A stretch of DNA of 64,000 bases. Source: Selaginella moellendorffii (lineage: Eukaryota; Plantae; Lycopodiophyta). A program made the position numbers and the translations under genes. Each line of letters starts with the position of its first letter. Within the stretch, counting starts at the first letter, position 1. Of the stretch, positions 1-64,000 are shown piece by piece. The notes beneath the pieces were generated by a model. That model made no database searches. It saw nothing but the letters and a program-made list of their open reading frames with translations, and was not told the DNA's origin. The stretch spans positions 146,151-210,150 of the forward strand of contig NW_003314302.1 of NCBI RefSeq assembly GCF_000143415.4. The letters run 5' to 3'.

Positions 1-49
1 GAGTTTTGTTTCCAAACTCTAGAGGAGAAAAACAAAGAGAAAGCTTTAC

Positions 50-1271
50 CTCGCCTGGAAATGCTTTAGACATTGCACGTAGAATGTTGTGCTTGTTTTG
101 ATCTCCATGGAGCTTCCTTTTCTCCACGAAGTTGATCATGATCCGGCCTCCCGGTTTCAATCTCTTCCGGAGTTTCAACCATGTCTCCACCTGGAAGAAC
201 TAAAACTATGAGATCACAAAGACCATAACGTTGTTTCTACCTCGTGCAGCTCTGGCAAAACCTCCGCGTTTGAGAACAAATCCACGACAATGCCTGGACA
301 AGAGTCACAGCTTCTGAGAAAAGATGATAAAAGAACTTGCATGTCACAGGACCTGCAAATCCTCCGTCGGGATCACTGGCATCCGAGAAAGCGTCTCCGA
401 TATGAATTTTCAGTCCGCCACCGTGTTCATTCTCGCCTTCCAGCTCGGACAGGCCAAGATATTCTCTCGCCTTTTCAATCAGCTGCATGAAAACTGTGAG
501 CTCCGGGGATGGAAAATGCAAGAGACTCACGAGTTCATCGATCTCAAAGCCTATCAATTCTCGCTGGGGCCACAAATGGAGCAGTAATCGAGCAGCAGTG
601 CCACCTCCCTGTTGAAACAAAGTTTTTTGTAAGAAGAAGCACACGAAAAGTTCTTACCAATCCGAGAATTGCAATGGGACCTTCCGGAATGATCGGTGGA
701 AGCGAGGAGAACTCATCCTAAAGAACACACATGAGCTTACTTAAGAACAAAGAAAGGAAAGAGAATTTCTTTTACCCAGTAGTATCCAACCCACATCGAA
801 TCCTCCATGTAAACGCTGTGAGGATCTCCTGCATTGACAAAGATCCTAGCACGACTCGAGTCACACAAGAAATCCATGAACAAAGAAAGCGATAATCCCT
901 AGCCTACCTGTTTGATCGAGCAGCAGCAATCTTGCCCCAGCGAAATCAGCCAGCGAATCCCTCGGCAGCTCCACGATCGCAATGGCATTGTAGTCACTCT
1001 CCAAGAACGCGAGAATCGCTGGGCCCGCGGCGTCCAAATCTTCCTCGATCCATCCCTCCTCCAAGGAAATCCCATCCCTCCCTGGATTGGCCGCAAGAAC
1101 AAGGCGGCATCCACGCGGATTGATCCCCGGCAAGCATCGCAATGGAGGATTCACTGCCCTAAGAAGCTCCACGGGCAGCTGTGAGAGAGGGAACCCGGCT
1201 ATGGCGATCCCATCGCACGAGGAAGGGAAAAGAGGCCACCAGACAAAGCAAGCAAATATTGCGAGTAGCAT
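50..1271 (-). CDS. SAM-dependent methyltransferase, spermidine-synthase-like plant family (probably organellar); multi-exon, 3' end beyond window start
   Basis: Exons read ESDYNAIAIVE..ARLLLLDQT / DPHSVY..WVGYYW / DEFSSLPPIIPEGPIAILGL / GGGTAARLLLHLWP..FEIDEL / LIEKAREYLGLSELE..IHIGDA / IVVDLFS / WLKLRKRLKPGGRIMINF with short GT-AG introns; LGLGGG SAM-binding motif spans a splice junction. Start codon uncertain. Confidence 0.85.
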
Positions 1272-1328
1272 GTTAACTGGTTTTAGGGCTCTTGTTCTTT
1301 GCGACTCTTGGATTCGATGAAGAGAGGA

Positions 1329-1913
1329 ATGGAATCCGAGCCGCCGAGGTGAAATCGCGCGAAGCCGTGTGAATTTCTTGCGAAATCTCTCGTCTGTGTG
1401 CCTGCCAGGTACTGCTGGAGATTTGTTTGCGATGATCCGGCGCGACAAGCTCCCCCTGTCGTTCGCCAGGAGCAATCCAGCCTCGACACGCCCCAATCCG
1501 TCGCTGACAACTCGAAATCCTTCCCGATGGAAGCTCCCGAGGCCGCATTTCCGCGAGAAATCCCGCACAGAGATGAGAGCTCGTACAGGGAGGAAAGATT
1601 TCTGCCGATGAGGGACGATCAAGGGTCGATGCTCATGGTGGGGCGATTCGGCGGCGCCAGATTCCACGTGTGGAAGATGAGGATGCAAATGCTGCTGGTG
1701 CTACACGATCAGTGGGGCGTGGTGAGCGGATCGGAGGCCCGGCCGGGAGAATCCGCGAGGAAGGAAGATTGCCTAGAGTTTGAGAAGAAGGACGCGAGAG
1801 CGCGAGCGAATATTTTGCTCCATCTCGAGGACAGGCAGCTAATGCAGGTGTGGCACACAACGTCAGCGAAGCAGGCATGGGATCTCCTGGGCGACATGTA
1901 CATGGCGTTCTAG
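1329..1913 (+). CDS. Small (~174 aa) spliced protein consisting of a Ty1/copia Gag N-terminal region (DUF4219 + UBN2/Retrotran_gag_2-like)
   Basis: GRFGGARFHVWKMRMQMLL..DQWGVVSG..EKKDARARANILLHLED..SAKQAWDLL matches the copia Gag N-terminus. Predicted exon1 1329-1348, 60-nt GT-AG intron 1349-1408, exon2 1409-1913 stay in frame. No pol or LTR adjacent. Confidence 0.6.
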
Positions 1914-2024
1914 GAGTCCGGGATTTAGGGTTTTAGCGCCTTGATAGATAGAAAGAATGATAATGGCGCGTCCACAGCTAGCACCAAGGATGATCTTTGT
2001 CGTTGTCACCGACAGTAGAGTTTA

Positions 2025-2045
2025 CCCTAAACCCTAAACCCTAAA
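2025..2045 (+). repeat. Interstitial plant telomeric repeat (CCCTAAA)x3 / telo-box
   Basis: ccctaaa ccctaaa ccctaaa seen directly. Confidence 0.8.
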
Positions 2046-2199
2046 TTTGCAAGGTCCGGATTACAATGCTTCTTCGGGCTGGACCGGTTCCAAGGGGCTC
2101 AAAATTCTAGAAACCATCAGCCGAACTAACACAAATGGTGAGTCAAAGATGTTAGCGAATGTTCTTGTGGTCAATATAGCGTTGACTCTAGCTACCCAA

Positions 2200-3300
2200 A
2201 AGCTTAACTCACACAAGCGGCTGTTTGTGAGCTCCATCTCCGCGTGCTCAAACGTGGAAGAAGGCAGGAAAATCTACACGGGTTCTCTTACAATGCTCTC
2301 AGCTTGTCAAGAAATTATCAAGAGATTATCTAGGGCTCAAGCATCTGGGAATGCACCGGCTGATCGCCGGGAAAGCATCGCAAGAAGTGCCGGATAAAAT
2401 TCAAAAATCTGGCTTAGAAAGTGCTGCTATTCTGTAAAGCGCTTGTAGCTCAGGGGATAGAGCGTCTGTTTCCGGAGCAGAAAGTCACAGGTTCGATATC
2501 TGTCAGGAGTGTGATACAGTTGATCTGGTGGAGCATAGCTGGATCGACTGCATGTTCTCCTTTCCTTGTGTGTTGTGATTATTCCTTTCTTCTCTTGGTG
2601 TCTTTGGACAAGATGGATCGGAGCAGATTAACCATCTTTAGGTAAAGAGTTTCATGATACAGTAGGATGTATAAACGGGCCATGATGGTTGGTTGAGACT
2701 GATGAAAGAATGGTGGCATTTGGAGAATCCTCATTGATTTGTGCTAGTGAGTCAAGAGGAGCTCTTTAGATCGAGCAGCAGCTGAGATTGTGCGAGATTT
2801 GGCTCACGGCAGGCGGATGCACCGTGTCATCCAGCCTCTGATACAAGCGCTTTGTTTCAATCTCCTCTATAGGTGTGCCAGAAGTGCCGGAGCATCAAAG
2901 ACGCCACCGATTTGGTCAGATCGATTGCATAATGTAACGATTACTACATTTGCCTTAAACGGGCATCTGGAGGTCGCAAATACACTCTTTCTTTCCGATG
3001 CTCAGCAAAAGGTGATCTCCTGGAACACAGGGCTTGCATTGTATGGAAAGCCCGGTCCGATGCTTTGTAATATTCACCAACACACCATTGTGTCTTGGAC
3101 CAGTATCATGCACATATAAGTCCCATGGGGCATCTTGACGAGGCTGTTGCTCTCAGTTTATTTGGAAGCCAAGAGTTACAAGCAGCTCCAAAGCATTCAT
3201 TCTTCCTTGCTAATCGAACAAGTCTTTACCTATGGTGTCAAAGCAAACATGCTTGGAATCATATCTGTATTGAGAATCACAGCTCTCTAGATTAGCAGAA
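2200..3300 (+). pseudogene. Highly degenerate PLS-class PPR fragments
   Basis: Fragments SISACSNVEEGRKIY, RDLAHGRRMH, FALNGHLEVANTLF, VISWNT, IVSWTSIM, broken by stops and deletions. Confidence 0.55.
2439..2511 (+). tRNA. tRNA-Arg(CCG), possibly a pseudogene
   Basis: 73-nt cloverleaf GCGCTTG..GCTC-AGGGGATA-GAGC..TCTGT-TTCCGGA-GCAGA..ACAGG-TTCGATA-TCTGT-CAGGAGT-G. G3-A70 mismatch, G53-T61, no clear T-run terminator. Confidence 0.8.
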
Positions 3301-3503
3301 AAAATGGGAAAGCAAAGGAGGCTGCCTCCCATAGATAAAGCTCCATATGGGCACAAACTCTCACAAATGCTCGCACAGACTTTAGAATGCGAAGTGTTGG
3401 TCACTGAATGGTCATAGCTAGCTGCTTATGTAGATGACCATGAGGAAAGAGGGTCGACCAAAAGATAAGCAGCAAAAATGGCTCCTTCTCGAAAGCTTGT
3501 GCT

Positions 3504-3728
3504 TGCATTGCTCCCTTTATCCCTGCTCATCACTGCTACTTTTGCTGCTGAAAATGAAGGTAGTAGTTTTCTTCTCCAAAATCGGGCACCATATTGCTAG
3601 GGTAACTTGGTCGTCCAGTGCAGATCTGTGAATCCAATTCAAACACTAAGATCATTGAGATTCTGGAGAAGAAAACCACTACCTTCATTTTCAGCAGCAA
3701 AAATAGCAGTGATATAAGAGGAGATGCA
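3504..3728. ncRNA. miRNA-precursor-like fold-back
   Basis: 55-bp arms 3529-3583 and 3659-3713 are reverse complements with 3 mismatches; ~75-nt loop; weaker lower stem 3504-3520 / 3714-3728. Confidence 0.5.
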
Positions 3729-4784
3729 TTTCTCTCTATGGTTTCCAGAGCTTCTTCACCTTAGCCATTCTTCCCAGGGGCCACCAGGACTCATGGACGG
3801 TGTATGTGGAAGCTTTCAAATAAAGATGGAGCTTCTTTCCTGGTAGATGCCACTCAGAATTTCAAGTATTCATTCAGCTCCATTCCGTCGTGGCAGTCTC
3901 CACACTTTACAACCAAGTCTTCTAAATGCTTCCCAGAGACTTAGCTTTTCCTGCCTTGGAGCTCACAAACAGTCTTTCTCCTGAAGATCCAAACAGATTG
4001 CTGGCTCTGTAAGAAATCACATAAGACATGATTTACAAGTGAAATCATGGGTCCATGAAAATTCGTTTAGCTCAGCCAGCTTAGCTGCCACATCCTGGGG
4101 CTGGCCAGTTGGAGCTCTAGCTAATGAAAGAATCGGTGAAGTGGATGTGTGGCCCAAGACATGCTTCTGTATTCTGCAGCTGTTTAAGCTGGCTTGCAGC
4201 TTAAATTTAAACACATGAAAAGAAGGATTTAGCCATGCTCAAACCAAGGGGAAAACTTAAAAACAAAGTATTATATAGTCCCTGTAAGCTGAAAGAAAAC
4301 AAAATATTTTAACAAATTAAAAGGAAATTGTGAACATTTTAAGTTCATTATTATTAAGTATTTACTTAATAGTGTTTATTATTATACTAGAACTATAATA
4401 TATTAAGAATAAATTCATTACAAGTAAAATGCTAAAATTAACTCATTTTAAAAGCTATATGATTGTATCAACACTAAGTGGTTTGCACTATAAAGTATAT
4501 GTATTATTTCAATAAAAAATTAGATAATTGTACATATAAAAAATTTGCAAAGTCCAAACATAAAACCTACATGTACATACACAAAAGAAAAATTTTGTTT
4601 ATAACTTTAAAGAAAATACATAAAATTTCCAATTAAATATTTAAATTTATATTCTCAACACTTATAATATAATATAAATATAAGTACTCACAAAATAATA
4701 AAATATTTATATGAAATTTGACTTCTTTATAAATTATAATGCACAAAAATAGATATTAAATAATATTTATGTGTGCATATACCA

Positions 4785-5578
4785 TGAGAGAGCTAGCTCG
4801 AGAACACAGCCCTTCTCCATAAAGCCACGAGCTCAATCAAGCATACCGGCCATTAATCAGCGTGGAATACGTTATAGAGTTTGGCGCACTCGCCGACTTT
4901 CTTCTCTCTCCATCGATAGCAGTGGTATACAACACCACATCCAGTCTTCTTCAAGTTCCAGGTCCCCAACTGGTTTAGTCTGCAGAGAATGGTATAGAGT
5001 GTAGATAAGCAGCTTCTCCTCGTCTCACCGAAAACATGCACAGCATCAAGGTCGTGAAATTCAGCACAGCCCCCTGCGATCATCTGGTTGAGAAGATCGT
5101 ACGCATCGTCCAACCTTGTCAGCTTGCAGAAGCCGTTCATGAGGGTGGTGTACGTCCGGAGAGCTTCCAGTCTCAGCCATCCGGTTCATCGCCTCGTCCA
5201 TCTGTCCCAGGGAGTTGTAAATCACCGTGTTGCTGCCTCTCTTGATCATCTGGCCGAAGTGATCAATCGCCTTCTTCGTCTGAAGAAGAACAAGAGCTTG
5301 ATGTCCTGCTCCAAGGCGGGGTCATGCACACAACCTCATCAACAATCCCCAGCTTCTGCATTTTGCCACACAGCCTCTCCAGAGCAATCTGCACACCCCG
5401 CATGCCACAACCGCACGAAGCGTCCATCTCCTCCTCGAACAGCACCTGGGGATCACAAGACTTGTGCGTCCAGTGCCTCCTCACATGCGCAGCCACCTCC
5501 GCCTCTCCCCCTTGAATCAGCTGCTCCTTGAAGAAGCCAAACAGCTCCTCGTCCTCGTCCTCGTCCTCCACCTTGAGC
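4785..5578 (-). pseudogene. Chimeric deleted inverted copy of the APH-like gene (47832-49220) joined to pieces of the PPR gene (51157-53592)
   Basis: KVEDEDEDEELFGFFKEQLIQGG..RRHWTHKSCDPQV matches the APH C-terminal part; MDEAMN, MAETGSSPDV, MNGFCKL.RLDDAYDLLNQM match the PPR, with many deletions. Confidence 0.9.
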
Positions 5579-5654
5579 ACGAACTTTCAGTTCTTTGCGT
5601 GGCACTCAACGCAAGGAGTCAGGAGGTGGATTCTGCGTCTCTTGTGGTCCTCTA

Positions 5655-6091
5655 GGGAAGCACAGTGTACAACTATATGTATGCTGTGTTTCTCTTGATA
5701 ACAACTTGCTATCGGAGGCAATGTTGCTACAGTCCTTTTCACTGGATTCTTACAAAAATTTTGGAGCAGACTCTTTGAAGGTTTGTTCTGTGTTTCTTTC
5801 GTCTTGGTACATATGACTTACATTATTCTTACAGCTGCAAGCGGAGTTGGAATTCAACTCACTCCAGACAGCAACAACCTTCTGTTGCTGGGAACTTTTG
5901 CTGTTCATAGCCCCGAGCTTCCCAGTCAGTCGCACATAGTGCGGGTGCTTTCTCTTACTGAACGTGATCTGAAGGCTGAACTTTTTGCAACTGCCACAAT
6001 GAGATGCCTTTTGATAACAGGACCTCTTTCTTTGGTCACTGCTGGAGATGAAGGTTGTATCAAAGAATGGCACATGGATCTGTCTTGGAGG
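5655..6091 (+). other. Unidentified spliced gene fragment, possibly WD40-like
   Basis: Two exon-like open stretches with GT-AG boundaries; LVTAGDEGCIKEW resembles a WD40 blade. Confidence 0.3.
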
Positions 6092-6178
6092 TAATCACTT
6101 TTCATGTTTGTATTTCCTTGCATTAATCATGTCCTAGTCAGGCATTCTTTGTATGAAGCAGATCTCCCTCCTGCAATA

Positions 6179-7471
6179 TAACGGCTGAAGAATTTTAAAG
6201 CTAGCCATCGCTATAAATTTAAGAAATTGATATTGCTAAAAGGTATGTAGAAAATCAAATTGAGAAAAACAATTTAAAGCAAGTATACAATAAAAATTAA
6301 AAAAACCTAACTAAAACTGGTCTGGAGAAGCTTTATTTTATATTATTTTATTCTGATAAGGTTGCAATAAGTTTTTCCTTAGCCTGAGAATTATGAAAAA
6401 TTGGTGGAGAGCAAAAATTTAACACGCAATTAAAAATAAAAATTTTGGTAAATTACCATAGAAATTAGTACTATCATGATCTGCCTTGGACAATTGTGGA
6501 GATGGGGGTGGCAATGGTGGTGGAGCTAAACTGGATTGTTCATCCCACCCATTAGTATCACTGCTATGCCTGAGTGCTATGGCAGTTTAGCATCCATTAA
6601 TACAATGGTGAGTGGAAGTGTTTTATAGGGCTTGAAGAAGGGCTACTTTGTTCTTCATGTGTTTGTGGAGTCTGTACAACTGGCCATACCCCCAGCAACT
6701 TGTATTGATAAAGAGATTTTTATTTTTGAATCACATGGTAAAGCCCTAGTGCAATTTGGATCCTAGACATTGTGTAAGTATTGTTTGCCTTTAGGTTTTT
6801 CATTTGCCCCAAGAATGTAGAGGATTCTCACAATTGTTGAGAAGTTATATTTGTGATGAACTTATGGTTTTATTTCTTTGGTTTGTGCAGAGATTTTTAT
6901 TAGTTGTTCAAAAATATTAGTCTTAGATGGAGGTACTAGCATTGGTAGAGTTTAATGGTCTTGATGCTTATCTTTGACATTGAAGTTATTAATTTTCCTA
7001 TTTTAGAAGCTTGAAGGTGTTTTCTGACAAATCTTATTTAGGTCATAGGTGACTAATGTTTTATTTTTTGCTGCTTTCATTTCTTCATATTATTCATTGT
7101 TTCACATTCGTTAACTTTTCTAATAAGGGAATGCAGGCAGTTACCCACAACAATGGAATTTGCAAGGAGCTCATCAATCCTTATTATTTCCACTATAAAG
7201 AGTTCATGGTAAGTTGGATTGAAATGGAAACTTTCTTTTGATTTCTTTCATCTATCATTGCTGTGTGTTGTCAAAGATGGATATAATTACTTACCCTTTC
7301 ACTTTTGTCTTAAAAAGTGATGCTTCTTTGTTTTCATCCATTCGGAATATGATACTTTTAATGCTCTCAACAGCTTCAAGGTGTGACCCTAGAGCTAGCT
7401 CTAGTTTTCTTCCAAAAAACACTTACAAGACAAACAAAAGCTAAATAAGATTTTTTAGATTTCTCAAAACA
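6179..7471 (+). repeat. Unclassified repeat X, copy 1 (degenerate exon-like pieces; probable TE)
   Basis: Colinear with 21348-22586, with many substitutions and indels. Confidence 0.75.
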
Positions 7472-7565
7472 AAGAGACTTGTTCTTCAGTTTTTGTTTTT
7501 TGTTCTCCCTGTCTTGATTTATGTCTCTCGACTTTCTCTGATCTTTTGAGTTGTGATCTTTCCAG

Positions 7566-8600
7566 GTGGGTCAATCTGGAGCTTAAACTTGTGGCGGACG
7601 TGGGAATTATAGGTGTTCCAAACGCTGGAAAGAGCACGCTACTAAGTGCTATCCGTGCTGCTCGTCCCTCCATTGCTGCGTATCCATTTACGACACTACT
7701 ACCCAACCTTAGTGTGGTGTCGCTGGACTTCGATGCAACGATGGTTATAGCGGACTTGCCCGGGCTTCTCGAAGGTGCTCACGCTGGATGCGGCCTCGGT
7801 CACGAATTTTTACGCCACACTCGAGTCCTGGTAAGCTTTTTGTTTTAAACTTTCCTGCGTGCTAAAAGTTTCTTTGGAAAACCAGATTCATGTTATAGAC
7901 GGTACGACTGCCAGAATTCGAGTACGATGCAGTGACTGGAGCTGGAACTGTTTGATCCTCGCCTTTGCCCCAACAAGATGGATGTCCCAGAGGCTGCCGA
8001 ACGCTGGGAAAGTTTCCGGAAAGCTATGGAGTCTCGTGGAGTGGAGGTTCGTTCCGTGAGCGCCGCAAGTTGTACGTCATGCGTATAAGCTTCTACAGAC
8101 AGTCCCAGTTGGTAAGTATGAAACACTACTTTTAACTCGACTGTGGAACTCTTTCTCTACTATTCTTGCAGAAGAACCCGTGTCGATCTCGAACGACGTA
8201 GCTTCGATGGTGAAAAAGGAGCGAAGTAGTCCCATTGGAGAATTTAAGGTGGACGTCGACCCAGAATCAGACTTGTGGCACATTTACGGTTCTGGTGTGG
8301 AGCGCTTCACGCAAATGACTAACTGGGAGTAAGCTTACATCTTTTATCTTCCCATTCTTTCGAGTATTACAGCTCTTACACGACTCGCAAGTATTTCGAG
8401 TCCTTGCAACGATTCGAGCGGGTCTTAGAATGCAGCGGGATAAACGCCGAGCTGAAAAGTAGAGGAATTCACGAAGGAGACAAAGTTGCGATCAGAGACG
8501 TACGTTAAATTCACACTCTTCGTTCTGTGCTATGTTTGTTTTTCTTTTTTCTTCGAACTTACAGATAGTTTTCACTTGGCACGATTCCAATGATGTTGCA
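7566..8600 (+). pseudogene. Chloroplast Obg GTPase, 3' half only
   Basis: [44 protein letters not shown]; C-terminal DUF1967-like exons; no 5' exons, frameshifts. Confidence 0.9.
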
Positions 8601-8737
8601 AATGTGGGGACTTGGAGACGCGGCCAGAGAGGCCACACACTGATGCCTCGTTTGTAGAAAAGGTGATATTTTTATCTACAATTTTTCGCTTGCGTTCCAG
8701 AGAGACATAAAAGGCCTGGTGGTTTACGTTTTTGCAG

Positions 8738-10876
8738 CCAAAGGTGTTAACATTTGGAAGATACAAAGGCCAGCCTCTCGGTTTTCTTCCAGCGAACTAT
8801 CTGCAATGGATGACACAGGAGCTAGACAACCACTGGAATGGCTTGGCCAGGCAAGTTCTATCAGAAAGAAAAGAAGGAGAAAGCTCGAGCACTCAAGAAG
8901 AACGTTTCTGCTCCGCAGAGTTCTCGCAAAGTTGGATCCATGGTTCTCACTTCGGGAAGTACAAAGGCCAAGCGCTGGGTTCTCTCCCGGACGTGTACCT
9001 GGAATGGATGGCGAACAACAGCACACACACTGGGGGAGACACGGGAGAGAGTTTCTGGATAGCAAGCACGGTGGTGATCGAGAAGTTCGCATCGCCCAAG
9101 AACAGGATGGATCGATCGCGTTGAAGAAGCAGATCCTGGCTTGTCAAGAGAGGAGAGGCCTCGAGGAAGCTAAGCGGATCCACGCGCGGGTGAAAGCCAG
9201 CGCCTATCGCGACGATCGATACATCGCCAATCTTCTCATGGACATGTTTGGAGCTTGCGGGAGCGCGGACACGGCGCTGGAGATCTTTGAGAAGATCCAG
9301 GCGCCCAACATCTTCTCCTGGAACATCATCCTCAAGGTTGTCACGCAGAAGAATGGATGCGATCCAGAGGCGTGGAAGATTTTCGAGAAGATCCCGGAGA
9401 AGGAGAAGAATGCCGTGTCGTGGAACATCATCCTCGCCGCGCTCGCGGCCGAGAAGGGGAATTTGCGCAAAGTGGAGGAGTTTTTCTACGAGAGGATGCC
9501 CGTCAAGGATGTGTTCTCCTGGACTACACTACTCAATGCCTACATAACAAATGGGCGGTTTGACAAGGCCAGGGAGATCTTTGTGAGCCTCGATGACGAG
9601 AATGTAAACGCCGCTACGTGGAACACGATGATAGAAGGATATGCCCAGGCAGAGGATATGCTGCAAGCCAGAAAAATGTTCGATAGCATGCCCGAAAACA
9701 GCGTTGTGTCGTGGAATTTGATGATTACATAATGTGAAAGAAGCAAGAAACTTTTTTGAAAAAGTGAAGGAGAAAAACCAGGTGACTTCGAATGCGATGC
9801 TTGCTGTATATGCCCACAACGGGCATCTGCAGGAAGCAAAAACCTTGTTTGCTGAGATGCCAAAGAAAGATGGCGCTTCGTGGACGTGTTTGCTGCAAGC
9901 ACACTGCCATGCAGGGACAACCCATGATTCGGAGGAGATCCTGCAGAAGATGCCGTTTGAAAAGACTATTGTGCACTGGACGATGCTGCTGGATGCCCAT
10001 GCAAAGGCCGGGAATCTCGATCGAGCGAGGGAAGTTTACGACCAAACGCCGGATCCGGGTGCGATCACGAGGAATGCCATGTTCCACACAGAGGATACAT
10101 GCACGAGGCAAATGCGCTGTTCGAGCAAGTTGGAGACAAGGTTGACGCCGCGACAAAGAACATCATGATCCTGGCGCATGGATCGTCTGGGAACTTGGAT
10201 CACTACGACTGCATGGTTGGAGCTTTCGGAGCCGCAAAGAAGATGGAAGACGCAAGAGAGCTCATTGTAGCATGCCTTTCGAAGCTGATGCTCGAGTGTG
10301 GATGACTCTACTTGCTTGCTGCCGGAGGCACTTGGACACGGAGAATGGCAAGCTTTGCGCAGAGAGATTGTTTGTTTTGGATCCAGAGAACGTTTCACCG
10401 TACAAGATCCTCGTGGAGATCTACAGCCAAACCGGGAGAGAGAACGACATTGCTGGATTGAAGAAGATGGTGAGAGACAAAGGTCTCCACAAGCTCGAGG
10501 CCGAGAGCCTGATCCAGATCGATGGCATCACGCACAAGTTTCGAGTGGGAACACTGCGCATCCGAGCATCAAGAAAGTTCGCAAGGAAGTTGCCAGGTTG
10601 ACGAAGCTGATGGAGAGAGATCATGGGTATAAACACGAGAACTTGGGATGGAGCAAGTGTGGAGGCGGTGTTCACAGTGAGAAGCTTGCAATCGCGTACG
10701 CACTGTGTGAGAAGAGCCGTGAGATCTCGCTCGTGAATAACTTGAGGATGTGCGGTGACTACCATACTTCTGCAAAGATGATCTCCAGCGTGGTGAAGAG
10801 GAAGATCACGGTACGTGACATGCAAAGGCTGCATGGTTTTGAGAATGATGTTTGCTCTTGCGCGGATACCTGGTAA
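8738..10876 (+). pseudogene. PLS-E-DYW PPR with N-terminal tandem FGxYKG..LP..YL.W (DUF3820/ExoX-C-like) repeats, copy 1
   Basis: PLS motifs (NIFSWN, NAVSWN, DVFSWT), E domain (WMTLLACCRRH..LDPENVSPY), DYW region HSEKLA..NLRMCGDYH..CSCADTW*; stop at 9730-9732 and several frameshifts. Confidence 0.9.
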
Positions 10877-10879
10877 GTT

Positions 10880-11224
10880 TTAGTCTATTGTGGTTCCAGA
10901 GGTGGGAAGATCGTGATGGATCCATTCGTTAAATCCACCCTGGAGGTGGAAAACGTTTGTGAATCCTGCTTTTTGGAGTTCATATGCCGCTTTCAATGAT
11001 CTGTAAGGAGAGTTTCTTTCTGAGAGGTTTTGACGCAAGATCGGACGAGAGTACCTCGACTGACATCCAAAGAAGCGCTCGGGATCCTTGAACTTCTTTG
11101 CTTTAGGCCCTACGTGAGGAGAGTTCCTCCAATGCTGCACAGGACGATTACTTTCGTGTTCTTGTCGCTGTTGACAGCGTCGAGAGCTTTCTCGGCGAAT
11201 TCTGGGTTGCGCTCTGCCATGCAA
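10880..11224 (-). pseudogene. Rhodanese-like protein, C-terminal exons, copy 1
   Basis: ERNPEFAEKAL..VIVLCSIGG, KKFKDPERFFG, RSLKAAYELQKAGFTNVFHLQGGFNEW; frameshifted. Confidence 0.75.
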
Positions 11225-11678
11225 ACTCTTTCAGTATTCTCTAGTTAGAAGCGAGGGGGAAATTTAACCTGTGCCGGAGAAGTTCGTAAGCAAGGCAAAT
11301 CCCAGTTGCCTGCTCAACCAGACCAAAGCATAAGCAAAAAATCTTTGAGAAAAAAAGAGAAGCAGGAAACCTGGCATTTGCTTTGAGATCGTTTCCTTGA
11401 ATTTGTTGGAACAAGGGAGCAGACTTTGTGGGGAGAAGCTCTTGTTTATCACTTGCATGTCTAGTTTGGCAGAAGAGGTTGAGTATGCAATATCACACTT
11501 AAAAAGATTAAAGAAAGTCTAAAAATGAAACAAACAACATTTTGATTCCTTGCTCTCTTGAGGAGTCTTGAGCACAGCCGTTGCAGAAGGGTCATATCTT
11601 CCTAGATTTAGACTGGCAATCTTTAATCTTTCTTGCAGGTTAGGGTTCTTCAGTACGCTTCAATGATTAATTAGCTGA

Positions 11679-13607
11679 TCACTCCATTTTCACTGTCAAC
11701 TTTTTAAGTTTGCGCCATGTAATGACCAGTGTGATTATCATGGCCAGCACAGTAAGAACAGAAATGACATACAAACTAGCCCATATGGGTTTTACCTCGT
11801 AGGTAGCCGTGGTAGTGAGCAACACCACACTACCATCACTGAGGACCTGAGGTACAGTTTGCGCCTGCAACATGTCCCGGTCCTTCTCTACGCTTTCCAC
11901 GCTGCTATATGCTGTATATGCTAGTAAAACTGCACAGAATGTGAACTTAGTGAATCAACTTGGCAAGAATAGGTTACCTGCAAAACTGAGCACCAGGAGT
12001 GTTCTATAAAGAAACTTAACCCAAAAGATGGGGTCCTGGCTTGAAAAAACTGATTTACTGCTCGACTGAGCAGCCTGGTCGTCAGTGTTGGAGTCCCCTA
12101 CTGCGCCACCCCTGTTCCAGAAATTCTGAAACGACTCTTCGATATCTTGCAACTTGTGACTCGTTGCCAAGAAACATGTTCCCAGGAAGGACACAATCGC
12201 TGACAAAATCCCGGTATAGACTTGGTTTCTGTTGTTTGATCCGTCTTTCCACAGCTTGTTCTGCTTGAACTTGACGTCTCTGAGCTGTAACATGGACTCA
12301 ATCATGAGCTTGATCTCTGTGCTGATTGCAGTGTCCAGCTTGCTCACACATAGCTTGTCCTTGAACTCGAGCTGTCCCATAGGCAGATCTTCTGAACAGG
12401 GGGTACTGATCTTGTTCTCCCGGGGAGTGGGAGCCCAGAGAAATTGTCGCATCTTGTTCAGGTAGTACTCACCATCTTCAATGCTCAGTACCAGCTGATT
12501 GGTACTGCACCTGTTCTGAACCTCCACACTGGATGGCACCGGTGACTGCTGCATCAATGCTTCGACACAGGATGTTGTGTTCACCATGGCTTGCAAGTTA
12601 TCCGCTGTGACGGTGGTGAGGGCATACCCAAAAGAGACATTCCCCTTAAAGGTTGCAATAAATGGTGCAGGCTTGTCAGAGGAGGTGTTGTGTGTGTTAA
12701 GAACAAGCCAATTGGTTCCACCGGCGTTCCAAGCCCAGTAAGACTTTAGCAAATTGCAAGGGGAACGATAGTCGAATGGTCCCCACCTACTGGTGTCCAT
12801 GTTCTTGGTGACCACAACACATACCTTGGTGGAGGAATTGGAACAGCCGCATTGGAGGGTAGGAAACCCGAGGTAAACTGCGGCGTCGTTGCTGTAGTAA
12901 GATGGTGCAAACCCACACTTTGGTACATCGTTAGTGTTCGTAACATAATAGTGGCTCGAGGAGTTGAGCTTCTGGTACTTGGTGAAGTCCGTCCTTGCAT
13001 TGCTGGCGTAGTTGGAAAGGTAGAATCCTGCTGTGCTATGCTGCATGTTCTTCAGATCTGGTTCAATGCTAGGTGCAGTAGCAGCCCTGTAAGGTACACC
13101 AACAAGGAGCAGGCTGAGATCCACCTCGTTTTCCATCGAAAGGATGGCAGTAGTCCAGAGGCATGACCGATTGCTCTGGCTACCACCGATGGATAGGCAC
13201 ATGCGAATGCTGATACCCCAGTCCACTTGCATCCTCCACTGCCAGTTGCGCCGGTGCTGCTTCATGTGACCGCCTGCTATGTGGGGCTCGGCCGAGGCAT
13301 ACAGCTTGTTGGCTCCCCCATCACTCGTCGAGTTGCTGATCACTCTCCATGCACTAGCTTGCTGGTAGGCAGAATTGGCGAGCTCGACGTCGACGCCAGT
13401 TGTCGTGGAGAGGACGCTGGCGAGGGAAGAACGCAGAGACCATCTATAGAGCGGATCGAATTCGTTGACAAAGCTGTTCACTTCGGGGCATGCAAAACCC
13501 TCCCTGGACGGGAGGTCGAGATAGAAATGATCGTCGTCGGACCCATGACAGGAATGCGCGAGAAGTAGGAGTAGTGCTGTTGCAGGCAGAAGAAGTGAGA
13601 GGAGCAT
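11679..13607 (-). CDS. Orphan ~626-aa protein: signal peptide, large Cys-containing N-glycosylated ectodomain, ~3 C-terminal TM helices
   Basis: ATG at 13607 (MLLSLLLPATALLLLLAHSCHG); in-frame 48-nt GT-AG intron 11930-11977; hydrophobic segments VYTGILSAIVSFLGTCFLA, LLVLSFAVLLAYTAY, ASLYVISVLTVLAMIITLVITW-RKLKK. Confidence 0.8.
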
Positions 13608-14413
13608 ACTTGACAAGAAGGAGGATTCTCAAAGCTAATTGCAGAAGCTCATACAAATTCAAGAAAACATATGAACTCAAGAGGGTCACAGTGAGATTGA
13701 ACAATGCATTTACTTTGTCACGTAAACTATATAAAGGCATCTTTTCGCTTTCATAGTAGATTAGTCAAGCTTCCTGTTCCTTTCGACAAATCCTCATTAA
13801 CAAATGAGCTTAAGAGCACAGGTCTTCCATCAGGTTCAGGGTACTTACCAGTCCAAGAAGTCAGTCTACACAAGTTGTGTTGACAAAATATCATTATTAT
13901 GATTATTGTATATTACCTGTCCTATCTAGATCAGTACCTTATAAATGAAACCTCTTCTTTCATAAGAGTTGCCAATTACTGAGAAAGAACAGATCAAGAG
14001 TTCATCCTTAGCTCTTGCAACTCCATTTGACTGTGATGAGCAATGGAAAGTATCCTATCACAAGCCTGAAACCACTGTTTAAACCTTTTGCATGATCTTA
14101 ATAATATCTCGTGAAAAGATCTGTAGCTCAGGAGTCAATCATATTTATCAACTTTGACGACCTTTGGATAAATGCAATGTTCTCTATTAACATCACGAGC
14201 ATTGACAATTTCCTCTGAATTCATCGTACAATAAAAAAAAGGTGACCCGGTATGAGCTTTGCATCAGCATTACACACATTCACTCCGCGTCTCTAATATA
14301 AATGACAACACACTACTTTAAAGGTTTCATGGCGCACTCCATCATTCTATACTTTCTTCTTGAGTTTAACTGCCAGGTTTTAAGCCTGCCTTCTGTGTTC
14401 GTAGTGTTAGCCC

Positions 14414-16827
14414 ATGGCTTTGATTCTCCAGGAACGAGATCATGGAGACACTCGCATTGTTTATTTGGGGAATGTCGATAAATCCCTTCATCCAGTAGCT
14501 CCCATCACGCACTCCTTCGGGATGTTCTAGGAAGGTAAAACTTTGATCATTAAAAGAAAACTTCATCCAAATTCGTTTATACCAGTGACGAGGCTGCTAG
14601 AGAATCACTGAGGCATGGATTCAGTGGCTTCTCAGCTCGACTAACAGAAGAACAAGCTGCTAAAATTTCCAGTAAACATAAATTTATTCCAAAGTCTATC
14701 CTTCTTTCTTTTTTCTTTTCTTCCCACAATTGCAGGCGTTCCAAATGTGTTGTCTATCTTTCCCAATAAAATCCGCAGGATCCACACCACAAACTCATGA
14801 GAGTTTCTCGGCCTCTATTGAAGTGGAGAGAACTCCTTGTTTGGTGCTAGCGAATCTACTGAATCATCTTGGCTATGGCACAACACAAAATATGGCAAAG
14901 ACGTTATTGTCGGTGTCTTTGATTCATGTAATTCCCTCTTCCTTCTTTTCTTTTTTGTAATAATATTCGTTTTTCTAGGAGTGTGGCCGGAGTCCGAGAG
15001 TTTTTTGGATCACGGCAAGGAATCAATCCCCAAAAGATGGAAAGGAACATGCGAAACTGGAGAGAAATTTAACGCTTCTCACTGCAACAAGTAAAATATA
15101 AGAAACCACATAAATTCTAGCTACATGCTAACTCGTTAATTTGTGATCTTCCAGGAAACTTATCGGTGCCAGATTCCTTTCTCACTGCCTACAGGATGCA
15201 AAAGCACACCGAGAAATTCTTTCTCCATGTTAATGGCCATGGAACTCACACGGCTTCCACTGCCGGAGGCCGATTCGTGAGAAACGCAAACTGGCTTGGG
15301 TACGCAAAAGGCACTGCAAAAGGTGGCGCTCCAGACGCAATCTACAAGATATGCTGGAGAAACATCACGGATGACACTGTCGGGTGCCCAGACGCTCACG
15401 TTCTCAGTGCATCCAGCGGGTGATTACTTCCTAGATTCTACGTCCATTGGAGCGTTCCATGCCATGCAGAAAGGCATTGTGGTGGTGGCTTCCGCTGGAA
15501 ACAGTCACCAAATTCTGGGACCTGGCTCGGTGGAAAATGTAGCACCCTAGATCATTACTGTTGGAGCAACCACTCTTGATCGAGCCTACTTTGGAGACCT
15601 TTTCCTTGGCAACAATGAATCATTTCGGAATTCTAATTTGAAATGGTTTCCAGGGTTTTAGAGCTTTTCAGCCAGGTAAAGCAATCATCCTGCGAGTTAA
15701 GATGATATTGGGTCTTTGGATCCCAACGGCATGTTTGAGAGGGCGGATGCATCCAGCGTTCCAATCTTTCGTAGTTTTTAGTGCTGGTGGAGCTGGGATT
15801 ATCTTTTGCAACTCAACTGAAGTTGATCAAGATACTGGAAATGAGTTTCTTCCTTCAGTTCTTGTTGATGAAAAAGCTGGAGAAGCCAACTTTTCGTATA
15901 TAGGTAAAAATGTTTGTGTTTTGTATTTTATTTAACCTTTTGTGCCTGCCAGGATTCCTGTAGCACAGATAAAAACATCAGATTTCCTTGACAAATCAAA
16001 AGCCTGCTCCTCTCATGGCAGCATTTTCATCCTCTGGTCCCAACCTGGTTGATCCAGACATACTCACGGTATATTTTTAGTGTTATTTTGTTAGTTATTT
16101 TGAGACTTTTGTTCTTTCAGCCTGATATTACAGCTCCAGGAGTACACATTTTAGCAGCATACAGACAATTCAATAACTCTAAAGTACCATACAAACTTGT
16201 TTCTGGAACCTCTATGTCTTGCCCTCATGTAAGTGGGATTGTCGCGCTACTAAAGTCCTATTATCCAACCTGGAGTCCAGCTGCAATCAAATCAGCCACA
16301 GCAACAACAGGTAATGTACAACTTGAAAAAAAGTGATATACATATTATTCTTAACACCTTACAAAACAGGTTAGTGGTTTGATAATCTTGATGAATCAAT
16401 CAAGCATCACCCTTTGATTCTGGTGGAGGGCATGTAAATCCAAATGCCGCTGCACACCCTAGCCTAGTATATGATGCCGACGAGCAAGACTCCATTGGAT
16501 ATCTCTGTGGTCTGGGGTACAACCAGACGAAACTTCAGATCCTCACGCAAACTGCCGCTAAGTGTCCCGACAATCCCACAGACCTCAACTGTCCATCCAT
16601 TGCCATCTCCAATTTAAGCCGCAGCAAAGTCGACGAACTACACGGCAGCTATCGAAGCACCAGAGAGTGTGTCGGTGTCGGTTCATCCATCTGTGCTGCG
16701 GTTCAAGCACAACGGCGAGACGAAAGCATTCCAGGTGATATTTAGAGTGGAGGACGACTCAAACATTGATAATGATGTTTTCGGGAAGTATATGGTCACC
16801 AGTCCCATTGCAGTCAGTTTTGGATGA
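14414..16827 (+). pseudogene. Plant subtilisin-like serine protease (S8, SBT)
   Basis: I9 prodomain (IVYLG, HGFSGFSARLT), [56 protein letters not shown]; internal stops and deletions. Confidence 0.9.
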
Positions 16828-17100
16828 AGTAAAATTTCATGTGCATGCTCAGAGTAAAAAGGCTGATACATTTGTGTTTTGAATAAAGACAAACATTTAA
16901 ATGGTTTTCAATTCGAAAAAGGTCACAATTATTCAAGTAGAGAAAACACAGATACACATTTAATATCTACAATGTTTGTTTGTATGGAACATGTACAAAG
17001 AACACTTGTGCAGAAATTTAAACACAATTGAAAGTTTTTTTAAAGAAAATTCTTTTGATATTAGTACGTTTATTTGGATGGTGAAGAACCCTAAAATTCA

Positions 17101-18940
17101 ATGGAAGCTCCTGCCCCTTGCAATCCCTTGCAAGCTGCGGCCTCCAGGTATGCTGCAGGGCAGAGATTACAGGAGAATGCGGGCCAGAAAGATGGTCTAG
17201 CGCCATTGTTTTGGCATCCGAGAACAAATCCAGGAAGAAGAATGTGGAGGACGATTTCGCTGCATACACGACGGCTGCGTTGGCTCTGCTAGAGGAGTAT
17301 GCTGCCGGATGCAGCGTGGCTGTGCTAGAGAAGAAGAAAGATTTGTCATCCAATCTGGGAGCAAAGGAAACTTTGCAGCGTGAGAAATTTTCTTCCAGAG
17401 TTTCTCAAAGGGAAAGTTCGACCATTGGACGAGGACGAAGAGAAAGAAGAGAAGGAAGACGAGAGAGTGGAAGTTTGGGAGGCGACTTGAGCCCAATGAC
17501 CGCCGAGGAGGAGCGTCAGCTACTGGCTGAAGCTGAGGAGGAGCTCTCGGAGCTCAGGAAGATGCATGGAGAGCGTTCCATTTTTGAGAATCGCTCGAAG
17601 CTTGGGATCGAAGGATGACGACCGCGTGGAGATAAGATGGAAGTCTGGAACGAAGAGGAGGACTCTTCCACAGATGTTTCTACGAGTGACAAGGAAGATC
17701 GAGCAGGAACAAGAAAGGCGTGCCTGCTGTGATGAGGTGCTTCGACCGAGCAAAGATTTACGTCAAAGCTGGGGATGGTGGCAATGGTGAAGGAGCCGAA
17801 ATGTTGGTTCTCAATCCCCTCTCTTCAAGCGTGATGGTTTGTTCTTCAGTTTTTGTTTTTTGTTCTTCCTGTCTTGATTTGTTTGAGCTGTGATCTTTCC
17901 AGGTGGGTCGATCTGGAGCTTAAACTTGTGGCAGACGTGGGAATTATAGGTGTTCCAAACGCTGGAAAGAGCACGCTACTAAGTGCTATCAGTGCTGCTC
18001 GTCCCGCCATTGCTGCGTATCCATTTACGACACTACTACCCAACCTTGGAGTGGTGTCGCTGGACTTCGATGCAACGATGGTTATAGCCGACTTGCCCGG
18101 GCTTCTCGAAGGTGCTCACGCTGGATACGGCCTCGGTCACGAATTTTTACGCCACTGAGCGCTGTCGAGTCCTGGTAAGCTTTTTGTTTTAAACTTACCT
18201 GCGTGCTAAAAGTTTCTTTGGAGAACCAGATTCATGTTATAGACGGTACGACTGCCAGAATTCGACTACGATGCAGTGACTGGAGCTGGAACTGTTTGAT
18301 CCTCGCCTTTGCTCCAACAAGATGGATGTCCCAGAGGCTGCCGAACGCTGGGAAAGTTTCCGGAAAGCTATGGAGTCTCGTGGAGTGGAGGTTCGTTCCA
18401 TGAGCGCCGCAAGTTGTACGTCATGCGTATAAGCTTCTACAGACAGTCCCAGTTGGTAAGTATGAAACACTACTTTTAACTCGACTGTGGAACTCTTTCT
18501 CTACTATTCTTGCAGAAGAACCCGTGTCGATCTCGAACGACGTAGCTTCGATGGTGAAAAAGGAGCGAAGTAGTCCCATTGGAGAATTTAAGGTGGACGT
18601 CGACCCAGAATCAGACTTGTGGCACATTTACGGTTCTGGTGTGGAGCGCTTCACGCAAATGACTAACTGGGAGTAAGCTTACATCTTTTATCTTCCCATT
18701 CAGTTCTTACACGACTCGCAAGTATTTCGAGTCCCTGCAACGATTCGAGCGGGTCTTAGAGTGCAGCGGGATAAACGCCGAGCTGAAAAGTAGAGGAATT
18801 CACGAAGGAGACAAAGTTGCGATCGGAGACGTGCGTTAAATTCACACTCTTCGTTCTGTGCTATGAGCCCACTGTTTGTTATTCTTTTTTCTTCGAACTT
18901 ACAGATAGTTTTCACTTGGCACGATTCCAATGATATTGCA
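17101..18940 (+). pseudogene. Chloroplast Obg GTPase (ObgC-like) with the Obg fold deleted
   Basis: [23 protein letters not shown] joined directly to [16 protein letters not shown]; 2-nt loss gives EFLRH* at 18158. Confidence 0.88.
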
Positions 18941-19091
18941 AATGTGGGGACTTGGAGACGCGGCCAGAGAGGCTAAAAAAGTTGGCCACACTGATGCCTC
19001 GTTTGTAGAAAAGGTGATCTTTTTTCTACAATTTTTCGCTTGCGTTCCAGAGAGACAAAAGGCCTGGTGGTTTACGTTTTTGCAGCGATAA

Positions 19092-20685
19092 TGGCTACCA
19101 AAAGTGTTAACATTTGGAAGATACAAAGGCCAGCCTCTCGGTTCTCTTCCAGCGAACTATCTGCAATGGATGGCACAGGAGCTAGACAACCACTGGAATG
19201 GCTTGGCCAGGCAAGTTCTATCAGAAAGAAAAGAAGGAGAAAGCTCGAGCACTCAAGAAGGTGGCAGCAACGTTTTTGCTCCGCAGAGTTCTCGCAAAGT
19301 TGGATCCATGGTTCTCACTTCGGGAAGTACAAAGGCCAAGCGCTGGGTTCTCTCCCGGACGTGTACCTGGAATGGATGGCGAACAACAGCACACACACTG
19401 GGGGAGACACGGGAGAGAGTTTCTGGATAGCAAGCACGGTGGTGATCGAGAAGTTCGCATCGCCCAAGAACAGGATGGATCGATCGCGTTGAAGAAGCAG
19501 AGCCTGGCTTGTCAAGAGAGGAGAGGCCTCGAGGAAGCCAAGCGGATCCATGCGCGGGTGAAAGCCAGCGCCTATCGCAACGATCGATACATTGCCAATC
19601 TTCTCATGGACATGTTTGGAGCTTGCGGGAGCGCGGACACGGCGCTGGAGATCTTTGAGAAGATCCAGGCGCCCAACATCTTCTCCTGGAACATCATCCT
19701 CAAGGTTGTCACGCAGAAGAATGGATGCGATCCAGAGGTGTGGAAGATTTTCGAGAAGATCCCGGAGAAGGAGAAGAATGCCGTGTCGTGGAACATCGTG
19801 CCGCGCTCGCGGCCGAGAAGGGGAATCTGCGCAAAGTGGAGGAGTTTTTCTACGAGAGGATGCCCGTCAAGGATGTGTTCTCCTGGACTACGCTGCTCAA
19901 TGCCTACATAACAAATGAGCGGTTTGACAAGGCCAGGGAGATCTTTGCGAGCCTCGATGACGAGAATGTAAACGCCGCTACGTGGAACACGATGATAGAA
20001 GGATATGCCCAGGCAGGGGATATGCTGCGAGCCAGAAAAATGTTCGATAGCATGCCCGAAAACAGCGTTGTGTCGTGGAATTTGATGATTACATAATGTG
20101 GAAGATGGATGACTCTACTTGCTTGCTGCCGGAGGCACTTGGACGGGGAGAATGGCAAGCTTTGCGCAGAGAGATTGTTTGTTTTGGATCCAGAGAACGT
20201 TTCACCGTACAAGATCCTCGTGGAGATCTACAGCCAAACCGGGAGAGCGAACGACATTGCCGGATTGAAGAAGATGGTGAGAGACAAAGGTCTCCACAAG
20301 CTCGAGGCCGAGAGCCTGATCCAGATCGATGGCATCACGCACAAGTTTCGAGTGGGAGACACTGCGCATCCGAGCATCAAGAAAGTTCGGAAGGAAGTTG
20401 CCAGGTTGACGAAGCTGCTGGAGAGAGAGATCATGGGTATAAACACGAGAACTTGGGATGGAGCAAGTGTGGCAGCGGTGTTCACAGTGAGAAGCTTGCA
20501 ATCGCGTACACGCTGTGTGAGAAGACCATGAGATCTCGCTCGTGAATAACTTGAGGATGTGCGGTGACTGCCATCCTTCTGCGAAGATGATCTCCAGCGT
20601 GGTGAAGAGGAAGATCACAGTACGTGACATGCAGAGGCTGCATGGTTTTGAGAATGATGTTTGCTCTTGCGCGGATACCTGGTAA
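19092..20685 (+). pseudogene. DUF3820-like x2 + PLS-E-DYW PPR, copy 2
   Basis: Same architecture as copy 1; retains HSEKLA and CGDCH zinc-binding motifs; internal deletion and frameshifts. Confidence 0.9.
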
Positions 20686-20688
20686 GTT

Positions 20689-21033
20689 TTAGTCTATTGT
20701 GGTTCCAGAGGTGGGAAGATCGTGATGGATCTATTCGTTAAATCGACCCTGGAGGTGGAAAACGTTTGTGAATCCTGCTTTTTGGAGTTCATATGCCGCT
20801 TTCAATGATCTGTAAGGAGAGTTTCTTTCTGAGAGGTTTTGACGCGAGATCGGACGAGAGTACCTCGACTGGCATCCAAAGAAGCGCTCGGGATCCTTGA
20901 ACTTCTTTGCTTTAGGCCCTACGTGAGGAGAGTTCCTCCAATGCTAAACAGGACGATTACTTTCTTGTTCTTGTCGCTGTTGACAGCGTCGAGAGCTTTC
21001 TCGACGAATTCTGGGTTGCGCTCTGCCATGCAA
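20689..21033 (-). pseudogene. Rhodanese-like fragment, copy 2
   Basis: Duplicate of 10880-11224. Confidence 0.75.
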
Positions 21034-21347
21034 ACTCTTTCAGTATTCTCTAGTTAGAAGCGAAATTTAACCTGTGCCAGAGAAGTTCGTAAGCAAGGCA
21101 AATCCCAGTCGCCTGCTCAACCAGACCAAAGCATAAGCAAAAAATCTTTGAGAAAAAAAGAGAAGTTCCTTGAATTTGTCGGAACAAGGGAGCAGACTTT
21201 GTGGAGAGAAGCTCTTGTTTATCACTTGCATGTCTAGTTTGGCAGAAGAGGTTGAGTATGCAATAGTAGTGGTGTGAGGCTTTGAGCTTTGCAAAGAGCA
21301 AGGAATTCCAGGAATAGATATGAGGATTACACAATATTCCCTTTATT

Positions 21348-23160
21348 TAACGGCAAGACTTTCTAGAGAATTTTAAAGCTAGCCATCCTATAAATTGAAG
21401 GGAATGGATATGCAACCAAAGTGCAAGAAATTGATATTGCTAAAAGGTATGTAAAAAATCAAATTGAGAAACACAATTTAAAGGAAGTTATTACACAATA
21501 AAAAATAAAAAAACTTAATGAAAACTGGTCCGGTCATGAAACAAGCTTGTAATTTTTTATTATTTTATTATTTTCCAATAAGGTTGCAATACGTTTTTCC
21601 TCAGTGTTAAAATTATGAAAAACTTGTGGAGACCAAAAATCTAATATGCAATTAAAAATAAAACTTTTGGTTGGCATGTTTAAATTATCCTAGAATTAAT
21701 ACTGTCATGATTTTACTTGGACAATTGTGGAGATGGGGATGGCAATGATGGTGGAGCTAAATAGGATTGTTCGTCCCATCTGTTAGTATCATCACTATGC
21801 CTAAGTGCTATGGTTGTTTTGCAGAGCTTGGAGAAAGGCTACCTTGTTCTTCATGGCACAGTTGGCTATACCCTCAGCAACTTGTATCTCCAAATCACAT
21901 GGCAAAGCTTTAGTGCAATTTAGATCCTAGACATTGTGCTTCAAGGTAAGGATTGTTTGCCTATAGTTTTTTTTTTGTCCCAAGAATGTAAAGGATTCTC
22001 ACAATTGTTGAGAAGTTATATTTATGATGAACTTATGGTTTTATTTCTTTGGTTTGTGTAAAGATTTTTATTAGCTGTTTAGAAATATGGTCAAGTCTTG
22101 GATGGAGGTACTAGCATTGGCAGAGTAAATGGTCTTGATGCTTGTCTTTGACATTGAAGTTATTATTTTTCCTATCTTAGAAGCTTGAAGGTGTTTTTTG
22201 ACAAATCTTATTTAAATCATAGGTAACTAATGTTTTATTTCTTGTTACTTTCATTGCTTCATATTATTCATTGTTTCACATATGTTAACTTTTCTGGTAA
22301 GGGAATGCAATCAATTACCCACAACAATGGAATTTGCAAGGAGCTCATCAATCTTTATTATTTCTACTATAAAGAGTTCATGGTAAGTTGGATTGGAATG
22401 GAAACTTTCCTTTGATTTCTTTGTTTTCTTAAGCTGAGTTTAATTTTTCATCCATTCAAGGTATGATACTCTTAATGCTCTCAGCAGCTTTAAGTTGTGA
22501 CACTAGAGTTAGCTCTATTTTTCTTCCAAAAAAAGCATGCAAGACAAACAAAAGCTAAGTAAGATTTTTTAGATTTCTCAAAACAACTAACATTGCACTT
22601 TTGCTTTGACAGAAAAATTCAATTTCTATGTGTGATTGATTGATTGATTGATTGATTTTTTATAATCTGTGAGGTTTGAGGAAAGAATATCACAATGATG
22701 CTTCCATGATGATCTAAAGGTGAAACATTCCAATTAAGTTTTCTTTTGTTGTTGATTAAGAGCTAATTTTTTCCTAAAAATAGGACGAGGAGAGAGCACC
22801 TATAAAGCACATGTCAGAATTACTTTAATAGATGACTGTCAAGGGTGGTTTGCATTGGCCACTGCAACTCAATCGTAAAGTGAGTAAGATAATATAAATT
22901 TTTTTTGCATATTTTCTAGGAGGATTTAATTGCTTTCCTTGGTGGTGTCTTTATGGGAATGATACACTTAAACAAGGAGCCTTTTAAAGGTTAGATAAAA
23001 AAAACTACTACTGCAGTAAACTTCTAGAAAAAGGTGATGAAAAATTGTGCTATTTGGCATCACTCAAAGTTTATCTAAGTATGCTATCACTTTTAATCTT
23101 GTGTTTGTCACATTAATATTTGGTATGTTTGACTATGGCACTCTAGCATAGATCACTATA
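21348..23160 (+). repeat. Unclassified repeat X, copy 2 (longer, with further decayed exon-like pieces)
   Basis: Similarity to 6179-7471 up to 22586; right boundary approximate. Confidence 0.6.
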
Positions 23161-23659
23161 TATGATTTTCTAAGGGCAGTTCCAACTGTGATTTATCAGT
23201 TTTAATGGTCATAAATTAGAATATCAGTTATTTACTTAATTTTTTACTATAAATACCATTTATGATGATATTTTAAGTTATTAAAAAACAATTTCATCAT
23301 AACTATTATAATTGACTTAAAATTTATTCAAAAATAACTTCTAGACTACATATTTTTTGTTTTATAACTGTTTAAAATATATTGCAACTACAAATGTCAA
23401 CTTTAAAAAAAATCTAATTTTACTTTAAATCTAGTCACAAATGATGGCTACTAATAACAATAACAACTGAACATTTTAAGTTAAAATTTTAAAACTAAAT
23501 GACAAAAATTTAAATTATATAATGCAATAAGTCAGACTTGTGTAGTAGTGGACATCAATCATACCACCATGTGAAGCAACATAACTAGGATTATGTTGCT
23601 GGAGAAATGAATATTATTGTTGTAGAGAAAGTTTAAAAATGAAACAAATAACATTTCAG

Positions 23660-25200
23660 GGGGCTATAGAGGGTTTCAAAAGTATAATAGGGATAGTGAA
23701 GTTTAAGATCAAGTTTTGAAAGAATTCTATAATGGTGCTTCCAAAATGAATTGAGGTTAGGACTAAAGGTTAGTAGCCTTAGGTGAGAGTGAGTATGGAT
23801 TTGAGTGGTGTTACAAAAGCCACCCAAGGAAATACTCAAAAATAACTTCCACTCTCAAAAGGGAAACTGACAATGGTACTCCTCACTCATATGAAGTAGT
23901 GTCCCACTTAAGTACCACAAGGCTTATTAGTCCCCAGTCCCGTGTAGGGATTAGGGCTTTCCCATTAGGACGAAAGTGGGGGAGTAATCTCCTGAGGGGT
24001 TGGGGGAGGGCTGTTGTAGAGGGTTCCAAAAGTATAATAGAGATAGTGAGGTTTAGAACTTAGTTTTGAAAGAACTTTTTAATGGTGCTTCCAAATCGAG
24101 TTAAAATTGGGATTAGGGGTTAATGGCCTTGGGTGGGTAGAGGAGTTACCCAAGGAAATGCTCAAAAACAACTTTTACTCTTAAAAGGAAAATTGACAAT
24201 AATGCTCTTGGCTTATATAGAGTAGTGCCCTATTTAAGTATTATGTGGCTTATTAATCCTCGTTCCTTCCTAAAAGCTTGGGGATGGAAATGAGGGAGTA
24301 GGGGTATTCATACTAGGCTGTTAAGCCATAGTATTTCCCTCTAGGGTCCCGAAGTAAAAAATGCACCCAAGACTTAGGATTTAGAGGGTTTTATAATCAA
24401 ATCTTGTTGTACCAAGGGATATTAAGAATCTAAAGCCTTGGTGTGCTTGGCTATTTATGCTTGTGGGGAGTGTAACTGAATCTTAAATCCAATCTAACCC
24501 AAAGAGGGGGATTGGAAAAGAATTCAGGAATCTATAGATAGATGGCTAACACCTTGTTACTTGTACAGTGAGTAGTTAAATCCAAGTAGGAGTTAGTATA
24601 ATAAGTGGAAACTTTGGTAATGAAACTGAACTAAGGCCAAGGCAGTGGTGGTCGGATAAATGAGGTAAACTAGTAAATTAGAAAGAAAAAATTTGTGATT
24701 TACAATTTGGTATTAGAACCTTTTCCTTAATTCTAGTGATAGATTGTTAGGAAATGGCTAAGGCATGGCATAAGTGGACCAAGGTAGAGATAAAACCTCC
24801 TTTGGAGATGAAACCTCCAATTGAACAAGAAACTATAGATGAAGAAGACTTTAATGAGGAAATTTTCAAATAAGAGTTTGGTGGTGAGATTTAGTTATTC
24901 AAGGCTTGATTGGATGCTTTGGAAGGACAATTGGCATAAACCAATGCTTTGTTAGAGACCCTCATACATGAGCTAAAATGTAATGAGAAGTGGAAGAAAA
25001 GGCAAAAGATTGTAAATGCTAGCAGTGTAGAAGGCATGGACCTTTTGATGGGGATTGAGGCAGAGCTAAACAAGATCAAATAAACTGAAGTAGAATCAAT
25101 TCCTCAAGCAGTTCCCAAGTATAAACCAAAGCCCCCACCCTAGAGTAGTTGGAGTAGAGGGGATGGGGACAACAGTAGAGGCCATAATGGGGAAGGTAAC
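23660..25200 (+). mobile_element. Degenerate LTR-retrotransposon 5' region (LTR with internal duplication, PBS-like site, gag remnant)
   Basis: Related ~270-bp blocks at ~23665 and ~24015; TTACA-att-TGGTATTAGAAC at ~24700 resembles an LTR end plus Met-tRNA PBS; decayed ORF follows. Confidence 0.5.
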
Positions 25201-26499
25201 AAAATATGTTGGCAAGCATTCTTTAGTGATGAGATAAGTTTTCTCAATTGATAGTTACAAAATTTGCTTACTTTCTTTGTTTAAGAGTGGAGGAAATCCA
25301 GATTGAGTTAAAAATCTAGTTAGATGGGGCCATACCCAAGAGTAAACATAACTTGTAATGAGACTCTTATATTTTTTTTTTTTGAGAAGTTGCAGCCAAG
25401 GGAATTCAATTGGATGGGGCTATACCTAAGAGGAAACACAACTTGCAATAAGACTTTTACATTTTTTTCTTTTTTAGTAGAAGCTATGGTTGAGGAAATT
25501 CAGTCAAATGGGGCTATGTCCAAGAGTAAGCACATCTCACAATAAAATTCTTATGTTTTTCTTTTTAAGAGAAGCTATAGCAAGGAAATTAGCTAGAAGG
25601 GGCCAATAGTAAGCATGGCTTAGCAATATGACTGTTACATTTTTCTTCATTTCATTTTTTTTTTTTTTGTTTAGAAGTTGTGCATGAGGAAATTCAGCTG
25701 GATATCACTGTGCTTGACAAAACCCCTCTATTGAAGAGTAAGCTTCATATAATTGCTAGGCAATAAGATTCTTACATTTTTTGTTTAGGAAAGGAAATCA
25801 ATAGCAAATTCCCACATATGGCAGATAGGTAGTTTTAAAACTAGCTTACTCTTTTTCCTTGTCTAGGATTTTGGAATGTCAATTGTGCAAGATCCTAGCT
25901 TCTTGGCCAGCAAGGCAAAAGTATTCCATTTCCAATTATTGAGCATCGGTGAGCTTTTGCTTTTCTATGAAGTTCTATCATCTAAGACATACTCCTCTGG
26001 GGGACCTAACAGAAGGGCTTTATATGGCTTGTGCAACTCTTTAGAGTAATAATCCCTCCACACCAAGAAGTACCATTTGCCAACCACCCATCCGAAATGT
26101 GCAGATGGCTAATGTTTCTTCTCTACACATGCTTGTAGTTAGAAATGGCAAGGGTAAGCTTTTCTTGTTGGTATGAGCATCTACGTGTTGACTCTCTATC
26201 ACTACGTGTTTAGGACTCAATTCCAGTATAAGGTATAGAATGTTTATTAGAATCATAAATGTTTCATATGTATTTTATTTGTAGGTTGTTTTGTGGAAGC
26301 TGTGTCTCTATACACCTAGGACTTTTGTAGTCCTCTACCTGGCCTTGTTCATTGTGCCTAGCATTGTGAGTTTTTGCTACTCAATGTACATTGCTTTGGG
26401 AAGTAAATAATTTCAACTTTTAAACATTATTAAGCATTTGATTTTGTTATTTTTCTTGAAGTCGTGTGGAGTGGAGTGGATGGTGTTGTATGGGGGCAG

Positions 26500-27086
26500 T
26501 ATTATAGTAATTGTAGCAATCAAAAGCTTGAGAGTTGTTTAGCTATTGAACACCACAAGCTTTGGAGCTAGCTATATTGTAATAGCTCTCTTGGGGGCCC
26601 AATACATAGCTCCAATTGCACCTTACAAAAAGTATAACTAGGTGTGTTTTTTACAATTTTCTTTCAACTTTTTTTATTTATAAAAAAGAGTTTTTTTTTC
26701 CAGCTTGTAAGGATAAATTAAAACCTCTCCCAGTTTTTGGAGACTTGACCATGAGAGAGGGGGTTGCTTATTTTCTACTCTTTCAGGTGTTTTTTATAAT
26801 TCCTATTGTTTTAGCTATTTGGTTGTAGTTATGTCTCATATTCATATCATGCTTTCATATTCATCTCATTAACTTCAAATTTTTCTCACTAAAGTTTGAT
26901 TTTATAGGTGAAGTGCTTTCTTATTTTATTTATTTATTTATTTATTATTCAAGTTCTACTGAAGGCAGCTGGTAGCCTAAAATCCCTCCCTTCATTTCTT
27001 TGCAAGAAAAAGGCATATTTCTTAGTTTGTGTGTTACCGGCTTAGAAGCATAAAAAATCAAAGGCTATAACTAGGTATTACTATAA
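26500..27086 (+). mobile_element. Possible old LTR
   Basis: Inverted termini tattatagtaat / attactataa, preceded by a purine tract gggggcag. Confidence 0.3.
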
Positions 27087-27299
27087 GGATACTCAAGACT
27101 AGATGTGGCGGCTAAGTTGGTGATGGATTTTCACTCCATAAACAACCAAGTAAGACCCATGCTTTTCCTTTCTATTAGAATAAATTTTTGCAAATGTGTT
27201 AGACTAAGCCCCATATTTGGGGAACTACTAGGGAAGAAACAAAGGTGCTATTAATTTTCAACATATACAATGTTAAATTTTGCTAAAGTGTTTTTGAAA

Positions 27300-27892
27300 A
27301 TTTATGGCTTTGTTCTGGCCTCTAGCTCTCGAGAGTTGCAACTCTCATGAAAAATAGCCAAAACAAAAGAGATAGAAAAAAGGATAGGACTAAAGAAAAT
27401 ATATTTAAGGTTGGCCTTTTCATCCCAAAAAAATATTATTAATTTTGAACCAATTGCCCCATAATTCACAACTCACTTAAATCCATTTTCTATAGGAATT
27501 ATCTTAGACTTGTTCTCAAAACAACAATGTTTTACCAGTTCTCAAGAAGGTGACAAATGAGTTTCTTATTTTGCTTCTAGTTCCTCCTAAATATCATTTG
27601 TAAGCTCAGAAAAAGGCTAAGCTAGAGGCCAAATCATGATCAATTGGTTACAAGTTGAAGGAATAATCACAAATGAATTGGTGGAAGCTAGATTGATTCA
27701 ATAAATGTCATTTACAAGCCAAGAAGGTAACAATTATATCAAGTTTTAAATACTTGGTTGGATTCCCCAGAAGAAATAGGAAATGATAAGAAAAATACAT
27801 TGAGTTTGTAACTATGTGCTTACAAATGTTAGTGTGCTACTCACATCAAACAAACACTAAAGTCAATATGCTTTTGAATGTTAGCATGGCTA
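27300..27892 (+). mobile_element. Ancient Ty3/gypsy pol (RT) remnant, left part, interrupted by the young LTR element
   Basis: Weak RT-like residues; integrase remnant resumes after 35826 on the same strand. Confidence 0.4.
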
Positions 27893-28900
27893 GAGACTGT
27901 AAGCGACTAAATTTTCCATTTTACTTTAGTCACTTAACCACACGTCTGACCACTTGGAGGAGTCTCATTGACAACTTCCATAAGTCCAACTCAGGACTTG
28001 GGGCTTGCTAACCCCGAGAATGGCATCCATGCCACTCAACCTTAGCACTTGGTCCAAGTGCTCCACGTGTCCGATCCCATGATCGACACCCCAAGGTATC
28101 ACCAATGTACCGGCCTGTTACGCTAAGGCCATGCTTATTTACCTTGGTCACACTGGTGGTCCACCACCACTTGCATCACCGTCTTGGCCCTCCAAGACTA
28201 GGCAAACCATCCGTGAGTGGTCATCTCAGATCCACTCCTTAGCATCCTTAGGATGCCCACCGACAAGGGGAATAGCCTTCCCCAATATCCCTCTGTCAGT
28301 CTCCACTAAGTCCCTTTCTGCCCCTGGCCGTGTTTGCCAACACTGCCACTGGATCGAGACCCACAGGCCCGACCACTAAGTCCCACGGTCCTCTGGGACT
28401 TCCTCACCACACGACTGTGTCCTTGGTCACTACCCCAGAGGACTGCTCCTCTTCCTTTCCACAGTCTGGGCCTTTGGGACAACATTTCAGAACACCGTGG
28501 CCTTATGCGAGCCACCTGGGTACTCTCCTCGCCTTCTGCCCTTGGGTGCTCTAGCCATGGGCTTAGAGCGGGTTCCGTTGAGCCACACCAGGTATCCAAG
28601 TAGGTAGTGCCACCCACACTTGGACTGGGAGCATCGGCCAGTCGATCTCCCGGGGGAACTAGAGCCGGCTCTTGAACACTTCACCAAGCTACCCCACTTG
28701 TCGGTCTGTGTTCACTCTAGTCTTGGACTTCCCAGTGGGCAGCTCATCACCCAACACTGGGTCTGGCCTTCCTGGGCCAAACTGGCCTTTCCTGGCCAAA
28801 CTGGCTCCACTGCAGTCCTCCCCCTACTATACTTTTGGAGCTCACCAAACCCCCCAGGGTCTGGGAGACGAACGCTTTGGGCTTTCACCCTCTCAGGCTC

Positions 28901-29597
28901 CGGACTCGGACTCGGACTCGGACTCGGACTCGGACTCGGACTCGGACTCGGACTCGGACTCGGGCTCGGACTCGGGCTCGGGCTCGGTCTCGGCCTCGGC
29001 CTTGGTCTCGGTCTCGGTCCCGATCTCGATCTCGGTCTCGGTCTCGGTCCCGGTCTCGGTCCCGGTCTCGGTCTCGACTTCGGACTCCATCTCGGACTCC
29101 ATCTCGGACTCCATCTCGGACTCCACCTCGGGTCCATCTCGGACTCCATCTCGGACTCCATCTCGGGTCCATCTTGGGTCCATCTCGGACTCCATCTCGG
29201 ACTCCATCTCGGACTCCACCTCGGGTCCATCTCGGACTCCATCTCGGGTCCCATCTCGGACTCCACCTCAGGTCCATCTCGGGTCCATCTCGGACTCCAT
29301 CTCGGACTCCATCTCGGGTCCATCTCGGACTCCATCTCGGACTCCATTTCGGTCCATCTTGGGTCCACCTCGGACTCCATCTCGGACTCCATCTCGGGTC
29401 CATCTCGGACTCCACTTCGGACTCCAACTCGGGTCCATCTCGGGTCCACCTCAGACTCCACTTCGGACTCCAACTCGGGTCCATCTCGGACTCCACTTCG
29501 GACTCCAACTCGGGTCCATCTCGGACTCCACTTCGGACTCCAACTCGAGTCCATCTCGGACTCCACTTCGGACTCCAACTCGAGTCCATCTCGGACA
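28901..29597. repeat. Compound minisatellite in the 3' LTR: (GGACTC)n, (GGTCTC)n, 12-mer CTCGGACTCCAT, 11-mer CTCGGGTCCAT
   Basis: Seen directly. Confidence 0.97.
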
Positions 29598-32500
29598 CTC
29601 CCACGTGTCATGTGTTGGTCCTTTTGGGTCCCTTTTTGGAGCCTCGCCTTTTGCTCGCTTCGTGCTCGTTCCTTGAGCACTTCGTTGGGAGTTCCACTCC
29701 CGCTCTTGACTTTTCAAGTCGGAGCTTTTGGTCCAAACGTGTTACGCTCGTTTGGCTCTCGCTTCGGCCACTACCATGTGGCGCCCTTCCGGCTCCACTT
29801 TGGGGCCTAGGGATTTTGTGTCTCACAACTCCACCACCCATAGACGAAGTTCGATGTCCTCATCGAACGGTAAACCATTTCATAAAGTAACACCCACACG
29901 TGTTACCATTTCCATCCTTGGCACCTAGCCAATCTTTGTCTATGGTTTGACACCAAAGGCTCACCATGCCTTGTCCATCCTTTAAGGAGCGTAGTCTCTC
30001 CAACTTAGAGACTGATTGGACCACATGTAATGGTTCTCTCCTTTTATTGGTTTAGTTCTTGCTAAACCTCTTAGAGACCCTTCTCTAAGTCAATCCCACT
30101 ACTCCTTCTCGAGTAGTCTCAATTTCCATCTATTGAATGTTTGCACCTTGGAACTTTTACTCTTTTGACTTTTTGGGCGTCAATTTCCTAGGTGTCTCCA
30201 ACACCTTGCATTGCACAGATTGTGCAACTCCACTTCCCTATCCTAGGAAGTTCATTACTTGAGGGCACCATAATCCTCTCTTCTATTTCGTGCCACCTTG
30301 GGCACTAAGTTCCATTTATCATACTTTGTGCTAGGGCTATCCATGGCCCTATCATTTGGCTACCTTACCGCTCCCTCACTTGGAGCCTTTACTTCGCCAA
30401 ATTGGAGCACTTAGGAATCCATCCTTGAAAGTCCGCTTCCTTTCCCACAAGCTGTTAGCATCGAACACATTAGTGTTCCTTGGCTAACTTTGCCATTTGG
30501 ATCCCTTCCATTAAATTCCATGGCCCAAACTTTGGCCACTAGTCCTTTGCTCCTATCCTTGATTGTTGCACCCAGCAACATCGGATCGCTACCTCCATTT
30601 TTGAGGTATCCTTTCGGTTCCATAGCAAAGACTCTTCTTTGCCAAGTCCGGAGGATGTTCACCCCTAGTATGTCTCTTTAGCATATTCTGCTATGGGCTC
30701 GATCCATGGCCCAACTTTGTGACCCTCCCATGGGTCTTTTATAGAGACTACTTTCCTCGGACTCACTATGCCATCGGATGGACATAGTTTATTTCCCTTA
30801 GGTGCTCTTCCCACTTGGTTATCACGACCAAGCCACACCACCTTAAACAGTTCAATTTCAACATTTTGAACCAGGAACTTCATTCCTTAGCCAACCAAGG
30901 ACCTTGTCCTTTTCTGGCCATAAGATCACCTAGTGATCTCACCTTGGCACCCTAACAGAGTTGCCAAGATGTACTTGGCTTTCTAGACCTCCAAGTTGTT
31001 GACTATAACCCCGGGGGCATCCCCCACACTTGGCGGTGCACCCAAGCTAGCCCTTATGGCCAAGGGTTCATAGCAACTGAGATTAGGTGTCCCCATCTCA
31101 CTCACCACGACCTTGGTGCCACTTGCACCAAAGTGTTCAAGTTAGATATGCTGAGCTTTCACACTAAGCAATCTAACCATGCATCACGACTCCGAGGCAT
31201 CCCTCGCTTGGCGGTGTGCCCAAACCAGTCTCCCCACTGAGAGTCCATGACCACCGAAATATGAGTGTCCTCATATTCCAAACCATCACCACGCCCTAGT
31301 GATTTGGGACTCGAACCCAAGCACTAGAGGGTCGGGACTTGAACCCAACCTCCGTATATGCATCTACGGACGGCATCACACTAGATGCCTGGCGTGACTC
31401 CCCACGCCGGTGCACCAACCTATTTTTAAAGCGCGCTACAGATCACAGCTTAGGAACCTAGTTCCTCCACACTGCCAAGTCCTCTCACTTGACATGTCTG
31501 TGATCATGCATGGACTCCTCCATGCTCGGCCCCATGGCCCACCCTTTTTGAAGTTATCACCTTCAACTAGGGTATTTGTTCCCCTGACGTGCCAATCTCG
31601 CTTGGCAAGTCCTCCGACCACTGTAACATGGTTCCTGCATAAGCGTGAAAGTCCTTGACCATTGACTTTCGTTCAAAGCCCTCTCTTTGAACACTCGGGA
31701 ACTACTTCCCTAACCTTGATAGCCTTGCCTCATGGCAAGCTTCAAGACCACGCTTCTGCTGCGCCACTCTGATTTCGCGCGTTCCATGAACCATTTACAC
31801 TTGGCCTTTCTAGGTACTAAGCAACCTAGAATCGTCTTTGGGAACCTTGAAGGAACTCTGTCCCTCAGCTTGTTAAGGCCTCCGATTTTGCAAGCCTTCC
31901 AAATGCCACATAGTCTAACATGGACAATTCCATATTTTAGACTCTCCATGGCATCACGGTTGCTAGCGGCAACACCCTTGAGCCCCCACTTGATTCTCCA
32001 CTCCCAGCTGGCATAACCAACCTTGGTTATGCCCTTTGATTCTTATGGTTCGGTTCTATCCCCTTACTTCTTGCTTTTTGGCTTCACACCTTTCCTTTGG
32101 TCATTCTCCTCCAGACCAGGAGGATAGCTTTGCACTTTCTATCACGCTTTAGCAAGTATTCTTAGGGATGAACCTACCCAATAGCCTAGGGAGTGGTTCC
32201 TCAATCCGGGTATGCTCACCTTATAATCCCACACACTAGGATTACATTGTTGCTTATGGGCCTTTACATGCCTATCACTAGCCTTGCCAAAATTCCATTT
32301 TTGGCTTTGTCCAACTTGGGTAGACAGTCCTCTCCTGTCTCCGCAACCTTGGACATTTGGATAGCACCTTCTATCCATCATTCGCTAGGGACTTAGTCCC
32401 TTGGGCTTTATCCATTGCCCTCGCGACATCAAACACCACCTTCTGGTGTTCTAGAGTGTTCGGGTGTCCCAATGATGGCTTTCTTAACAATGAGTATTTC

Positions 32501-34893
32501 CTTTTATGACATTGACTTACTATATTGCAACATAAGCAACTTATCCCCCGTAAGGGTATATCCGACTTCCCTATACTAAAAGTCTTGGGTAGCTACCTTC
32601 TACCCGTTTAACCAGTTATTTTGCACCTCTTGCTTAGTTGCCTCATAGTTGTCAAGTCCTACAACTCATTGCTTGGTGCTTTCACACCTCCATCACTATC
32701 TGGGTCACCACACTCCAACTGCATGCTCTGCAGCTTAGGCTATGCCATTCCCATTTCCATTGGGATTCCTTTGGCAAGGGGTTCTCATGAACCCACCAAC
32801 ATAGCCTCAAGGTATCACACCTTGACACATTTGGTGTCTCCACACCATCGGCTCCACGAGCCTACCTCTATGACACTTTCCCTTCGTATCTAAGTCTTTG
32901 CCAAGACCAACACCGCCCTTTCTCATGCCAACCATCTGTTAGCATTGCACCATAGAGGTCACACACAACTTTGTGTCAAAGTTGTTTTCTGCTGGGAACA
33001 CCTTTCCCATAACTTTAGCATGGCATATTTTGCCATCGATGAGATACCCTCTGTTCTCATCCTTGGATCCTATGATCCCCCCCCATCCTTTGTGGGGTAC
33101 AACACACCTCAGTCCAAATGCTTCCATCGGTCCTTTTAGGACCATCCGTTGACTCTGCTTGAGTCATCCAGCAGTTTTGGACTTGGTTAATCCACAGACC
33201 CGTAAGGTCCTACTTGTGAGGCACTAGCTCACTGGAATACACTTCTTGCATTCCTGTCCTACTCAAAAGGACTATTTTCACAAGTGTTACTCCGACACTT
33301 GATTTTGTTCTCTGGGGGCAACCTTTGCCCCTTAGGACTACTTGTCCATGTGATGAGAACACCAACTCATCCACTTAATACACCCCCAACTCCTTGGGTT
33401 GTTCCAGCATTTATTAGAGGTAGCCCCGGCTACCTTTTCGAGGACTTGAGTCCTCTTCCGTATTTGACCTCCCACGGTCATTACTTCTGGTCTCGCTTTC
33501 ATGAGCACCAACCTCAACTATGTGAGGAAAATCTTGTGACTCCTTTATTGCTTTGGAGTCTTTATCTTTCCTGTGATCCCAACTGTAGTTGTTTACCACA
33601 ACTACATTAGCCAGTTTGTTAAGTCAAACGCTCATCTGGATCACATCCTCAACTCTTTGAGGAAAACCATATACTGTTCCCAAGATCCCAAAGTCGTTCC
33701 ATTATTGGCCCTTTTCTATCCACCACCTCGTCTACAAGTTCACACATGAACTGTAATGGAGAGCCATGTCTTCCCGACTTGCTACTCCTCAAGGATAGGC
33801 CCACTCCTCGGACCTTCCGATGCCAACACTAGTGGTGATATACTTGAGCACCAATAAAAGTCGGACTAAGGAACAGCTCCGATACCAAGTTGTAAGCGAC
33901 TAAATTTTCCATTTTACTTTAGTCACTTAACCACACGTCTGACCACTTGGAGGAGTCTCATTGACAACTTCCATAAGTCCAACTCAGGACTTGGGGCTTG
34001 CTAACCCCGAGAATGGCATCCATGCCACTCAACCTTAGCACTTGGTCCAAGTGCTCCACGTGTCCGATCCCATGATCGACACCCCAAGGTATCACCAATG
34101 TACCGGCCTGTTACGCTAAGGCCATGCTTATTTACCTTGGTCACACTGGTGGTCCACCACCACTTGCATCACCGTCTTGGCCCTCCAAGACTAGGCAAAC
34201 CATCCGTGAGTGGTCATCTCAGATCCACTCCTTAGCATCCTTAGGATGCCCACCGACAAGGGGAATAGCCTTCCCCAATATCCCTCTGTCAGTCTCCACT
34301 AAGTCCCTTTCTGCCCCTGGCCGTGTTTGCCAACACTGCCACTGGATCGAGACCCACAGGCCCGACCACTAAGTCCCACGGTCCTCTGGGACTTCCTCAC
34401 CACACGACTGTGTCCTTGGTCACTACCCCAGAGGACTGCTCCTCTTCCTTTCCACAATCTGGGCCTTTGGGACAACATTTCAGAACACCGTGGCCTTATG
34501 CGAGCCACCTGGGTACTCTCCTCGCCTTCTGCCCTTGGGTGCTCTAGCCATGGGCTTAGAGCGGGTTCCGTTGAGCCACACCAGGTATCCAAGTAGGTAG
34601 TGCCACCCACACTTGGACTGGGAGCATCGGCCAGTCGATCTCCCGGGGGAACTAGAGCCGGCTCTTGAACACTTCACCAAGCTACCCCGCTTGTCGGTCT
34701 GTGTTCACTCTAGTCTTGGACTTCCCAGTGGGCAGCTCATCACCCAACACTGGGTCTGGCCTTCCTGGGCCAAACTGGCCTTTCCTGGCCAAACTGGCTC
34801 CACTGCAGTCCTCCCCCTACTATACTTTTGGAGCTCACCAAACCCCCCAGGGTCTGGGAGACGAACGCTTTGGGCTTTCACCCTCTCAGGCTC

Positions 34894-35590
34894 CGGACTC
34901 GGACTCGGACTCGGACTCGGACTCGGACTCGGACTCGGACTCGGACTCGGACTCGGGCTCGGACTCGGGCTCGGGCTCGGTCTCGGCCTCGGCCTTGGTC
35001 TCGGTCTCGGTCCCGATCTCGATCTCGGTCTCGGTCTCGGTCCCGGTCTCGGTCCCGGTCTCGGTCTCGACTTCGGACTCCATCTCGGACTCCATCTCGG
35101 ACTCCATCTCGGACTCCACCTCGGGTCCATCTCGGACTCCATCTCGGACTCCATCTCGGGTCCATCTTGGGTCCATCTCGGACTCCATCTCGGACTCCAT
35201 CTCGGACTCCACCTCGGGTCCATCTCGGACTCCATCTCGGGTCCCATCTCGGACTCCACCTCAGGTCCATCTCGGGTCCATCTCGGACTCCATCTCGGAC
35301 TCCATCTCGGGTCCATCTCGGACTCCATCTCGGACTCCATTTCGGTCCATCTTGGGTCCACCTCGGACTCCATCTCGGACTCCATCTCGGGTCCATCTCG
35401 GACTCCACTTCGGACTCCAACTCGGGTCCATCTCGGGTCCACCTCAGACTCCACTTCGGACTCCAACTCGGGTCCATCTCGGACTCCACTTCGGACTCCA
35501 ACTCGGGTCCATCTCGGACTCCACTTCGGACTCCAACTCGAGTCCATCTCGGACTCCACTTCGGACTCCAACTCGAGTCCATCTCGGACA
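34894..35590. repeat. Same compound minisatellite in the 5' LTR
   Basis: Apparently identical array at offset +5993. Confidence 0.97.
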
Positions 35591-35825
35591 CTCCCACGTG
35601 TCATGTGTTGGTCCTTTTGGGTCCCTTTTTGGAGCCTCGCCTTTTGCTCGCTTCGTGCTCGTTCCTTGAGCACTTCGTTGGGAGTTCCACTCCCGCTCTT
35701 GACTTTTCAAGTCGGAGCTTTTGGTCCAAACGTGTTACGCTCGTTTGGCTCTCGCTTCGGCCACTACCATGTGGCGCCCTTCCGGCTCCACTTTGGGGCC
35801 TAGGGATTTTGTGTCTCACAGAGAC

Positions 35826-36800
35826 AAGCTTCCAAAAGTTAAAGTGCCATTACTACATTCTTGTAAGCTCTAGGTAATCAAACCATGCCTATTAAAGTTG
35901 AATGCACCTAAAATATATGTTAGTCAGGCATCAAGATTCAGGAGTGGAGAAGGCCACAAAGAGCACCTCCACTAACAAGTGTTGTTTTATTGGACACTAT
36001 GGCATATATACATTAGAGTTGGATGGTTTTATTCTTGTGGATTTCATTTATTTATGAAGATTGGAAAGTTTCTTCTATGGTATATTTGTTTCTATTTAAT
36101 CTTAGTGAAACTAGGATTCCTTTCTACCTTCTTCTATATTTGAGCATATGCTAGAAATGCAACTCAAATAACCACTCCAAACAAAATGCCAGAAATTGTA
36201 AGATACCTTTTCCCAAGGATAAGGTTTATCATATGAAATTGTTGTGTTTAATCCTAATTATCCTCAGTAAGAATGAAAAAACTCTAATATTATAAAGTTT
36301 CTATTGAGCAAGAAGCCCTTTACACAAACTATTCGTGGATAATGGTGTTACATTTATAACTAAGGCATTTCATATTTTAACATTTTGGTTGAGGTTATGC
36401 CACACTTTTAAGAGTGTTTATCATCCACAAATGGATGGTTTGGTGAAATAACTTATTCAAACCTTCAAAGGAATGATCACAAAGTACAAAGCATTCAAAT
36501 TAAAATGGTTATTTACCATATTTTTGGTATATATATGTCATAAGTGTGCAAAATTCTATTAGTGCTTCACCATATAAATTTTTATATAGTCATGATCCAA
36601 TGGAGTTGTGTTTACTTTCACAATTGCCATAAGTTGCTAATGCTAGGTCGTAGAATTAGTATTTGATGAGTATTTTTCCATTAATTTAAGTAAAAGTTAC
36701 TAACCACTTAGGCTATGTACAACTAAAACAACAACAACAACCATTTTGGATAGGAATGCTAAAATACCACTTAACTAAAGAGGAAGTATCTAACAACAAT
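35826..36800 (+). mobile_element. Ancient Ty3/gypsy integrase remnant
   Basis: VDNG..F, YHPQMDGLVK, SPYKFLY motifs with stops. Confidence 0.65.
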
Positions 36801-36959
36801 TGTAGATACACTAATAAAAGCATATCAACCTAACAAGTTAAGTAGTCAGAAATAATAATGATATACTCATTGCTAAAAGTTGACTATAGAAAAGACCCTA
36901 TCAAATCAAAGATCAAGTCTAAGACTAAATCCACATACTAATACAAGTTGTGGGGTGAA

Positions 36960-39120
36960 ACATTTGGATCACTTGGACCTTCTCAAGGTGCACCTTAAAC
37001 CCATCTTTGCCCACCACATACTTTAGAAACTTTACCTCTTATTAAGTAAAGTTATATTTACTCTCTTTGTGTTCTTTTAGTTTCTCAAACAACTTTATTA
37101 AGTGTTTAGTATATTCCTTTAGCATCTCACTATAGATCAAAATGTCGTTAATATAGACAACCACAAAGTGATCTAGATAGGGTATAAAAATATGGTTCAT
37201 TAATGTTAAAAATGTTGCTAGTGTATTGCACAACCCAAAGAGCATCATTAGAAACTCAAAGCTTCTATACTTTATCTAACAAGTTGTCTTCTTGACATTT
37301 TCCTCTGCTACTCTGATTTGATAGTATCTTGAGATCAATTCTCAGTAAGTATTTCACATTTGTTAGCCTATTGAACAAGTCCTCAATCTTTGGTAAAAGG
37401 TATTTGTTCTTCCTTATATACTTGTTAAGTAACCGGTAGTTTATGCACATGTATATAGAGTTATCTTTCTTTTTCACAAATAACACCGGCACTGCATATA
37501 ATGACTTGCTCAGCCTAATATACCCTTTATCCACCAACTCCTCAAATTAGCACTTGAGCTTTTTGAGTTTTTTTTTTTGTTTAACCAATAAGAGGGGTAA
37601 ACTACTACTTTAGCACCCTTAACCAACTCGATTTTATATTCTTTCAGTCAGATAGAGGGTAACCCCGCTAGTAATTCCTTTGGCATGGTATTTTAAATTA
37701 GTGTAACATCTACTAAATCACTAAAGGTACTTCCTTTATTCCTGTCTTTTTATCACTCCTTATTGAAAGTAAGCATATTGTTTTGGTTCCTTTAGTGAGT
37801 TATCTTTTCATAGATATTAAGTTTAAGCAAAAGTCTTTAACCTTACATAGCCTTACCTTTAAATCTTGGGCCTTCACCATTATTCTTCTCAAGCATTCGT
37901 TAGTACCACCAGGTTCCTACTTTATCCATGCAAGGCTACCACAAACTAATAGAACCAATCCATCAAAAAGATCATGTCAAATCCTATTATGTTCAAAATA
38001 GTGAAATTTATATCCACTTTCCATGTCTTTAATTTAACTCTTGCTTATCAAAGTACCTCATTAGTGTTTTGGCTACCTTAAACAAATTTTATAGTCCTTG
38101 GTTCACCCAATTGCTACACTATTAATTTGACTTACTATATGTTTACAACCATAAAATTATCCAAAACACATGAGTCAATAAAGATCTTAACAATGATACT
38201 TTTGAGCTTCCCTTAAAGGGTTAGTAGATGTTGCAAATGACTCTCTACTAAAGTTGTTTATGTAATAAATAACTTTGAGCTAGGGATTGGATCATGTACC
38301 TCAATTTAAACTTTACTTAACTTAATGGCCATATTGACTTTGGCCTTCTTTAGGTAGGGATATTGTTTTAATAAGTGTCCTGTTTCACCACAATTGTAGC
38401 ATACATTGTTTTTCACGCTATTAACAAATTTAGTTTTCTTATCAATGAGTTTGTCCCTTTTTGCTTGACTCCCCCACATACTTGCTCTTTGGCTACTAAA
38501 TTTGCTTTTCCGAAACCCTAAGAACTCATTTTTAGATAAACTCTTTCTAAATTTCTCCCTTTTGGTTTGACTCCTTTGCTAAACATTATTGTGTTCTTTT
38601 TTTGCAAGTTATCATTGAAATGCACTTTAATAACTACATCTAATATTCTTTGTAGTTATTTGAGTTCCAATGCATCACCTCGCCTCTAAGCCCAGATTTG
38701 TAAGCCTGATATGAAGGCATGGAACATGCCTATATCACCTATATTTGTAACAAAAATCCTTTTGGCAATAAATACATTCATATATTATTAAATGGTTTTT
38801 GACTACTTTAGCCAACTCAACTCATCCTTTAAATACAAAATAGCATTTAAAAGAATATAAGGTGCATAAATCCTTATTTTCATCATTTCTCAAGTGACCA
38901 CCACTCCTTCGTTAGCTTTTATTGTTCTCCAAAACTTAACATTATTTGTTAAGTATAGTTTTGCATATAAAACATTTTCCAAGCTCGATAACCACAACAT
39001 TTAAAATTAATTTTCCATATCATAAAACCAATCCTTTTGTCACCCCCATTACTCACCATGGCATTAGGGTTCTTCAGCTTCTTGTTTATTAACCATACCA
39101 TTGACTCATATGCCACATAT
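36960..39120 (-). mobile_element. Degenerate Ty3/gypsy gag-protease-RT
   Basis: KGYIRLSKSLYAVPVLFVKKKD..MCINYR.LNK, MLFGLCN..VVVYINDILIYS, zinc knuckle CYNCGETGH near 38390. Confidence 0.9.
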
Positions 39121-39454
39121 CCTCTAGCACAATCAGTAAAATGGAAAGATTGCTACAATGGTTAATCCATCTGACTGAAATCCCTTAGAGCTCCTTGCAT
39201 AGCAATCACCCGAGGCAAGCTTACATCTTCTTCAGGGGAAGAAAGCTTTCCACTCTGTGAAGTTCAGATCAAGCCTCCTCCAATTCACCTGACAGACAGG
39301 AAATTAGAGTCTCAGAAACGAGAGTTTATCATTATCCTTGTCATGCCATCCCCAGGAATTTGTTCTTCCACGTACTTGATCATGATCCTGGAGCTTAAAC
39401 CATGTCTCTGCCCAAATGGTGTCATTTCGTGCGGACAGATTTAACGGAGTCAAA

Positions 39455-40130
39455 GGCAGCAGCGTGGCCTCTTGTTTCCTGAGAGCTGGAATTACTGGAC
39501 GAGTGCATTTGCCAGATCTTTGGATCCCAAACCTTGTTCGCTACAAGGTTGTATGCGAAGCCTGAAGGACAGGCCTGGTGTGTGGCTATCTTGTCCCCAA
39601 CTCCCTGACTCCCCGTTACTGGGTTGGGAATCTGATCACCGGGAATGGTGTCTCCTCCCCAACCTTCCGGTGGACGAGGTCACAAGGAAAGAGGGGAAGC
39701 TGCTTGTCCATGCATGTTAGATGATCTACTTTAGCAGCGTCGATGATTCCCCGACCTCGGCCAATTGCTTGGATCCGAGGTCAATCTGGAATCTCAGGTT
39801 GTTGTCCAACTCCAGAGCTGCTGTTGGGATTCAAACACTTCAGAAAAAATTTCAAGTGACATTTCCTGATTCCTGCTACAATCGTTTTAGGCTGACCATC
39901 TGTCAAACGCTGCTGGCAAGAAGAGGCACCTGTGAAGCTGGTGGGGTTTCCTTGTACCGTCATAGCAACCGTCACGTAAAGAAGATCAACCTGATCATCG
40001 CCTCTCAGTCGATGCAAACATACTAGATCCGACCCACATCTGCAGCGGGATCATCAATGCTCTTCTCGCTTGTAAACTCGCAGCGCTGCCACTCCATACT
40101 GAGCGAATTGAAAAGCCAGTTGCTCGAATT
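39455..40130. pseudogene. Rearranged F-box paralog of 46399-47479
   Basis: 39455-39715 sense on + (LFPES, GWESDHREWCLLPNLPVDEVTRKE); ~39950-40130 matches 46800-46980 in the opposite gene orientation. Confidence 0.7.
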
Positions 40131-40894
40131 GGAGCATTCCAACCGCCTCGTTGCAACTTGATTGCGATCCACCCTGTGAAAAGAACAAAACAGACCATTT
40201 CTAGGATAAGAAATTCGATGGCAGTTTCCAAGTTCTGTGCATCGTCTGTGCTTTAATACCCAGCAGAAACATTCAAGCTTGTCAATCCAACTTGTCCTTG
40301 ACTACCATATTATTATTATAGCCACAAAAGATTTAAATTTAATGTAATTTTACAGTTCCAGCATGACCAAATACAAATACTACCTTTAAGGGATTGGAAA
40401 TGATCAGAAGAAACTCAAACGATTGGAAGTGAATGTCGTCTAGAGTGAGACTACATCATTTGCTCCAGCTTGTCTTGTAGAAGAAACTTCTAGGGACCAA
40501 GCAAGGCCTGTCCAAGTCAACAAATAAATATGTTTTTGAGAACTCCTAGCTTTGTCCCGGACCCTACGGCCGAGGTGAAAGCTCTCAAGACCAAAAGTTT
40601 CAACCATGGCTCTGCCTGGAAGAACTCAAACTGTGAGATTGTACATAGCTTTCACAAAGGGTGTTTTAAAGGTGGGCGAAGCAAACTCAGGAGACAACTC
40701 AGTGACCATATAGAGGTGGATAGGGAGGAACACCAAGGAGAGGAAGAGAGAACACCTGAGCCCTGTTTGATTCTGTCAGTTGGATGCTTCCACCCCGGGA
40801 GCAAAATATTTGCTCATGCTCTTGTGTCTTTCTTCTCAAACTCCAAGTGGATTCTCCTTTGATCCGCACACCACACCCCATTGATAGTATAGCC

Positions 40895-41025
40895 CATTTG
40901 CATCCTCATCTTCCAGACGTGAAATCTGGCACTGCTGAATCGCTCCACCCTTGCTCATTTTGCATCAGGGGAAATCTTTCCCTCAGGAACTTCGATCTGG
41001 GAGGATTTTGAGTTGTCAGCAACGT
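40895..41025 (-). pseudogene. Third, deleted remnant of the Gag-like gene at 1329-1913
   Basis: catttgcatcctcatcttcca..aatcgc..atttTgagttgtcagc matches the reverse complement of 1503-1691. Confidence 0.75.
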
Positions 41026-42210
41026 GTCCACGCTGGATTTCTCCCTGTGAAGAAGGATAAGGTATATGTATATATACAGTGACATGGGCATGTTGTCTTA
41101 TATGAGAATTGGTGCCCCACCAGATATCTATCTATTTATCGTTGTGCCCATTAATAAAAGAAGCATGAGAAAACAAGTTTGTTGTGGGGTCTTCTCACTC
41201 CCTCATGTCCATGCCCTCTATGGTCCTCGGTCCTCTCCTCCTTTTCTCACTTCCCTTGCATCCACCAGCTTTGTGCCCCCAGGCCTCACTTTTGCTCTTT
41301 TCTACCTCAGTAGGAAACAAGAGATTGATGGATGCAAAAACACTATTTAATGTTTTGAATACAGATGTTAACTTTATTTTATAGATATTATTAGGTTTTA
41401 TAATAGATTGATGAATCGCTTCATTGCAAGGCAGGTTACCATTTTGGAACGTTTTCAAGGTAAAGCTATGCTCAAGGTCGTCGAATCTTACTTTTGGAGA
41501 ATTGCAAAGCAGGTGAGGAAGAAGATGGATGCGAGATGCTAGCAGTTTCTTGATAGTTGAGATTGTTGTGGGTGGTAGGAGTAATGAAAAGAAAAAGAAG
41601 TGAATAGAAGATATGAATTACAATATAAAAAAATAGTTAAAATGGATAATGCATTATCAGATGAAAAAGTAAAAGCTAAACCTAGTATATGAACCACAGC
41701 CAATATAAATTTTGTTATTATTATTAATTAACATATTAATTCTAGAATCTATGTCACCATGGAAAAGTATTCTTCAATTCCTAATGACTGTTTCTAATAC
41801 ATTTAGATATGTATCAAAACATAACTCATGGACACTTTCCCTCTATTCATGGGCCCTACTTTTTATATTTGAACTTTAATAATTTTTTTCTCAAATGTTC
41901 CCTTTTGTTTTGCTTACATTAATAAAGAAGATGATCTTGCATTTTTTATTGTGGGGAATTACAAAATAATGGAACACTTTCAAAATGGATTTAAAAAAAA
42001 TAAGTTTTCTAAATAATTATAGTTTTAATTTATTTTATAATATTATTCAAGCCCTCCAACTTGCAGAGAACAACTCCATCAACTACAAGTTTATAATTCT
42101 TGAAGTAAGCATGTAAATTAATAAGAAATAATTCAATAGATATTTGAAAGACATATTTTACAATAGGATGTCATTAGAGACACAATTGCTGACAACAAGA
42201 AAAAATAGAA

Positions 42211-45200
42211 TCTACTACTATAAGGAGAAAATGCCGAACTTTGTGGGCCACCAGATCTAGCCAATCGAGGCTGTCCGATGGGGGGGTAACTGAAAAAGGG
42301 TTATTTCTTTAACCATGTGTTAGCAAATAATCGCGCTGATGTTTGCTCCCGCCCAATGGGAGGCGGCCAAGCCATGTGTGGCAAGAGAGGAAGGCCCAGC
42401 GACACGTGTCAAGTGAATTGGTTTTGTTTTGTATGTTTCTAGGGTTTATGAGACGGCAAGAGAGCCCCTTCCACTGCTGCCAATTCGCGATCCAAATCGG
42501 AGGCGCTGTGTCAACACTGGTGTCTTTGCTCTTGAGAACCCCATTGCAAGTTGTAATTTGTCATTCTTCTTTCATAACTTTGGCATTCTCATACACGATG
42601 TGTCTCCACTTTTGGCTCTTCATTGCGTTAATGTGAGGAGTTCCATCAAATCAAGGTATTTGTGGTGCATAGAATTTGTATGATCTTCATTCTTACTCCA
42701 CTGTCAGGAAATGGGACGAGGCGATTTAAGCTCTTAAACACTTTGAAGCACATTCACTCGGCACAACCTTGCTCACCTGGACGTGAAGCCTGACAACATC
42801 TACATCTGCAATCGCATCTATAAGATTCGCTCCGAGACCGTGCTGCCGAGGTAGAGGCTGTGGAGGCTGTGACAACCACAAAGTTACTACTGCTCGACAA
42901 GCAAGACAGGAAGCTAAACAGCACCACTTCCACAACCAACCTCAATGGAGTTCACGTTAGCTTGGACTCCCCCGAGGTTCCTGGAACTCCACAAATCATG
43001 AAGCATAACAACAGTGGCGGTAGCAGTAGTGGCAGCTGGGATGAATGAAGCCGTGCTAACACTAGAAGGTTGGATTTTTTTTTGTTTGGATCTTCTCTGG
43101 CACTAAGTTTTTGAAATGATCGAGCAGATATGCAGCAGTTCCAGTCGAGCAATCCCTTCGGATTCATCATAGACATGCTGGAGGGTGAAGGTGGCGATGA
43201 GAGTGAAGCTCTTCATCCACTTCCCAATGATGCTTATGTCACAGTCATATGATAGAACTTGATTACTCACTTATTATGCTTATCGTTTGTCCACAAGATA
43301 TTCAACATTATCAACCTCTACAGTTACATATGACCAAATCTTATATGCTGGAAAACTCACCCAACAATATATTGTAGATGCATATGTTAAAATTGAAAGC
43401 AACAATTTACAATACTATAGATCTAATCAAAAAAATATGAGATTTGATTTTTATACAGGTTTGATGGATTATGTTGCTGGCAAAGCTGCTGATGCAAATG
43501 CTCGACCAGGAAAAATTGTTATTTTACCTTCTACTTTTACAAAAAGCCCAAGAGCTATGCAACAAAATTACTAAGATGCTATGAACAAAATACTCAAAAC
43601 CTGATATTTTCATAACTTTTACTTGCAACCCTAAATGACCTGAGATATTACAAAATCTGCACCCTAATGAAGGACTTGAAGATCGACTTCATTTAGTTGC
43701 TAGGGTTTTTAACATGAAGCTAAAATATTTTCTCCATGATATTATACAAAATAATATCTTTGAAAGATGTATTGCATTTATATATATCATTGAGTTCCAA
43801 AAAAGAGGTTTACCACATTGTCATTTCACCATTATATTAGAAACTTGAATGCTGAACAATTAGCTATATTCAATGAAATTGTTAATATTGTTGAGTGCCC
43901 GATTGATACCAACCATTTTATTTTTATTGATGGCCCTGGTGGTACTAGCAAAACATATTTATTAAATATAATAATAAAATATTTTGAGTTCTACAATAAA
44001 AAAAGTGGTTTGTATGGCATGGACGGGCATTGCAAACACACTACTACACAATGGACAAACATCCTATACAACCTTTAAGTTACCAGTTCCAATTAATGAT
44101 ACATCAATTTCTAATTTAACACCTAATAACAATGCCAGTAGATCTATGAAAGCAATACAAGTGCTTATTTGGGATGAAATTAGTATACACTCACATTTTC
44201 AGCTGTCAACCGTTGTCTACGAGACTTGAAACAAAATAATTCTCTATTCGGTGGCATTGTTATTGTTACAAATGGTGACTTCCATCAAACATTACCAATT
44301 ATCCCATACAGTTATTGAGCATAGATTGTTTCCATATCTGTAAGAATGAATAGTCTATGGAATCTATTTAGAAAGTTTCAATTGCAAGCAAGAAGCCCCA
44401 AGTTCCCAGACTAGGCAGAATGGCTATTGAAAGTTGGTGATGGAAATAATTACACACAAAACCCTATTTTACCACTTGATTCTATCTTTCTTCCTTCAGA
44501 ACTAATTAAAAATACCTCTATTACTGATTTCATATTGCCATGTATCGAAGATATTTCAAATGTTCAAATTGCAGTAAATAGAGCCATTTTAACACCTCTC
44601 AATGATGATATATTTCCAATTAACAACAACATCATCTCTCAATTACTAAGTCCACCTCAAATTTATATTAGTATTGATGTTGAACATTTTGAAGATTTCC
44701 TAATTGAATTTCTAAACTTTATCACTCCCTTTGGACTACTACCACACAAATTGATACTAAAAGAAGGTTGTATAGTTATTCTTCTAAGAAATATGTCTCC
44801 AACAATTGGATTATGCAATGGAACTTAACTAATGGTCAAAAGAACTTCACCTAAAGTTTTAGACTGTGAAATAATTACAGGTGAATTTAAAGGTACTAGA
44901 ACTTTTATCCCACAGATTAACTTAACACCCTCTGATTCAAATGTTCCATTCCATATGTCTCGAAAACAATTTCCTCTTCGTCTTGGATATTACTTAACAA
45001 TTTCAAAATGCCAAGGTCAAACATTTGGTCATGTAGGCATCTACTTACCCTAGCCAGTCTTTATCCATGGGTAGCTCTATGTTGCATTTTCAAGATGCAT
45101 ATCACCACAACAACTTGTAATTTGAGTTGACACAACTCATACACAAAGCCGTTTAATTCCATTCAATTCATCAATATTCACCATCAATACTGTATATAAA

Positions 45201-45421
45201 GAAGTTTTATATTAACTAACTCCTATCCTACTACACTTTAAAACATAAAAACAAACTATAATAAACTTTATTTATTTTTTAACTTTCCCTATAGGCAATG
45301 GACCAGTGCTAAAAATGAAGGAATCATCTCACAAAGAAATTGTGAGATGTGAGAAAATTCTGTCACAAAGATATGTTAGTAAGCTTGAGAGGCTTTGGCA
45401 ACTACCCAGCATTGCTACTAG
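42211..45421 (+). mobile_element. Internally deleted Helitron (RepHel pseudogene) with captured gene fragments
   Basis: A|TCTACTACTAT start and CTAG|T end; Rep motifs QQYIVDAY, ILPSTF..SPR, FITFTCNP, IEFQKRGLPH; Pif1 motifs FIDGPGGTSKTYL, GLCNGT, RKQFPLRL..TISKCQGQT. Confidence 0.92.
42728..42826 (+). pseudogene. WEE1-like kinase catalytic-loop fragment inside the Helitron
   Basis: LKHIHS-(frameshift)-HNLAHLDVKPDNIYICNRIYKI. Confidence 0.7.
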
Positions 45422-46398
45422 TATAGAAATATGCATATTCCAAAACCATAGGTTATATACAAACATAAGTGGTCTATATTAAAACCAACCAATTTCAATT
45501 ATTCCCTCTTCAAAATGCCATATTTAAATTACTGTTTACTTCAACTTGTGATGGCACCAAGGCATGCCATGCAGGACTGGTACTGGTTTGAGGTGACGGA
45601 GTGCCACATTGTGGTGGGCACATCTAATGGCGCTAAGGCATGCCATGTAGGACCAGTTAAATTGCTGTTAGAGGTACCACGCAGAAGGCAGCCCTAGTTA
45701 TCTGGCCGGGGGGCATGAGAAGGTGATGGAGGTGGACATGGAGGCTGTGTGTGCTCAAGGCGAGGGGAATACGATGAGAAAGCGGGTCAAGATGACAATG
45801 CACCTTTATCATGGCCCAAACAACATTCGAGTTGTTCACACAAAGGAAGAAAGCGGGGACATACATGATAACGAAGAAAGCTGGGCCGTTGTTTCGGGGA
45901 TGTTCAACAGCAAAGTTAATTGTGGTGTGATGTGCAAATTTATGTCTAATTTGTTTCACATTAGGTGTTCAGTGGTCCTTGGTGAGTGGGGCTCCTATAG
46001 CAATTGTCAGTGCATGCGATCACTTAGCTGTCAAAGGTCTTCTAAGAGTTCTTTTCACAGTCAGGAGAGGTAAAATTGATTTATTTTTTACTTTATTACT
46101 CAGGACTCTTGCTGTGCTTTATCAGTTTCAGATTGCTAGTCCAAGATGCAAACGCTTATGTTATAATAATATTTGTTTTCTACTTATTTTTTCTAATAAT
46201 TGTTAGGTGCCTACTACCATAAAGCGTGCTCGATCCTTCATCTCTATAAGAATAATCCACCATGCTTCTTCAAATGGCTGAAGAGTTCGCCAATTCAAAC
46301 GGCCCTTCTGGGAATTTTTATTTTATTTTTTTCCTCCCTTCTTGCCATCCAGGCCTGCGAGGCATCAAAGAAGAGATGCATGGAGAAATGGAGGCCGA

Positions 46399-47479
46399 TC
46401 AAAAATTATTATATAGAGCACGTTTGAAAAATAAATCTGGCGTGAGCATGAAGGCCGTCTTATAGTTATACTTGCTGCAGTTACTCCATAAATTATTCTT
46501 GAAGAAGAAGGCCATCGGTGGCGAGAGTGATAACATACTTGGTCGCATAACAACGGAATGCTTGACAACAAAATACTCAAACTCAACAGAGCCATTCTTC
46601 ACCAAGTCACCCATGTAAACCTCACTCAAAAGTTTCCAATCTGATGTCTCCCTGTTGAGTTCCCATGCAGCAGCAGACACCTTATAACCACCACTTATAG
46701 TCGACGAAACAAGAATCCACCTCCCATTGTAATCTACAATACAAGGCAGGCCACAAGAGAAAAGAGTGCTTGGAAACTTCACCTTGGCCCTGTCATAGCA
46801 ACCTGAAACCTGATCAAACACAGCCACGTAAAGAAGATCAACTCGACCACCAGTGATCTTTAGCGAATGTCTGTTAGGTAATGCAAACATACTAGATCCG
46901 AGCCATAGTCCCTTGTCATCCACACCGAGATCATCAATGCTCTTCTTGCTTGTAAACTGGCAGCGCCGCCACTCCCTACTGATCAAATTCTGCAGGGAGA
47001 AACACCAGGACCTTGAAGTACCCTGTGCATGGATCCACAAGCACCTCTTTCCTTGTGACCTCGTTCACTGGGAGCTCGGGGAGGAGTTCCCAGTGATCGG
47101 ATTCCCAACCATGTAATAGGGAGTGGTGTCTCTGGAGATTCACAAAATAGCCACACACAAGGCCGCAGGAGTCGGCAAATATCCTAAACCTGCAACGTCC
47201 TCTATTCTTCAAAATGGCGAGCCCTGTGGGGAGAATTACTAGTGGCCAAGATACGACAGGGAACGGAACTATTGCCTACAAACCATGACTCATGCAACCG
47301 CGGCAAGCTTCTCCAGCGAGTTCGATGAGTGACTTCCAGCGCTTGCATACAACCTTGCAGCGGACAAGGTCTGGAATGGGGAGCCACGCCAAGATCCGGC
47401 AAACGCACTCGTCAGGTAGCTCGTCACACTCGAAACTCTCAGGAAACAAAAAGGCGAGGCAAACGCGCAGCCCAGCCAC
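46399..47479 (-). pseudogene. F-box protein with F-box-associated/Kelch-like C-terminus, frame-disrupted
   Basis: ELPDECVCRILAWLPIPDLVRCKVVCKRWKSLI, DSCGLVC; coding information split over several frames. Confidence 0.75.
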
Positions 47480-47831
47480 GAAGCAAAAAAAAAAGGCTTT
47501 TCCCTTTCCTCGTTAAATAGAAACAGTATGGCTTAGGCCTTATCAACTTAATATTAATAAAAAGTATATGTTAATGTAATTGGTTGGATTTATGTAGTTG
47601 TTTCTGCTTAGAGAGTACCTGCTTGCACATGAGGTGTTTTTTTTTTGTTAGCTGATTGTTGTACAAACCAAAGTGATTCTCCGGATCAGATTCAGCCCAA
47701 AGAGCAGTAGTATAACCTTCAATCGTAAAAGGTTTTATGCGACTGTAAAGCGCTGACGTCAGGTTCGACCCTTTAGAGAGAGCTTTAATGAAACAGGGCC
47801 ATTTAGGGTTTGGAGGGAGAAAGAAAGCGCC

Positions 47832-49220
47832 ATGGCGGAGCTGAGGGATGTGATATTTGAGAGTTTCCTTTGCTTGCCCTCTCAACTCGAGAGGATGGTT
47901 TCTAGAATTCTGGGTTGTGCGGTTCAATTTACCGGCATTCTAGGGATGGGGGGTTGGAATCTTGTGCTCGACGCGCACAAAGGTGATCAGCGCGTCGCCA
48001 TTCGACTCCCACTCGCAGGTCAGAAGAACCGCATCACAAGCGCACTGGCGGATTCGGGCTACGCCGCGACGCTCTTCCTGTCGGGGCTGGGCATACAGAC
48101 GGTCGTGGCAGGGCCCGTCCACGTGGCATCGCCACCGCTGCCCTACACGCCACGCGGCAAATCCCACCTCACTGTTATGCCGGTGGCAGAGGGCGTGCCG
48201 GCGTGGGAGCTGTGGAGGAAGGGCGCCAGCGTGGAGTGGAAGAAGACCGTGCTCGCTGACTTGGCAGGCATCACCGTCCGGCTCTACCACCGCCCGCTGG
48301 ATTCGATGGGGGGCATGGCGGTCGACTGTGCCGGGGCGTGCCACGTGGGACCGGAACCGCAGAGTCCGGTGTCCCAGGCGATGGAGCGCGGGCTGGACGT
48401 GGGGGCTCTCAGCCCCGGGCCTTACTCGTCGTGGAAGGAGTACGCGAGGAACCACATTGGAGGGCTGATGGTGCTGCACGGAAACAGCCGCAGGTATGGC
48501 GAATCGATACGGGCAAACGCGGCTATTTTGCTCAGGTGGCTGGACGAGTTCCAAGAATCTCGCGAGGGGAGCGGCTTTTTTCTTCACCACCCCGACTTTG
48601 GACCCACCCAAGTCCTGGTGGATCCGGCATCGGGACATGTCAAGTGCATTCTGGACTGGGACGGGGCCAAGACGGGGACCGTGCAGAGCTTGGCCACTTC
48701 TTTCTTTCTCCCGGCTTACTTCTGCAAGGTGGAGGACGAGGAGGAAGACGAGGAGCTGTTTGGCTTCTTCAAGCAGCAGCTGATTCAAGGGGGAGCGGCG
48801 GAGGTGGCCGCGCTTGCGAGGAGGCACTGGACGCACAAGTCCTGTGATCCTCAGGTGGTGTTCGAGGAGGAGATGGACGTTCCGTGCCGTGGTGGCGCGA
48901 AGTCTGTGCAAATTCGTTTGGAGAGGCTGTGTCGCAAAATGCAGAAGCTGGGGATTGTGGATGGCCAGGAGGAGGTTGTGTGCACCAGCCCGCCGTGGAG
49001 CAGGACACCAAGCTCTTGGTCTTCTTCAGACGAAGAAGGCGAGACAGATGGCGAAGATATGGCCGAGAAGGGTGCAACCATGTCCGACGACGACGAGCCA
49101 ACGGGTTCTTCCTGCTCCGAGTCCGAGTCGATCGATTTGGATTTGGAGAGCACTCCTAGTCCTAGCGCTTCATCTAGAGAAGATGTAAGCTACAAAATTA
49201 AAAGCTCAACCTCTGGTTGA
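47832..49220 (+). CDS. Aminoglycoside phosphotransferase (APH)/choline-kinase-like protein, fungal-type, 462 aa, acidic tail
   Basis: GGWNLV, VAIRLP, GPYSSWKEY, FFLHHPDFGPTQVLVDP, ILDWDGA; single long GC-rich ORF. Confidence 0.85.
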   Translation: MAELRDVIFESFLCLPSQLERMVSRILGCAVQFTGILGMGGWNLVLDAHKGDQRVAIRLPLAGQKNRITSALADSGYAATLFLSGLGIQTVVAGPVHVASPPLPYTPRGKSHLTVMPVAEGVPAWELWRKGASVEWKKTVLADLAGITVRLYHRPLDSMGGMAVDCAGACHVGPEPQSPVSQAMERGLDVGALSPGPYSSWKEYARNHIGGLMVLHGNSRRYGESIRANAAILLRWLDEFQESREGSGFFLHHPDFGPTQVLVDPASGHVKCILDWDGAKTGTVQSLATSFFLPAYFCKVEDEEEDEELFGFFKQQLIQGGAAEVAALARRHWTHKSCDPQVVFEEEMDVPCRGGAKSVQIRLERLCRKMQKLGIVDGQEEVVCTSPPWSRTPSSWSSSDEEGETDGEDMAEKGATMSDDDEPTGSSCSESESIDLDLESTPSPSASSREDVSYKIKSSTSG

Positions 49221-49539
49221 CTTGATCTGAAATCTAAAATTCTTTGAAGTTGGCTACTACAGAACTTTGACATGCGAGTGATGCCTCCTTGCCAATTCTA
49301 TGCAATTCTTGTTATGCAGAAAAGAGTACATCATGTTTTTGAATAGTTTAGCTGGTATGCAGCGTGTTTGTGAAGCAGGGACAAACACACAATAAATGCT
49401 GCTTGTTGCCAGGGGTATCAACGAGGTGACGTTTCTTTCGAGTAAAAAGTCTCTGCTACTACAAACGCTTACTTATAAAGGCTGACAGAACACAGGCCAG
49501 AAGAAATGCATGATCACTGAAACAAACAAGCAAGATCAA

Positions 49540-50110
49540 AATCCATCGGCTCGTTTCCACAAACTCCTCCGTGGCCTCCTCGAGCAGCAAACCCCCACCA
49601 GCACCTCGTATAAAACTCCAGAGCCTCGTCGTGGACGTAGCCCGACCTTGCACGCTGGGCACCAGAGCTTGGAACCCGCCCTTGCTCATTCCCTAATCGC
49701 GTTGGTGGCCTTGCGCAGTGTGAGTAAAGGAGACCTTTACCAGGCACAGGATCTTCTTGTCATCTTCGCTCCTCCTTCATCCTTGCCAGGAGATGGCCGG
49801 TTCCGCCCGTGGGCGTTGATCAGCGTCGTGAAGGAGTAGACGTTTCACTTCGAAGACCTTCTCCAGCAGCCCGTCGCGGCCCGTGATCCATGGTGTAGAT
49901 GTGCTGGGTGCTGGCGCTGCATGGACTTGAAGCGCGTCGTGCTGCATCGTGAGCTTGCTGCGGTAGACATCGCAGCGGGAGCTGGCTCAGCGAGTTGACT
50001 CGTTCTCGTAGCCACGATCATGGTGGGCGTTTTGACAGGGCTTGGGCACACCTCTGCACAGACGAGCGGCGTTCGTTCTCTTGCTGCTTCTGTGTTGTCA
50101 CCCGCGGCTT
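49540..50110 (-). pseudogene. Heavily deleted pTAC2-like PPR-SMR gene
   Basis: Colinear pieces VNSLSQLP, FKSMQRQ, HIYTM, GLLEK, NVYSFTTLINAHGRN, EFY..WW..LEEAT resemble pTAC2 as recalled. Confidence 0.55.
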
Positions 50111-50112
50111 CT

Positions 50113-50430
50113 AAAGATGGACGAGGCGATGACCTGCTGGAGACGATGGCCGAGACTGGAAGCTGTAGATGAGCCGGCTGTGCTGCGCGTGGATGACTTT
50201 GCCGACGATCTCGGCGTGGGATTCCCGCTCCACTCGTCCAGAGCTTCGGCCTTGGAGGCACTGGGAGCCGAGGAGCGGGAGGCTCTCAACTTGGAGCAAG
50301 AGATCGTCATTCGCGAGACTCGATTTGGAGGCCTTAGCTGGTGGCTGCCCGAGTCGGGAGGAGGAACTGGAGATGAAGAGTGAGGTGGACACTCTCCGTG
50401 AGACGGCGGCGATGCCGAGGCGAGAAGAAC
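50113..50430. pseudogene. Scrambled fragments of the neighbouring PPR gene
   Basis: 50113-50164 matches 52795-52845 (+); 50170-50345 is an inverted copy of its N-terminus (SKAEALD.WSG..EIVGKVI). Confidence 0.85.
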
Positions 50431-50639
50431 TGCAGTGGAAGGAGAAGGGCAATGGCAATAACAGGGATGCGAAGATAGGAGGAGGCAGCCATGGAAGCAG
50501 AGGCAAGATGGTTTCGCACGCTAAAAGAACTGACTAGGACCATACTACCGACACACTCCTGCCTGGTTCTCTGTAACTTGATCCTCTTAAGTTGAAAGCA
50601 CCAAGAAGCGTATGACAATCTTCGTCAGGCCTACCTGAG

Positions 50640-50905
50640 AAAAGCCAGGAGCTTGGATCTGTCCAAGGGCAACAAGTTTGGTGGACATGTTCTTGAAATG
50701 CAGCAGCATAGTCAATGCTCGTCGAGTCTACGACAAAGTCCCTGCCGTGAATGTTCCCGAGTTCACTGCATTGGATCGATCCTTGGCGCTCTTGAGAATG
50801 GCACTGTGGCCAGGAACCGGGCCAAATCTTTTTGTCCAAACGCGAATGCCAATGGCTTTTAATGTAGCTCCAGCCATGGCCAAATCGAGCTGGGCGAGGA
50901 TGAAC
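50640..50905 (+). pseudogene. PLS-type PPR fragments
   Basis: VDMFLKCSSIVNARRVYDK; SHGQIELGE (E-domain-like). Confidence 0.55.
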
Positions 50906-50993
50906 TCGATGAGCTTGACGAATTGTCGTTAAAAGTCAACGTAAGGCCAACGGTCGATGTTATTATTTTTAAGAGATATTAGTCAATCTGTAA

Positions 50994-51067
50994 GGCCTAT
51001 TAGCTCAGCTGGTCAGAGCGTGGTGCTAATAACGCCAAGGTCGCAGGTTCGAGACCTGCATGGGCCA
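50994..51067 (+). tRNA. tRNA-Ile(AAT)
   Basis: Canonical 74-nt plant cloverleaf GGCCTATTAGCTCAGCTGGTCAGAGCGTGGTGCTAATAACGCCAAGGTCGCAGGTTCGAGACCTGCATGGGCCA, followed by TTTT. Confidence 0.97.
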
Positions 51068-51156
51068 AATATTTTGGAATGCTTAGGGCTTGGACAATGT
51101 AGCTCCAGCCATGGCGGGCAGACATAGGTAACCTGTTCTCCACTCATTCTAGTTCC

Positions 51157-53592
51157 ATGGCTGCTATCACTGCCCTCCTCCATCCATCTTTATCTTCGCG
51201 TCCTCGTCTCGTCTCGTCTTATCGCCATCGCCCTCCTCGAGCAAGAACATTCCATTCTTCCACTGCAGTTCTTGTCGCCTCCTCGGCATCACCATCGCCA
51301 TCATCGCACGAAGAGTTTTCATGTCAATCTCCATCGCCCGACTCGAGCAAGCACAAGCTCAGGCCTCCAAATCGACTCTCGCGAATGGCCGGCGGGGACG
51401 AGTTCCCCGACCACTTGCTCCAAGTAGAGAGCCTCCTCCACATCCTCCGCTCCACGGCTCCCAATCCCTCCAAGGCCGAAGCTCTAGACGCGTGGAGCGG
51501 GGATCTCACACCGGAGATCGTCGGCAAAGTCATCCAGGCTCTCAAGTTCGTCGACGATGCCGTGTTCTTCTTCACGTACGCGCAGCATAGGCCCGGCTAC
51601 CGCCACTCCATCTACACCTACAACTGCTTCCTGCGTGTTCTCCTCCGGGCTTGCCTCTACGATCGCGCCCGAGAGCTCCTGTCCGAGATGGTCGACTCCT
51701 GGCAGCTCCCAAACGCGTCAACTTTCGCGGTCATCTTGCACGGCTTTGGCGACGTCGCGATGGCCTGCGAGGTGCTCGTCGATCTCAAGAGCAAAGGTGT
51801 GGCTCCCAACACCGCGGAGTGCAATGCCAAGATCACCGCTCTCTGCAAGGAGGCCCGCTTCGACGATGCCAAGCTGCTGTTCCGGAAGATGGTAGAGATG
51901 GCTGCCGAGGACGTGACGAGCTACTATCTCCTTGTTCGTCCGCTTTGCAAGGCCAAGATGATCGAGGACGCCGAGGTGCTTGTCACCGAGTCGAGGAAGA
52001 AGTTCCGGGAACTCCCGCTCCACAATCTGGTGGTGTCCTCGTACTGCAAAGGGAAGAAGCTGGATGCTGCCGTGGCCGTGTACGAGAAGATGGTGGCGAC
52101 GAACTCTTGCTCGGCGGATTTCGTCACCTACACCAGCCTGATCCAGGGACTCTGCAAGGTGAAGCGGCTGGAGCAGGCCTTGATCTTCCTGGGGAAAATG
52201 GTCTCCAAAGGCTTCCACCCGGACGTTTACACCTACACTGCCGTCATCCACGCCCTGTGCGTCGAGAACCGGCTCCACGAAGCTCGAAAGTTTCTGGAAG
52301 AGATGGCCAACCGGAACCTCACTCCAAACGTTGTCACGTACACGGTTCTCATCGACGGGCTCTGCAAAGGTGGCCGGGTCGACGAGGCTGTGGCGCTGCT
52401 GTCCAAGATGCGGAAGAAGTGCGTCCCCACGGCTGTGACTTACAACAGCCTGATAAGCGGTCTCTGCAAGGCCGAGCGGGCGAGCGAGGCCTACGACCTC
52501 CTGGAGGAGATGGTGTACAGCGGCTGCATCCCGGATATCTTCACGTATACCACGCTCATCACCGGCTTCTGCAAGTCAAAGAAGTCGGATGATGCTCTCC
52601 GAGTATTCGAGCAGCTGGTTGCCAGAGGCTTCCGTCCCGACGTTGTCACGTACTCGTGCTTGATCGATGGACTTTGTAAGGAAGGCCGGCTCAAGGAGGC
52701 GATCGATCTCTTCGGCCGGATGATCAAGAGCGGCAGCTGTATGCCGAACACGGTGACTTACAACTCCCTCATCAGCGGCTTCTGTCGGATGGGAAAGATG
52801 GACGAGGCGATGAACCTGCTGGAGAGGATGGCCGAGACTGGAAGCTCTCCGGACGTGGTGACTTACACCACTCTCATGAACGGCTTCTGCAAGCTGGCGA
52901 GGCTAGACGATGCGTACGATCTTCTCAACCAGATGACCCGCAAGGGGCTCACCCCGGACGTGGTGACTTTCACGAGCTTGATGGACGGGCTCTGTCGAGA
53001 GAACCGGCTGAGTGACGCTGTGCATATCCTCGGTGAAATGAGGAGGAAGAGCTGCTCACCCACAGTCTATACGTATAACACCATCCTCGATGGCTACTGC
53101 AGAGCAAACCAGTTGGAGGAGGCCCGGAAGTTCATGCTGGAGGAGATGGACTGTCCTCCCAACGTTGTCTCGTTCAATATCATGATCCGGGGACTGTGTA
53201 AAGTTAACCGGTCCAGCGAAGCCATGGAGCTCGTCGAAGAAGCCCGAAGAAGACGTTGTAACCCGGACGTGGTGATGTATACCACTGTTATCGATGGCCT
53301 TTGCAGAGAGAAGAAAGTCGACGAGGCTTGTCGAGTGTATAGAAAGATGCTGGAGGAGCCCGGGTGCTTGCCAAACTCTATAACGTATTCCACATTGGTT
53401 ACTGGCCTTTGCAATGCTGGTATGCTTGATCGAGCTCGCGGGTATATAGAGAAGGGCTGTGTTCCAAACATCGGGACTTATAACCTTCTCATTGATGCGT
53501 TTCGTAAGGCCAATCGCGATGAGGACGCTCGCGAGCTCCTAGATGATATGGTCCAGAGAGGCTTCGGTGTTGTCCAAAGCCACCAACGCTGA
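51157..53592 (+). CDS. P-class pentatricopeptide repeat protein, 811 aa, Ser/Arg/Pro-rich organellar transit peptide
   Basis: Intronless ORF with many 35-aa PDVVTY..LI.GLCK repeats. Confidence 0.97.
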   Translation: MAAITALLHPSLSSRPRLVSSYRHRPPRARTFHSSTAVLVASSASPSPSSHEEFSCQSPSPDSSKHKLRPPNRLSRMAGGDEFPDHLLQVESLLHILRSTAPNPSKAEALDAWSGDLTPEIVGKVIQALKFVDDAVFFFTYAQHRPGYRHSIYTYNCFLRVLLRACLYDRARELLSEMVDSWQLPNASTFAVILHGFGDVAMACEVLVDLKSKGVAPNTAECNAKITALCKEARFDDAKLLFRKMVEMAAEDVTSYYLLVRPLCKAKMIEDAEVLVTESRKKFRELPLHNLVVSSYCKGKKLDAAVAVYEKMVATNSCSADFVTYTSLIQGLCKVKRLEQALIFLGKMVSKGFHPDVYTYTAVIHALCVENRLHEARKFLEEMANRNLTPNVVTYTVLIDGLCKGGRVDEAVALLSKMRKKCVPTAVTYNSLISGLCKAERASEAYDLLEEMVYSGCIPDIFTYTTLITGFCKSKKSDDALRVFEQLVARGFRPDVVTYSCLIDGLCKEGRLKEAIDLFGRMIKSGSCMPNTVTYNSLISGFCRMGKMDEAMNLLERMAETGSSPDVVTYTTLMNGFCKLARLDDAYDLLNQMTRKGLTPDVVTFTSLMDGLCRENRLSDAVHILGEMRRKSCSPTVYTYNTILDGYCRANQLEEARKFMLEEMDCPPNVVSFNIMIRGLCKVNRSSEAMELVEEARRRRCNPDVVMYTTVIDGLCREKKVDEACRVYRKMLEEPGCLPNSITYSTLVTGLCNAGMLDRARGYIEKGCVPNIGTYNLLIDAFRKANRDEDARELLDDMVQRGFGVVQSHQR

Positions 53593-53595
53593 AAG

Positions 53596-55195
53596 TTATG
53601 CTTCCGGTTTCATGTCTCGGAGCCTTGTCCATGCCTCCTCGAAGTCTTCTGGAGGAGGACATGTGAAGTGAACGTACTTTTCTGTGGCAGGGTGCTCGAA
53701 CCTGAAAACGTTTATTAGCTCACGCAAATTTCTTATACGAAACCTCACCCGAGGCTATAGGCATGCAGACAAGGGCGACGAATGTCCGATGTGAACTCGT
53801 GAATCTTCTTTCGGCTGTTCGTTTTAGTCGCGCTTAGAGCGGAAAATAGATTCGAATTCGCTTTTCCCACTGTTCCTCCATAAACATCATCCCCAAGCAG
53901 CGGGAAACCCATGTAACGTGCATGAACTCTTATCTGGAAGGTTCAGTTTAGTATCAGAGCTCCTGAAATTAAAGAATACGAACTTGATGAGTTCTCCCTG
54001 TCTCCAGCTTCCACTGAACAAGAGCCACACCACCATTTGCGAGAACGTCTAGAACCTTGTACCTGAAATGATAATGAAATGGTGATACAAAAGAAACTCG
54101 TTGCGACATACCTGCTTGCAGCAAAACGCGCATTTCTGGCGGATGGAACAGTATCTGACGTCGTCATGCGTTTCCTATCTCGCGGATCACGAAGGATTTC
54201 AGCCTCAATGCGGCCGCTCGTCGTTGAAGGTGTACCACACGTAAGACTCAGATAGGTTCTTCGGACTTTCCGAGATTTAAATTGCTCGCTCAAACTCAGC
54301 TGGGACTGTTCATCCTGAAAATAACAATAACAAGGCATACTCAGCACCTGGTAACACAAGACGTGTCTTACCTTACTTTTGCAACGACGATGAGTCCACT
54401 GGTACCTTTGTCCAGTCTATGCACAATCCCAGGCCTTATCACCGGTCTCGGACCCCGAAATCTTGAAGGAGTCTCGCCTCTAACTTTGTGTACCTCGACT
54501 TCATCTTTCTCATAGTCTTGGTCTCCATTTTCACTCAGCTCCTCTCCTTCATCGTCATCGGATTCCTCGTCCATCATTACTGGAAGAGAAACCTCGACAG
54601 CAGGAAGGCCGCAGTGATGGAGGATAGCATTCACCAAAGTCCCACCGTAATGTCCTGGAGCCGGATGCACAACCTGTGAAAACTTGTATTTAGCCAGGTC
54701 CAAAGCGAAAGTCTCTCGACTACATACCATATCGGCAGCCTTGTTGACAACAATCACATGATCATCTTCATGAACAATGTCTAGCTGAATTTTCTCAGGA
54801 GTAGCTTCCAAAGGAGCAGCACCGCAGAGAGTACAGACAACTTCGTCACCACCAATGACAGGAAACGAAGGCTGCCAGAAATCCAAAGCTTAGCTAAAAA
54901 ACATGAAAGTGAAGTGCAAATGAGCTAGAAGAAAGCCTCGTACCTTGGTGATGGTTTTCCCATTGACAAGAGCAAGCCCCTTGCGAATGCTGTCTTGGAC
55001 GCGAGCTCGACTGGTATGAGGGAGCTGACCCGAAAGCCACACGTCGATTCTAGTGCTCACGGTCTCCTCCGGGATAGTGCCATGGTACTCGCCCAATGCG
55101 TGAGTTCCCCTGGCCAGAACTCTCGCTGGAACCGACGAAGAATTCCAGCCTCTACCACTGCGCCAAAGCGCTAGCTGTGGACGCGCCACTAGCAT
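53596..55195 (-). CDS. RluA/RluD-family RNA pseudouridine synthase with S4 domain (organellar), ~7 exons
   Basis: RIDVWLS..SRARVQDSIR, IVHEDDHVIVVNKAADMV/VHPAPGH..GTLVNA, RPGIVHRLDKGTSG, LETGRTHQ/IRVH, CLHAYSLG/FEHP; stop TAA 53596-53598. Confidence 0.93.
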
Positions 55196-55219
55196 TCTTT
55201 CTATCTATCCGGCCACCAG

Positions 55220-56380
55220 AACCCTAAATCCCAACATCTCGCCCAGGAGATCCCATCGTGTCGTGTGCCACACCTGCATTAGCTGCCTGTCCTCGAGATG
55301 GAGCAAAATATTCGCTCGTGCTCTCGCGTCCTTCTTCTCAAACTCCAGGCGATCTTCCTTCCTCGCGAATTCTCCTCCGATCCGCTCACCACGCCCCACT
55401 GATAGTGTAGCACCAGCAAGTTGCATCCGAACATTCGAACGCAACCGGATTCGAACGGGTATCGAACGTTTAATACCCGTTTAGCTTTTTTTCGAACGGG
55501 TATAATGGTTTTCAGTTTTTTTCGACCCCTGATTTTACGGGTTTTTCCGAACCCTGATTTTACATGAACCCTAATCCTAAGTAAAAGAAAGCATATTCTT
55601 TAGGGTTTTTAAAAATATTCTTGGTGTTTAAACGCCGTTTTAAACACCGTATTATACACGCGTTTTAAACGGCGTTTTTTATTAATCGTACCCGTTCGAA
55701 TGCAAGTATGCCAGCAACATTTGCATCCTCATCTTCCACACGTGGAATCTGGTGCCGCCGAATCGCTCCACCAAGAACATCGACCCTTGTTCGTCCCTCA
55801 TCGGGAGAAATCTTTCCTCCCTGTACGAGCTCTCATCTCTGTGCGGGATTTCTCGCGGAAATGCGGCCTCGGGAGCTTCGATCCGGGAGGATTTCGAGTT
55901 GTCAGATAAACAAGAGCCCTAAAACCAGACTAAAATTTTTCTTCTCTTTGTTTGTTCTATGTTCATGCTCATGTTTGTTTTTTAGGATGAGTTCTCCTCG
56001 CTTCCACTGGTCATTCCAGAAGACAATTCTCGGATTGGTAAGAACTTTTCGTGTTCTTCTTAGAAAACCTTCTTTGTTTCAAGAGCGAGCTGCTCGATCA
56101 CTGCTCCTGAGCGAGGATTGGAGATCGATGACATGAAATCGTGAGTCTCTTGCAATTCTCCATCGTGAATGCCACCCGAGCTCAATGGTTTTTCAGACGA
56201 AGGATTTGCAGGTGCCTTGAGACGAAAATTCTTTTATCATCTTTTCTCAGAAGCTGTGATTCTTGTCCAGGTGTTGTCGTGGATTTGTTCTCGAAAGCGG
56301 AAGTTTTGCCAGAGCTCCACACGTTCTTTATGAAAGCTATCTACAATCTCGTATCATGATCAACTTCCTGGAGAAAATGA
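55220..56380. pseudogene. Inverted, deleted copy of the Gag-like gene (-) and methyltransferase (+) from 1-1940
   Basis: EFEKKDARARANILLHLEDRQLMQVWHTT on minus; DEFSSLP, VVVDLFSKAEVLPELH, RIMINF on plus. Confidence 0.92.
55420..55710. mobile_element. hAT-like MITE (~290 bp)
   Basis: Absent from the paralog at 1681-1700; TIR GTTGCATCCGAAC / GTTCGAATGCAAG; duplicated target CCAGCAA(C) at 55413-55419 and 55711-55718. Confidence 0.8.
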
Positions 56381-56449
56381 CTTGCCTGTCTATACTTCCA
56401 GACAGACCAATCAATGCAGGCCATCTGGCAAGATTAAGATCCTGATCCT

Positions 56450-59400
56450 GAACAAGCTCATGAGCTCACTGCTTAGTTTGATCCACTGTATAGGTGGAAA
56501 TCTTACAAACTTGGAGAACTACTTCTCAGTTTGTAGGGTGCCACTATCAACCAACTCACACACATAGTGAAATTGGACTTAATGTGCTTTGAGCAAGCAT
56601 GGTGGATGGGGTTCTTGGACATGGCAATACTACTTCAGTTGTCACACCAAGAAGTAGTGGGGCCAGCTTGTGCACATCCCAGCTCAGCAAGTAACTCCCA
56701 AGCCTAGACCACATCCCTGCTACCTAAGTGCAATGTACTGCACTTTTGCACTAGAAAGTGCCACCACAAATTATCGCTTGGAGCCCCACGTGATGGCACC
56801 TCCTGAGAAGGAAAGGCAAATGCCAGAAGTCGAGTGATGGCCTTTGTTATTTGCAAAGCTAACATCTATGTAACATGTCAATAATGCATCACCCCCCGAA
56901 TAAACAATGCTACGGTCCATGGTGCCTTGGAGGTTTTTGATGATATGCTTGGTAGCTTGCCAATGTATATTGGTTGGCAATATATTGTACTAACTAAGGC
57001 AATAGTCACTAGGGCAAGTCATCAAGGCCAAATATATGAGGCAACTGATGAGATGCCAATAGGGAGTCCCAGTGAGTAGAGGCTCACCAGACTGCTCAAC
57101 TATGAGGTCGATAGCACCAACAACTATCGAGGTATTGATGGGGTGACAATCACGCATACCAAACCAATCTAGCAAGACTTTTACCTTACATCATTGGCTA
57201 AGCATGTAGCCACCAGACTTAAGATCATGTGTGACCTCAAAGCCAAGAAAGTAAGAGTCTTGGCCAAGGCCCTTCATCTGGAATTTCTGGCTAAGAACAG
57301 CTTTTAGAGCAGCAATCGCATTAGTGTCATCACCCTTGATGGGCAAATCATCAATGTAGAGGGCCAAAATAAACATGCTTTCAGCATGACCATTCACATA
57401 CACATTGTGATTAGTATGGTAGCAATGAAAGCCTTGAGTGCATAGGATGGCATCAAATTTTTGATACTAAACATGGGAGCTCTGTTTTAAGCCATACAAA
57501 GCTTTCTGCAGTTGCTGTATAGTGTCACTAGAGGCAACATCATCCTCAAAACCAGGAGGTATATACATATAGATGTCCTCTTGCAAATCCCCATTCAAGA
57601 ATGTTGTTTTGACATCTATATGGTGGACTTGCCATTTGCGAGTAGCCACAAGTGCAAAAAGGGTATGGAGGCTAGCCATTTTTGCAACTAGTGAGAATGT
57701 TTCATCATAGTCAAGGCCATAAGTTTGGCAAAATCTGTGAATAACAAACCATGCCTTATAATATACCATCTTTCCCATACTTTTTGGATCCAAAACACGT
57801 CATCTTGGTGGAGTTGAATCCACTGGAACATAAGTGCCATTAACCTGAATGGAAGCAACTTCTTCCTCAATGGCTTCCATCCAAGATGGAACTTTAGGTC
57901 TTGAGACAGCCTCATCATAGATCATGGGGATGCTAATATCAACAAGGCCATAAAAGTCATCAAGCTCTATAGCATCTACTTTAGCATTTTCCCAGACTTT
58001 CTTCAATGAAGGCTGATGTTTCTAGGGGTGATCAAGAACTAGCATTGGATCAAGTATGCCACAACATCGACAAGGTGGTGGAGGTGTCGGAGGCCTATCC
58101 TTGATTGGAGGAGAGAATCAATTGATTCAGGCATGTCTAAAAATGGAGGATTCCCCAGTGGAATCTCTAGTGGCAACTCATGAATAGGATCTAAAGATGG
58201 AGGCAAAAGGAGATCATCTCCTATAAGTGGGATCAAAGGAACAAATCAAGTCTTCGAAATGAAGAAGGATCTTGAAGAACCTTTGTATGCATGGGAAAGT
58301 CATCTTTGTTGAATATGACATCTGTGCTTACAAGGGCCTTGTGAGATGCAAGATCCCACAACTTGTAAGCTTTTTTCCTGATGGTGTCATCCTGTGTATA
58401 TCCTATGAAGATGAATTTTGTACTTTTGGGATCTAACTTTTTCTGAATTTGATCAGAGGTATGCACGTATGCTGCACAACTAAAGACTTGAAAGTGGGAC
58501 AGATCAAGTATCCAAAATGCCTCAAGGGTTTTTCCATCCAAAGCAATTGTGCAAGGCAATTTTGGACATGCATTACTGTGGCTATAACCTCTTGCCAAAA
58601 TGTTTTATCAAGATGTGCATCAACTAACAAAGCACAAGTAACATTGACAATAATGCAATTCTTCCTTTCCGGAACATCATTTTGTTAGGGGGTGTAGTGG
58701 GCTATGGCTTGTGATCATATGCCTACATCATGACAGATGCCCTAAAGCTCATTGGTAAGGTATTCACCACTACCATCAACTCCAAAAACTTTTATCTTTT
58801 AGCCAAAAAGATTTTCAACATAGGCTTTATATGTTTGAATTGCAACAACTGCATCACTCTTGTGCATCAAGAAGTGGATGCATATCCAATGGCTATAATC
58901 ATCAATGAATGTGATGAAATACCTTACACCATTGTGGTTTGGCATGTTTACGGGGCCACAAAGATCAGAATGGACTAAGTCCAAAAGTCCAATTGCTTGA
59001 TGCTTGCTTAGTGAGAAATTTTTGGCAGTGATGTTTGCCTAGAATATAAGCTTCATTAAATATAAATGGAATATGTCAAAAATCCAATTGAGTAATAATA
59101 TCTTGGAATTTCATCCACTGAAGAGATTGGTAATGCACATGACTAAATCTCTTGTGCTAGAGCTCCACACTAGAATCTACCTCAATGGTTTGAAAGGCTT
59201 TAACTTGGTTGGCAGTAATGGTCTCGTACAAGTCTCCAATGCATGGCTCACGAAGCAACTATGTACCAAACATGTGAAAGTCGCTAAAATCAACCAAAGA
59301 GACTCCCTTTGCATTAAAGACTACCACTGCATCTTGATCACATATTTTAGTGACAAACATTAAGTTTTGTTGCAAGATAAAGATATGCATAGCACCATCA

Positions 59401-60070
59401 AACGTCATGGTCCTCCCATGATCAAGTGAGAGCTAAAATTGCCCAATGCTTTCTATGGGGATAGTGATATTGTCACATAAATGAACACCACATTTTCCAA
59501 CGCTCAGTTGGTAACACTAAAAAAGATTTTTCTTATTGCCTATAAGACTAGTATAACCAAAGTTTAGAAGCCACCTACTTGGTGTTCCAACTACCTCTAC
59601 ATTGTAGAGCTCTTTCTTAGCCTTATTTATTATAGCAATTCCATCACTCTTGAGTAGTTTGGCTTTTGCTGTTGTAGCTAGCTAGCTTTGAAGCTAACAG
59701 GCTTCAAAATAGTGCAATCTTGAGCCCAATAGCCCATCTCCAAGCAGTAGCACATTGATTCTTGGCAAGTCTAGGCTGGGTATGCCCAAATGCCATAGAA
59801 TTTTGCCCTTTTTAGGCATTAACAACGGCATGCAATTTTGCCACCTTGGCATCACCAAGAGCCTATAAAGCATATATAGCTTATGGCATTTCCACTCTCT
59901 CACTTTGCATGACCACAACATTACAAAGACTCCTCATGGTATCTGCCTAAGTCATCCTGGTTGGAGAAGCAAGCTCTAAACTACATTCTTCTAGTTAGTT
60001 GGTAGGGACTTGTAAAGATGTAACCTCTACTGCTCATTTGTGAGAGCATGGACCATTCTCGAGCTTATGA
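56450..60070 (-). mobile_element. Degenerate Ty1/copia gag-pol
   Basis: LVHSDLCGP..YFITFIDDYS, KKLDPKS.K.IFIGY, LDYDETFS.VAK, DVKTTFLNGDL.EDIYM, KALYGLKQS, LYIDD, STSG..AITWGSKR; many stops. Confidence 0.95.
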
Positions 60071-61455
60071 GTTGAAGAGTTGAGTTCATGAGTTAAGTTC
60101 AATTTTCAATTATAATTTAATATAAAAATTATAAACTTTAAAATATTAAGGTTATGGCAAACTTAATAATTTCATAACTCTCTACATATTGTATAGATAA
60201 ATTTTTTCTAAAAGACACTTCTAATTTTAATAATTTAAATATTAATTATATGTCATAATAGGGATGTTTATTAGAATATAAAATAAGATGTTTTCAGAAA
60301 AAGTATTATTGTCACTTCCTTAAATATATACTCTATACTTTCTGGCTAGTAAATGTCAAGTTTGTCAAAATTTAAAAAATTATTAAATTTTAAATAGATT
60401 TTATATAAGACCATATAACCATTTGAAAGGAAAAAAAAACTATTGATGTAAACTTGTTGCATATAAAAGTGAGACTTGATTCCTCTCTAGAATATATTCT
60501 TGAGGGATTTGTCATAGTATAGTGTCTAGAATTTATATATCTTCACTTACACTCTTATTTGAAGAAAAAGAATCACATATAAACATTTGTGGGTTCTAAT
60601 GTTCGTAATTTTAACTTTTACAATCTTTCTTCTTAGAGTAGTAATTCAAGGGCTAGAAGCTATAATAGTCATCCCATTGAAAATTACAATTCTGTGACTT
60701 TCATGTAATGCCTTATATATTTTCTAGCTTTTGATGAAAACAATGGTGATGATTATTATGATGGTATATATGCTCTTGTGATGTACTGCAATATCACGCA
60801 CTCGAAAGACTACTATAAAATGTTTTTTGAGATGGTAAAGACAAAAATAAAGACATATAAGTACTATGGGCAGTATTATGAAAAGAACACTCTTAAGTAT
60901 ATAAATGAAAAGTGAAATTAAAAAATGTTTTTTATTAGTTAAATAAAGTATAATAAGTTTATATTATTAATAGAGAATAAATATTGATGTCTTAGCAAAT
61001 ATAATTAACTTTGAAAGTCTTCTATAATTTAGCAATAGTAAGTCTTGTCTGGTGTGTATGAATATCCACTTTAGAATCTTGGTATAAGATGTTGATGAAG
61101 ATGTAATATATACGTTTGCAAGAAGTATATACTTTCCCATATTCCTTGTGCTTCATAAAGTTTGATTGTGTCTTGAATGATGATTGTATACTCTCCACTT
61201 TCTATTTTGACTATATACTCCTTTATAAGCACAGTGATATACTTCATGGAGAGAATTTCACACTCAAGCATTTAAGTTAAGTTTATTTTACCTTGCTTTT
61301 ACTTAAATACAGTACTAATAAATTTAACTGCCTTACCTTTTCTACTTGGCCTTCTATACATCTCTGTAGGAATAATTCTAGTTCAACTCTCCTCTCAAGA
61401 TTGAAACTAGATTTCTCAAGGTTTGCAATCTCATCTTAGATAAGCAGGCCCTATT

Positions 61456-62900
61456 ATTTGGCTACCTTACCGCTCCCCCCTTTGGAGCATCCACTTTCGC
61501 CAAATTGGAGTGGTTGGGAATCCATCCTTGGGGAAACATTGCCTTTCCCACAATCCATTAGCACCCAACACATTAGTGTTCTTGGCCTAACTTTGCCATT
61601 TGGACTCTTTCCCATGATTCCCATGGCTCTTTTCTTAGCCACTAGTATTTTGCTCCTATCCTTGATTGGTGCACCCAGCAACATAGGATTGCTACCTCCA
61701 TTTTTGAGGTTTCCTTTTGGTTCCATAGCAAACACCTTGCTTTGCTAACTCCAGAGGGTGTTCACCCCTAGTACGTCTCTTTAACATTTTCTGTCATGGG
61801 CTCTATCACAGCTCAACCTTTTGAAACCCTCCCTTGGATCTCTTATAGAGACTACTTTCCTTGGACTTACTATGCCATAGCATTGACATAGCTCATTTCC
61901 CTTAGGTGTTCTTCCCACTTGGTCACCTTGACCAAGCCACACTTTTATCAATAGTTCAAATCAACACTTTGAACTAGGAATCATATTCCTTAACCCAAAC
62001 AAAGACTTTGTCCTTGTTTAGCCACAAGATCACTTAGTGATCTCATCTTGACCCCTTAATAGGTCTACCAATAGAAACTAGGTGTTCCAGACCTTTCTAA
62101 GTTGTTGACTATGACCCCGGGAGCATCCCCCACACTTGGCGGTGCGCCCAAGCCAGCCCTTCCAGCCAAGGATCCATAGCAACTAAGACTTGGGTGTCCC
62201 CATCTCATTCACCACGTCCTTGGTGCCCTTTGCACCAAAGTGTTCAAGTTAAATATGCCGAGCTTTCACTCTAAGCAATCTAACCCTGCATCATGACTCC
62301 GGGGCATCCCCCGTTTGGCGGTGTGTCCAAGCCAATCTCCTCATTGAGAGTCCATGACCACCGAAATATGAGTTTCCTCATATTCCAAACCATCACCACG
62401 CCCTAGTGATTTGGGACTCGAACCCAAGCACTAGAGGGTTGGGACTCGAACCCAACCTCCGTATATGCATCTACGGATGGCATTACACCGGATGCCTGGT
62501 GTGACTCCCCACACTGGTGCACCAACATGTACTTAAAGTGTGCTACAGATCATAGCTTAGGAACCTAGTTCCTCCGCACTACCAAGTCCTTTCACTTGGC
62601 ATGTTGTGATCCTGCATAGACTCCTCCATGCTCAGCCCCATGGGCCACCCTTTTGAAGTTGGCTCCTTCAACTAGGGTATTCGTTCCCCTGACTTGCCAA
62701 TCTCGCTTGGCAAGTCCTCCAACCATTGTAACATGGTTCCTGCACAAGCGTGAAAGTCCTTGACCATCAACTTTCGTTCAAAGCCCTCTCTTTGAACACT
62801 CGGGAATTACTTCCCTAACCTTGATAGCCTTGCCTCATGGCAAGCTTCAAGACCACACTTCTGCTGCGCCACTCTGATTTCGCGCGTTACATGAACCAAC
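61456..62900 (-). mobile_element. Fragment of a second member of the 27898-35820 LTR family (internal region)
   Basis: Colinear with ~30355-31795. Confidence 0.92.
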
Positions 62901-62909
62901 CACTTACAT

Positions 62910-64000
62910 GATCTCATTGACAATTGGTCATTCTTTAAGTACTACATCAAATTTAGTCACTATAATGTCTTCAAGCTGCCATTTTGTATGGTTAGTATTA
63001 ATATTACAGCAATATAGACAACACCATCTTGAAAATCCTATTTGCTTTTGTTTCCCATGAAAACATGTTACTAAAACAAAAGAAGATTTGTTACTATGGA
63101 TCTAGGCTTAACATTTGCCCCTCGAAAGCATCCCCACACATTTTATATTAGATTATGTTAACATGTGGTGGATTGCTTATTACTTATGGCTCCACATTAT
63201 ATTAAGTGATTTCAACATGTTGCAGCACACTCTCTTTATTATCCACTTGAAGTGGCTTAATCCAGGGGTGGTGTCTTGGTCAACATCATACCTGTGAGAG
63301 CTTTTTGCTCCAAGGTCCATACCAACATATTCACTAGCAAAGGAAAAACAATGCTTTGAGTGAATAGTCTTTATATCATTAATAGAAGCTTGGGGAGTGT
63401 ACTCTATAAATGTATTGTAGATTGCTTAGTTGCCACTTTTTGTGTTGGTGGAGTCACTTTATTCTTTATCTAATCATGTAACATCTCAACCAAAGGTCTT
63501 GCTCTTATGTATCTTCTTTCCTCAAATGCTAAGGCTTTTGAAGACTGTCCTATAGTAGATATCAAGTTTGATAGATATATTTCGTATAGATTTATCTTTC
63601 CTTTCCCTACCTCAAAGGAATGCTAGCTCCAATGCTTACTCTCTAAGAAATTCATAATTGGGGTGTATGCAAAATCCTTAAATGGTTGGTCCTAATTGAA
63701 AAAATGATATTAAAAGGCAATAAAAAGAGAAGAAAAAAGAAAAACCAACCTGAAGAGAATGATGTTCCTATTGGAACATCTTAACTTCCTACCACCCCAA
63801 TTATGACTCAAGTTGTAGCAGACAACTTACATTTGTATGGCCATCTTCATGCCACCACATTCAAATTTCATTTGTTTTTGCCCTTCTTTAGAAGGTGCAA
63901 CCTACCATTGTTTGCACAACTCCTCAAATGTTAATTGGAAATTTAGTTTGATAAAGTGGTAGGACGTAGGGGTGGCGGGAATCCATGGTCTATACATAGT
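62910..64000 (-). mobile_element. Very old gypsy-like gag/pol remnant
   Basis: Weak motif similarity only. Confidence 0.3.

Follow-up and report, generated by a model that had tools for sequence, protein, structure and literature searches.

In a 64,000-nucleotide window of Selaginella moellendorffii scaffold GL377606.1 (window position 1 is L001 position 8685), we followed up a short open reading frame (ORF) that an initial annotation had described as a candidate domesticated copia gag gene with its own intron. Alignment of the database protein by tblastn places LOC112349699 (XP_024540371.1, hereafter P0001; 178 amino acids) at window positions 1317–1913 (+), and the ORF itself, 1398–1913 (+), comprises 171 codons and is open throughout. 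The NCBI model begins at ATG 1317, 12 nt upstream of and in frame with the ATG at 1329 (MESEPPR) from which an upstream exon had been proposed to splice into the ORF, and it was built with the identical 60-nt GT-AG intron at 1349–1408; the proposed exon structure thus stands with its start moved. Exon 1 (1317–1348, +), defined by tblastn of P0001 and direct reading, encodes MKRGMESEPP plus 2 nt and contains ATG 1329. The predicted intron (1349–1408, +) is followed by exon 2 (1409–1913, +), which ends in a stop codon at 1911–1913. Read directly, donor GT 1349–1350 and acceptor AG 1407–1408 give an in-frame junction with ATG 1329, and the unspliced reading is halted by TGA 1350–1352. These splice sites are retained in all copies of the sequence that cover the intron region.

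LOC112349699 is an annotated small gene that is probably spliced. None of six ORF versions with alternative starts (at 1398, 1410, 1527, 1608, 1629 and 1635) had an exact match in the protein collection, and so these look-ups add no transcript-type support. A literature search by locus and protein accessions returned no paper naming LOC112349699, and a search for domesticated copia gag in Selaginella returned no relevant paper. Whole-protein analyses used P0001, with exon 2 searched separately and exon 1 (32 nt) being too short to search alone.

The protein carries an unambiguous gag signature. Of the two families that the initial annotation had named for a HMMER check, Pfam Retrotran_gag_2 (PF14223) matched with E=1.4e-14 and 54.4 bits against a cut-off of 27, whereas DUF4219 was alignable yet below threshold (18.2 versus 27 bits). 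ORF residues 96–168 correspond to PF14223 profile positions 1–73 of 172, so that only the N-terminal part of gag is represented, as the initial annotation had read it. AlphaFold2, run with 79 aligned sequences, predicted a helical bundle for residues 90–178 at a pLDDT of 94–98 (helices at residues 96–109, 113–117, 129–148, 152–158 and 164–176) and no secondary structure for residues 1–88 (pLDDT ~60). The sole meaningful match of this model in the PDB, searched with Foldseek, was the Drosophila Copia capsid (top matches 8vvw_A and 8s41_A; probability 1.0, rmsd 2.3 Å over 89 columns, 24% identity), whose N-terminal half superposes on residues 90–178. A profile of the protein's relatives likewise matched residues 4–249 of the Copia virus-like particle protein in the PDB (E=1.7e-44). 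Structure prediction, a further check that had been proposed, thus returned a confident capsid N-terminal lobe with Copia as the best match.

The ORF ends where the lobe ends. In the profile alignment its terminus maps to about Copia residue 88–90, the boundary between the N-terminal and C-terminal capsid lobes, and the near-invariant family residues W99, L107, A142 and W168 are retained. A C-terminal lobe and a CCHC zinc knuckle are both absent from the ORF, and no further gag signal was found downstream in any frame. Capsid-forming Copia Gag possesses the two lobes together with a CCHC zinc knuckle, whereas the Selaginella protein is single-lobed and unable on its own to supply C-lobe contacts; it has the N-lobe fold without the two capsid lobes and zinc knuckle that make a full Gag. 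By the structural model, then, the ORF encodes a complete capsid N-lobe and nothing else of Gag, with the folded lobe at 1644–1910 (+) as delimited by PF14223, AlphaFold2, Foldseek and the profile against the PDB.

The disordered N-terminal extension (1410–1607, +) probably has a different origin. A HMMER scan of 1.84 billion (1.84e9) protein representatives of any length gave no match outside S. moellendorffii to residues 1–85, in keeping with the initial description of ~75 unrelated residues ahead of the gag part. The same scan recovered 409 relatives at E<=1e-3, all aligned by their N-termini: every hit outside the species (<=49% identity) places its own residues 3–10 opposite query residues 83–87, among them full-length copia polyproteins of ~1300 amino acids. 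The relatives' profile starts matching the window at 1605. Since the relatives' N-termini map to query residues 83–87, the ancestral gag start was probably M78, whose ATG lies at 1608–1610 (+). This codon is retained in four of the five copies covering the site (the window copy, L003_A, L003_B and copy 2) and altered in copy 3.

Upstream of the putative gag start we found a PBS-like 12-mer, TGGAATCCGAGC, at 1330–1341 (+), which differs at 2 positions from the canonical plant copia tRNA-iMet primer-binding site (PBS). Searched across the window, such a 12-mer is non-significant (7 matches versus 5 expected), yet this one shares the strand of the inferred gag ATG and precedes it by 267 nt, the expected place, and it is probably a relic PBS. 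Positions 1330–1607 would then probably be the former leader of the element, the "unrelated" residues its translation, and the intron a feature within it. The initial annotation had taken the intron as a mark of a host gene. That argument is weakened by the apparent position of the intron inside a former leader and by its appearance in the model of a rearranged, nonsensical copy described below.

Other retroelement landmarks are missing around the ORF. There are no LTR-like direct repeats, no zinc knuckle or pol adjoins it, and no pol occurs on the + strand within tens of kilobases, so the earlier statement that LTR, PBS, zinc knuckle and pol are all lacking nearby holds for every item except the PBS-like site. 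The locus is accordingly not an intact or autonomous Ty1/copia element, which would have flanking LTRs, a PBS and downstream PR-IN-RT-RH; its sole PBS candidate is the 2-mismatch 12-mer. Gag signal from the relatives' profile is confined within the window to 1605–1904 and two decayed copies. The only pol remnant in the window is a decayed copia at 56569–59576 (−), next to copy 2. As a donor of the copy 2 gag this remnant was rejected, having no detectable gag and an order and orientation that misfit a single element. No near-identical full-length copia, which the initial annotation had named as grounds against its reading, was found by the protein scan or by profile searches of the window; the nearest copia Gag is <=49% identical.

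On its 5' side the gene faces a spermine-synthase-like gene of methyltransferase fold. The first coding ORF of this neighbour, at 864–1271 (−), starts at ATG 1271–1269 and is omitted by the NCBI model of this haplotype. It shares 52% amino-acid identity with an older paralogue from residue 44 on and 95.6% with the other haplotype, whose counterpart gene model matches PF01564 (Spermine_synth) weakly; Pfam searches of the neighbour's single minus-strand ORFs and of two downstream ORFs gave no match. The head-to-head arrangement with a methyltransferase reported in the initial annotation is confirmed, with 45 nt separating the neighbour's ATG from ATG 1317, so close that the 5' ends of both genes must either overlap or be served by one promoter. 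Just past the stop codon lie telomere-type motifs (1924–2045; TTTAGGG at 1924 and (CCCTAAA)x3 at 2025–2045). Gag homology stops at this telomere-type junction, and homology to the other haplotype stops at 1965. A further TTTAGGG occurs at 1282, upstream of the ORF.

Base composition sets the ORF apart from the transposable elements around it, as the initial annotation had noted: its GC content is 0.58 and its CpG observed/expected ratio (o/e) 1.09, against a CpG o/e of 0.03–0.3 in the TE-rich blocks of the window. This difference does not single out an intact gene, however, since the broken copy 2 is equally CpG-rich (o/e about 1.0); copy 3 stands at 0.42. The ORF DNA is apparently unmethylated, and its high CpG, judged on composition and position, is explained by the promoter island of the neighbouring gene.

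Six copies of the sequence are known, two intact (in the window and L003_A) and four broken. Scaffold GL377600.1 is the syntenic counterpart of the window, with a common upstream order of PPR, BBE, adh_short and spermine-synthase-like genes. It carries the intact copy L003_A, which encodes the 179-amino-acid protein P0151, modelled with the same intron, and is 95.8% identical to the window over positions 1–1965. The low substitution level across these 1,965 nt (48 substitutions, 2.4%, plus five indels), together with the shared upstream synteny, indicates that the window copy and L003_A are probably alleles.

The broken copies record a history of local duplication. Copy B (L003 17125–19040, on the same scaffold as L003_A) also takes in the downstream tRNA-Arg region; its leader has suffered a frameshifting deletion, and its lobe is interrupted by an in-frame stop. 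Copy 2 (leader and gag; 55170–55909, −) is 5'-truncated and decayed, with a 282-bp MITE-like insertion (55429–55710) and frameshifting deletions, and is flanked by methyltransferase-like gene fragments at 55931–56320. Copy 3 (40798–41024, −) is older and also decayed, with about 20% substitutions, large deletions and an in-frame stop, and is accompanied by a methyltransferase-like gene fragment at 40596–40639. The initial annotation had recognized both of the latter as decayed copies, at 55220–55905 and 40895–41025; their decay is borne out and their extents are revised here. Finally, the L002 copy is a rearranged, inverted chimera on which NCBI predicts a protein, P0002, that reads antisense and then sense. 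This prediction is nonsense, although the same intron is modelled in it, and a database gene model at this locus is hence no proof of a gene or of function.

Parts of the neighbouring gene accompany the sequence in all copies (and once the tRNA-Arg region as well), which makes the copies segmental duplicates rather than transposed TE copies. On this comparison of flanks, a unit formed by the spermine-synthase-like gene and gag has undergone local segmental duplication, and all other copies except that of the other haplotype are broken. In copies 2 and B the adjacent gene is a truncated fragment. The association of gene and gag is older than copy 3, which is about 20% diverged. We considered the divergence of copy 3 as proof of great age; this was weakened, as CpG decay on the branch leading to copy 3 accounts for a third of the differences.

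The duplicates also bear on the least probable explanation for the locus, that it is still mobile, as a non-autonomous copia derivative or the cargo of another transposon copied by transposition: the sequence is multi-copy, has a PBS-like motif and in copy 2 adjoins a decayed copia pol, but the unit lacks bounding LTRs or terminal repeats, its copies are duplicated host-gene segments and the pol remnant has no detectable gag and a position relative to copy 2 that misfits a single element, making this account very improbable.

We then compared the two intact copies for signs of selection, the dN/dS check that the initial annotation had proposed. The gag-frame counts below come from 14 differences in one probably allelic pair, with the ORF split into parts post hoc; P values refer to a first test and, where called CpG-aware, to a second under an analytical spectrum- and CpG-aware null. 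Across exon 2 (1410–1889) there are 7 synonymous and 7 non-synonymous differences (omega 0.27; P=0.018, CpG-aware P=0.029). The folded lobe has 6 synonymous and 2 non-synonymous differences (omega 0.09; P=0.002 over 1650–1889, CpG-aware P=0.007 over 1644–1889). The other two forward frames, taken as controls, gave 3 and 2 synonymous against 10 and 12 non-synonymous differences (omega 1.1 and 2.2). Measured from M78 onward (1608–1889), the 6 synonymous and 6 non-synonymous differences are non-significant (CpG-aware P=0.065). The leader and N-tail (1410–1649) show 1 synonymous and 5 non-synonymous differences (omega 1.4; P=0.77), neutral-type evolution for the N-terminal 77 residues. Exon 1 of the neighbouring gene shows 4 and 6, respectively (omega 0.5; P=0.23).

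Indels follow a similar division. From M78 to L171 the intact copies differ by no indel, although the same span holds the stop of copy B and the insertion and frameshifts of copy 2. Elsewhere the indels between the intact copies include a 12-nt in-frame deletion in exon 1 of the other copy, one of 12 nt in frame and one of 7 nt across the stop. In P0151, deletions of 12 and 7 nt swap the last 7 residues for 12 others, with loss of part of the last helix motif. Polarized with copy 3, the window allele is the more derived, carrying I51M, E81D, F86L, L87M, E90G and R133C plus 4–5 synonymous changes; four of its replacements cluster within residues 81–90, and the internal ATG 1527 is specific to it. 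A comparison of copies A and B was considered as a sign of long-term gag conservation and rejected: gag is 96.4% identical against 94–97% in the flanks (gaps excluded), with no excess.

In aggregate, the data, a handful of sites in one probably allelic pair, lean to constraint on the lobe. The intactness of two probable alleles is itself weak proof, probably close to the chance expectation. From these sequence comparisons, the signs of retention by selection are suggestive and short of proof.

Our preferred reading, to which we assign a probability of about 0.45, is that LOC112349699 is a co-opted Gag fragment, young and confined to one species, that encodes a capsid N-lobe on its own and lies within a shared CpG-island promoter. 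The observations of the initial annotation are confirmed and its interpretation, a host-recruited capsid-domain protein, is supported in part: the sequence is gag-derived, has lost the hallmarks of a TE and encodes a folded lobe, but there is one lobe alone and the selection counts are small. The candidate co-option is plausible, its function and expression being unproven. In outline, a dead Ty1/copia element would have left its 5' end behind: a PBS-like site, a leader of about 265 nt and the first ~100 gag codons. This relic would have come to lie opposite in orientation to the spermine-synthase-like gene and against its start, inside the CpG-rich and apparently unmethylated 5' island, where it could be transcribed from a promoter common to both divergent genes. 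The predicted transcript would carry the 60-nt intron in the former leader, and its translation would yield either 178 amino acids from the exon-1 ATG, with the lobe preceded by 88 disordered residues, or about 101 amino acids from M78. In either product the only folded part would be the solo copia capsid N-lobe, which is seemingly under purifying selection within the species and on that ground can be read as a young domesticated Gag fragment. If this is right, the locus would be an example of gag co-option at a very early stage, not long after its birth and still amid its own broken duplicates, in which the former leader has been put to new use as an intron and as the N-terminal tail.

The chief competitor is that nothing has been co-opted: LOC112349699 would be a truncated 5' fragment of copia, young in age, with an ORF that has stayed intact by chance in GC-rich unmethylated promoter DNA, transcribed only as a by-product of the neighbour's bidirectional promoter and over-predicted as a protein by NCBI. 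We regard this as a serious possibility, though at somewhat less than even odds. It would account readily for the disordered, neutrally evolving N-terminal 77 residues, for an intact pair that has diverged just 2.4% and is unlike at both termini, and for four broken copies, one of them bearing the nonsense model P0002. The CpG o/e of about 1 in the broken copy 2 and a gag part whose conservation in copy B does not exceed that of its flanks are also to be expected of such a relic, and we estimate the accidental chance of a 66-codon open stretch at 58% GC at roughly 10%. What a neutral relic explains less well is that the synonymous excess is limited to the gag frame (exon, P about 0.03; fold, P about 0.007; omega 1.1–2.2 in other frames), that the lobe is free of indels in the intact copies despite an indel-prone region, that the ORF ends at a structural domain boundary with its near-invariant residues kept, and that the relic is older than copy 3. 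Restriction to one species also suits neutrality, as no ortholog in another species was found among 5.8e9 protein clusters (94–299 amino acids) or the 1.84e9 any-length representatives; the lycophyte coverage of these databases is uncertain, and the missing ortholog is consequently weak evidence. Were the gene not real, the locus would stand as a caution that an intact ORF, high CpG and a database model can all arise from a TE fragment in a promoter island.

An unlikely further explanation is cis-regulatory exaptation, in which the relic would serve as DNA or RNA (promoter, 5' region, or divergent or antisense transcript) in control of the spermine-synthase-like gene. The head-to-head start codons 45 nt apart, the duplication of gene and relic as one unit and the telobox-like (telomere-type) motifs flanking the ORF are consistent with this, as is the leader: the window copy and L003_A differ at 1 position in 1401–1600 against about 5 expected from the average, and 1537–1607 is near-identical in four copies. 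That best-conserved leader stretch may instead reflect recent gene conversion, however, and it is conserved in copies B and 2 even though the adjacent gene is truncated there. Purely non-coding constraint also fails to predict changes at third codon positions of the gag frame.

Returning to a co-opted N-lobe, its likeliest activity would be to bind the Gag of related copia elements through N-lobe capsomer contacts and thereby, as a decoy, to interfere with the assembly of particles; less likely, it would bind peptides as the Arc N-lobe does. We consider the full scenario improbable, in which the 5' end of a lycophyte copia has become a host solo N-lobe gene, with a leader-derived intron and disordered tail, that serves as an anti-copia Gag decoy. 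Arc, dArc, PEG10 and the RTL and PNMA families are Ty3/gypsy-derived, have both capsid lobes, are deeply conserved and have known functions. The Selaginella gene resembles them in concept alone, as a capsid-derived host gene, and Arc matched the relatives' profile in the C-lobe region alone (positions 91–246, E=4e-6).

Closer precedents for a decoy are the truncated Gags of Saccharomyces that restrict Ty1-family elements, p22/p18 of Ty1 (PMC8458377) and DRT2 (PMC13709905), both C-lobe based. The DRT2 ORF is a relic fixed in the chromosome, at a locus prone to rearrangement; it evolves under purifying selection, and its product poisons the capsid lattice (PMC13709905). Like these, the Selaginella ORF is a truncated Gag of the Ty1/copia superfamily without pol. 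Unlike them, it has the N-lobe alone: p22/p18 and Drt2 consist of the C-lobe with its Dimer-1 interface, and the Ty1 p22 and Drt2 CA-CTD chains align to profile positions 121–189, past the end of the ORF. The yeast factors are moreover about 90% identical to their targets, Drt2 91.5% to its target Gag (PMC13709905), whereas the best Gag relative of the Selaginella ORF does not exceed 49%. The known Ty1/copia Gag-derived restriction factors thus act through a lobe that is missing here, which counts against a restriction-type function. If the preferred reading is true, it would indicate that a single capsid N-lobe can be retained alone, in contrast to the C-lobe of the known Ty1-type factors; if the decoy reading is also true, lycophytes would have their first described gag co-option, and Gag-derived restriction factors their first member of the N-lobe type.

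Co-option of Ty1/copia gag in plants is documented for Crtg9 and Crtg10, which have orthologues above the family level in seed plants, in a report that does not mention Selaginella (Wang & Han 2021, PMC8321522). The Selaginella gene differs from both in being found in one lycophyte species, in its much younger age and in encoding the N-terminal capsid lobe alone. Similar to Crtg9 and Crtg10, it is derived from Ty1/copia gag, lacks LTRs and pol and shows signs of purifying selection, here suggestive. Crtg9 has also undergone local or tandem duplication (PMC8321522), as has the Selaginella locus.

The NCBI model of the spermine-synthase-like gene that lies head-to-head with the gag ORF encodes 209 aa on the window haplotype (L001 8543-9492, on scaffold GL377606.1) and ends at window position 808. 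It leaves out an upstream ORF on the (-) strand (window 864-1271), whose protein-level conservation reaches 52% against a paralogue and 95.6% against the other haplotype. The 209-aa model probably lacks the 5′ part of the gene. On the other-haplotype scaffold GL377600.1, NCBI lists a 135-aa protein, LOC112349051 (P0002; L002 10001-10462), that originates from the rearranged copy, in which antisense gag is followed, in reading order, by sense leader. Its model includes the same short intron as the gag gene, and the protein that it predicts almost certainly does not exist.

Within the gag ORF, window 1401-1600 differs from L003_A, the intact counterpart on the other haplotype, at 1 position in 200 nt, against ~5 expected from the local average, and four copies are near-identical across 1537-1607. 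This low divergence could reflect either regulatory constraint or gene conversion. Telomere-type motifs flank the gag ORF on both sides: single TTTAGGG units lie at window 1282-1288 and 1924-1930, and (CCCTAAA)x3, in the opposite orientation to these units, occupies 2025-2045. The end of gag homology and the end of other-haplotype homology both fall close to such motifs. The motifs could be telobox-like elements of a promoter, or else the scar of a rearrangement. Further 3′, ~530 nt beyond the gag ORF, lies a tRNA-Arg(CCG) gene (window 2439-2511, + strand). Because copy B, the broken duplicate on GL377600.1, carries a version of this gene (3 mismatches and 12 gap columns), we assign the tRNA to the duplicated unit. 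A tRNA-Ile(AAT) gene is located at window 50994-51067.

Copy 2, the decayed duplicate, is interrupted by a 282-bp AT-rich insertion (window 55429-55710) with repeated TTCGAACGGGTA-like motifs and an unusually high CpG observed/expected ratio (o/e) of 2.36; the insertion looks like a MITE. Adjoining the gene fragment of copy 2 is a decayed Ty1/copia pol, spanning integrase to RNase H (window 56569-59576, - strand; 29-37% identity to polyproteins). The DNA surrounding this remnant is strongly CpG-depleted (o/e ~0.15), and no gag was detectable within the remnant.

Elsewhere in the window, two identical tandem-repeat arrays, at 28901-29596 and 34894-35589, lie 5993 bp apart. Both are built of CGGACT-based units of 6, 12 and 35 nt, and the DNA in which they lie is rich in GC and has a strongly negative GC skew. 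The pair probably represents the LTRs of a large LTR retrotransposon. An inverted repeat with 55-nt arms (window 3529-3583 and 3659-3713; 95% complementary, 75 nt between the arms) is a hairpin or a local inverted duplication, and overlaps an ORF, signal-peptide-like in character, with its start at 3478.

What the first reader, a model, noticed from the sequence alone, without database searches (positions are those of the whole stretch)
8738..10876. Tandem DUF3820/ExoX-C-like domains fused to a PLS-E-DYW RNA-editing factor
Seen in both copies (also 19092-20685): repeat 1 VLTFGRYKGQPLGSLPANYLQWMAQELDNHWNGLARQVLSERK and repeat 2 VLTFGKYKGQALGSLPDVYLEWMANNSxTHWGRHGREFLDSKH. Repeat 2 aligns without gaps to repeat 1 once single bases are restored at ctcac(t)ttcggg and in the CA run near 9022, and its second half is already in the PPR frame. 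So the ancestral ORF ran repeat-repeat-PPR-E-DYW. Combining the two copies upstream gives GGLRFCSDNGYQKVLTFG, reminiscent of a mitochondrial presequence end (speculative). Established: FGKYKG..L..LP..YL.W typifies small DUF3820/exonuclease X C-terminal-like domains of bacteria and phage, and DYW domains are C-to-U deaminases. I know of no editing factor with this appendage. Inference: a new editing-factor architecture with an extra nucleic-acid or protein-binding module; an intact parent gene may exist elsewhere.
Basis: partly seen in the sequence, partly recalled or inferred. Interest (0 to 1): 0.85.

Follow-up and report, generated by a model that had tools for sequence, protein, structure and literature searches.

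The report
Broken copies of fused RNA editor
This spikemoss locus holds two dead copies of a transcribed gene whose RNA-editing enzyme starts with two small helical add-on modules, related to an unstudied plant protein and to the tails of bacterial nucleases; I found no paper on this architecture and its function is untested.

Summary
The window is Selaginella moellendorffii scaffold GL377606.1. The two repeats are real PF12843 (DUF3820) domains (E 2e-13). Both window copies are pseudogenes inside a duplicated Obg / PF12843x2-PPR-E-DYW / rhodanese block. Spliced RNA contigs from three studies, about 96-97% identical, show or arithmetically imply the repair of every copy-1 lesion: one ORF of about 815 aa. 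An unidentified other plant has the fusion as one intact 783-aa ORF.

1. The proposed presequence is 5'UTR in the wrong frame; the protein probably starts MAT..VLTFG, with no separate transit peptide.
2. The closest kin are not phage proteins but a plant family, Arabidopsis At1g51080.
3. The PPR array is made of short S-type motifs, not PLS triplets.

Both fused DYW domains replace the autoinhibitory lysine (OTP86 K915) with Asn. The best guess is an accessory nucleic-acid-binding module on an organellar C-to-U editor; this is untested. This scan had already noted the architecture at several other loci of this genome.

The parts
7479..11492 (+). Copy 1 of the duplicated block (Obg 3' half, fusion pseudogene, rhodanese 3' part)
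   Evidence: blastn and pairwise alignment with copy 2, 2.2% substitutions plus 16 indels
7479..8662 (+). Obg/CgtA GTPase pseudogene, 3' exons; the ancestral frame ends ...KSWPH-stop (TGA 8641-8643)
   Evidence: MMR_HSR1 hit; NCBI model with DUF1967 on copy 2; spliced RNA joints; frame
8663..8700 (+). 38-nt GT-AG intron 19 nt after the Obg stop; alternative acceptor at 8713/8714; UTR intron
   Evidence: joints 8660>8699 (X5, X12) and 8657>8709 (X18); book-keeping
8744..8872 (+). PF12843 repeat 1, copy 1 (start ATG deleted in this copy)
8943..9069 (+). PF12843 repeat 2, copy 1, two one-base losses; its second half is in the PPR frame
   Evidence: T after 9020 in three RNA runs and one DNA run
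9121..10270 (+). PPR array of short 31-34 aa motifs; broken by a 17-nt loss with stop 9730-9732, a 10-nt loss near 10080, a 261-nt in-frame loss at 10198 and a 1-nt loss at 10267
10272..10549 (+). E motif and degenerate PG-box region
   Evidence: PF20431 E 8.5e-08; compared with 9kfx
10550..10876 (+). DYW deaminase: HSE kept, CxxC broken in copy 1 (intact in copy 2), K915-equivalent is Asn, gating region about 8 aa short, ends DTW
10883..11430 (-). Convergent rhodanese-like gene, 3' exons, overlapping the fusion gene's 3' end
   Evidence: weak Rhodanese hit; CT..AC joints in RNA
17839..21265 (+). Copy 2 of the block; Obg 5' remnants continue upstream to about 17400
19091..19093 (+). Likely start codon, context GCGATAATGGCT (A at -3, GC at +4/+5); out of frame in this copy
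19104..19232 (+). PF12843 repeat 1, copy 2
   Evidence: (E 1.2e-05)
19311..19437 (+). PF12843 repeat 2, copy 2, same two one-base losses as copy 1
19489..20685 (+). PPR-E-DYW pseudogene, copy 2, with a 557-nt deletion and further frameshifts

Best explanation
Shown: the window holds two tandem, non-functional copies of a block whose intact, transcribed parent lies elsewhere in S. moellendorffii. The block was pseudogenised first and duplicated afterwards, since the copies share lesions. Inferred from indel book-keeping: the parent encodes about 815 aa, with two PF12843 helical mini-domains right after the start Met, then an S-type PPR array, E and a DYW cytidine deaminase. Inferred mechanism: the PPR array reads an organellar RNA and the DYW domain deaminates the target C, as in other editing factors. 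The PF12843 pair is a non-catalytic, sequence-non-specific nucleic-acid-binding appendage that sits 5' of the PPR footprint and raises affinity or helps open structured RNA. It was probably recruited by exon shuffling or retroposition from the plant At1g51080 family in early vascular plants.
For: Fusion and parent: RNA contigs of three studies at about 96-97% identity; 9121-to-stop is 2046 nt (682 codons) in two runs; each lesion is repaired by an insertion of the needed size (+24 in the 5' part, +17, +10, +261, +1, +1). Shown substitutions are enriched for synonymous changes (10 of 21, p 0.02, on a listed subset). An independent intact ORF, P0030, has the same order of parts. Donor: the W-x-x-L-A-x-x-V-L helix, which lies outside my search pattern, is in 6 of 6 plant domains and 1 of 62 others; P0030's intact repeat is 56% identical to At1g51080; the pattern finds no viral or prokaryotic hit. 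Role: elsewhere the domain is a tail of DnaQ/ExoX exonucleases and helicases and is dispensable for ExoX catalysis (PMC3753628). PPR N-termini engage the 5' side of the RNA first (PMC13324415). Zinc ligands and the catalytic Glu are kept.
Against: No binding or editing data, and no solved structure of the domain. The Selaginella parent has no evident transit peptide, so organellar location is unproven. Its DYW has lost the PG box, has a shortened gating region and lacks the K915 latch, so it may be inactive or regulated differently; removing the beta-finger reduced OTP86 editing. I saw the parent only as differences and lengths, not as a sequence. Tree support for a plant clade of the domain is weak (65/88, 47 columns).
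Confidence: 0.5

Rival explanations
1. The fusion is real, but the repeats are a protein-docking module (for an editosome partner, an SSB/OSB-type protein or a second DYW protein) rather than a nucleic-acid binder.
For: Small helical domain with a conserved aromatic face; occurs in tandem arrays and on varied enzymes; in RNA-editing factors domain fusions mirror protein interactions (PMC13386178).
Against: The conserved FGK(H/Y)KG loop is basic and aromatic, and the named partners are all nucleic-acid enzymes. No structural match to a known adaptor (best Z 4.7).
Confidence: 0.2
2. The repeats are passengers or were reused as an import signal: captured by retroposition, tolerated, and in Selaginella serving as the N-terminal targeting peptide.
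For: The first 30 residues of the inferred parent are basic and acid-free and begin MA (inference); repeat 1 of P0030 has decayed; lycophyte PPR genes expand by retroposition (PMC13386178).
Against: The full signature (FGxxKG, LP, YLxW, W-helix) is kept in both Selaginella repeats and in a distant plant that has its own N-terminal extension. An import signal would not need it.
Confidence: 0.15
3. The transit-peptide-less members work outside organelles or on single-stranded DNA, as a PPR-guided cytidine deaminase in cytosol or nucleus.
For: Start codon directly before repeat 1; the domain belongs to DNA exonuclease and helicase tails; the autoinhibitory Lys is lost. Unchecked scan notes report more members without a transit peptide and a parallel fusion with an ssDNA-binding PDF module.
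Against: P0030 has a 50-residue Ser/Pro-rich extension and At1g51080 has a transit-peptide-like start. Characterised plant DYW proteins are organellar (own knowledge). No target data.
Confidence: 0.1
4. The parent is a catalytically dead or chimeric product of read-through from Obg, with no selected function.
For: Degenerate PG box and gating region; transcript contigs run on from Obg.
Against: ORF kept intact while its duplicates decayed; excess of synonymous differences; same architecture in another plant.
Confidence: 0.05

Closest known systems
PLS-class PPR-E-DYW (DYW:PG) C-to-U editing factors, e.g. OTP86, PPR56, synthetic PPR-DYW 9kfx
   Same: PPR array, E motif, HSE and CxxC active site, second zinc site, terminal D-x-W
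   Different: Two PF12843 domains at the N-terminus; K915-equivalent is Asn; in Selaginella also a lost PG box, short gating region, S-type array and no evident transit peptide
Arabidopsis At1g51080 family (stand-alone PF12843 plant proteins, 270-300 aa)
   Same: Same domain subtype with LG(S/T)LP and the W-x-x-L-A-x-x-V-L helix; 47-56% identity
   Different: Single domain behind a transit-peptide-like start, no PPR or DYW; function unstudied (one incidental mention)
C-terminal tails of ExoX and DnaQ-like DEDDh exonucleases, phage helicases (PF12843 / PF20600)
   Same: Same fold and FGKxKG..YLxW motif
   Different: There it is C-terminal on DNA enzymes; here N-terminal and tandem on a deaminase
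Known PPR fusions (RRM-PPR, RRM-DYW, MORF-PPR, PPR-SMR)
   Same: An accessory domain joined to a PPR protein (PMC13386178)
   Different: That survey's main text does not mention PF12843/QSregVF

Membership tests
PF12843 (DUF3820/QSregVF_b) | Pfam gathering score 22 | tested here: met
   50.4 bits for the two repeats together, 25.5 and 26.1 singly in copy 2
PF12843 (DUF3820/QSregVF_b) | Fold | tested here: met
   TM 0.92 to a PF12843 cluster model; both sides are predictions
PF20600 ExoX-like_C | Pfam gathering score 26.5 | tested here: not met
   25.9 bits; related but below cut-off
At1g51080 plant family | Domain subtype motif | tested here: met
At1g51080 plant family | Conserved downstream region (ERFGWD..KxGW) and stand-alone layout | tested here: not met
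   Present in the family; similarity to the fusions ends with the domain. Shares a domain, is not a member
PPR-E-DYW editing factor | PPR array followed by E motif and DYW domain | tested here: met
   contiguous in transcripts by length and in P0030
PPR-E-DYW editing factor | P-L-S triplet organisation | tested here: not met
   Window spacing 31-34 aa (S-type runs); P0030 has 101-aa triplets and does meet it
PPR-E-DYW editing factor | HxE(x)nCxxC and second zinc ligands | tested here: met
   HSE in both copies, CGDCH in copy 2, later H and CxC kept; copy 1 has C>Y; parent residues not read directly
DYW:PG subtype | PG box | tested here: not met
   Window KLEAESLIQI and P0030 KTLGCSHIEV against KEPGCSWIEV
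DYW:KP (U-to-C) subtype | KP box and HAE | tested here: not met
   HSE, no KP (definitions PMC9478123)
PPR-E-DYW editing factor | Organellar targeting | tested here: inconclusive
   No separate transit peptide inferred for the Selaginella parent; P0030 has a plausible one, judged by composition only
PPR-E-DYW editing factor | Site-specific C-to-U editing | not testable with these tools
   Needs an assay
Functional gene at this locus | Intact ORF and matching transcript | tested here: not met
   Many frameshifts and a stop; no RNA contig 99% alike or more (contigs drop rare forms)

The most novel reading that the evidence does not exclude
Seed-free vascular plants have a family of PPR-DYW deaminases with the autoinhibitory lysine removed, in which an N-terminal exonuclease-tail module replaces the transit peptide and directs them to non-organellar RNA or to single-stranded DNA.
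Probability: 0.1. Interest if true: 0.9.

Novelty: new variant of a known kind. Interest (0 to 1): 0.55.

Why it matters
Selaginella has one of the largest PPR repertoires (3,861 genes; PMC13386178), and MORF helpers are confined to seed plants (same paper). A built-in accessory domain could be one way its editors work without them. The fusion also ties an unstudied conserved plant protein (At1g51080) and a domain of unknown function to organellar nucleic-acid metabolism, and gives a simple test: E. coli editing with and without the module. Natural DYW domains lacking the K915 latch test the gating model and could be useful in editor engineering. The window copies themselves are only pseudogenes, and the annotation of this scaffold leaves the repeats out.

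Tried and rejected
Word-indexed homolog searches found no Selaginella parent protein and no further relative of P0030's N-terminus; length and word limits make these blanks uninformative. Exact look-ups of nine window ORFs failed. P0047 (SELMODRAFT_11159, 30%) is not the parent and its locus was not on record. PDB sequence, profile and fold searches gave nothing significant. Single-sequence folding of P0030 was unusable (pLDDT 45). The one-clade test did not finish. The species of P0030 was not identified. Rejected: the mitochondrial presequence (wrong frame, downstream of two acceptors 13 nt apart); an Obg-PPR protein fusion in the main isoform (Obg stops before the intron); recent phage transfer (plant family closer, no viral or prokaryotic pattern hits); assembly error alone (lesions differ between the copies and RNA differs by 3-4%); DYW:KP. 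No PPR-code target prediction was attempted, because 87 codons of the array are missing from the window and no organelle genome was available. I did not type or search a joined, repaired protein; pieces were searched separately by reference.

Full report
Source. The window is Selaginella moellendorffii, assembly GCA_000143415.2, scaffold GL377606.1. It contains two copies of one block, 7479-11492 and 17839-21265, which differ by 2.2% substitutions and 16 indels. Each block holds the 3' part of an Obg GTPase gene, the finding, and the 3' part of a convergent rhodanese-like gene.

Observation. The ORF 8732-9121 hits PF12843 (DUF3820, QSregVF_b) at E 2e-13 in two stretches, and the repeats pass the cut-off singly in copy 2. 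PF20600 falls just short. PPR, E and DYW hits follow. A model of repeat 1 built on 68 homologues (pLDDT 88, a loop and two helices) matches a PF12843 cluster at TM 0.92. The repeats also match the C-terminal tails of DnaQ-like and ExoX exonucleases. Both copies are broken by several frameshifts and a stop. Some lesions are shared and others private, so decay began before the duplication.

The parent. Contigs of three RNA runs from three studies lie on copy 1; their spliced joints show that they are RNA. The long pieces differ at about 3-4% of letters and none is 99% alike. They carry insertions exactly where copy 1 is broken: T after 9020, 10 nt near 10080, A after 10267 and G after 10550. By length they also carry 17 nt near the stop at 9730 (seven codons, the missing part of a PPR helix) and 261 nt at 10198. 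From 9121 to the DYW stop the span is 2046 nt, 682 codons, in two runs independently. Ten of 21 listed substitutions are synonymous in the proposed frames (p 0.02 against 25%; only a subset was listed). I saw the parent only as differences and lengths, so 'intact ORF' is a strong inference and not a read sequence. Contigs do not prove single molecules.

The N-terminus. In the transcripts the Obg frame stays open to ...KSWPH-stop at 8641-8643. A 38-nt intron follows 19 nt later. Two runs splice to 8701 and one to 8714, 13 nt further, with no letters between (104 + 42 = the 146 upstream letters of that contig). Acceptors out of frame with each other point to a UTR intron. All three runs have 24 extra bases in the 5' part, all downstream of 8714. 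Nine are needed between the repeats and one at 9020, which most simply leaves 14 before repeat 1. That puts the ATG kept in copy 2 (19091; A at -3, GC after) in frame with repeat 1. The parent would then start MAT..VLTFG and be about 815 aa. With the 8701 acceptor the frame is also open back into the last Obg exon, so a 42-residue longer form is possible, but it does not look like a transit peptide.

Beyond Selaginella. The exhaustive search returned P0030, 783 aa. It has a 50-residue Ser/Pro-rich start, a decayed repeat, an intact repeat, canonical PLS triplets, E, E+ and DYW in one ORF. It or a one-residue variant is on five contigs from five runs of what looks like one study. The species was not identified. 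It has no Obg upstream. It shares with the window the two-repeat layout, the LSER ending of the helix and NNLR in place of KNLR. That lysine is OTP86 K915, which is restricted to DYW domains and holds the catalytic Glu in the inhibited state (PMC7611903). A single origin is plausible but untested: the arrays differ, and I could not count how common the Asn is in unfused lycophyte DYW domains.

Where the module comes from. A DNA pattern for the shared core found nothing in viral contigs or prokaryotic genomes. It found 12 metagenome contigs, 11 of them stand-alone plant genes of 270-300 aa: Arabidopsis At1g51080 and a poplar orthologue, with transit-peptide-like starts. The pattern was derived from the fused repeats, so finding similar cores is partly circular. 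The second helix was not in the pattern, however, and its W-x-x-L-A-x-x-V-L motif occurs in all 6 plant domains against 1 of 62 others. Best non-self pairwise scores and tree distances also point to this family, with weak branch support. The likeliest donor is therefore a plant gene and not a recent phage transfer.

How it probably works. From established knowledge, PPR motifs bind RNA one base each and DYW deaminates C. The structural work says the N-terminal motifs engage the 5' side first (PMC13324415), so the repeats would sit upstream of the footprint. Elsewhere the domain rides on exonucleases and helicases and is not needed for ExoX catalysis (PMC3753628). My best reading, about 0.5, is a non-specific nucleic-acid-binding helper on an organellar editor. 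The rivals are protein docking (0.2), passenger or import signal (0.15), a non-organellar or ssDNA deaminase (0.1) and a dead chimera (0.05). The Selaginella DYW keeps HSE and, in copy 2, CxxC, but lacks the PG box and about 8 gating residues, so activity is not assured. It is not a DYW:KP type.

Novelty. No paper in the library joins DUF3820, PF12843 or QSregVF to PPR proteins, and a 2026 kingdom-wide survey of editing-factor fusions does not mention it in its main text (supplements not held). The library lacks most subscription papers. At1g51080 has one incidental mention. Earlier notes of this scan list the architecture on several other pieces of this genome. I did not check those loci and do not count them as evidence; one of them may be the parent.

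Verdict. The feature is real. It is a new variant of a known kind, seen here only as pseudogene copies. Interest 0.55. A joined, repaired protein was not typed or searched; its pieces were searched apart by reference.

Noticed in passing
window:8498-8745: RNA contigs run from spliced Obg exons through a UTR intron into the fusion ORF, whose ATG would be about 60 nt after the Obg stop: a dicistronic mRNA or overlapping transcripts. One contig also continues into the antisense rhodanese transcript, so contig merging is possible.
   Followed up: partly
window:8560-8570: A second AG four bases into the last Obg exon would, if used as acceptor, shift Obg into the fusion frame and give an Obg-PF12843-PPR-DYW protein. 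No RNA support was seen.
   Followed up: partly
L012:9805-10659 (At1g51080), L007, L005: Conserved angiosperm protein with a transit-peptide-like start and a PF12843 domain, labelled 'Golgin family A protein' or 'virulence factor' in databases; essentially unstudied.
   Followed up: partly
window:8964-9170: A DNA run has a window-like allele that still carries the T at 9020 but has other lesions (10 nt missing at 10409), so pseudogene lesions seem to vary between samples.
   Followed up: no
window:11955-13616 (-): 553-aa ORF with a signal-peptide-like start and no Pfam hit; NCBI joins it with the rhodanese exons into an 852-aa model, probably an annotation chimera.
   Followed up: no
window:27898-29827 and 33891-35820: Two 1.93-kb direct repeats, 99.9% identical, rich in low-complexity repeats; LTR-like and very recent.
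   Followed up: no
window:47832-49220: 462-aa ORF that looks like an APH/kinase-fold protein, with a partial inverted copy near 5267-5575.
   Followed up: no
window:51157-53592: Intact 811-aa P-class PPR gene with a transit-peptide-like start.
   Followed up: no
window:15988-16830: Subtilase (Peptidase_S8) fragment between the two copies.
   Followed up: no

Follow-up and report, generated by a model that had tools for sequence, protein, structure and literature searches.

The 64-kb stretch of Selaginella moellendorffii DNA that we analysed (the window) carries what is, to judge by its sequence, a young, very abundant and protein-less LTR retrotransposon of the LARD type, transcribed from the minus strand. 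Inside it lie two neighbouring structured modules, A and B, which are evidently true paralogues left by an old tandem duplication of a ~185-nt stretch. On balance, we take the pair to be a tandemly duplicated part of a LARD-type genomic RNA that is under selection for its sense-strand structure, probably for use by the proteins of a partner element. The modules themselves do not stand out within a chain of ~90 hairpins and are not a discrete special device.

Plant genomes are filled with non-autonomous LTR retrotransposons, and the selection and copying of a gene-less RNA by the proteins of another element is, to our knowledge, barely understood. The duplicated modules provide a natural experiment of one fold in two diverged copies within an active lineage, and the two copies allow selection on RNA shape to be separated from plain inheritance of sequence. 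If covariation across the whole family confirms the fold, the 140-nt junction would become a tractable object that could reveal what the RNA of a parasitic retroelement needs.

Anatomy and abundance of the element

The element and a second copy of its family occupy the following positions in the window.

27898..29827, minus strand: 3′ LTR, a 1930-bp direct repeat with TG..CA ends
~28840-29630: block of 12/35-nt tandem repeats within the 3′ LTR
29828..29839, minus strand: polypurine-tract (PPT)-like run GGGTGGTGGAGT, adjoining the 3′ LTR and preceded by a 7-bp hairpin
29828..33890, minus strand: internal domain of 4,063 nt, protein-free, with ~90 short hairpins in a chain and purine-rich loops
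33876..33887, minus strand: PBS-like TGGTATCGGAGC, 3 nt internal to the 5′ LTR
33891..35820, minus strand: 5′ LTR, direct-repeat partner of 27898..29827
61447..62898, minus strand: second family member (copy 2), an LTR-less internal fragment of 1.45 kb, 86% identical
62102-62242: module A of copy 2
62288-62440: module B of copy 2

The two LTRs (1930 bp each) are 99.9% identical, have the termini TGTAAG...CTCACA and are accompanied by a 5-bp TSD, GAGAC. The orientation of the element, minus, follows from the position of TGGTATCGGAGC, which we take to match the initiator-Met PBS of plants at 11 of 12 positions. LTRs with a TSD, a PBS together with a PPT, and a non-coding interior of several kilobases are thus all present, as in LARD-type elements. 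The account of LARDs within PMC7215508, which includes barley Sukkula (Kalendar et al. 2004), gives them long LTRs, a PBS and a PPT, a multi-kb non-coding interior and presumed mobilization in trans. Set against that account, the present element is alike in its LTRs, its PBS and PPT and its protein-less multi-kb interior, whereas its near-continuous series of ~90 mostly perfect hairpins differs, a comparison made by description.

The family is extremely abundant, with 91,276 contigs from one DNA run aligning to the element; the query was 4,291 nt of it and the output consisted of summary variant tables, in which haplotypes are unlinked. Its expression is near nil, at ~10 reads per 9.2 million records in each of two RNA-seq runs. 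A scan of metagenome and viral contigs for the conserved family patterns gave 0 matches. The first-pass annotation had pictured the element as a parasite of an autonomous partner; no gag-pol element with matching ends lies within the 64-kb window. The window also encodes an 811-aa PPR protein.

The interior contains 89 perfect hairpins (at least 5 Watson-Crick pairs), compared with 17.5±3.7 in shuffles, and on the sense strand their loops are 72% A+G and 7% C. The folding z of 150-nt pieces of the interior is about -3 on both strands, while five control regions gave 0 to -0.5; because the two strands behave alike, a cause at the level of the DNA or of its copying would fit this figure as well. 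With z of -4.1 and -2.6, the two modules fold as the interior does on average (~-3). The RNA structure of the interior is conserved between the two family copies and between the two paralogues. We found no description of such a hairpin-chain interior, at five times the shuffle expectation, in the searchable literature.

Two paralogous modules and their common fold

Both modules read on the minus strand, and their parts are given below in the same coordinates.

30996..31136, minus strand: module A (3′ on the RNA), covariance-model match of 153.9 bits
Module A, helices: H1 31113-31131; linker CGUGGUGA 31102-31109; H2 31079-31101 (GACA loop)
Module A, junction: P0 31063-31074 with 31002-31012; Ha 31048-31062; Hb 31028-31047, loop GUGCACCG; Hc 31013-31025
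31137..31180, minus strand: unduplicated spacer between the modules, with a ~40-nt hairpin of its own in the MFE of the modules folded jointly
31181..31333, minus strand: module B (5′ on the RNA), covariance-model match of 132.7 bits
Module B, helices: H1 31304-31320, T-arm-like, within an outer stem; linker CGUGGUGA 31286-31293; H2 31256-31279 (GACA loop)
Module B, junction: P0 31240-31251 with 31183-31193; Ha 31226-31239; Hb 31206-31225; Hc 31194-31203
31334..31420, minus strand: four adjoining 6-bp hairpins directly 5′ of module B on the RNA, including a second T-arm-like hairpin (31334-31346) and a hairpin at 31351-31370 with loop GAUGCAUA

Both modules lie where the first-pass annotation had put them, with the hairpins that it named: GGGG-CATC-CCCC and CGAGG-CATC-CCTCG, TTGG-CGGTGYRC-CCAA, a variable hairpin, a TGTC-loop hairpin, CACCACG and a final hairpin. 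It had, however, written these strings on the plus strand; they are present there, but the sense of the element is minus, so the RNA is their reverse complement. The identity of A and B is ~51%, and their soft local alignment score is 212, compared with 87.3±13.7 (maximum 150) for dinucleotide shuffles (n=2000) and 89.6±13.1 (maximum 126) for control windows of 150 nt taken elsewhere in the element. A covariance model of the module retrieved four instances in the window, all of them already known, and nhmmer gave the same result; there is therefore no third module in the window. Two insertions of an independent mobile unit (SINE/MITE) were considered and rejected, as the window holds no copies outside the family and the depth of the modules in the contigs equals that of their flanks. 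In the spacer, a 3-nt deletion variant occurs at 31157 among the family contigs.

On the sense strand each module begins with a 5′ hairpin (H1), followed by a second one with a GACA cap (H2) and by a closing stem P0 of 11 pairs around three small hairpins, and for module B the MFE of the single sequence yields the complete architecture. An imperfect closing stem had been suggested from the letters alone, and RNAalifold does recover P0 in four of the four sequences (11 pairs, 4 of them compensatory); the stem, which extends over ~60 nt, has a bulge and includes G.U pairs. The linker CGUGGUGA and the Hb loop CACCGC are both invariant and are complementary to each other over 6 pairs, an invariance that places this pairing outside what covariation can test. 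The linker also contains GUGGUG, which it has in common with the PPT-like run. The Hb loop variants GCGCAC, GUGCAC and GCACAC are visible CpG decay.

Copy 2 retains both modules, as had been noticed before, with CGGGG-CATC-CCCCG at 62301-62314. The accompanying impression that this part is better conserved than its flank is correct for the low-coordinate flank (~91% versus ~83%) but not for 31338-31793, which is itself ~92% conserved.

Substitutions in the stems

The consensus structure was inferred from the same four sequences, modules A and B in two copies, so that one comparison is deep and two are shallow. For the sense strand, RNAalifold gave -31.2 kcal/mol and 31 shared pairs, 10 of which are changed on both sides among the four sequences. 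In these pairs 99.2% of the cells are paired, compared with 32-47% when the partners are slid, and the 10 compensated pairs compare with 0-3 under the same sliding. Column-shuffled alignments contained 4.8±1.8 compensated pairs (P=0.008), and the energy z was -4.4. The earlier observation that the loops are kept while the stems change in a compensatory manner is therefore borne out as covariation above chance, at a depth of four sequences. Folding of the antisense strand gave a weaker result (-19.5 kcal/mol, 25 pairs, 6 of them compensated, P=0.14), with six A.C breaks at positions where the sense fold has G.U.

Between copy 1 and copy 2, the modules contain three compensated pairs when 0.26 are expected (P=0.0014), and 0 single breaks when 5.4 are expected. 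A stricter test, in which the MFE of one paralogue was mapped onto the other through a structure-blind alignment and the substitutions were permuted, was marginal: 35 of 47 pairs were kept in one case (31.6±2.4 expected, P=0.12) and 31 of 40 in the other (25.1±2.4, P=0.011). Over the whole 1.45 kb that both copies have in common, stems contain 94 of the differences versus 123 expected, and 40 pairs are broken versus 69.5±5.1 expected.

All 10 compensatory pairs are double transitions (GC<->AU), the class that cytosine deamination on both strands produces most easily; the warning in the first-pass annotation that deamination can mimic covariation thus applies to every one of them. The best supported of the listed family variants within the modules (31048, 31057 and 31134) turn a sense A-U pair into G.U or fall in a loop. 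Imperfect hairpins with a G.U or A.C mismatch number three in all. At the first pair beyond the perfect stems, G.U occurs 18 times and A.C seven times, weakly above the composition ratio of 1.29. From the compensated pairs, the weaker antisense fold and the avoidance of stems by substitutions, we infer that selection maintains the local fold of the sense-strand RNA.

Possible roles of the structure and competing explanations

In the reading that we prefer, the element, being non-coding, depends on the Gag and RT of an autonomous partner to recognize, package and reverse-transcribe its RNA. Stable stems that show unpaired purines would be the type of surface that nucleocapsid proteins bind, the stems would also protect the RNA, and the duplication would supply extra area of the same binding surface. 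The notion of a cis-acting RNA in a non-autonomous element, put forward in the first-pass annotation, survives to the extent that the sense-strand structure appears constrained; the discrete module device that was part of it does not. Its more specific versions fare poorly: nothing points to a ribozyme, and for a packaging or dimerization signal the modules have an unusual position, 2.55-2.9 kb downstream of the PBS, such signals usually being found in the 5′ leader.

A discrete cis element might nevertheless be formed by the modules or by the block 30996-31420, such as the core packaging handle for the Gag of the partner, a dimerization site acting through kissing or linker loops, or a set of extra plus-strand primer sites, with the other hairpins as filler. 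We think this unlikely, although several properties set the block apart. Together with its 5′ flank it is ~91-92% conserved versus ~83% elsewhere in the common stretch, and their summed contig depth is ~2x that of 30420-30995; the block includes the sole part found duplicated and has a long-range junction unlike plain hairpins. The complementarity of the invariant linker CGUGGUGA to the Hb loop CACCGC, the GUGGUG in common with the PPT-like run, and the loops with the 6-nt palindromes GUGCAC and AUGCAU point the same way. However, folding z and stem conservation are no better in the block than in the rest of the element, and other interior bins are equally deep in the contigs. Among 44 loops, 2 are palindromic when 0.86 are expected (P=0.21, no enrichment), GUGCAC is confined to module A of copy 1 and absent from module B and from copy 2, and GTGGTG is weakly enriched (7 versus 3.3 expected, P ~0.05). 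The modules also begin at a distance of 2,557 nt from the 5′ LTR, downstream of it, which is an unusual site for such signals. A leader 8-mer complementary to the linker was discarded as chance-level, such 8-mers with one mismatch occurring 54 times in the window. It is similarly improbable, in our view, that the hairpins and their compensations are a neutral by-product of quasi-palindrome template switching in reverse transcription, or of two-strand cytosine deamination, and that the fold has no function. Deamination alone predicts A.C as frequent as G.U and more single than double changes, whereas the modules show 0 single breaks and three compensated pairs; the six A.C breaks are confined to the antisense fold, and local template switching leaves the compensations of the ~60-nt-spanning P0, with its bulge and G.U pairs, unexplained. 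The strong strand asymmetry of the loops, with 7% C on the sense strand, also argues against a neutral origin. What such an origin does account for are the mostly short and perfect stems (89), the similar z-scores on both strands, the GC<->AU type of all 10 compensations, the CpG decay in the Hb loop, the predominance of transitions in the family variation and the marginal outcome of the strict mapping test.

Three further explanations draw on the searches for known sequences. An origin of the modules from tRNA-like units, or mimicry of such units, with a role as an internal Pol III promoter or in processing or transport of the RNA, appears very unlikely. The sequence GGGTTCRAGTCCC does form a T-arm with a perfect B-box-like loop, is found four times in the window (two per copy) versus 0.17 expected, and in one case is H1 of module B; the junction is a cloverleaf in outline, and tRNA-like sequences occur in non-autonomous LTR elements including those of Selaginella moellendorffii, within the LTRs (PMC10886601). 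However, ARAGORN found two tRNAs in the window, both unrelated to the modules, and the Rfam tRNA model gave no match in the element to E=10. Module A has no T-loop in its H1, which places the T-arm outside what both modules have in common. Loops like the B box (GGTTCGANNCC) are present twice, but reading by eye showed no convincing A box 30-60 nt upstream, no A-box-like motif at good spacing and, in the 300 nt downstream, no terminator in the form of a T-run. An undescribed class of self-cleaving ribozyme would be in keeping with a conserved multi-helix junction, invariant unpaired stretches and the lack of a known-class match, yet we give it hardly any credence: similar structure continues throughout the 4 kb, positive evidence is nil, and the RNA reads are too few to reveal a cleavage site. 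The first-pass statement that no ribozyme consensus is matched agrees with Rfam 15, which returned nothing to E=10 from 29800-33920 on both strands, and nothing in the modules or element when the whole window was scanned at the gathering score; the described self-cleaving classes (hammerhead, HDV, twister, pistol, hatchet, hairpin and VS) were thus all without a match in the element. Equally remote is a decayed coding region, be it a former gag-pol or a captured gene, to which a 94-codon stop-free stretch on the plus strand of copy 1 (30956-31237) could be attributed. The same frame has stops in copy 2, and a word-based search of a protein collection with the module-B ORF was empty. None of 22 stop-free pieces from both strands, taken within or beside the modules and along the entire interior, had a Pfam match (16 of the 22 scanned to E=1), in line with the original description of the region as non-coding. 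In addition, the longest sense stop-free piece of the interior has 110 codons, all frames have 17-28 stops per 1.45 kb, and exact look-ups of four ORF products from the interior and the LTR in protein records gave no match.

Next to the preferred reading of a duplicated part of a structured genomic RNA stands a more specific proposal, which we consider quite doubtful: that the junction of each module (the 11-pair stem, the three hairpins and the invariant CGUGGUGA linker, able to pair with the invariant CACCGC loop) is a self-contained handle that recruits the Gag of the partner or a host RNA-binding factor, and that it was duplicated for avidity. If it were true, the handle would be a new kind of packaging or dimerization device of retrotransposons and the clearest way into the persistence of a structure-only 4-kb genome.

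Known systems resemble the modules in part. In Psi/DIS signals, clustered stem-loops expose purines to which nucleocapsid binds, and loops with 6-nt palindromes initiate dimerization; these signals are single, short and situated in the 5′ leader. The modules likewise have stem-loops with exposed purines and palindromic loops, but they lie far downstream within a 4-kb chain, and the palindromic loops in them show neither conservation nor enrichment. The TRIMs Cassandra (5S) and Helenus (tRNA-like), the latter reported in Selaginella moellendorffii (PMC10886601), are elements of <1.3 kb with a small-RNA-derived insert in the LTR, a recognizable tRNA or 5S with A and B (or C) boxes (PMC10886601, PMC7215508). 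They and the present element are non-autonomous LTR elements with structured, small-RNA-like modules, the counterpart here being the B-box-like T-arms at H1 of module B and at its neighbour; in the present case, however, the likeness to tRNA is limited to the T-arm, which is situated in the interior and comes without a match to the tRNA model. Sireviruses are autonomous copia elements with repeated conserved non-coding motifs, among them inverted repeats and several copies of the PPT close to the 3′ LTR, the motifs clustering at the PPT and in the LTRs (PMC2829016). The module linker recalls them in having the GUGGUG of the element's own PPT-like run, a likeness of 6 nt that is weakly above chance.

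Anatomy and coding capacity of the element

Direct-repeat and end analysis showed that both modules, two paralogous structured stretches (module A, 30996-31136; module B, 31181-31333), lie within an intact LTR retrotransposon, with TG..CA termini on its LTRs and a 5-bp duplication (GAGAC) on either side. The element is young, and its family is hugely abundant, with 91,276 contigs from one DNA run placed on the element. Its main features are:

27898-29827 and 33891-35820: LTRs, direct repeats of 1,930 bp each, 99.9% identical
adjoining the high-coordinate LTR, minus strand: primer-binding-site (PBS)-like site, reading ACT-TGGTATCGGAGC
29828-29839, minus strand: polypurine-tract (PPT)-like run GGGTGGTGGAGT at the interior's end, adjoining the low-coordinate LTR

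We take TGGTATCGGAGC to be a putative initiator-Met-type primer-binding site, agreeing with that site at 11 of 12 bases. Since the PBS-like and PPT-like sites are both on the minus strand, the element is transcribed from that strand, and its RNA is therefore the reverse complement of the plus-strand strings by which the first-pass annotation described the module hairpins. The PPT-like run is preceded, 15 nt upstream, by a 7-bp hairpin (UUCGAUG-AGGA-CAUCGAA, 29840-29865, minus strand). About 800 bp of each LTR (28840-29630 and 34834-35620) consists of 12-nt and 35-nt tandem repeats, which produce long spurious ORFs in every frame.

The description of the element as non-coding holds. No long ORF was found in the 4,063-nt interior (29828-33890), and the part shared with copy 2, a second family member without LTRs, carries 17-28 stops per 1.45 kb in every frame. 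Pfam matched 0 of 22 stop-free pieces from both strands (16 of them scanned to E=1), leaving decayed coding sequence, proposed as what might refute a structured RNA, as a highly improbable source that no result favours. No Rfam family matched the element, either at gathering score or with the cut-off relaxed to E=10, in agreement with the earlier impression that the modules fit no hammerhead, HDV, twister or pistol consensus, and ARAGORN found no tRNA within the element.

Fold and covariation of the modules

Modules A and B are homologous, with an identity of ~51% and a soft local alignment score of 212, compared with 87.3±13.7 (maximum 150) in 2000 dinucleotide shuffles and 89.6±13.1 (maximum 126) for windows elsewhere in the interior. 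All of the hairpins listed by the first-pass annotation are present in both. Both modules are also retained, as it had stated, in copy 2, a 1.45-kb internal-domain fragment (61447-62898) that is 86% identical; a covariance model of the four module instances matched only those four in the window. When module B is folded alone on the sense (minus) strand, the minimum free energy (MFE) structure yields the full architecture, all on the minus strand:

H1: T-arm-like hairpin within an outer stem (module B MFE)
31102-31109 (A) and 31286-31293 (B): unpaired, invariant linker CGUGGUGA (module B MFE)
H2: 11-pair hairpin with a GACA loop (module B MFE, also in the consensus)
P0: long closing stem enclosing the small hairpins Ha, Hb and Hc (MFE and consensus)
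Ha: variable small hairpin within P0
Hb: small hairpin within P0, loop GYRCACCG
Hc: small hairpin within P0, loop GAUG

When the four sense sequences (two family copies of two paralogues) are aligned by MAFFT, blind to structure, RNAalifold finds H2, P0, Ha, Hb and Hc again, as 31 pairs with -31.2 kcal/mol, and ten of these pairs have changed on both sides. The recovery of P0, with four compensated pairs, establishes that the imperfect closing stem proposed earlier is real and common to both modules. In each module the linker CGUGGUGA could form six base pairs with CACCGC, an invariant stretch in the loop of Hb (31034-31039, 31212-31217); as all these sites are invariant, the pairing is beyond the reach of covariation. 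The linker also has GUGGUG in common with the PPT-like run.

In the consensus, 99.2% of 124 cells are paired, and sliding the 3' partners by 1-3 columns reduces this to 32-47%, with 0-3 compensated pairs. Because RNAalifold selects good-looking structures, it was rerun on 500 column-shuffled alignments, which gave energies of -15.8±3.5 (z=-4.4) and 4.8±1.8 compensated pairs (P=0.008 for the ten observed), in line with the claim that the stems change compensatorily. Within the modules the two family copies differ at 26 positions: in three consensus pairs both partners were replaced and pairing was retained (0.26 expected, P=0.0014), each of six single changes produces G.U, and no pair is broken, against 5.4 expected. 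A stricter test, in which the structure of one paralogue was mapped onto the other via the blind alignment and substitutions were permuted, was marginal (35/47 pairs kept versus 31.6±2.4, P=0.12; 31/40 versus 25.1±2.4, P=0.011), its weakness being due in part to misaligned H1/H2 arms and to an alternative helix that competes in module A. The ten compensations are without exception GC<->AU, so the caveat that deamination can mimic covariation stands for each of them singly. Deamination alone predicts A.C as frequent as G.U and more single than double changes; the pattern seen differs. Altogether, the sense-strand fold has been kept through ~50% divergence between the paralogues, with stems protected from substitution.

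The antisense strand yields a weaker consensus (-19.5 kcal/mol, 25 pairs, six compensated, P=0.14), with six A.C breaks at the positions of sense-strand G.U. Folded together, A and B reach z=-5.6 on the sense strand versus -3.1 on the antisense. Across the interior, purines make up 72% and C 7% of the bases in sense-strand hairpin loops. Of the family variants listed for the modules, the three with the best support (31048, 31057 and 31134; 40-90% of contig depth in one DNA run) either convert A-U to G.U or affect a loop when read on the sense strand. RNA-seq yielded ~10 reads per run, the first mate mostly on the plus strand, which would fit minus-strand RNA if the library is standard stranded. 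Taken together, the strand evidence points to the sense RNA as the folded one, short of proof.

A hairpin-rich interior and its possible role

Sliding 150-nt windows fold with z of about -3 on both strands throughout the interior, compared with 0 to -0.5 in five control regions of the window, and perfect hairpins (stems of 5 pairs or more, loops of 3-8 nt) number 89 in the interior versus 17.5±3.7 in shuffles. Across the 1.45 kb common to both copies, predicted stems carry 94 differences versus 123 expected, and 40 pairs are broken versus 69.5±5.1. This hairpin density, folding and stem conservation indicate that the modules are a duplicated stretch of a far larger structured RNA. The duplicated fold claimed for a cis-acting module stands; its special status within the element does not. 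Likewise, the modules (~91%) are better conserved than the low-coordinate flank (~83%), as claimed, but not than the high-coordinate one (~92%).

Among 5-mers of the sense interior, CCAAG shows the strongest over-representation (22 versus 6.8 expected) and many stems are YUUGG/CCAAG, which hints that some hairpins descend from others or that one motif is favoured. An adjacent pair of minus-strand hairpins containing GGGTTCRAGTCCC as loop plus stem (31306-31318 and 31334-31346; copy 2, 62413-62425 and 62441-62453) has a perfect tRNA T-arm or B-box look, occurring four times in the window versus 0.17 expected. A 6-bp minus-strand hairpin present in both copies (31351-31370; ~62458-62477) has the 8-nt loop GAUGCAUA, which contains the palindrome AUGCAU between purines, and resembles a kissing-loop site of retroviruses; across the element as a whole, palindromic loops show no enrichment (P=0.21). 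The 8-nt palindrome GGTGCACC occurs five times in the window versus 0.5 expected, with four sites in the family (31035-31042, 31409-31416, 61668-61675, 62516-62523), and only the 31409/62516 site is common to both copies.

We lean, on balance, towards the modules being a duplicated part of a protein-less RNA whose structure is under selection for trans-mobilisation; the anatomy in this reading is near certain, the function less so. Selection would act on the local structure of the genomic RNA, and the most economical reason may be that a partner's Gag and RT bind, package and copy it. Nucleocapsid domains bind stable stems with unpaired purines, as established for retroviruses. Stable stems displaying unpaired purines could provide such a binding surface, and duplicating the 185-nt unit would enlarge it. 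That the modules instead form a discrete packaging, dimerisation or priming element is unlikely. In its favour are how well the block is conserved, its junction, the complementarity between linker and loop, the shared GUGGUG and two palindromic loops, but none of these exceeds chance, and the position, 2.55-2.9 kb downstream of the PBS, is atypical.

Equally improbable is that the hairpins are a neutral by-product of copying or mutation. Short perfect stems, z-scores that are equal for the two strands and compensations made up of transitions alone would suit such an origin; the absence of the A.C class, the stem that spans a long range and the asymmetry of the loops speak against it. The two GGGTTCRAGTCCC hairpins are the sole point for a tRNA-like or Pol III module, which is quite improbable as the homologous module A hairpin has no T-loop and tRNA models do not match. 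A ribozyme, which no result favours, is less probable still.

Known systems and other features of the window

In every testable respect the element is a large retrotransposon derivative (LARD), a protein-less LTR retrotransposon with a long interior. Cassandra and Helenus, the latter also found in S. moellendorffii, are non-autonomous LTR elements with small-RNA-like modules; unlike A and B, these lie in the LTRs and are recognisable as tRNA or 5S (PMC10886601). The searchable full-text literature yielded no account of a hairpin-chain interior or of the module.

Elsewhere the window contains:

6221-11362 and 17869-22422: direct segmental duplication, 81-97% identical (mostly 95-97%), spanning PPR-DYW-type ORFs
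605-5575 and 48725-56089: inverted duplication, 80-95% identical
51157-53592, plus strand: ORF for a pentatricopeptide-repeat protein of 811 aa (PPR_2, E=5e-197)
2439-2511 and 50994-51067: two nuclear-type tRNA genes, Arg-CCG and Ile-AAT

What the first reader, a model, noticed from the sequence alone, without database searches (positions are those of the whole stretch)
47832..49220. Fungal-type APH kinase-like gene: horizontal transfer candidate
The motif set G.GG.N.V / VAIRLP / GP(Y/F).S..EY / F.L.H.D....VLVD / ILDW.GA is characteristic of the phosphotransferase (APH) family expanded in filamentous fungi, and I do not know it from seed plants. The gene is intronless and GC-rich, lies among clearly plant genes, has a telo-box (TAGGGTTT, 47804-47811) 20 nt before the ATG, and has a decayed local duplicate at 5263-5578, which argues against contamination. 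The catalytic loop is HPDFGPTQ, with Q where N is usual, so activity may be altered.
Basis: partly seen in the sequence, partly recalled or inferred. Interest (0 to 1): 0.75.

Follow-up and report, generated by a model that had tools for sequence, protein, structure and literature searches.

The report
Fungal-type kinase-like gene in spikemoss
The spikemoss Selaginella moellendorffii carries an expressed, intronless gene, one of a small family, for a kinase-like protein whose only close relatives are in chytrid fungi, so it was most likely gained from a fungus and then changed at its catalytic site.

Summary
Window 47832-49220 (+) is an intact 462-aa ORF, SELMODRAFT_444214 of Selaginella moellendorffii, which is a lycophyte and not a seed plant. 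It has the stated motifs, a telo-box 20 nt before the ATG, and a partial copy near 5.3 kb.

The protein has an APH/FN3K-type small-molecule-kinase fold (AlphaFold pLDDT 89; Z 16-17 to FN3K and APH(2'')).

An exhaustive HMM search of 1.84 billion representative proteins gave ten hits below 1e-10:
- four from Selaginella;
- three from chytrid fungi (Geranomyces, Fimicolochytrium);
- three unnamed environmental sequences.

Every named weaker relative is a Dikarya fungal APH/AIM9-like protein. No other plant appears. In the ML tree the Selaginella paralogs form one clade (100/100) inside an 11-member chytrid/environmental clade (100/99). Strict nesting is not significant (AU p 0.39).

Contamination is excluded:
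- plant F-box and PPR genes flank the gene;
- its codon GC3 matches its PPR neighbour;
- intronless paralogs lie on four scaffolds;
- contigs from four runs cover only the gene.

All four catalytically complete Selaginella paralogs compared (a fifth, broken copy too) have Gln for the catalytic-loop Asn. Two also have Glu for the catalytic Asp. dN/dS is 0.27-0.43.

Verdict: a well-supported, apparently unreported fungus-to-lycophyte transfer of a known protein kind, with unknown substrate.

The parts
47832..49220 (+). Intronless CDS of SELMODRAFT_444214, 462 aa plus stop
   Evidence: ORF list. It is 100% identical to P0001 over 98% of its length. Unspliced contigs cover it.
47832..49004 (+). 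APH/FN3K-type kinase-like domain, aa 1-391
   Evidence: AlphaFold2 on a 48-sequence alignment gives pLDDT 89.4 and pTM 0.88. VIA-align gives Z 16.8 to FN3K 9cxo_A and Z 16.4 to APH(2'')-IVa. Foldseek gives E 6e-9 to APH(4)-Ia.
47940..47966 (+). Glycine-rich loop LGMGGWNLV (aa 37-45)
   Evidence: G40 is invariant in the clade and is G in 32 of 38 distant relatives.
47994..48011 (+). Beta-3 strand VAIRLP. R58 sits at the position of the ATP-binding Lys.
   Evidence: The profile alignment to APH(2'')-IVa 'FIFKFP' places R58 there. The position is R in the whole clade, and R in 21 and K in 13 of 38 distant relatives.
48588..48611 (+). Catalytic loop HPDFGPTQ (aa 253-260). D255 is the presumed catalytic base. 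Q260 replaces the metal-binding Asn.
   Evidence: N in all 5 chytrid/environmental sequences that cover the loop, and N in 31 and H in 7 of 38 distant relatives. Q in all four Selaginella paralogs in the alignment and in P0005 as well.
48648..48668 (+). ILDWDGA motif. D275 is the DFG-equivalent metal-binding Asp.
   Evidence: D275 and W276 are conserved in nearly all relatives.
49005..49217 (+). Acidic, Ser-rich low-complexity tail (aa 392-462). It is present in all the Selaginella paralogs aligned and absent from the chytrid relatives.
   Evidence: Alignments. NG86 dN/dS in the tail is 0.6-0.8 where it could be computed, on 60-70 codons. One run has an in-frame 9-nt insertion at 49039.
47804..47811 (+). 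Telo-box TAGGGTTT in the core promoter, 20 nt before the ATG
   Evidence: Contigs begin at 47819-47828, just downstream of it. P0002, P0003 and P0004 have none within 400 nt upstream; the broken copy P0005 has a 7-nt core match (AACCCTA) at -121.
47819..49298 (+). Minimum extent of the transcript
   Evidence: Contigs of X1 and X2 (two studies) cover exactly this span. Nothing lies on 47300-47818 or 49299-49800.
49185..49262 (+). 3' intron of the GenBank model, not supported
   Evidence: X1 record 4 (48757-49298) and X2 record 12 (48749-49292) cross it without a gap.
4802..5583 (-). Collapsed, decayed duplicate of the APH-PPR gene pair. It joins an APH piece (5266-5583, aa 296-404) to PPR pieces, and it lies inside the chimeric gene model SELMODRAFT_419124.
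   Evidence: tblastn and blastn. Contigs joining the 48-nt shared piece to 5.2-kb sequence are present in four runs (loose ends).
46399..47479 (-). Divergent upstream neighbour, an F-box gene (plant context)
   Evidence: Pfam F-box, E 4e-12.
51157..53592 (+). Downstream neighbour, an 811-aa PPR protein (plant context)
   Evidence: Pfam PPR_2, E 5e-197. GC3 is 0.73.

Best explanation
The gene is one of a Selaginella-specific family with at least four intact intronless paralogs, plus a frameshifted copy, a truncated copy and a fragment. The family encodes a cytosolic protein with the fold of the APH/choline-kinase/FN3K small-molecule kinases.

Origin. The family most likely entered the Selaginella lineage once, by horizontal transfer from a chytrid-like early-diverging fungus. 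It then acquired plant codon usage, plant promoter elements (here a telo-box) and an acidic Ser-rich tail, and spread by segmental duplication together with the neighbouring PPR gene.

Mechanism (inferred, not shown). The protein binds a nucleotide between its two lobes, using the Gly-rich loop and R58. It transfers the gamma-phosphate to a hydroxyl of an unknown small molecule, with D255 as base and D275 plus Q260 holding the metal. The Asn-to-Gln change is shared by all the paralogs that keep the loop, and two paralogs also have Asp-to-Glu. Each change lengthens the side chain by one methylene. This points to a remodelled active site, meaning altered donor, metal or substrate geometry or much lower turnover, rather than free decay.
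For: Identity and family:
- The protein is SELMODRAFT_444214, and the only word-search hits are S. moellendorffii paralogs.
- The exhaustive HMM search gave 76 hits at E<=1e-3 and 10 at E<=1e-10.
- Of those ten, four are Selaginella, two Geranomyces variabilis, one Fimicolochytrium jonesii, and three unnamed environmental sequences.
- The closest of these hits align over nearly the whole profile (positions 16-381). This includes a C-terminal helical region that the distant hits lack.
- All five named distant hits are Dikarya: Lophiotrema, Pseudocercospora AIM9, Fibroporia, Mycena and Curvularia.
- The Atlas neighbours are fungal APH/Fmp29 clusters.

Tree (careful ML):
- Selaginella clade 100/100.
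- 11-member clade with the chytrid and environmental sequences 100/99.
- Selaginella sister to Geranomyces 87/80.

Residence in the plant genome:
- F-box, PPR and pseudouridine-synthase genes flank it.
- The paralogs lie among plant genes on four scaffolds.
- GC3 is 0.71 against 0.73 for the PPR neighbour.

Expression: contigs from four runs of four studies cover only the gene, not its flanks.

Constraint: dN/dS in the domain is 0.27-0.43, and dS exceeds 1 between the deep paralogs.

Fold and sites.
Against: - Identity to the chytrid proteins is only 24-29%, and no sampled fungus is a close donor.
- The AU test does not reject a tree with the six chytrid/environmental sequences as one clade apart from Selaginella (p 0.387). 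The direction therefore rests on the fungal make-up of the wider family.
- The protein collections may hold few other lycophyte proteomes. Even the S. moellendorffii RNA contigs are not among the clusters. Absence from other plants is therefore not proven.
- The runs are labelled 'RNA?' by guess.
- Activity is doubtful. Pfam APH scores below its cut-off. The alpha-C Glu is lost (G76), N260 is Q, and D255 is E in two paralogs.
Confidence: 0.68

Rival explanations
1. Same origin, but the Selaginella proteins are pseudokinases. They keep the fold for binding a ligand or a partner protein and no longer catalyse phosphotransfer.
For: All four intact paralogs have Q for the metal-binding Asn, and two have E for the catalytic Asp. 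The alpha-C Glu is absent and the beta-3 Lys is Arg. Pfam APH scores below its cut-off. dN/dS of 0.27-0.43 is fairly relaxed for an enzyme. A new disordered acidic tail suggests protein interactions.
Against: The changes are conservative in chemistry (N to Q, D to E). H253, the acidic residue at 255, D275, the Gly-rich loop and the GPY motif are kept across paralogs with dS above 1. Arg at beta-3 is the commoner state in the fungal family, R in 21 of 38 and K in 13. Q or H at the Asn position also occurs in distant relatives.
Confidence: 0.35
2. The direction or route of transfer differs. Either the gene went from the Selaginella lineage to chytrids, or both received it from a third party such as a giant virus or an unsampled protist.
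For: The AU test allows Selaginella to be sister to, rather than inside, the chytrid/environmental group. The earliest-branching member, P0008, lies on compact intron-free environmental contigs. Its 1224-aa neighbour resembles Nucleocytoviricota clusters by language-model features, score 0.94. A published survey reports one Selaginella-to-fungus transfer (PMC11291939).
Against: All named members of the wider family are fungi, so a plant origin would require a plant gene to sit inside a fungal superfamily. Three scans of viral contigs found nothing. The viral call rests on one weak, feature-based hit with recognition below the tool's stated threshold.
Confidence: 0.15
3. Vertical inheritance. 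An ancient eukaryotic APH subfamily was kept in Selaginella and chytrids, and was lost or diverged beyond recognition everywhere else.
For: Identity to the chytrid proteins is low (24-29%) and the branches are long. Plant sampling in the databases is uncertain.
Against: It needs many independent losses across Archaeplastida, animals and most fungi. No plant, algal or animal sequence is among the ten hits below 1e-10. The clade shares derived features, including loss of the alpha-C Glu and a shared C-terminal helix motif.
Confidence: 0.1
4. Contaminating fungal DNA or an assembly artefact.
For: None beyond the fungal affinity itself.
Against: The gene lies in the same 64-kb window as F-box, PPR and PPR-DYW genes. 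Paralogs sit on four scaffolds among plant genes. Codon GC3 matches the plant neighbour. A decayed copy is fused to PPR pieces. The sequence is present in 20 runs of 10 studies.
Confidence: 0.01

Closest known systems
Spizellomycetales chytrid APH-domain proteins (Geranomyces variabilis KAJ3183816.1 and KAJ3149567.1; Fimicolochytrium jonesii XP_052930037.1), all uncharacterised
   Same: They align over the full length, with profile E-values from 1e-14 for the 316-aa Fimicolochytrium protein to 1e-32 for Geranomyces (the unnamed P0007 is best at 4e-39), and share one clade at 100/99 support. They share Arg at beta-3, loss of the alpha-C Glu, GP[YF], HP[DE], IDWDGA, and a C-terminal helix motif.
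   Different: Identity is only 24-29%. The chytrid proteins keep the catalytic-loop Asn. Most have a 50-70-aa N-terminal extension and no acidic Ser-rich tail.
Dikarya 'phosphotransferase enzyme family' / Fmp29 (AIM9)-type kinase-like proteins (Pfam PF01636)
   Same: They are the nearest clusters by ESM features (0.98) and by structure (TM 0.75/0.71 over 348 residues). They share GPF, HPDxxxxN-type and IDW[DE] motifs.
   Different: The best profile E-value is only about 4e-8, and it covers profile positions about 115-335. These proteins keep the alpha-C Glu (33 of 38) and the Asn (31 of 38).
Solved small-molecule kinases: human FN3K (9cxo), APH(2'')-IVa (4de4, 4dta), APH(4)-Ia (3w0q), macrolide phosphotransferases, and the ACAD10/11-type APH domain (3dxp)
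   Same: They share the bilobal fold: Z 15-17, 273-297 residues aligned, rmsd 3.7-5.2 A. Foldseek E-values are around 1e-8. The profile hit to 3dxp has E 7.5e-14.
   Different: Identity is 9-15%. The window protein is about 90 residues longer and carries extra C-terminal helices. It has R58 for the ATP Lys, G76 for the alpha-C Glu and Q260 for the Asn. No substrate can be inferred.
Other reported fungus-plant exchanges involving non-seed plants, for example Tcn1-like chromoviruses shared by basidiomycetes and Selaginella or mosses (PMC2864245)
   Same: An interkingdom distribution limited to fungi and non-seed plants.
   Different: Those are retrotransposons, and their authors left retention versus transfer open. 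This is a cellular enzyme-type gene whose nearest kin are chytrids.

Membership tests
Pfam PF01636 APH (phosphotransferase enzyme family; CAK group of kinase-like proteins) | Score at or above Pfam's gathering threshold (23.2 bits) | tested here: not met
   The window protein scores 14.6 bits, E 0.029, on aa 233-284 only. Its relatives P0008 (55.4), P0009 (27.5) and P0007 (27.2) pass, so membership is transitive.
Pfam PF01636 APH (phosphotransferase enzyme family; CAK group of kinase-like proteins) | Bilobal eukaryotic-like-kinase fold of the APH/ChoK/FN3K type | tested here: met
   Model pLDDT 89.4. Z 16.8 to FN3K and 16.4 to APH(2'')-IVa over 273-286 residues.
Pfam PF01636 APH (phosphotransferase enzyme family; CAK group of kinase-like proteins) | Catalytic loop HxDxxxxN (Brenner motif) | tested here: not met
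   The loop is H253-P-D255-FGPT-Q260. H and D are present, and Asn is replaced by Gln in all Selaginella paralogs that keep the loop. D is E in P0003, P0004 and P0005.
Pfam PF01636 APH (phosphotransferase enzyme family; CAK group of kinase-like proteins) | Metal-binding Asp of the DFG-equivalent motif (IDW[DE]) | tested here: met
   ILDWDGA is present, and D275 is conserved in the four Selaginella paralogs in A4 and in 37 of 38 distant relatives.
Pfam PF01636 APH (phosphotransferase enzyme family; CAK group of kinase-like proteins) | Beta-3 Lys paired with the alpha-C Glu | tested here: not met
   R58 stands at the Lys position, as in 21 of 38 distant relatives. G76 stands at the Glu position, which is lost in the whole chytrid plus Selaginella clade.
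Pfam PF01636 APH (phosphotransferase enzyme family; CAK group of kinase-like proteins) | ATP- or GTP-dependent phosphorylation of a small molecule | not testable with these tools
   This needs a biochemical assay.
Fungal APH / Fmp29(AIM9)-like subgroup | Nearest relatives by sequence profile, language-model features and structure are fungal members | tested here: met
   Every named relative outside Selaginella is a fungus (8 of 8).
Horizontally transferred gene (fungus to plant) | Patchy distribution: absent from other plants, present in the donor group | tested here: met
   The exhaustive HMM search and three word searches found no other plant. One limit applies: the coverage of other lycophyte proteomes in these collections is unknown.
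Horizontally transferred gene (fungus to plant) | Recipient clade nested within donor sequences with significant support | tested here: inconclusive
   The joint clade has 100/99 support and Selaginella plus Geranomyces has 87/80. The AU test does not reject monophyly of the chytrid/environmental sequences, p 0.387.
Horizontally transferred gene (fungus to plant) | Physically integrated in the host genome and expressed | tested here: met
   Plant genes flank it. Paralogs lie on four scaffolds. Contigs are confined to the gene in four runs; the run type 'RNA' is the tool's guess.

The most novel reading that the evidence does not exclude
This gene may belong to a wave of chytrid-type genes in Selaginella that were carried by giant viruses of soil fungi or protists. 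The basal environmental member of its clade (P0008) sits on compact, intron-free contigs beside a protein that resembles Nucleocytoviricota proteins. Other notes of this scan report chytrid-like Dit1, MltA-like and HET genes in the same genome, and one of them also has a giant-virus link. The shared Asn-to-Gln and Asp-to-Glu changes could then mark a new catalytic variant of the APH fold that evolved in the plant.
Probability: 0.1. Interest if true: 0.75.

Novelty: new member of a known kind. Interest (0 to 1): 0.5.

Why it matters
Transfers of genes from fungi to land plants are few and often disputed. This case has unusually clear evidence: an exhaustive search found only chytrid and environmental kin; the gene sits between plant genes; it is transcribed; and it has founded a family under purifying selection.

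It adds to signs that early vascular plants took up genes from chytrid-like fungi. It also offers a natural experiment on the APH fold, in which the metal-binding Asn and, in half of the intact paralogs, the catalytic Asp were each lengthened by one methylene.

I found no paper that mentions these locus tags. The protein kind itself is common, and no substrate can be named.

Tried and rejected
- Single-sequence Pfam and NCBIfam scans were nearly blank, and phmmer against the PDB was blank.
- The first AlphaFold run, on four Selaginella sequences, failed (pLDDT 49). A 48-sequence alignment fixed it.
- The word search with the mixed alignment A3 added only P0011. The fragment-length search gave only P0012.
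- Scans of viral contigs with A3, with P0008 and with its neighbour found nothing.
With P0008 alone it gave one weak 30-residue match.
- PHROGs and Pfam scans of the neighbours of P0008 were uninformative, apart from TSP1 and discoidin domains. A look-up of its 100-aa neighbour gave no longer contig.
- The organisms behind the Logan, JGI and ENA sequences (P0007, P0008, P0011 and most distant hits) could not be named.
- Literature searches for the locus tags, for APH transfer to land plants, and for Selaginella-chytrid transfer found nothing on this family.
- YN00 dN/dS failed for the saturated pairs, so NG86 values are given.
- Contamination was rejected.
- GC-richness was rejected as a sign of foreign origin.
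Full report
OBSERVATION

The window holds an uninterrupted ORF at 47832-49220 (+) of 462 aa.
- LGMGGWNLV (aa 37-45);
- VAIRLP (aa 55-60);
- GPYSSWKEY (aa 196-204);
- FFLHHPDFGPTQVLVD (aa 249-264);
- ILDWDGA (aa 273-279).

TAGGGTTT lies at 47804-47811, 20 nt before the ATG. The motif occurs nine times in the window against 2.3 expected. A partial copy lies at 5266-5583 on the minus strand. It is 87% identical in DNA and 76% in protein, and covers only residues 296-404.

The protein is SELMODRAFT_444214 of Selaginella moellendorffii, so the genome is a lycophyte and not a seed plant. GenBank's 478-aa model adds a 78-nt intron (49185-49262) and a short second exon. Contigs from two runs cross that interval without a gap and end near 49298, before the model's stop. 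The intronless 462-aa reading is therefore the supported one.

WHAT THE PROTEIN IS

On its own the sequence barely touches Pfam APH (E 0.029, 14.6 bits against a cut-off of 23.2). It matches nothing in NCBIfam or, by sequence, in the PDB.

A model built from four Selaginella sequences was poor (pLDDT 49). With a 48-sequence alignment, AlphaFold2 gave pLDDT 89.4 and pTM 0.88. That model matches solved small-molecule kinases over nearly its whole length:
- human FN3K, Z 16.8 (273 residues aligned, rmsd 3.7 A);
- APH(2'')-IVa, Z 16.4;
- APH(4)-Ia, macrolide phosphotransferases and the ACAD10/11-type APH domain 3dxp, Z about 15.

A profile of the alignment hits 3dxp at E 7.5e-14. The ESM Atlas places the protein next to Basidiomycota and Ascomycota 'phosphotransferase enzyme family' and Fmp29/AIM9 clusters, with feature score 0.98 and TM 0.75/0.71 over 348 residues. 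'Fungal-type APH fold' is therefore correct.

WHO ELSE HAS IT

Word-based searches of 5.8 billion clusters returned only S. moellendorffii proteins: P0001-P0006 and the fragment model P0012. The mixed-alignment search added one unnamed environmental protein.

An exhaustive HMMER search of 1.84 billion representatives with a four-paralog profile gave 76 hits at E<=1e-3 and only ten at E<=1e-10. Those ten are:
- four Selaginella entries;
- two proteins of the chytrid Geranomyces variabilis;
- one protein of the chytrid Fimicolochytrium jonesii;
- three unnamed environmental or Logan sequences, P0007, P0008 and P0011.

The closest of these align over almost the whole profile (positions 16-381). 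This includes a C-terminal helical region with a shared motif, LERLCRKMQKLGIV in the window protein against LFFLLKRLHLAGII in Geranomyces, which the distant hits lack.

The next-best hits start at E 4e-8 and cover only the core. Every one of them that carries a name is a Dikarya fungus: Lophiotrema, Pseudocercospora 'AIM9', Fibroporia, Mycena and Curvularia. No plant, alga or animal was seen.

TREE

A careful ML tree (60 sequences, 433 columns, LG+C20+F+G4) gives the following:
- the five Selaginella sequences form one clade (100/100);
- they sit within an 11-member clade with the chytrid and environmental sequences (100/99);
- P0008 branches first;
- Selaginella is sister to Geranomyces (87/80).

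An AU test does not reject the alternative in which the six non-plant members form their own clade (delta lnL 2.5, p 0.387). The shared ancestry with chytrid genes is solid. The nesting is only suggestive. The fungus-to-plant direction rests mainly on the fungal make-up of the whole wider family.

NOT CONTAMINATION, AND DOMESTICATED

- The gene lies between an F-box gene (46399-47479, minus strand; Pfam E 4e-12) and an 811-aa PPR gene (51157-53592; E 5e-197). A pseudouridine synthase gene lies further on.
- The intact paralogs P0002, P0003 and P0004 are also intronless over the domain. They lie among plant genes such as CCT, DDT/WAC, PPR, a malectin receptor kinase, NIF and LMBR1, on other scaffolds or elsewhere on this one.
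- Codon GC3 (0.71) equals that of the PPR neighbour (0.73). The GC-richness is therefore native and not a foreign signature.
- Contigs of four runs from four studies cover 47819-49298 and nothing in the 500 nt on either side. That is the pattern of a transcript. The runs' label 'RNA' is the tool's guess.
- The contigs start 8-17 nt downstream of the telo-box. P0002, P0003 and P0004 have no telo-box within 400 nt upstream; only the broken copy P0005 has a 7-nt core match, at -121.

FAMILY HISTORY

- Similarity between the window gene and P0002 is confined to the coding region (85% in DNA). Both loci have PPR sequence downstream, which points to segmental duplication of an APH-PPR pair.
- The 5-kb 'duplicate' is a collapsed copy of that pair. 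An APH piece is followed by PPR pieces on the same strand. It is annotated as the chimeric model SELMODRAFT_419124, and it is present in the same runs at higher contig depth.
- P0005 is a frameshifted tandem copy of P0004, and P0006 lacks the catalytic core.
- In the domain, dN/dS between intact paralogs is 0.27-0.43. dS is 0.26-0.37 for the closest pair and above 1 for the deep pairs. The family is therefore old and under purifying selection.
- The acidic Ser-rich tail (aa 392-462) is found in all the Selaginella paralogs aligned and in no chytrid relative. It evolves faster than the domain.

ACTIVE SITE (with the alignments)

| Position | Selaginella | Chytrid/environmental clade | 38 distant relatives |
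|---|---|---|---|
| Beta-3, place of the ATP Lys (R58) | R in all four | R in all six | R in 21, K in 13 |
| Alpha-C Glu (G76) | G in all four | T, D, G, G, A, C | E in 33 |
| Catalytic Asp (D255) | D in P0001 and P0002; E in P0003 and P0004 (and P0005) | D in all five that cover it | D in 36 |
| Metal-binding Asn (Q260) | Q in all four (and P0005) | N in all five that cover it | N in 31, H in 7 |
| DFG-equivalent Asp (D275) | D in all four | D in all five that cover it | D in 37 |

It can be sharpened: Gln is a shared derived state of the plant clade, acquired after the split from the chytrid genes.

MECHANISM (inferred)

The most likely reading is a nucleotide-dependent small-molecule phosphotransferase with a remodelled metal site. 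D255 would act as base, and D275 and Q260 as metal ligands. The main functional rival is a pseudokinase that keeps the fold for binding; I put this at about 35%. Nothing here identifies a substrate.

The plant proteins lack the 50-70-aa N-terminal extension that most chytrid relatives have. A cytosolic location is plausible but untested.

A SIDE LEAD

P0008 and its near-identical relatives lie on compact, intron-free environmental contigs, L005 and L006. The 1224-aa neighbour on L006 resembles Nucleocytoviricota clusters by language-model features (0.94 and 0.93), with recognition just below the tool's stated threshold. Pfam, PHROGs and three scans of viral contigs gave no confirmation.

Earlier notes of this scan report other chytrid-like or early-fungal genes in this genome: Dit1-type isocyanide synthases, an MltA-like enzyme, and a HET-domain gene with a suggested giant-virus link. 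I did not test those notes. They fit the pattern found here but are not independent proof.

LITERATURE

No paper in the library mentions these locus tags. Searches for APH transfer to land plants and for Selaginella-chytrid transfer found nothing on this family. Two precedents for fungus-Selaginella exchange exist:
- Tcn1-like chromoviruses shared by basidiomycetes and non-seed plants (PMC2864245);
- a reported Selaginella-to-Rhizophagus transfer (PMC11291939).

VERDICT

- the organism is a lycophyte;
- the nearest kin are chytrids, not filamentous fungi;
- the GC content is not anomalous.

This is a new, well-documented member of a known kind, fungus-to-plant gene transfer of an APH-fold protein. 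It has an interesting lineage-specific change in the catalytic loop, and its function is unknown.

Noticed in passing
window 4802-5908 (-): The gene model SELMODRAFT_419124 (P0012) is a chimera. It joins the APH C-terminal fragment to PPR-derived pieces, and is a collapsed copy of the 48.7-53.5 kb APH-PPR pair. Contigs that join it to a 48-nt shared piece (48995-49042) appear in all four runs, at higher depth than the parent gene in three of them.
   Followed up: partly
window 49185-49262: The 3' intron and second exon of GenBank's 478-aa model of SELMODRAFT_444214 are not supported. Contigs run through unspliced and end near 49298, before the model's stop near 49343.
   Followed up: yes
L009:3191-4476 (+): SELMODRAFT_408475 (P0005), a tandem copy 3.5 kb upstream of P0004, loses its frame after about 112 codons. 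The annotated intron hides a frameshift, so this is probably a pseudogene. P0006 (SELMODRAFT_402399) lacks the whole catalytic core.
   Followed up: partly
L005:1-6298 and L006:1-5800: Environmental contigs carry the basal clade member P0008/P0080/P0081. They are densely packed with intron-free ORFs, including a TSP1 plus discoidin protein. A large repetitive protein on them resembles Nucleocytoviricota clusters by ESM features. They may be giant-virus contigs; this is unconfirmed.
   Followed up: partly
window 1926-2043, 38513, 42440, 43701, 44459, 55601: Telo-box TAGGGTTT is enriched across the window (9 against 2.3 expected). This includes an overlapping pair at 2029-2043 close to another at 1926.
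   Followed up: no
window 48494-48778 and 49039: Run X6 (organism B) holds, beside an identical contig, a second contig with 25 differences in 285 nt. It may be an unassembled paralog or another taxon. Run X11 (organism C) has a copy about 99% identical with an in-frame 9-nt insertion in the acidic tail.
   Followed up: no
L007:12021-12526 (-): The P0002 locus also carries PPR fragments matching window 51522-52916. The two closest paralogs therefore arose by duplication of an APH-PPR segment.
   Followed up: partly
L004:3765-4396 (-): The contig of environmental relative P0011 carries an MscL channel gene split into two adjacent ORFs, which suggests an intron or a frameshift. It also has an ankyrin-repeat gene. 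The organism is unknown.
   Followed up: no
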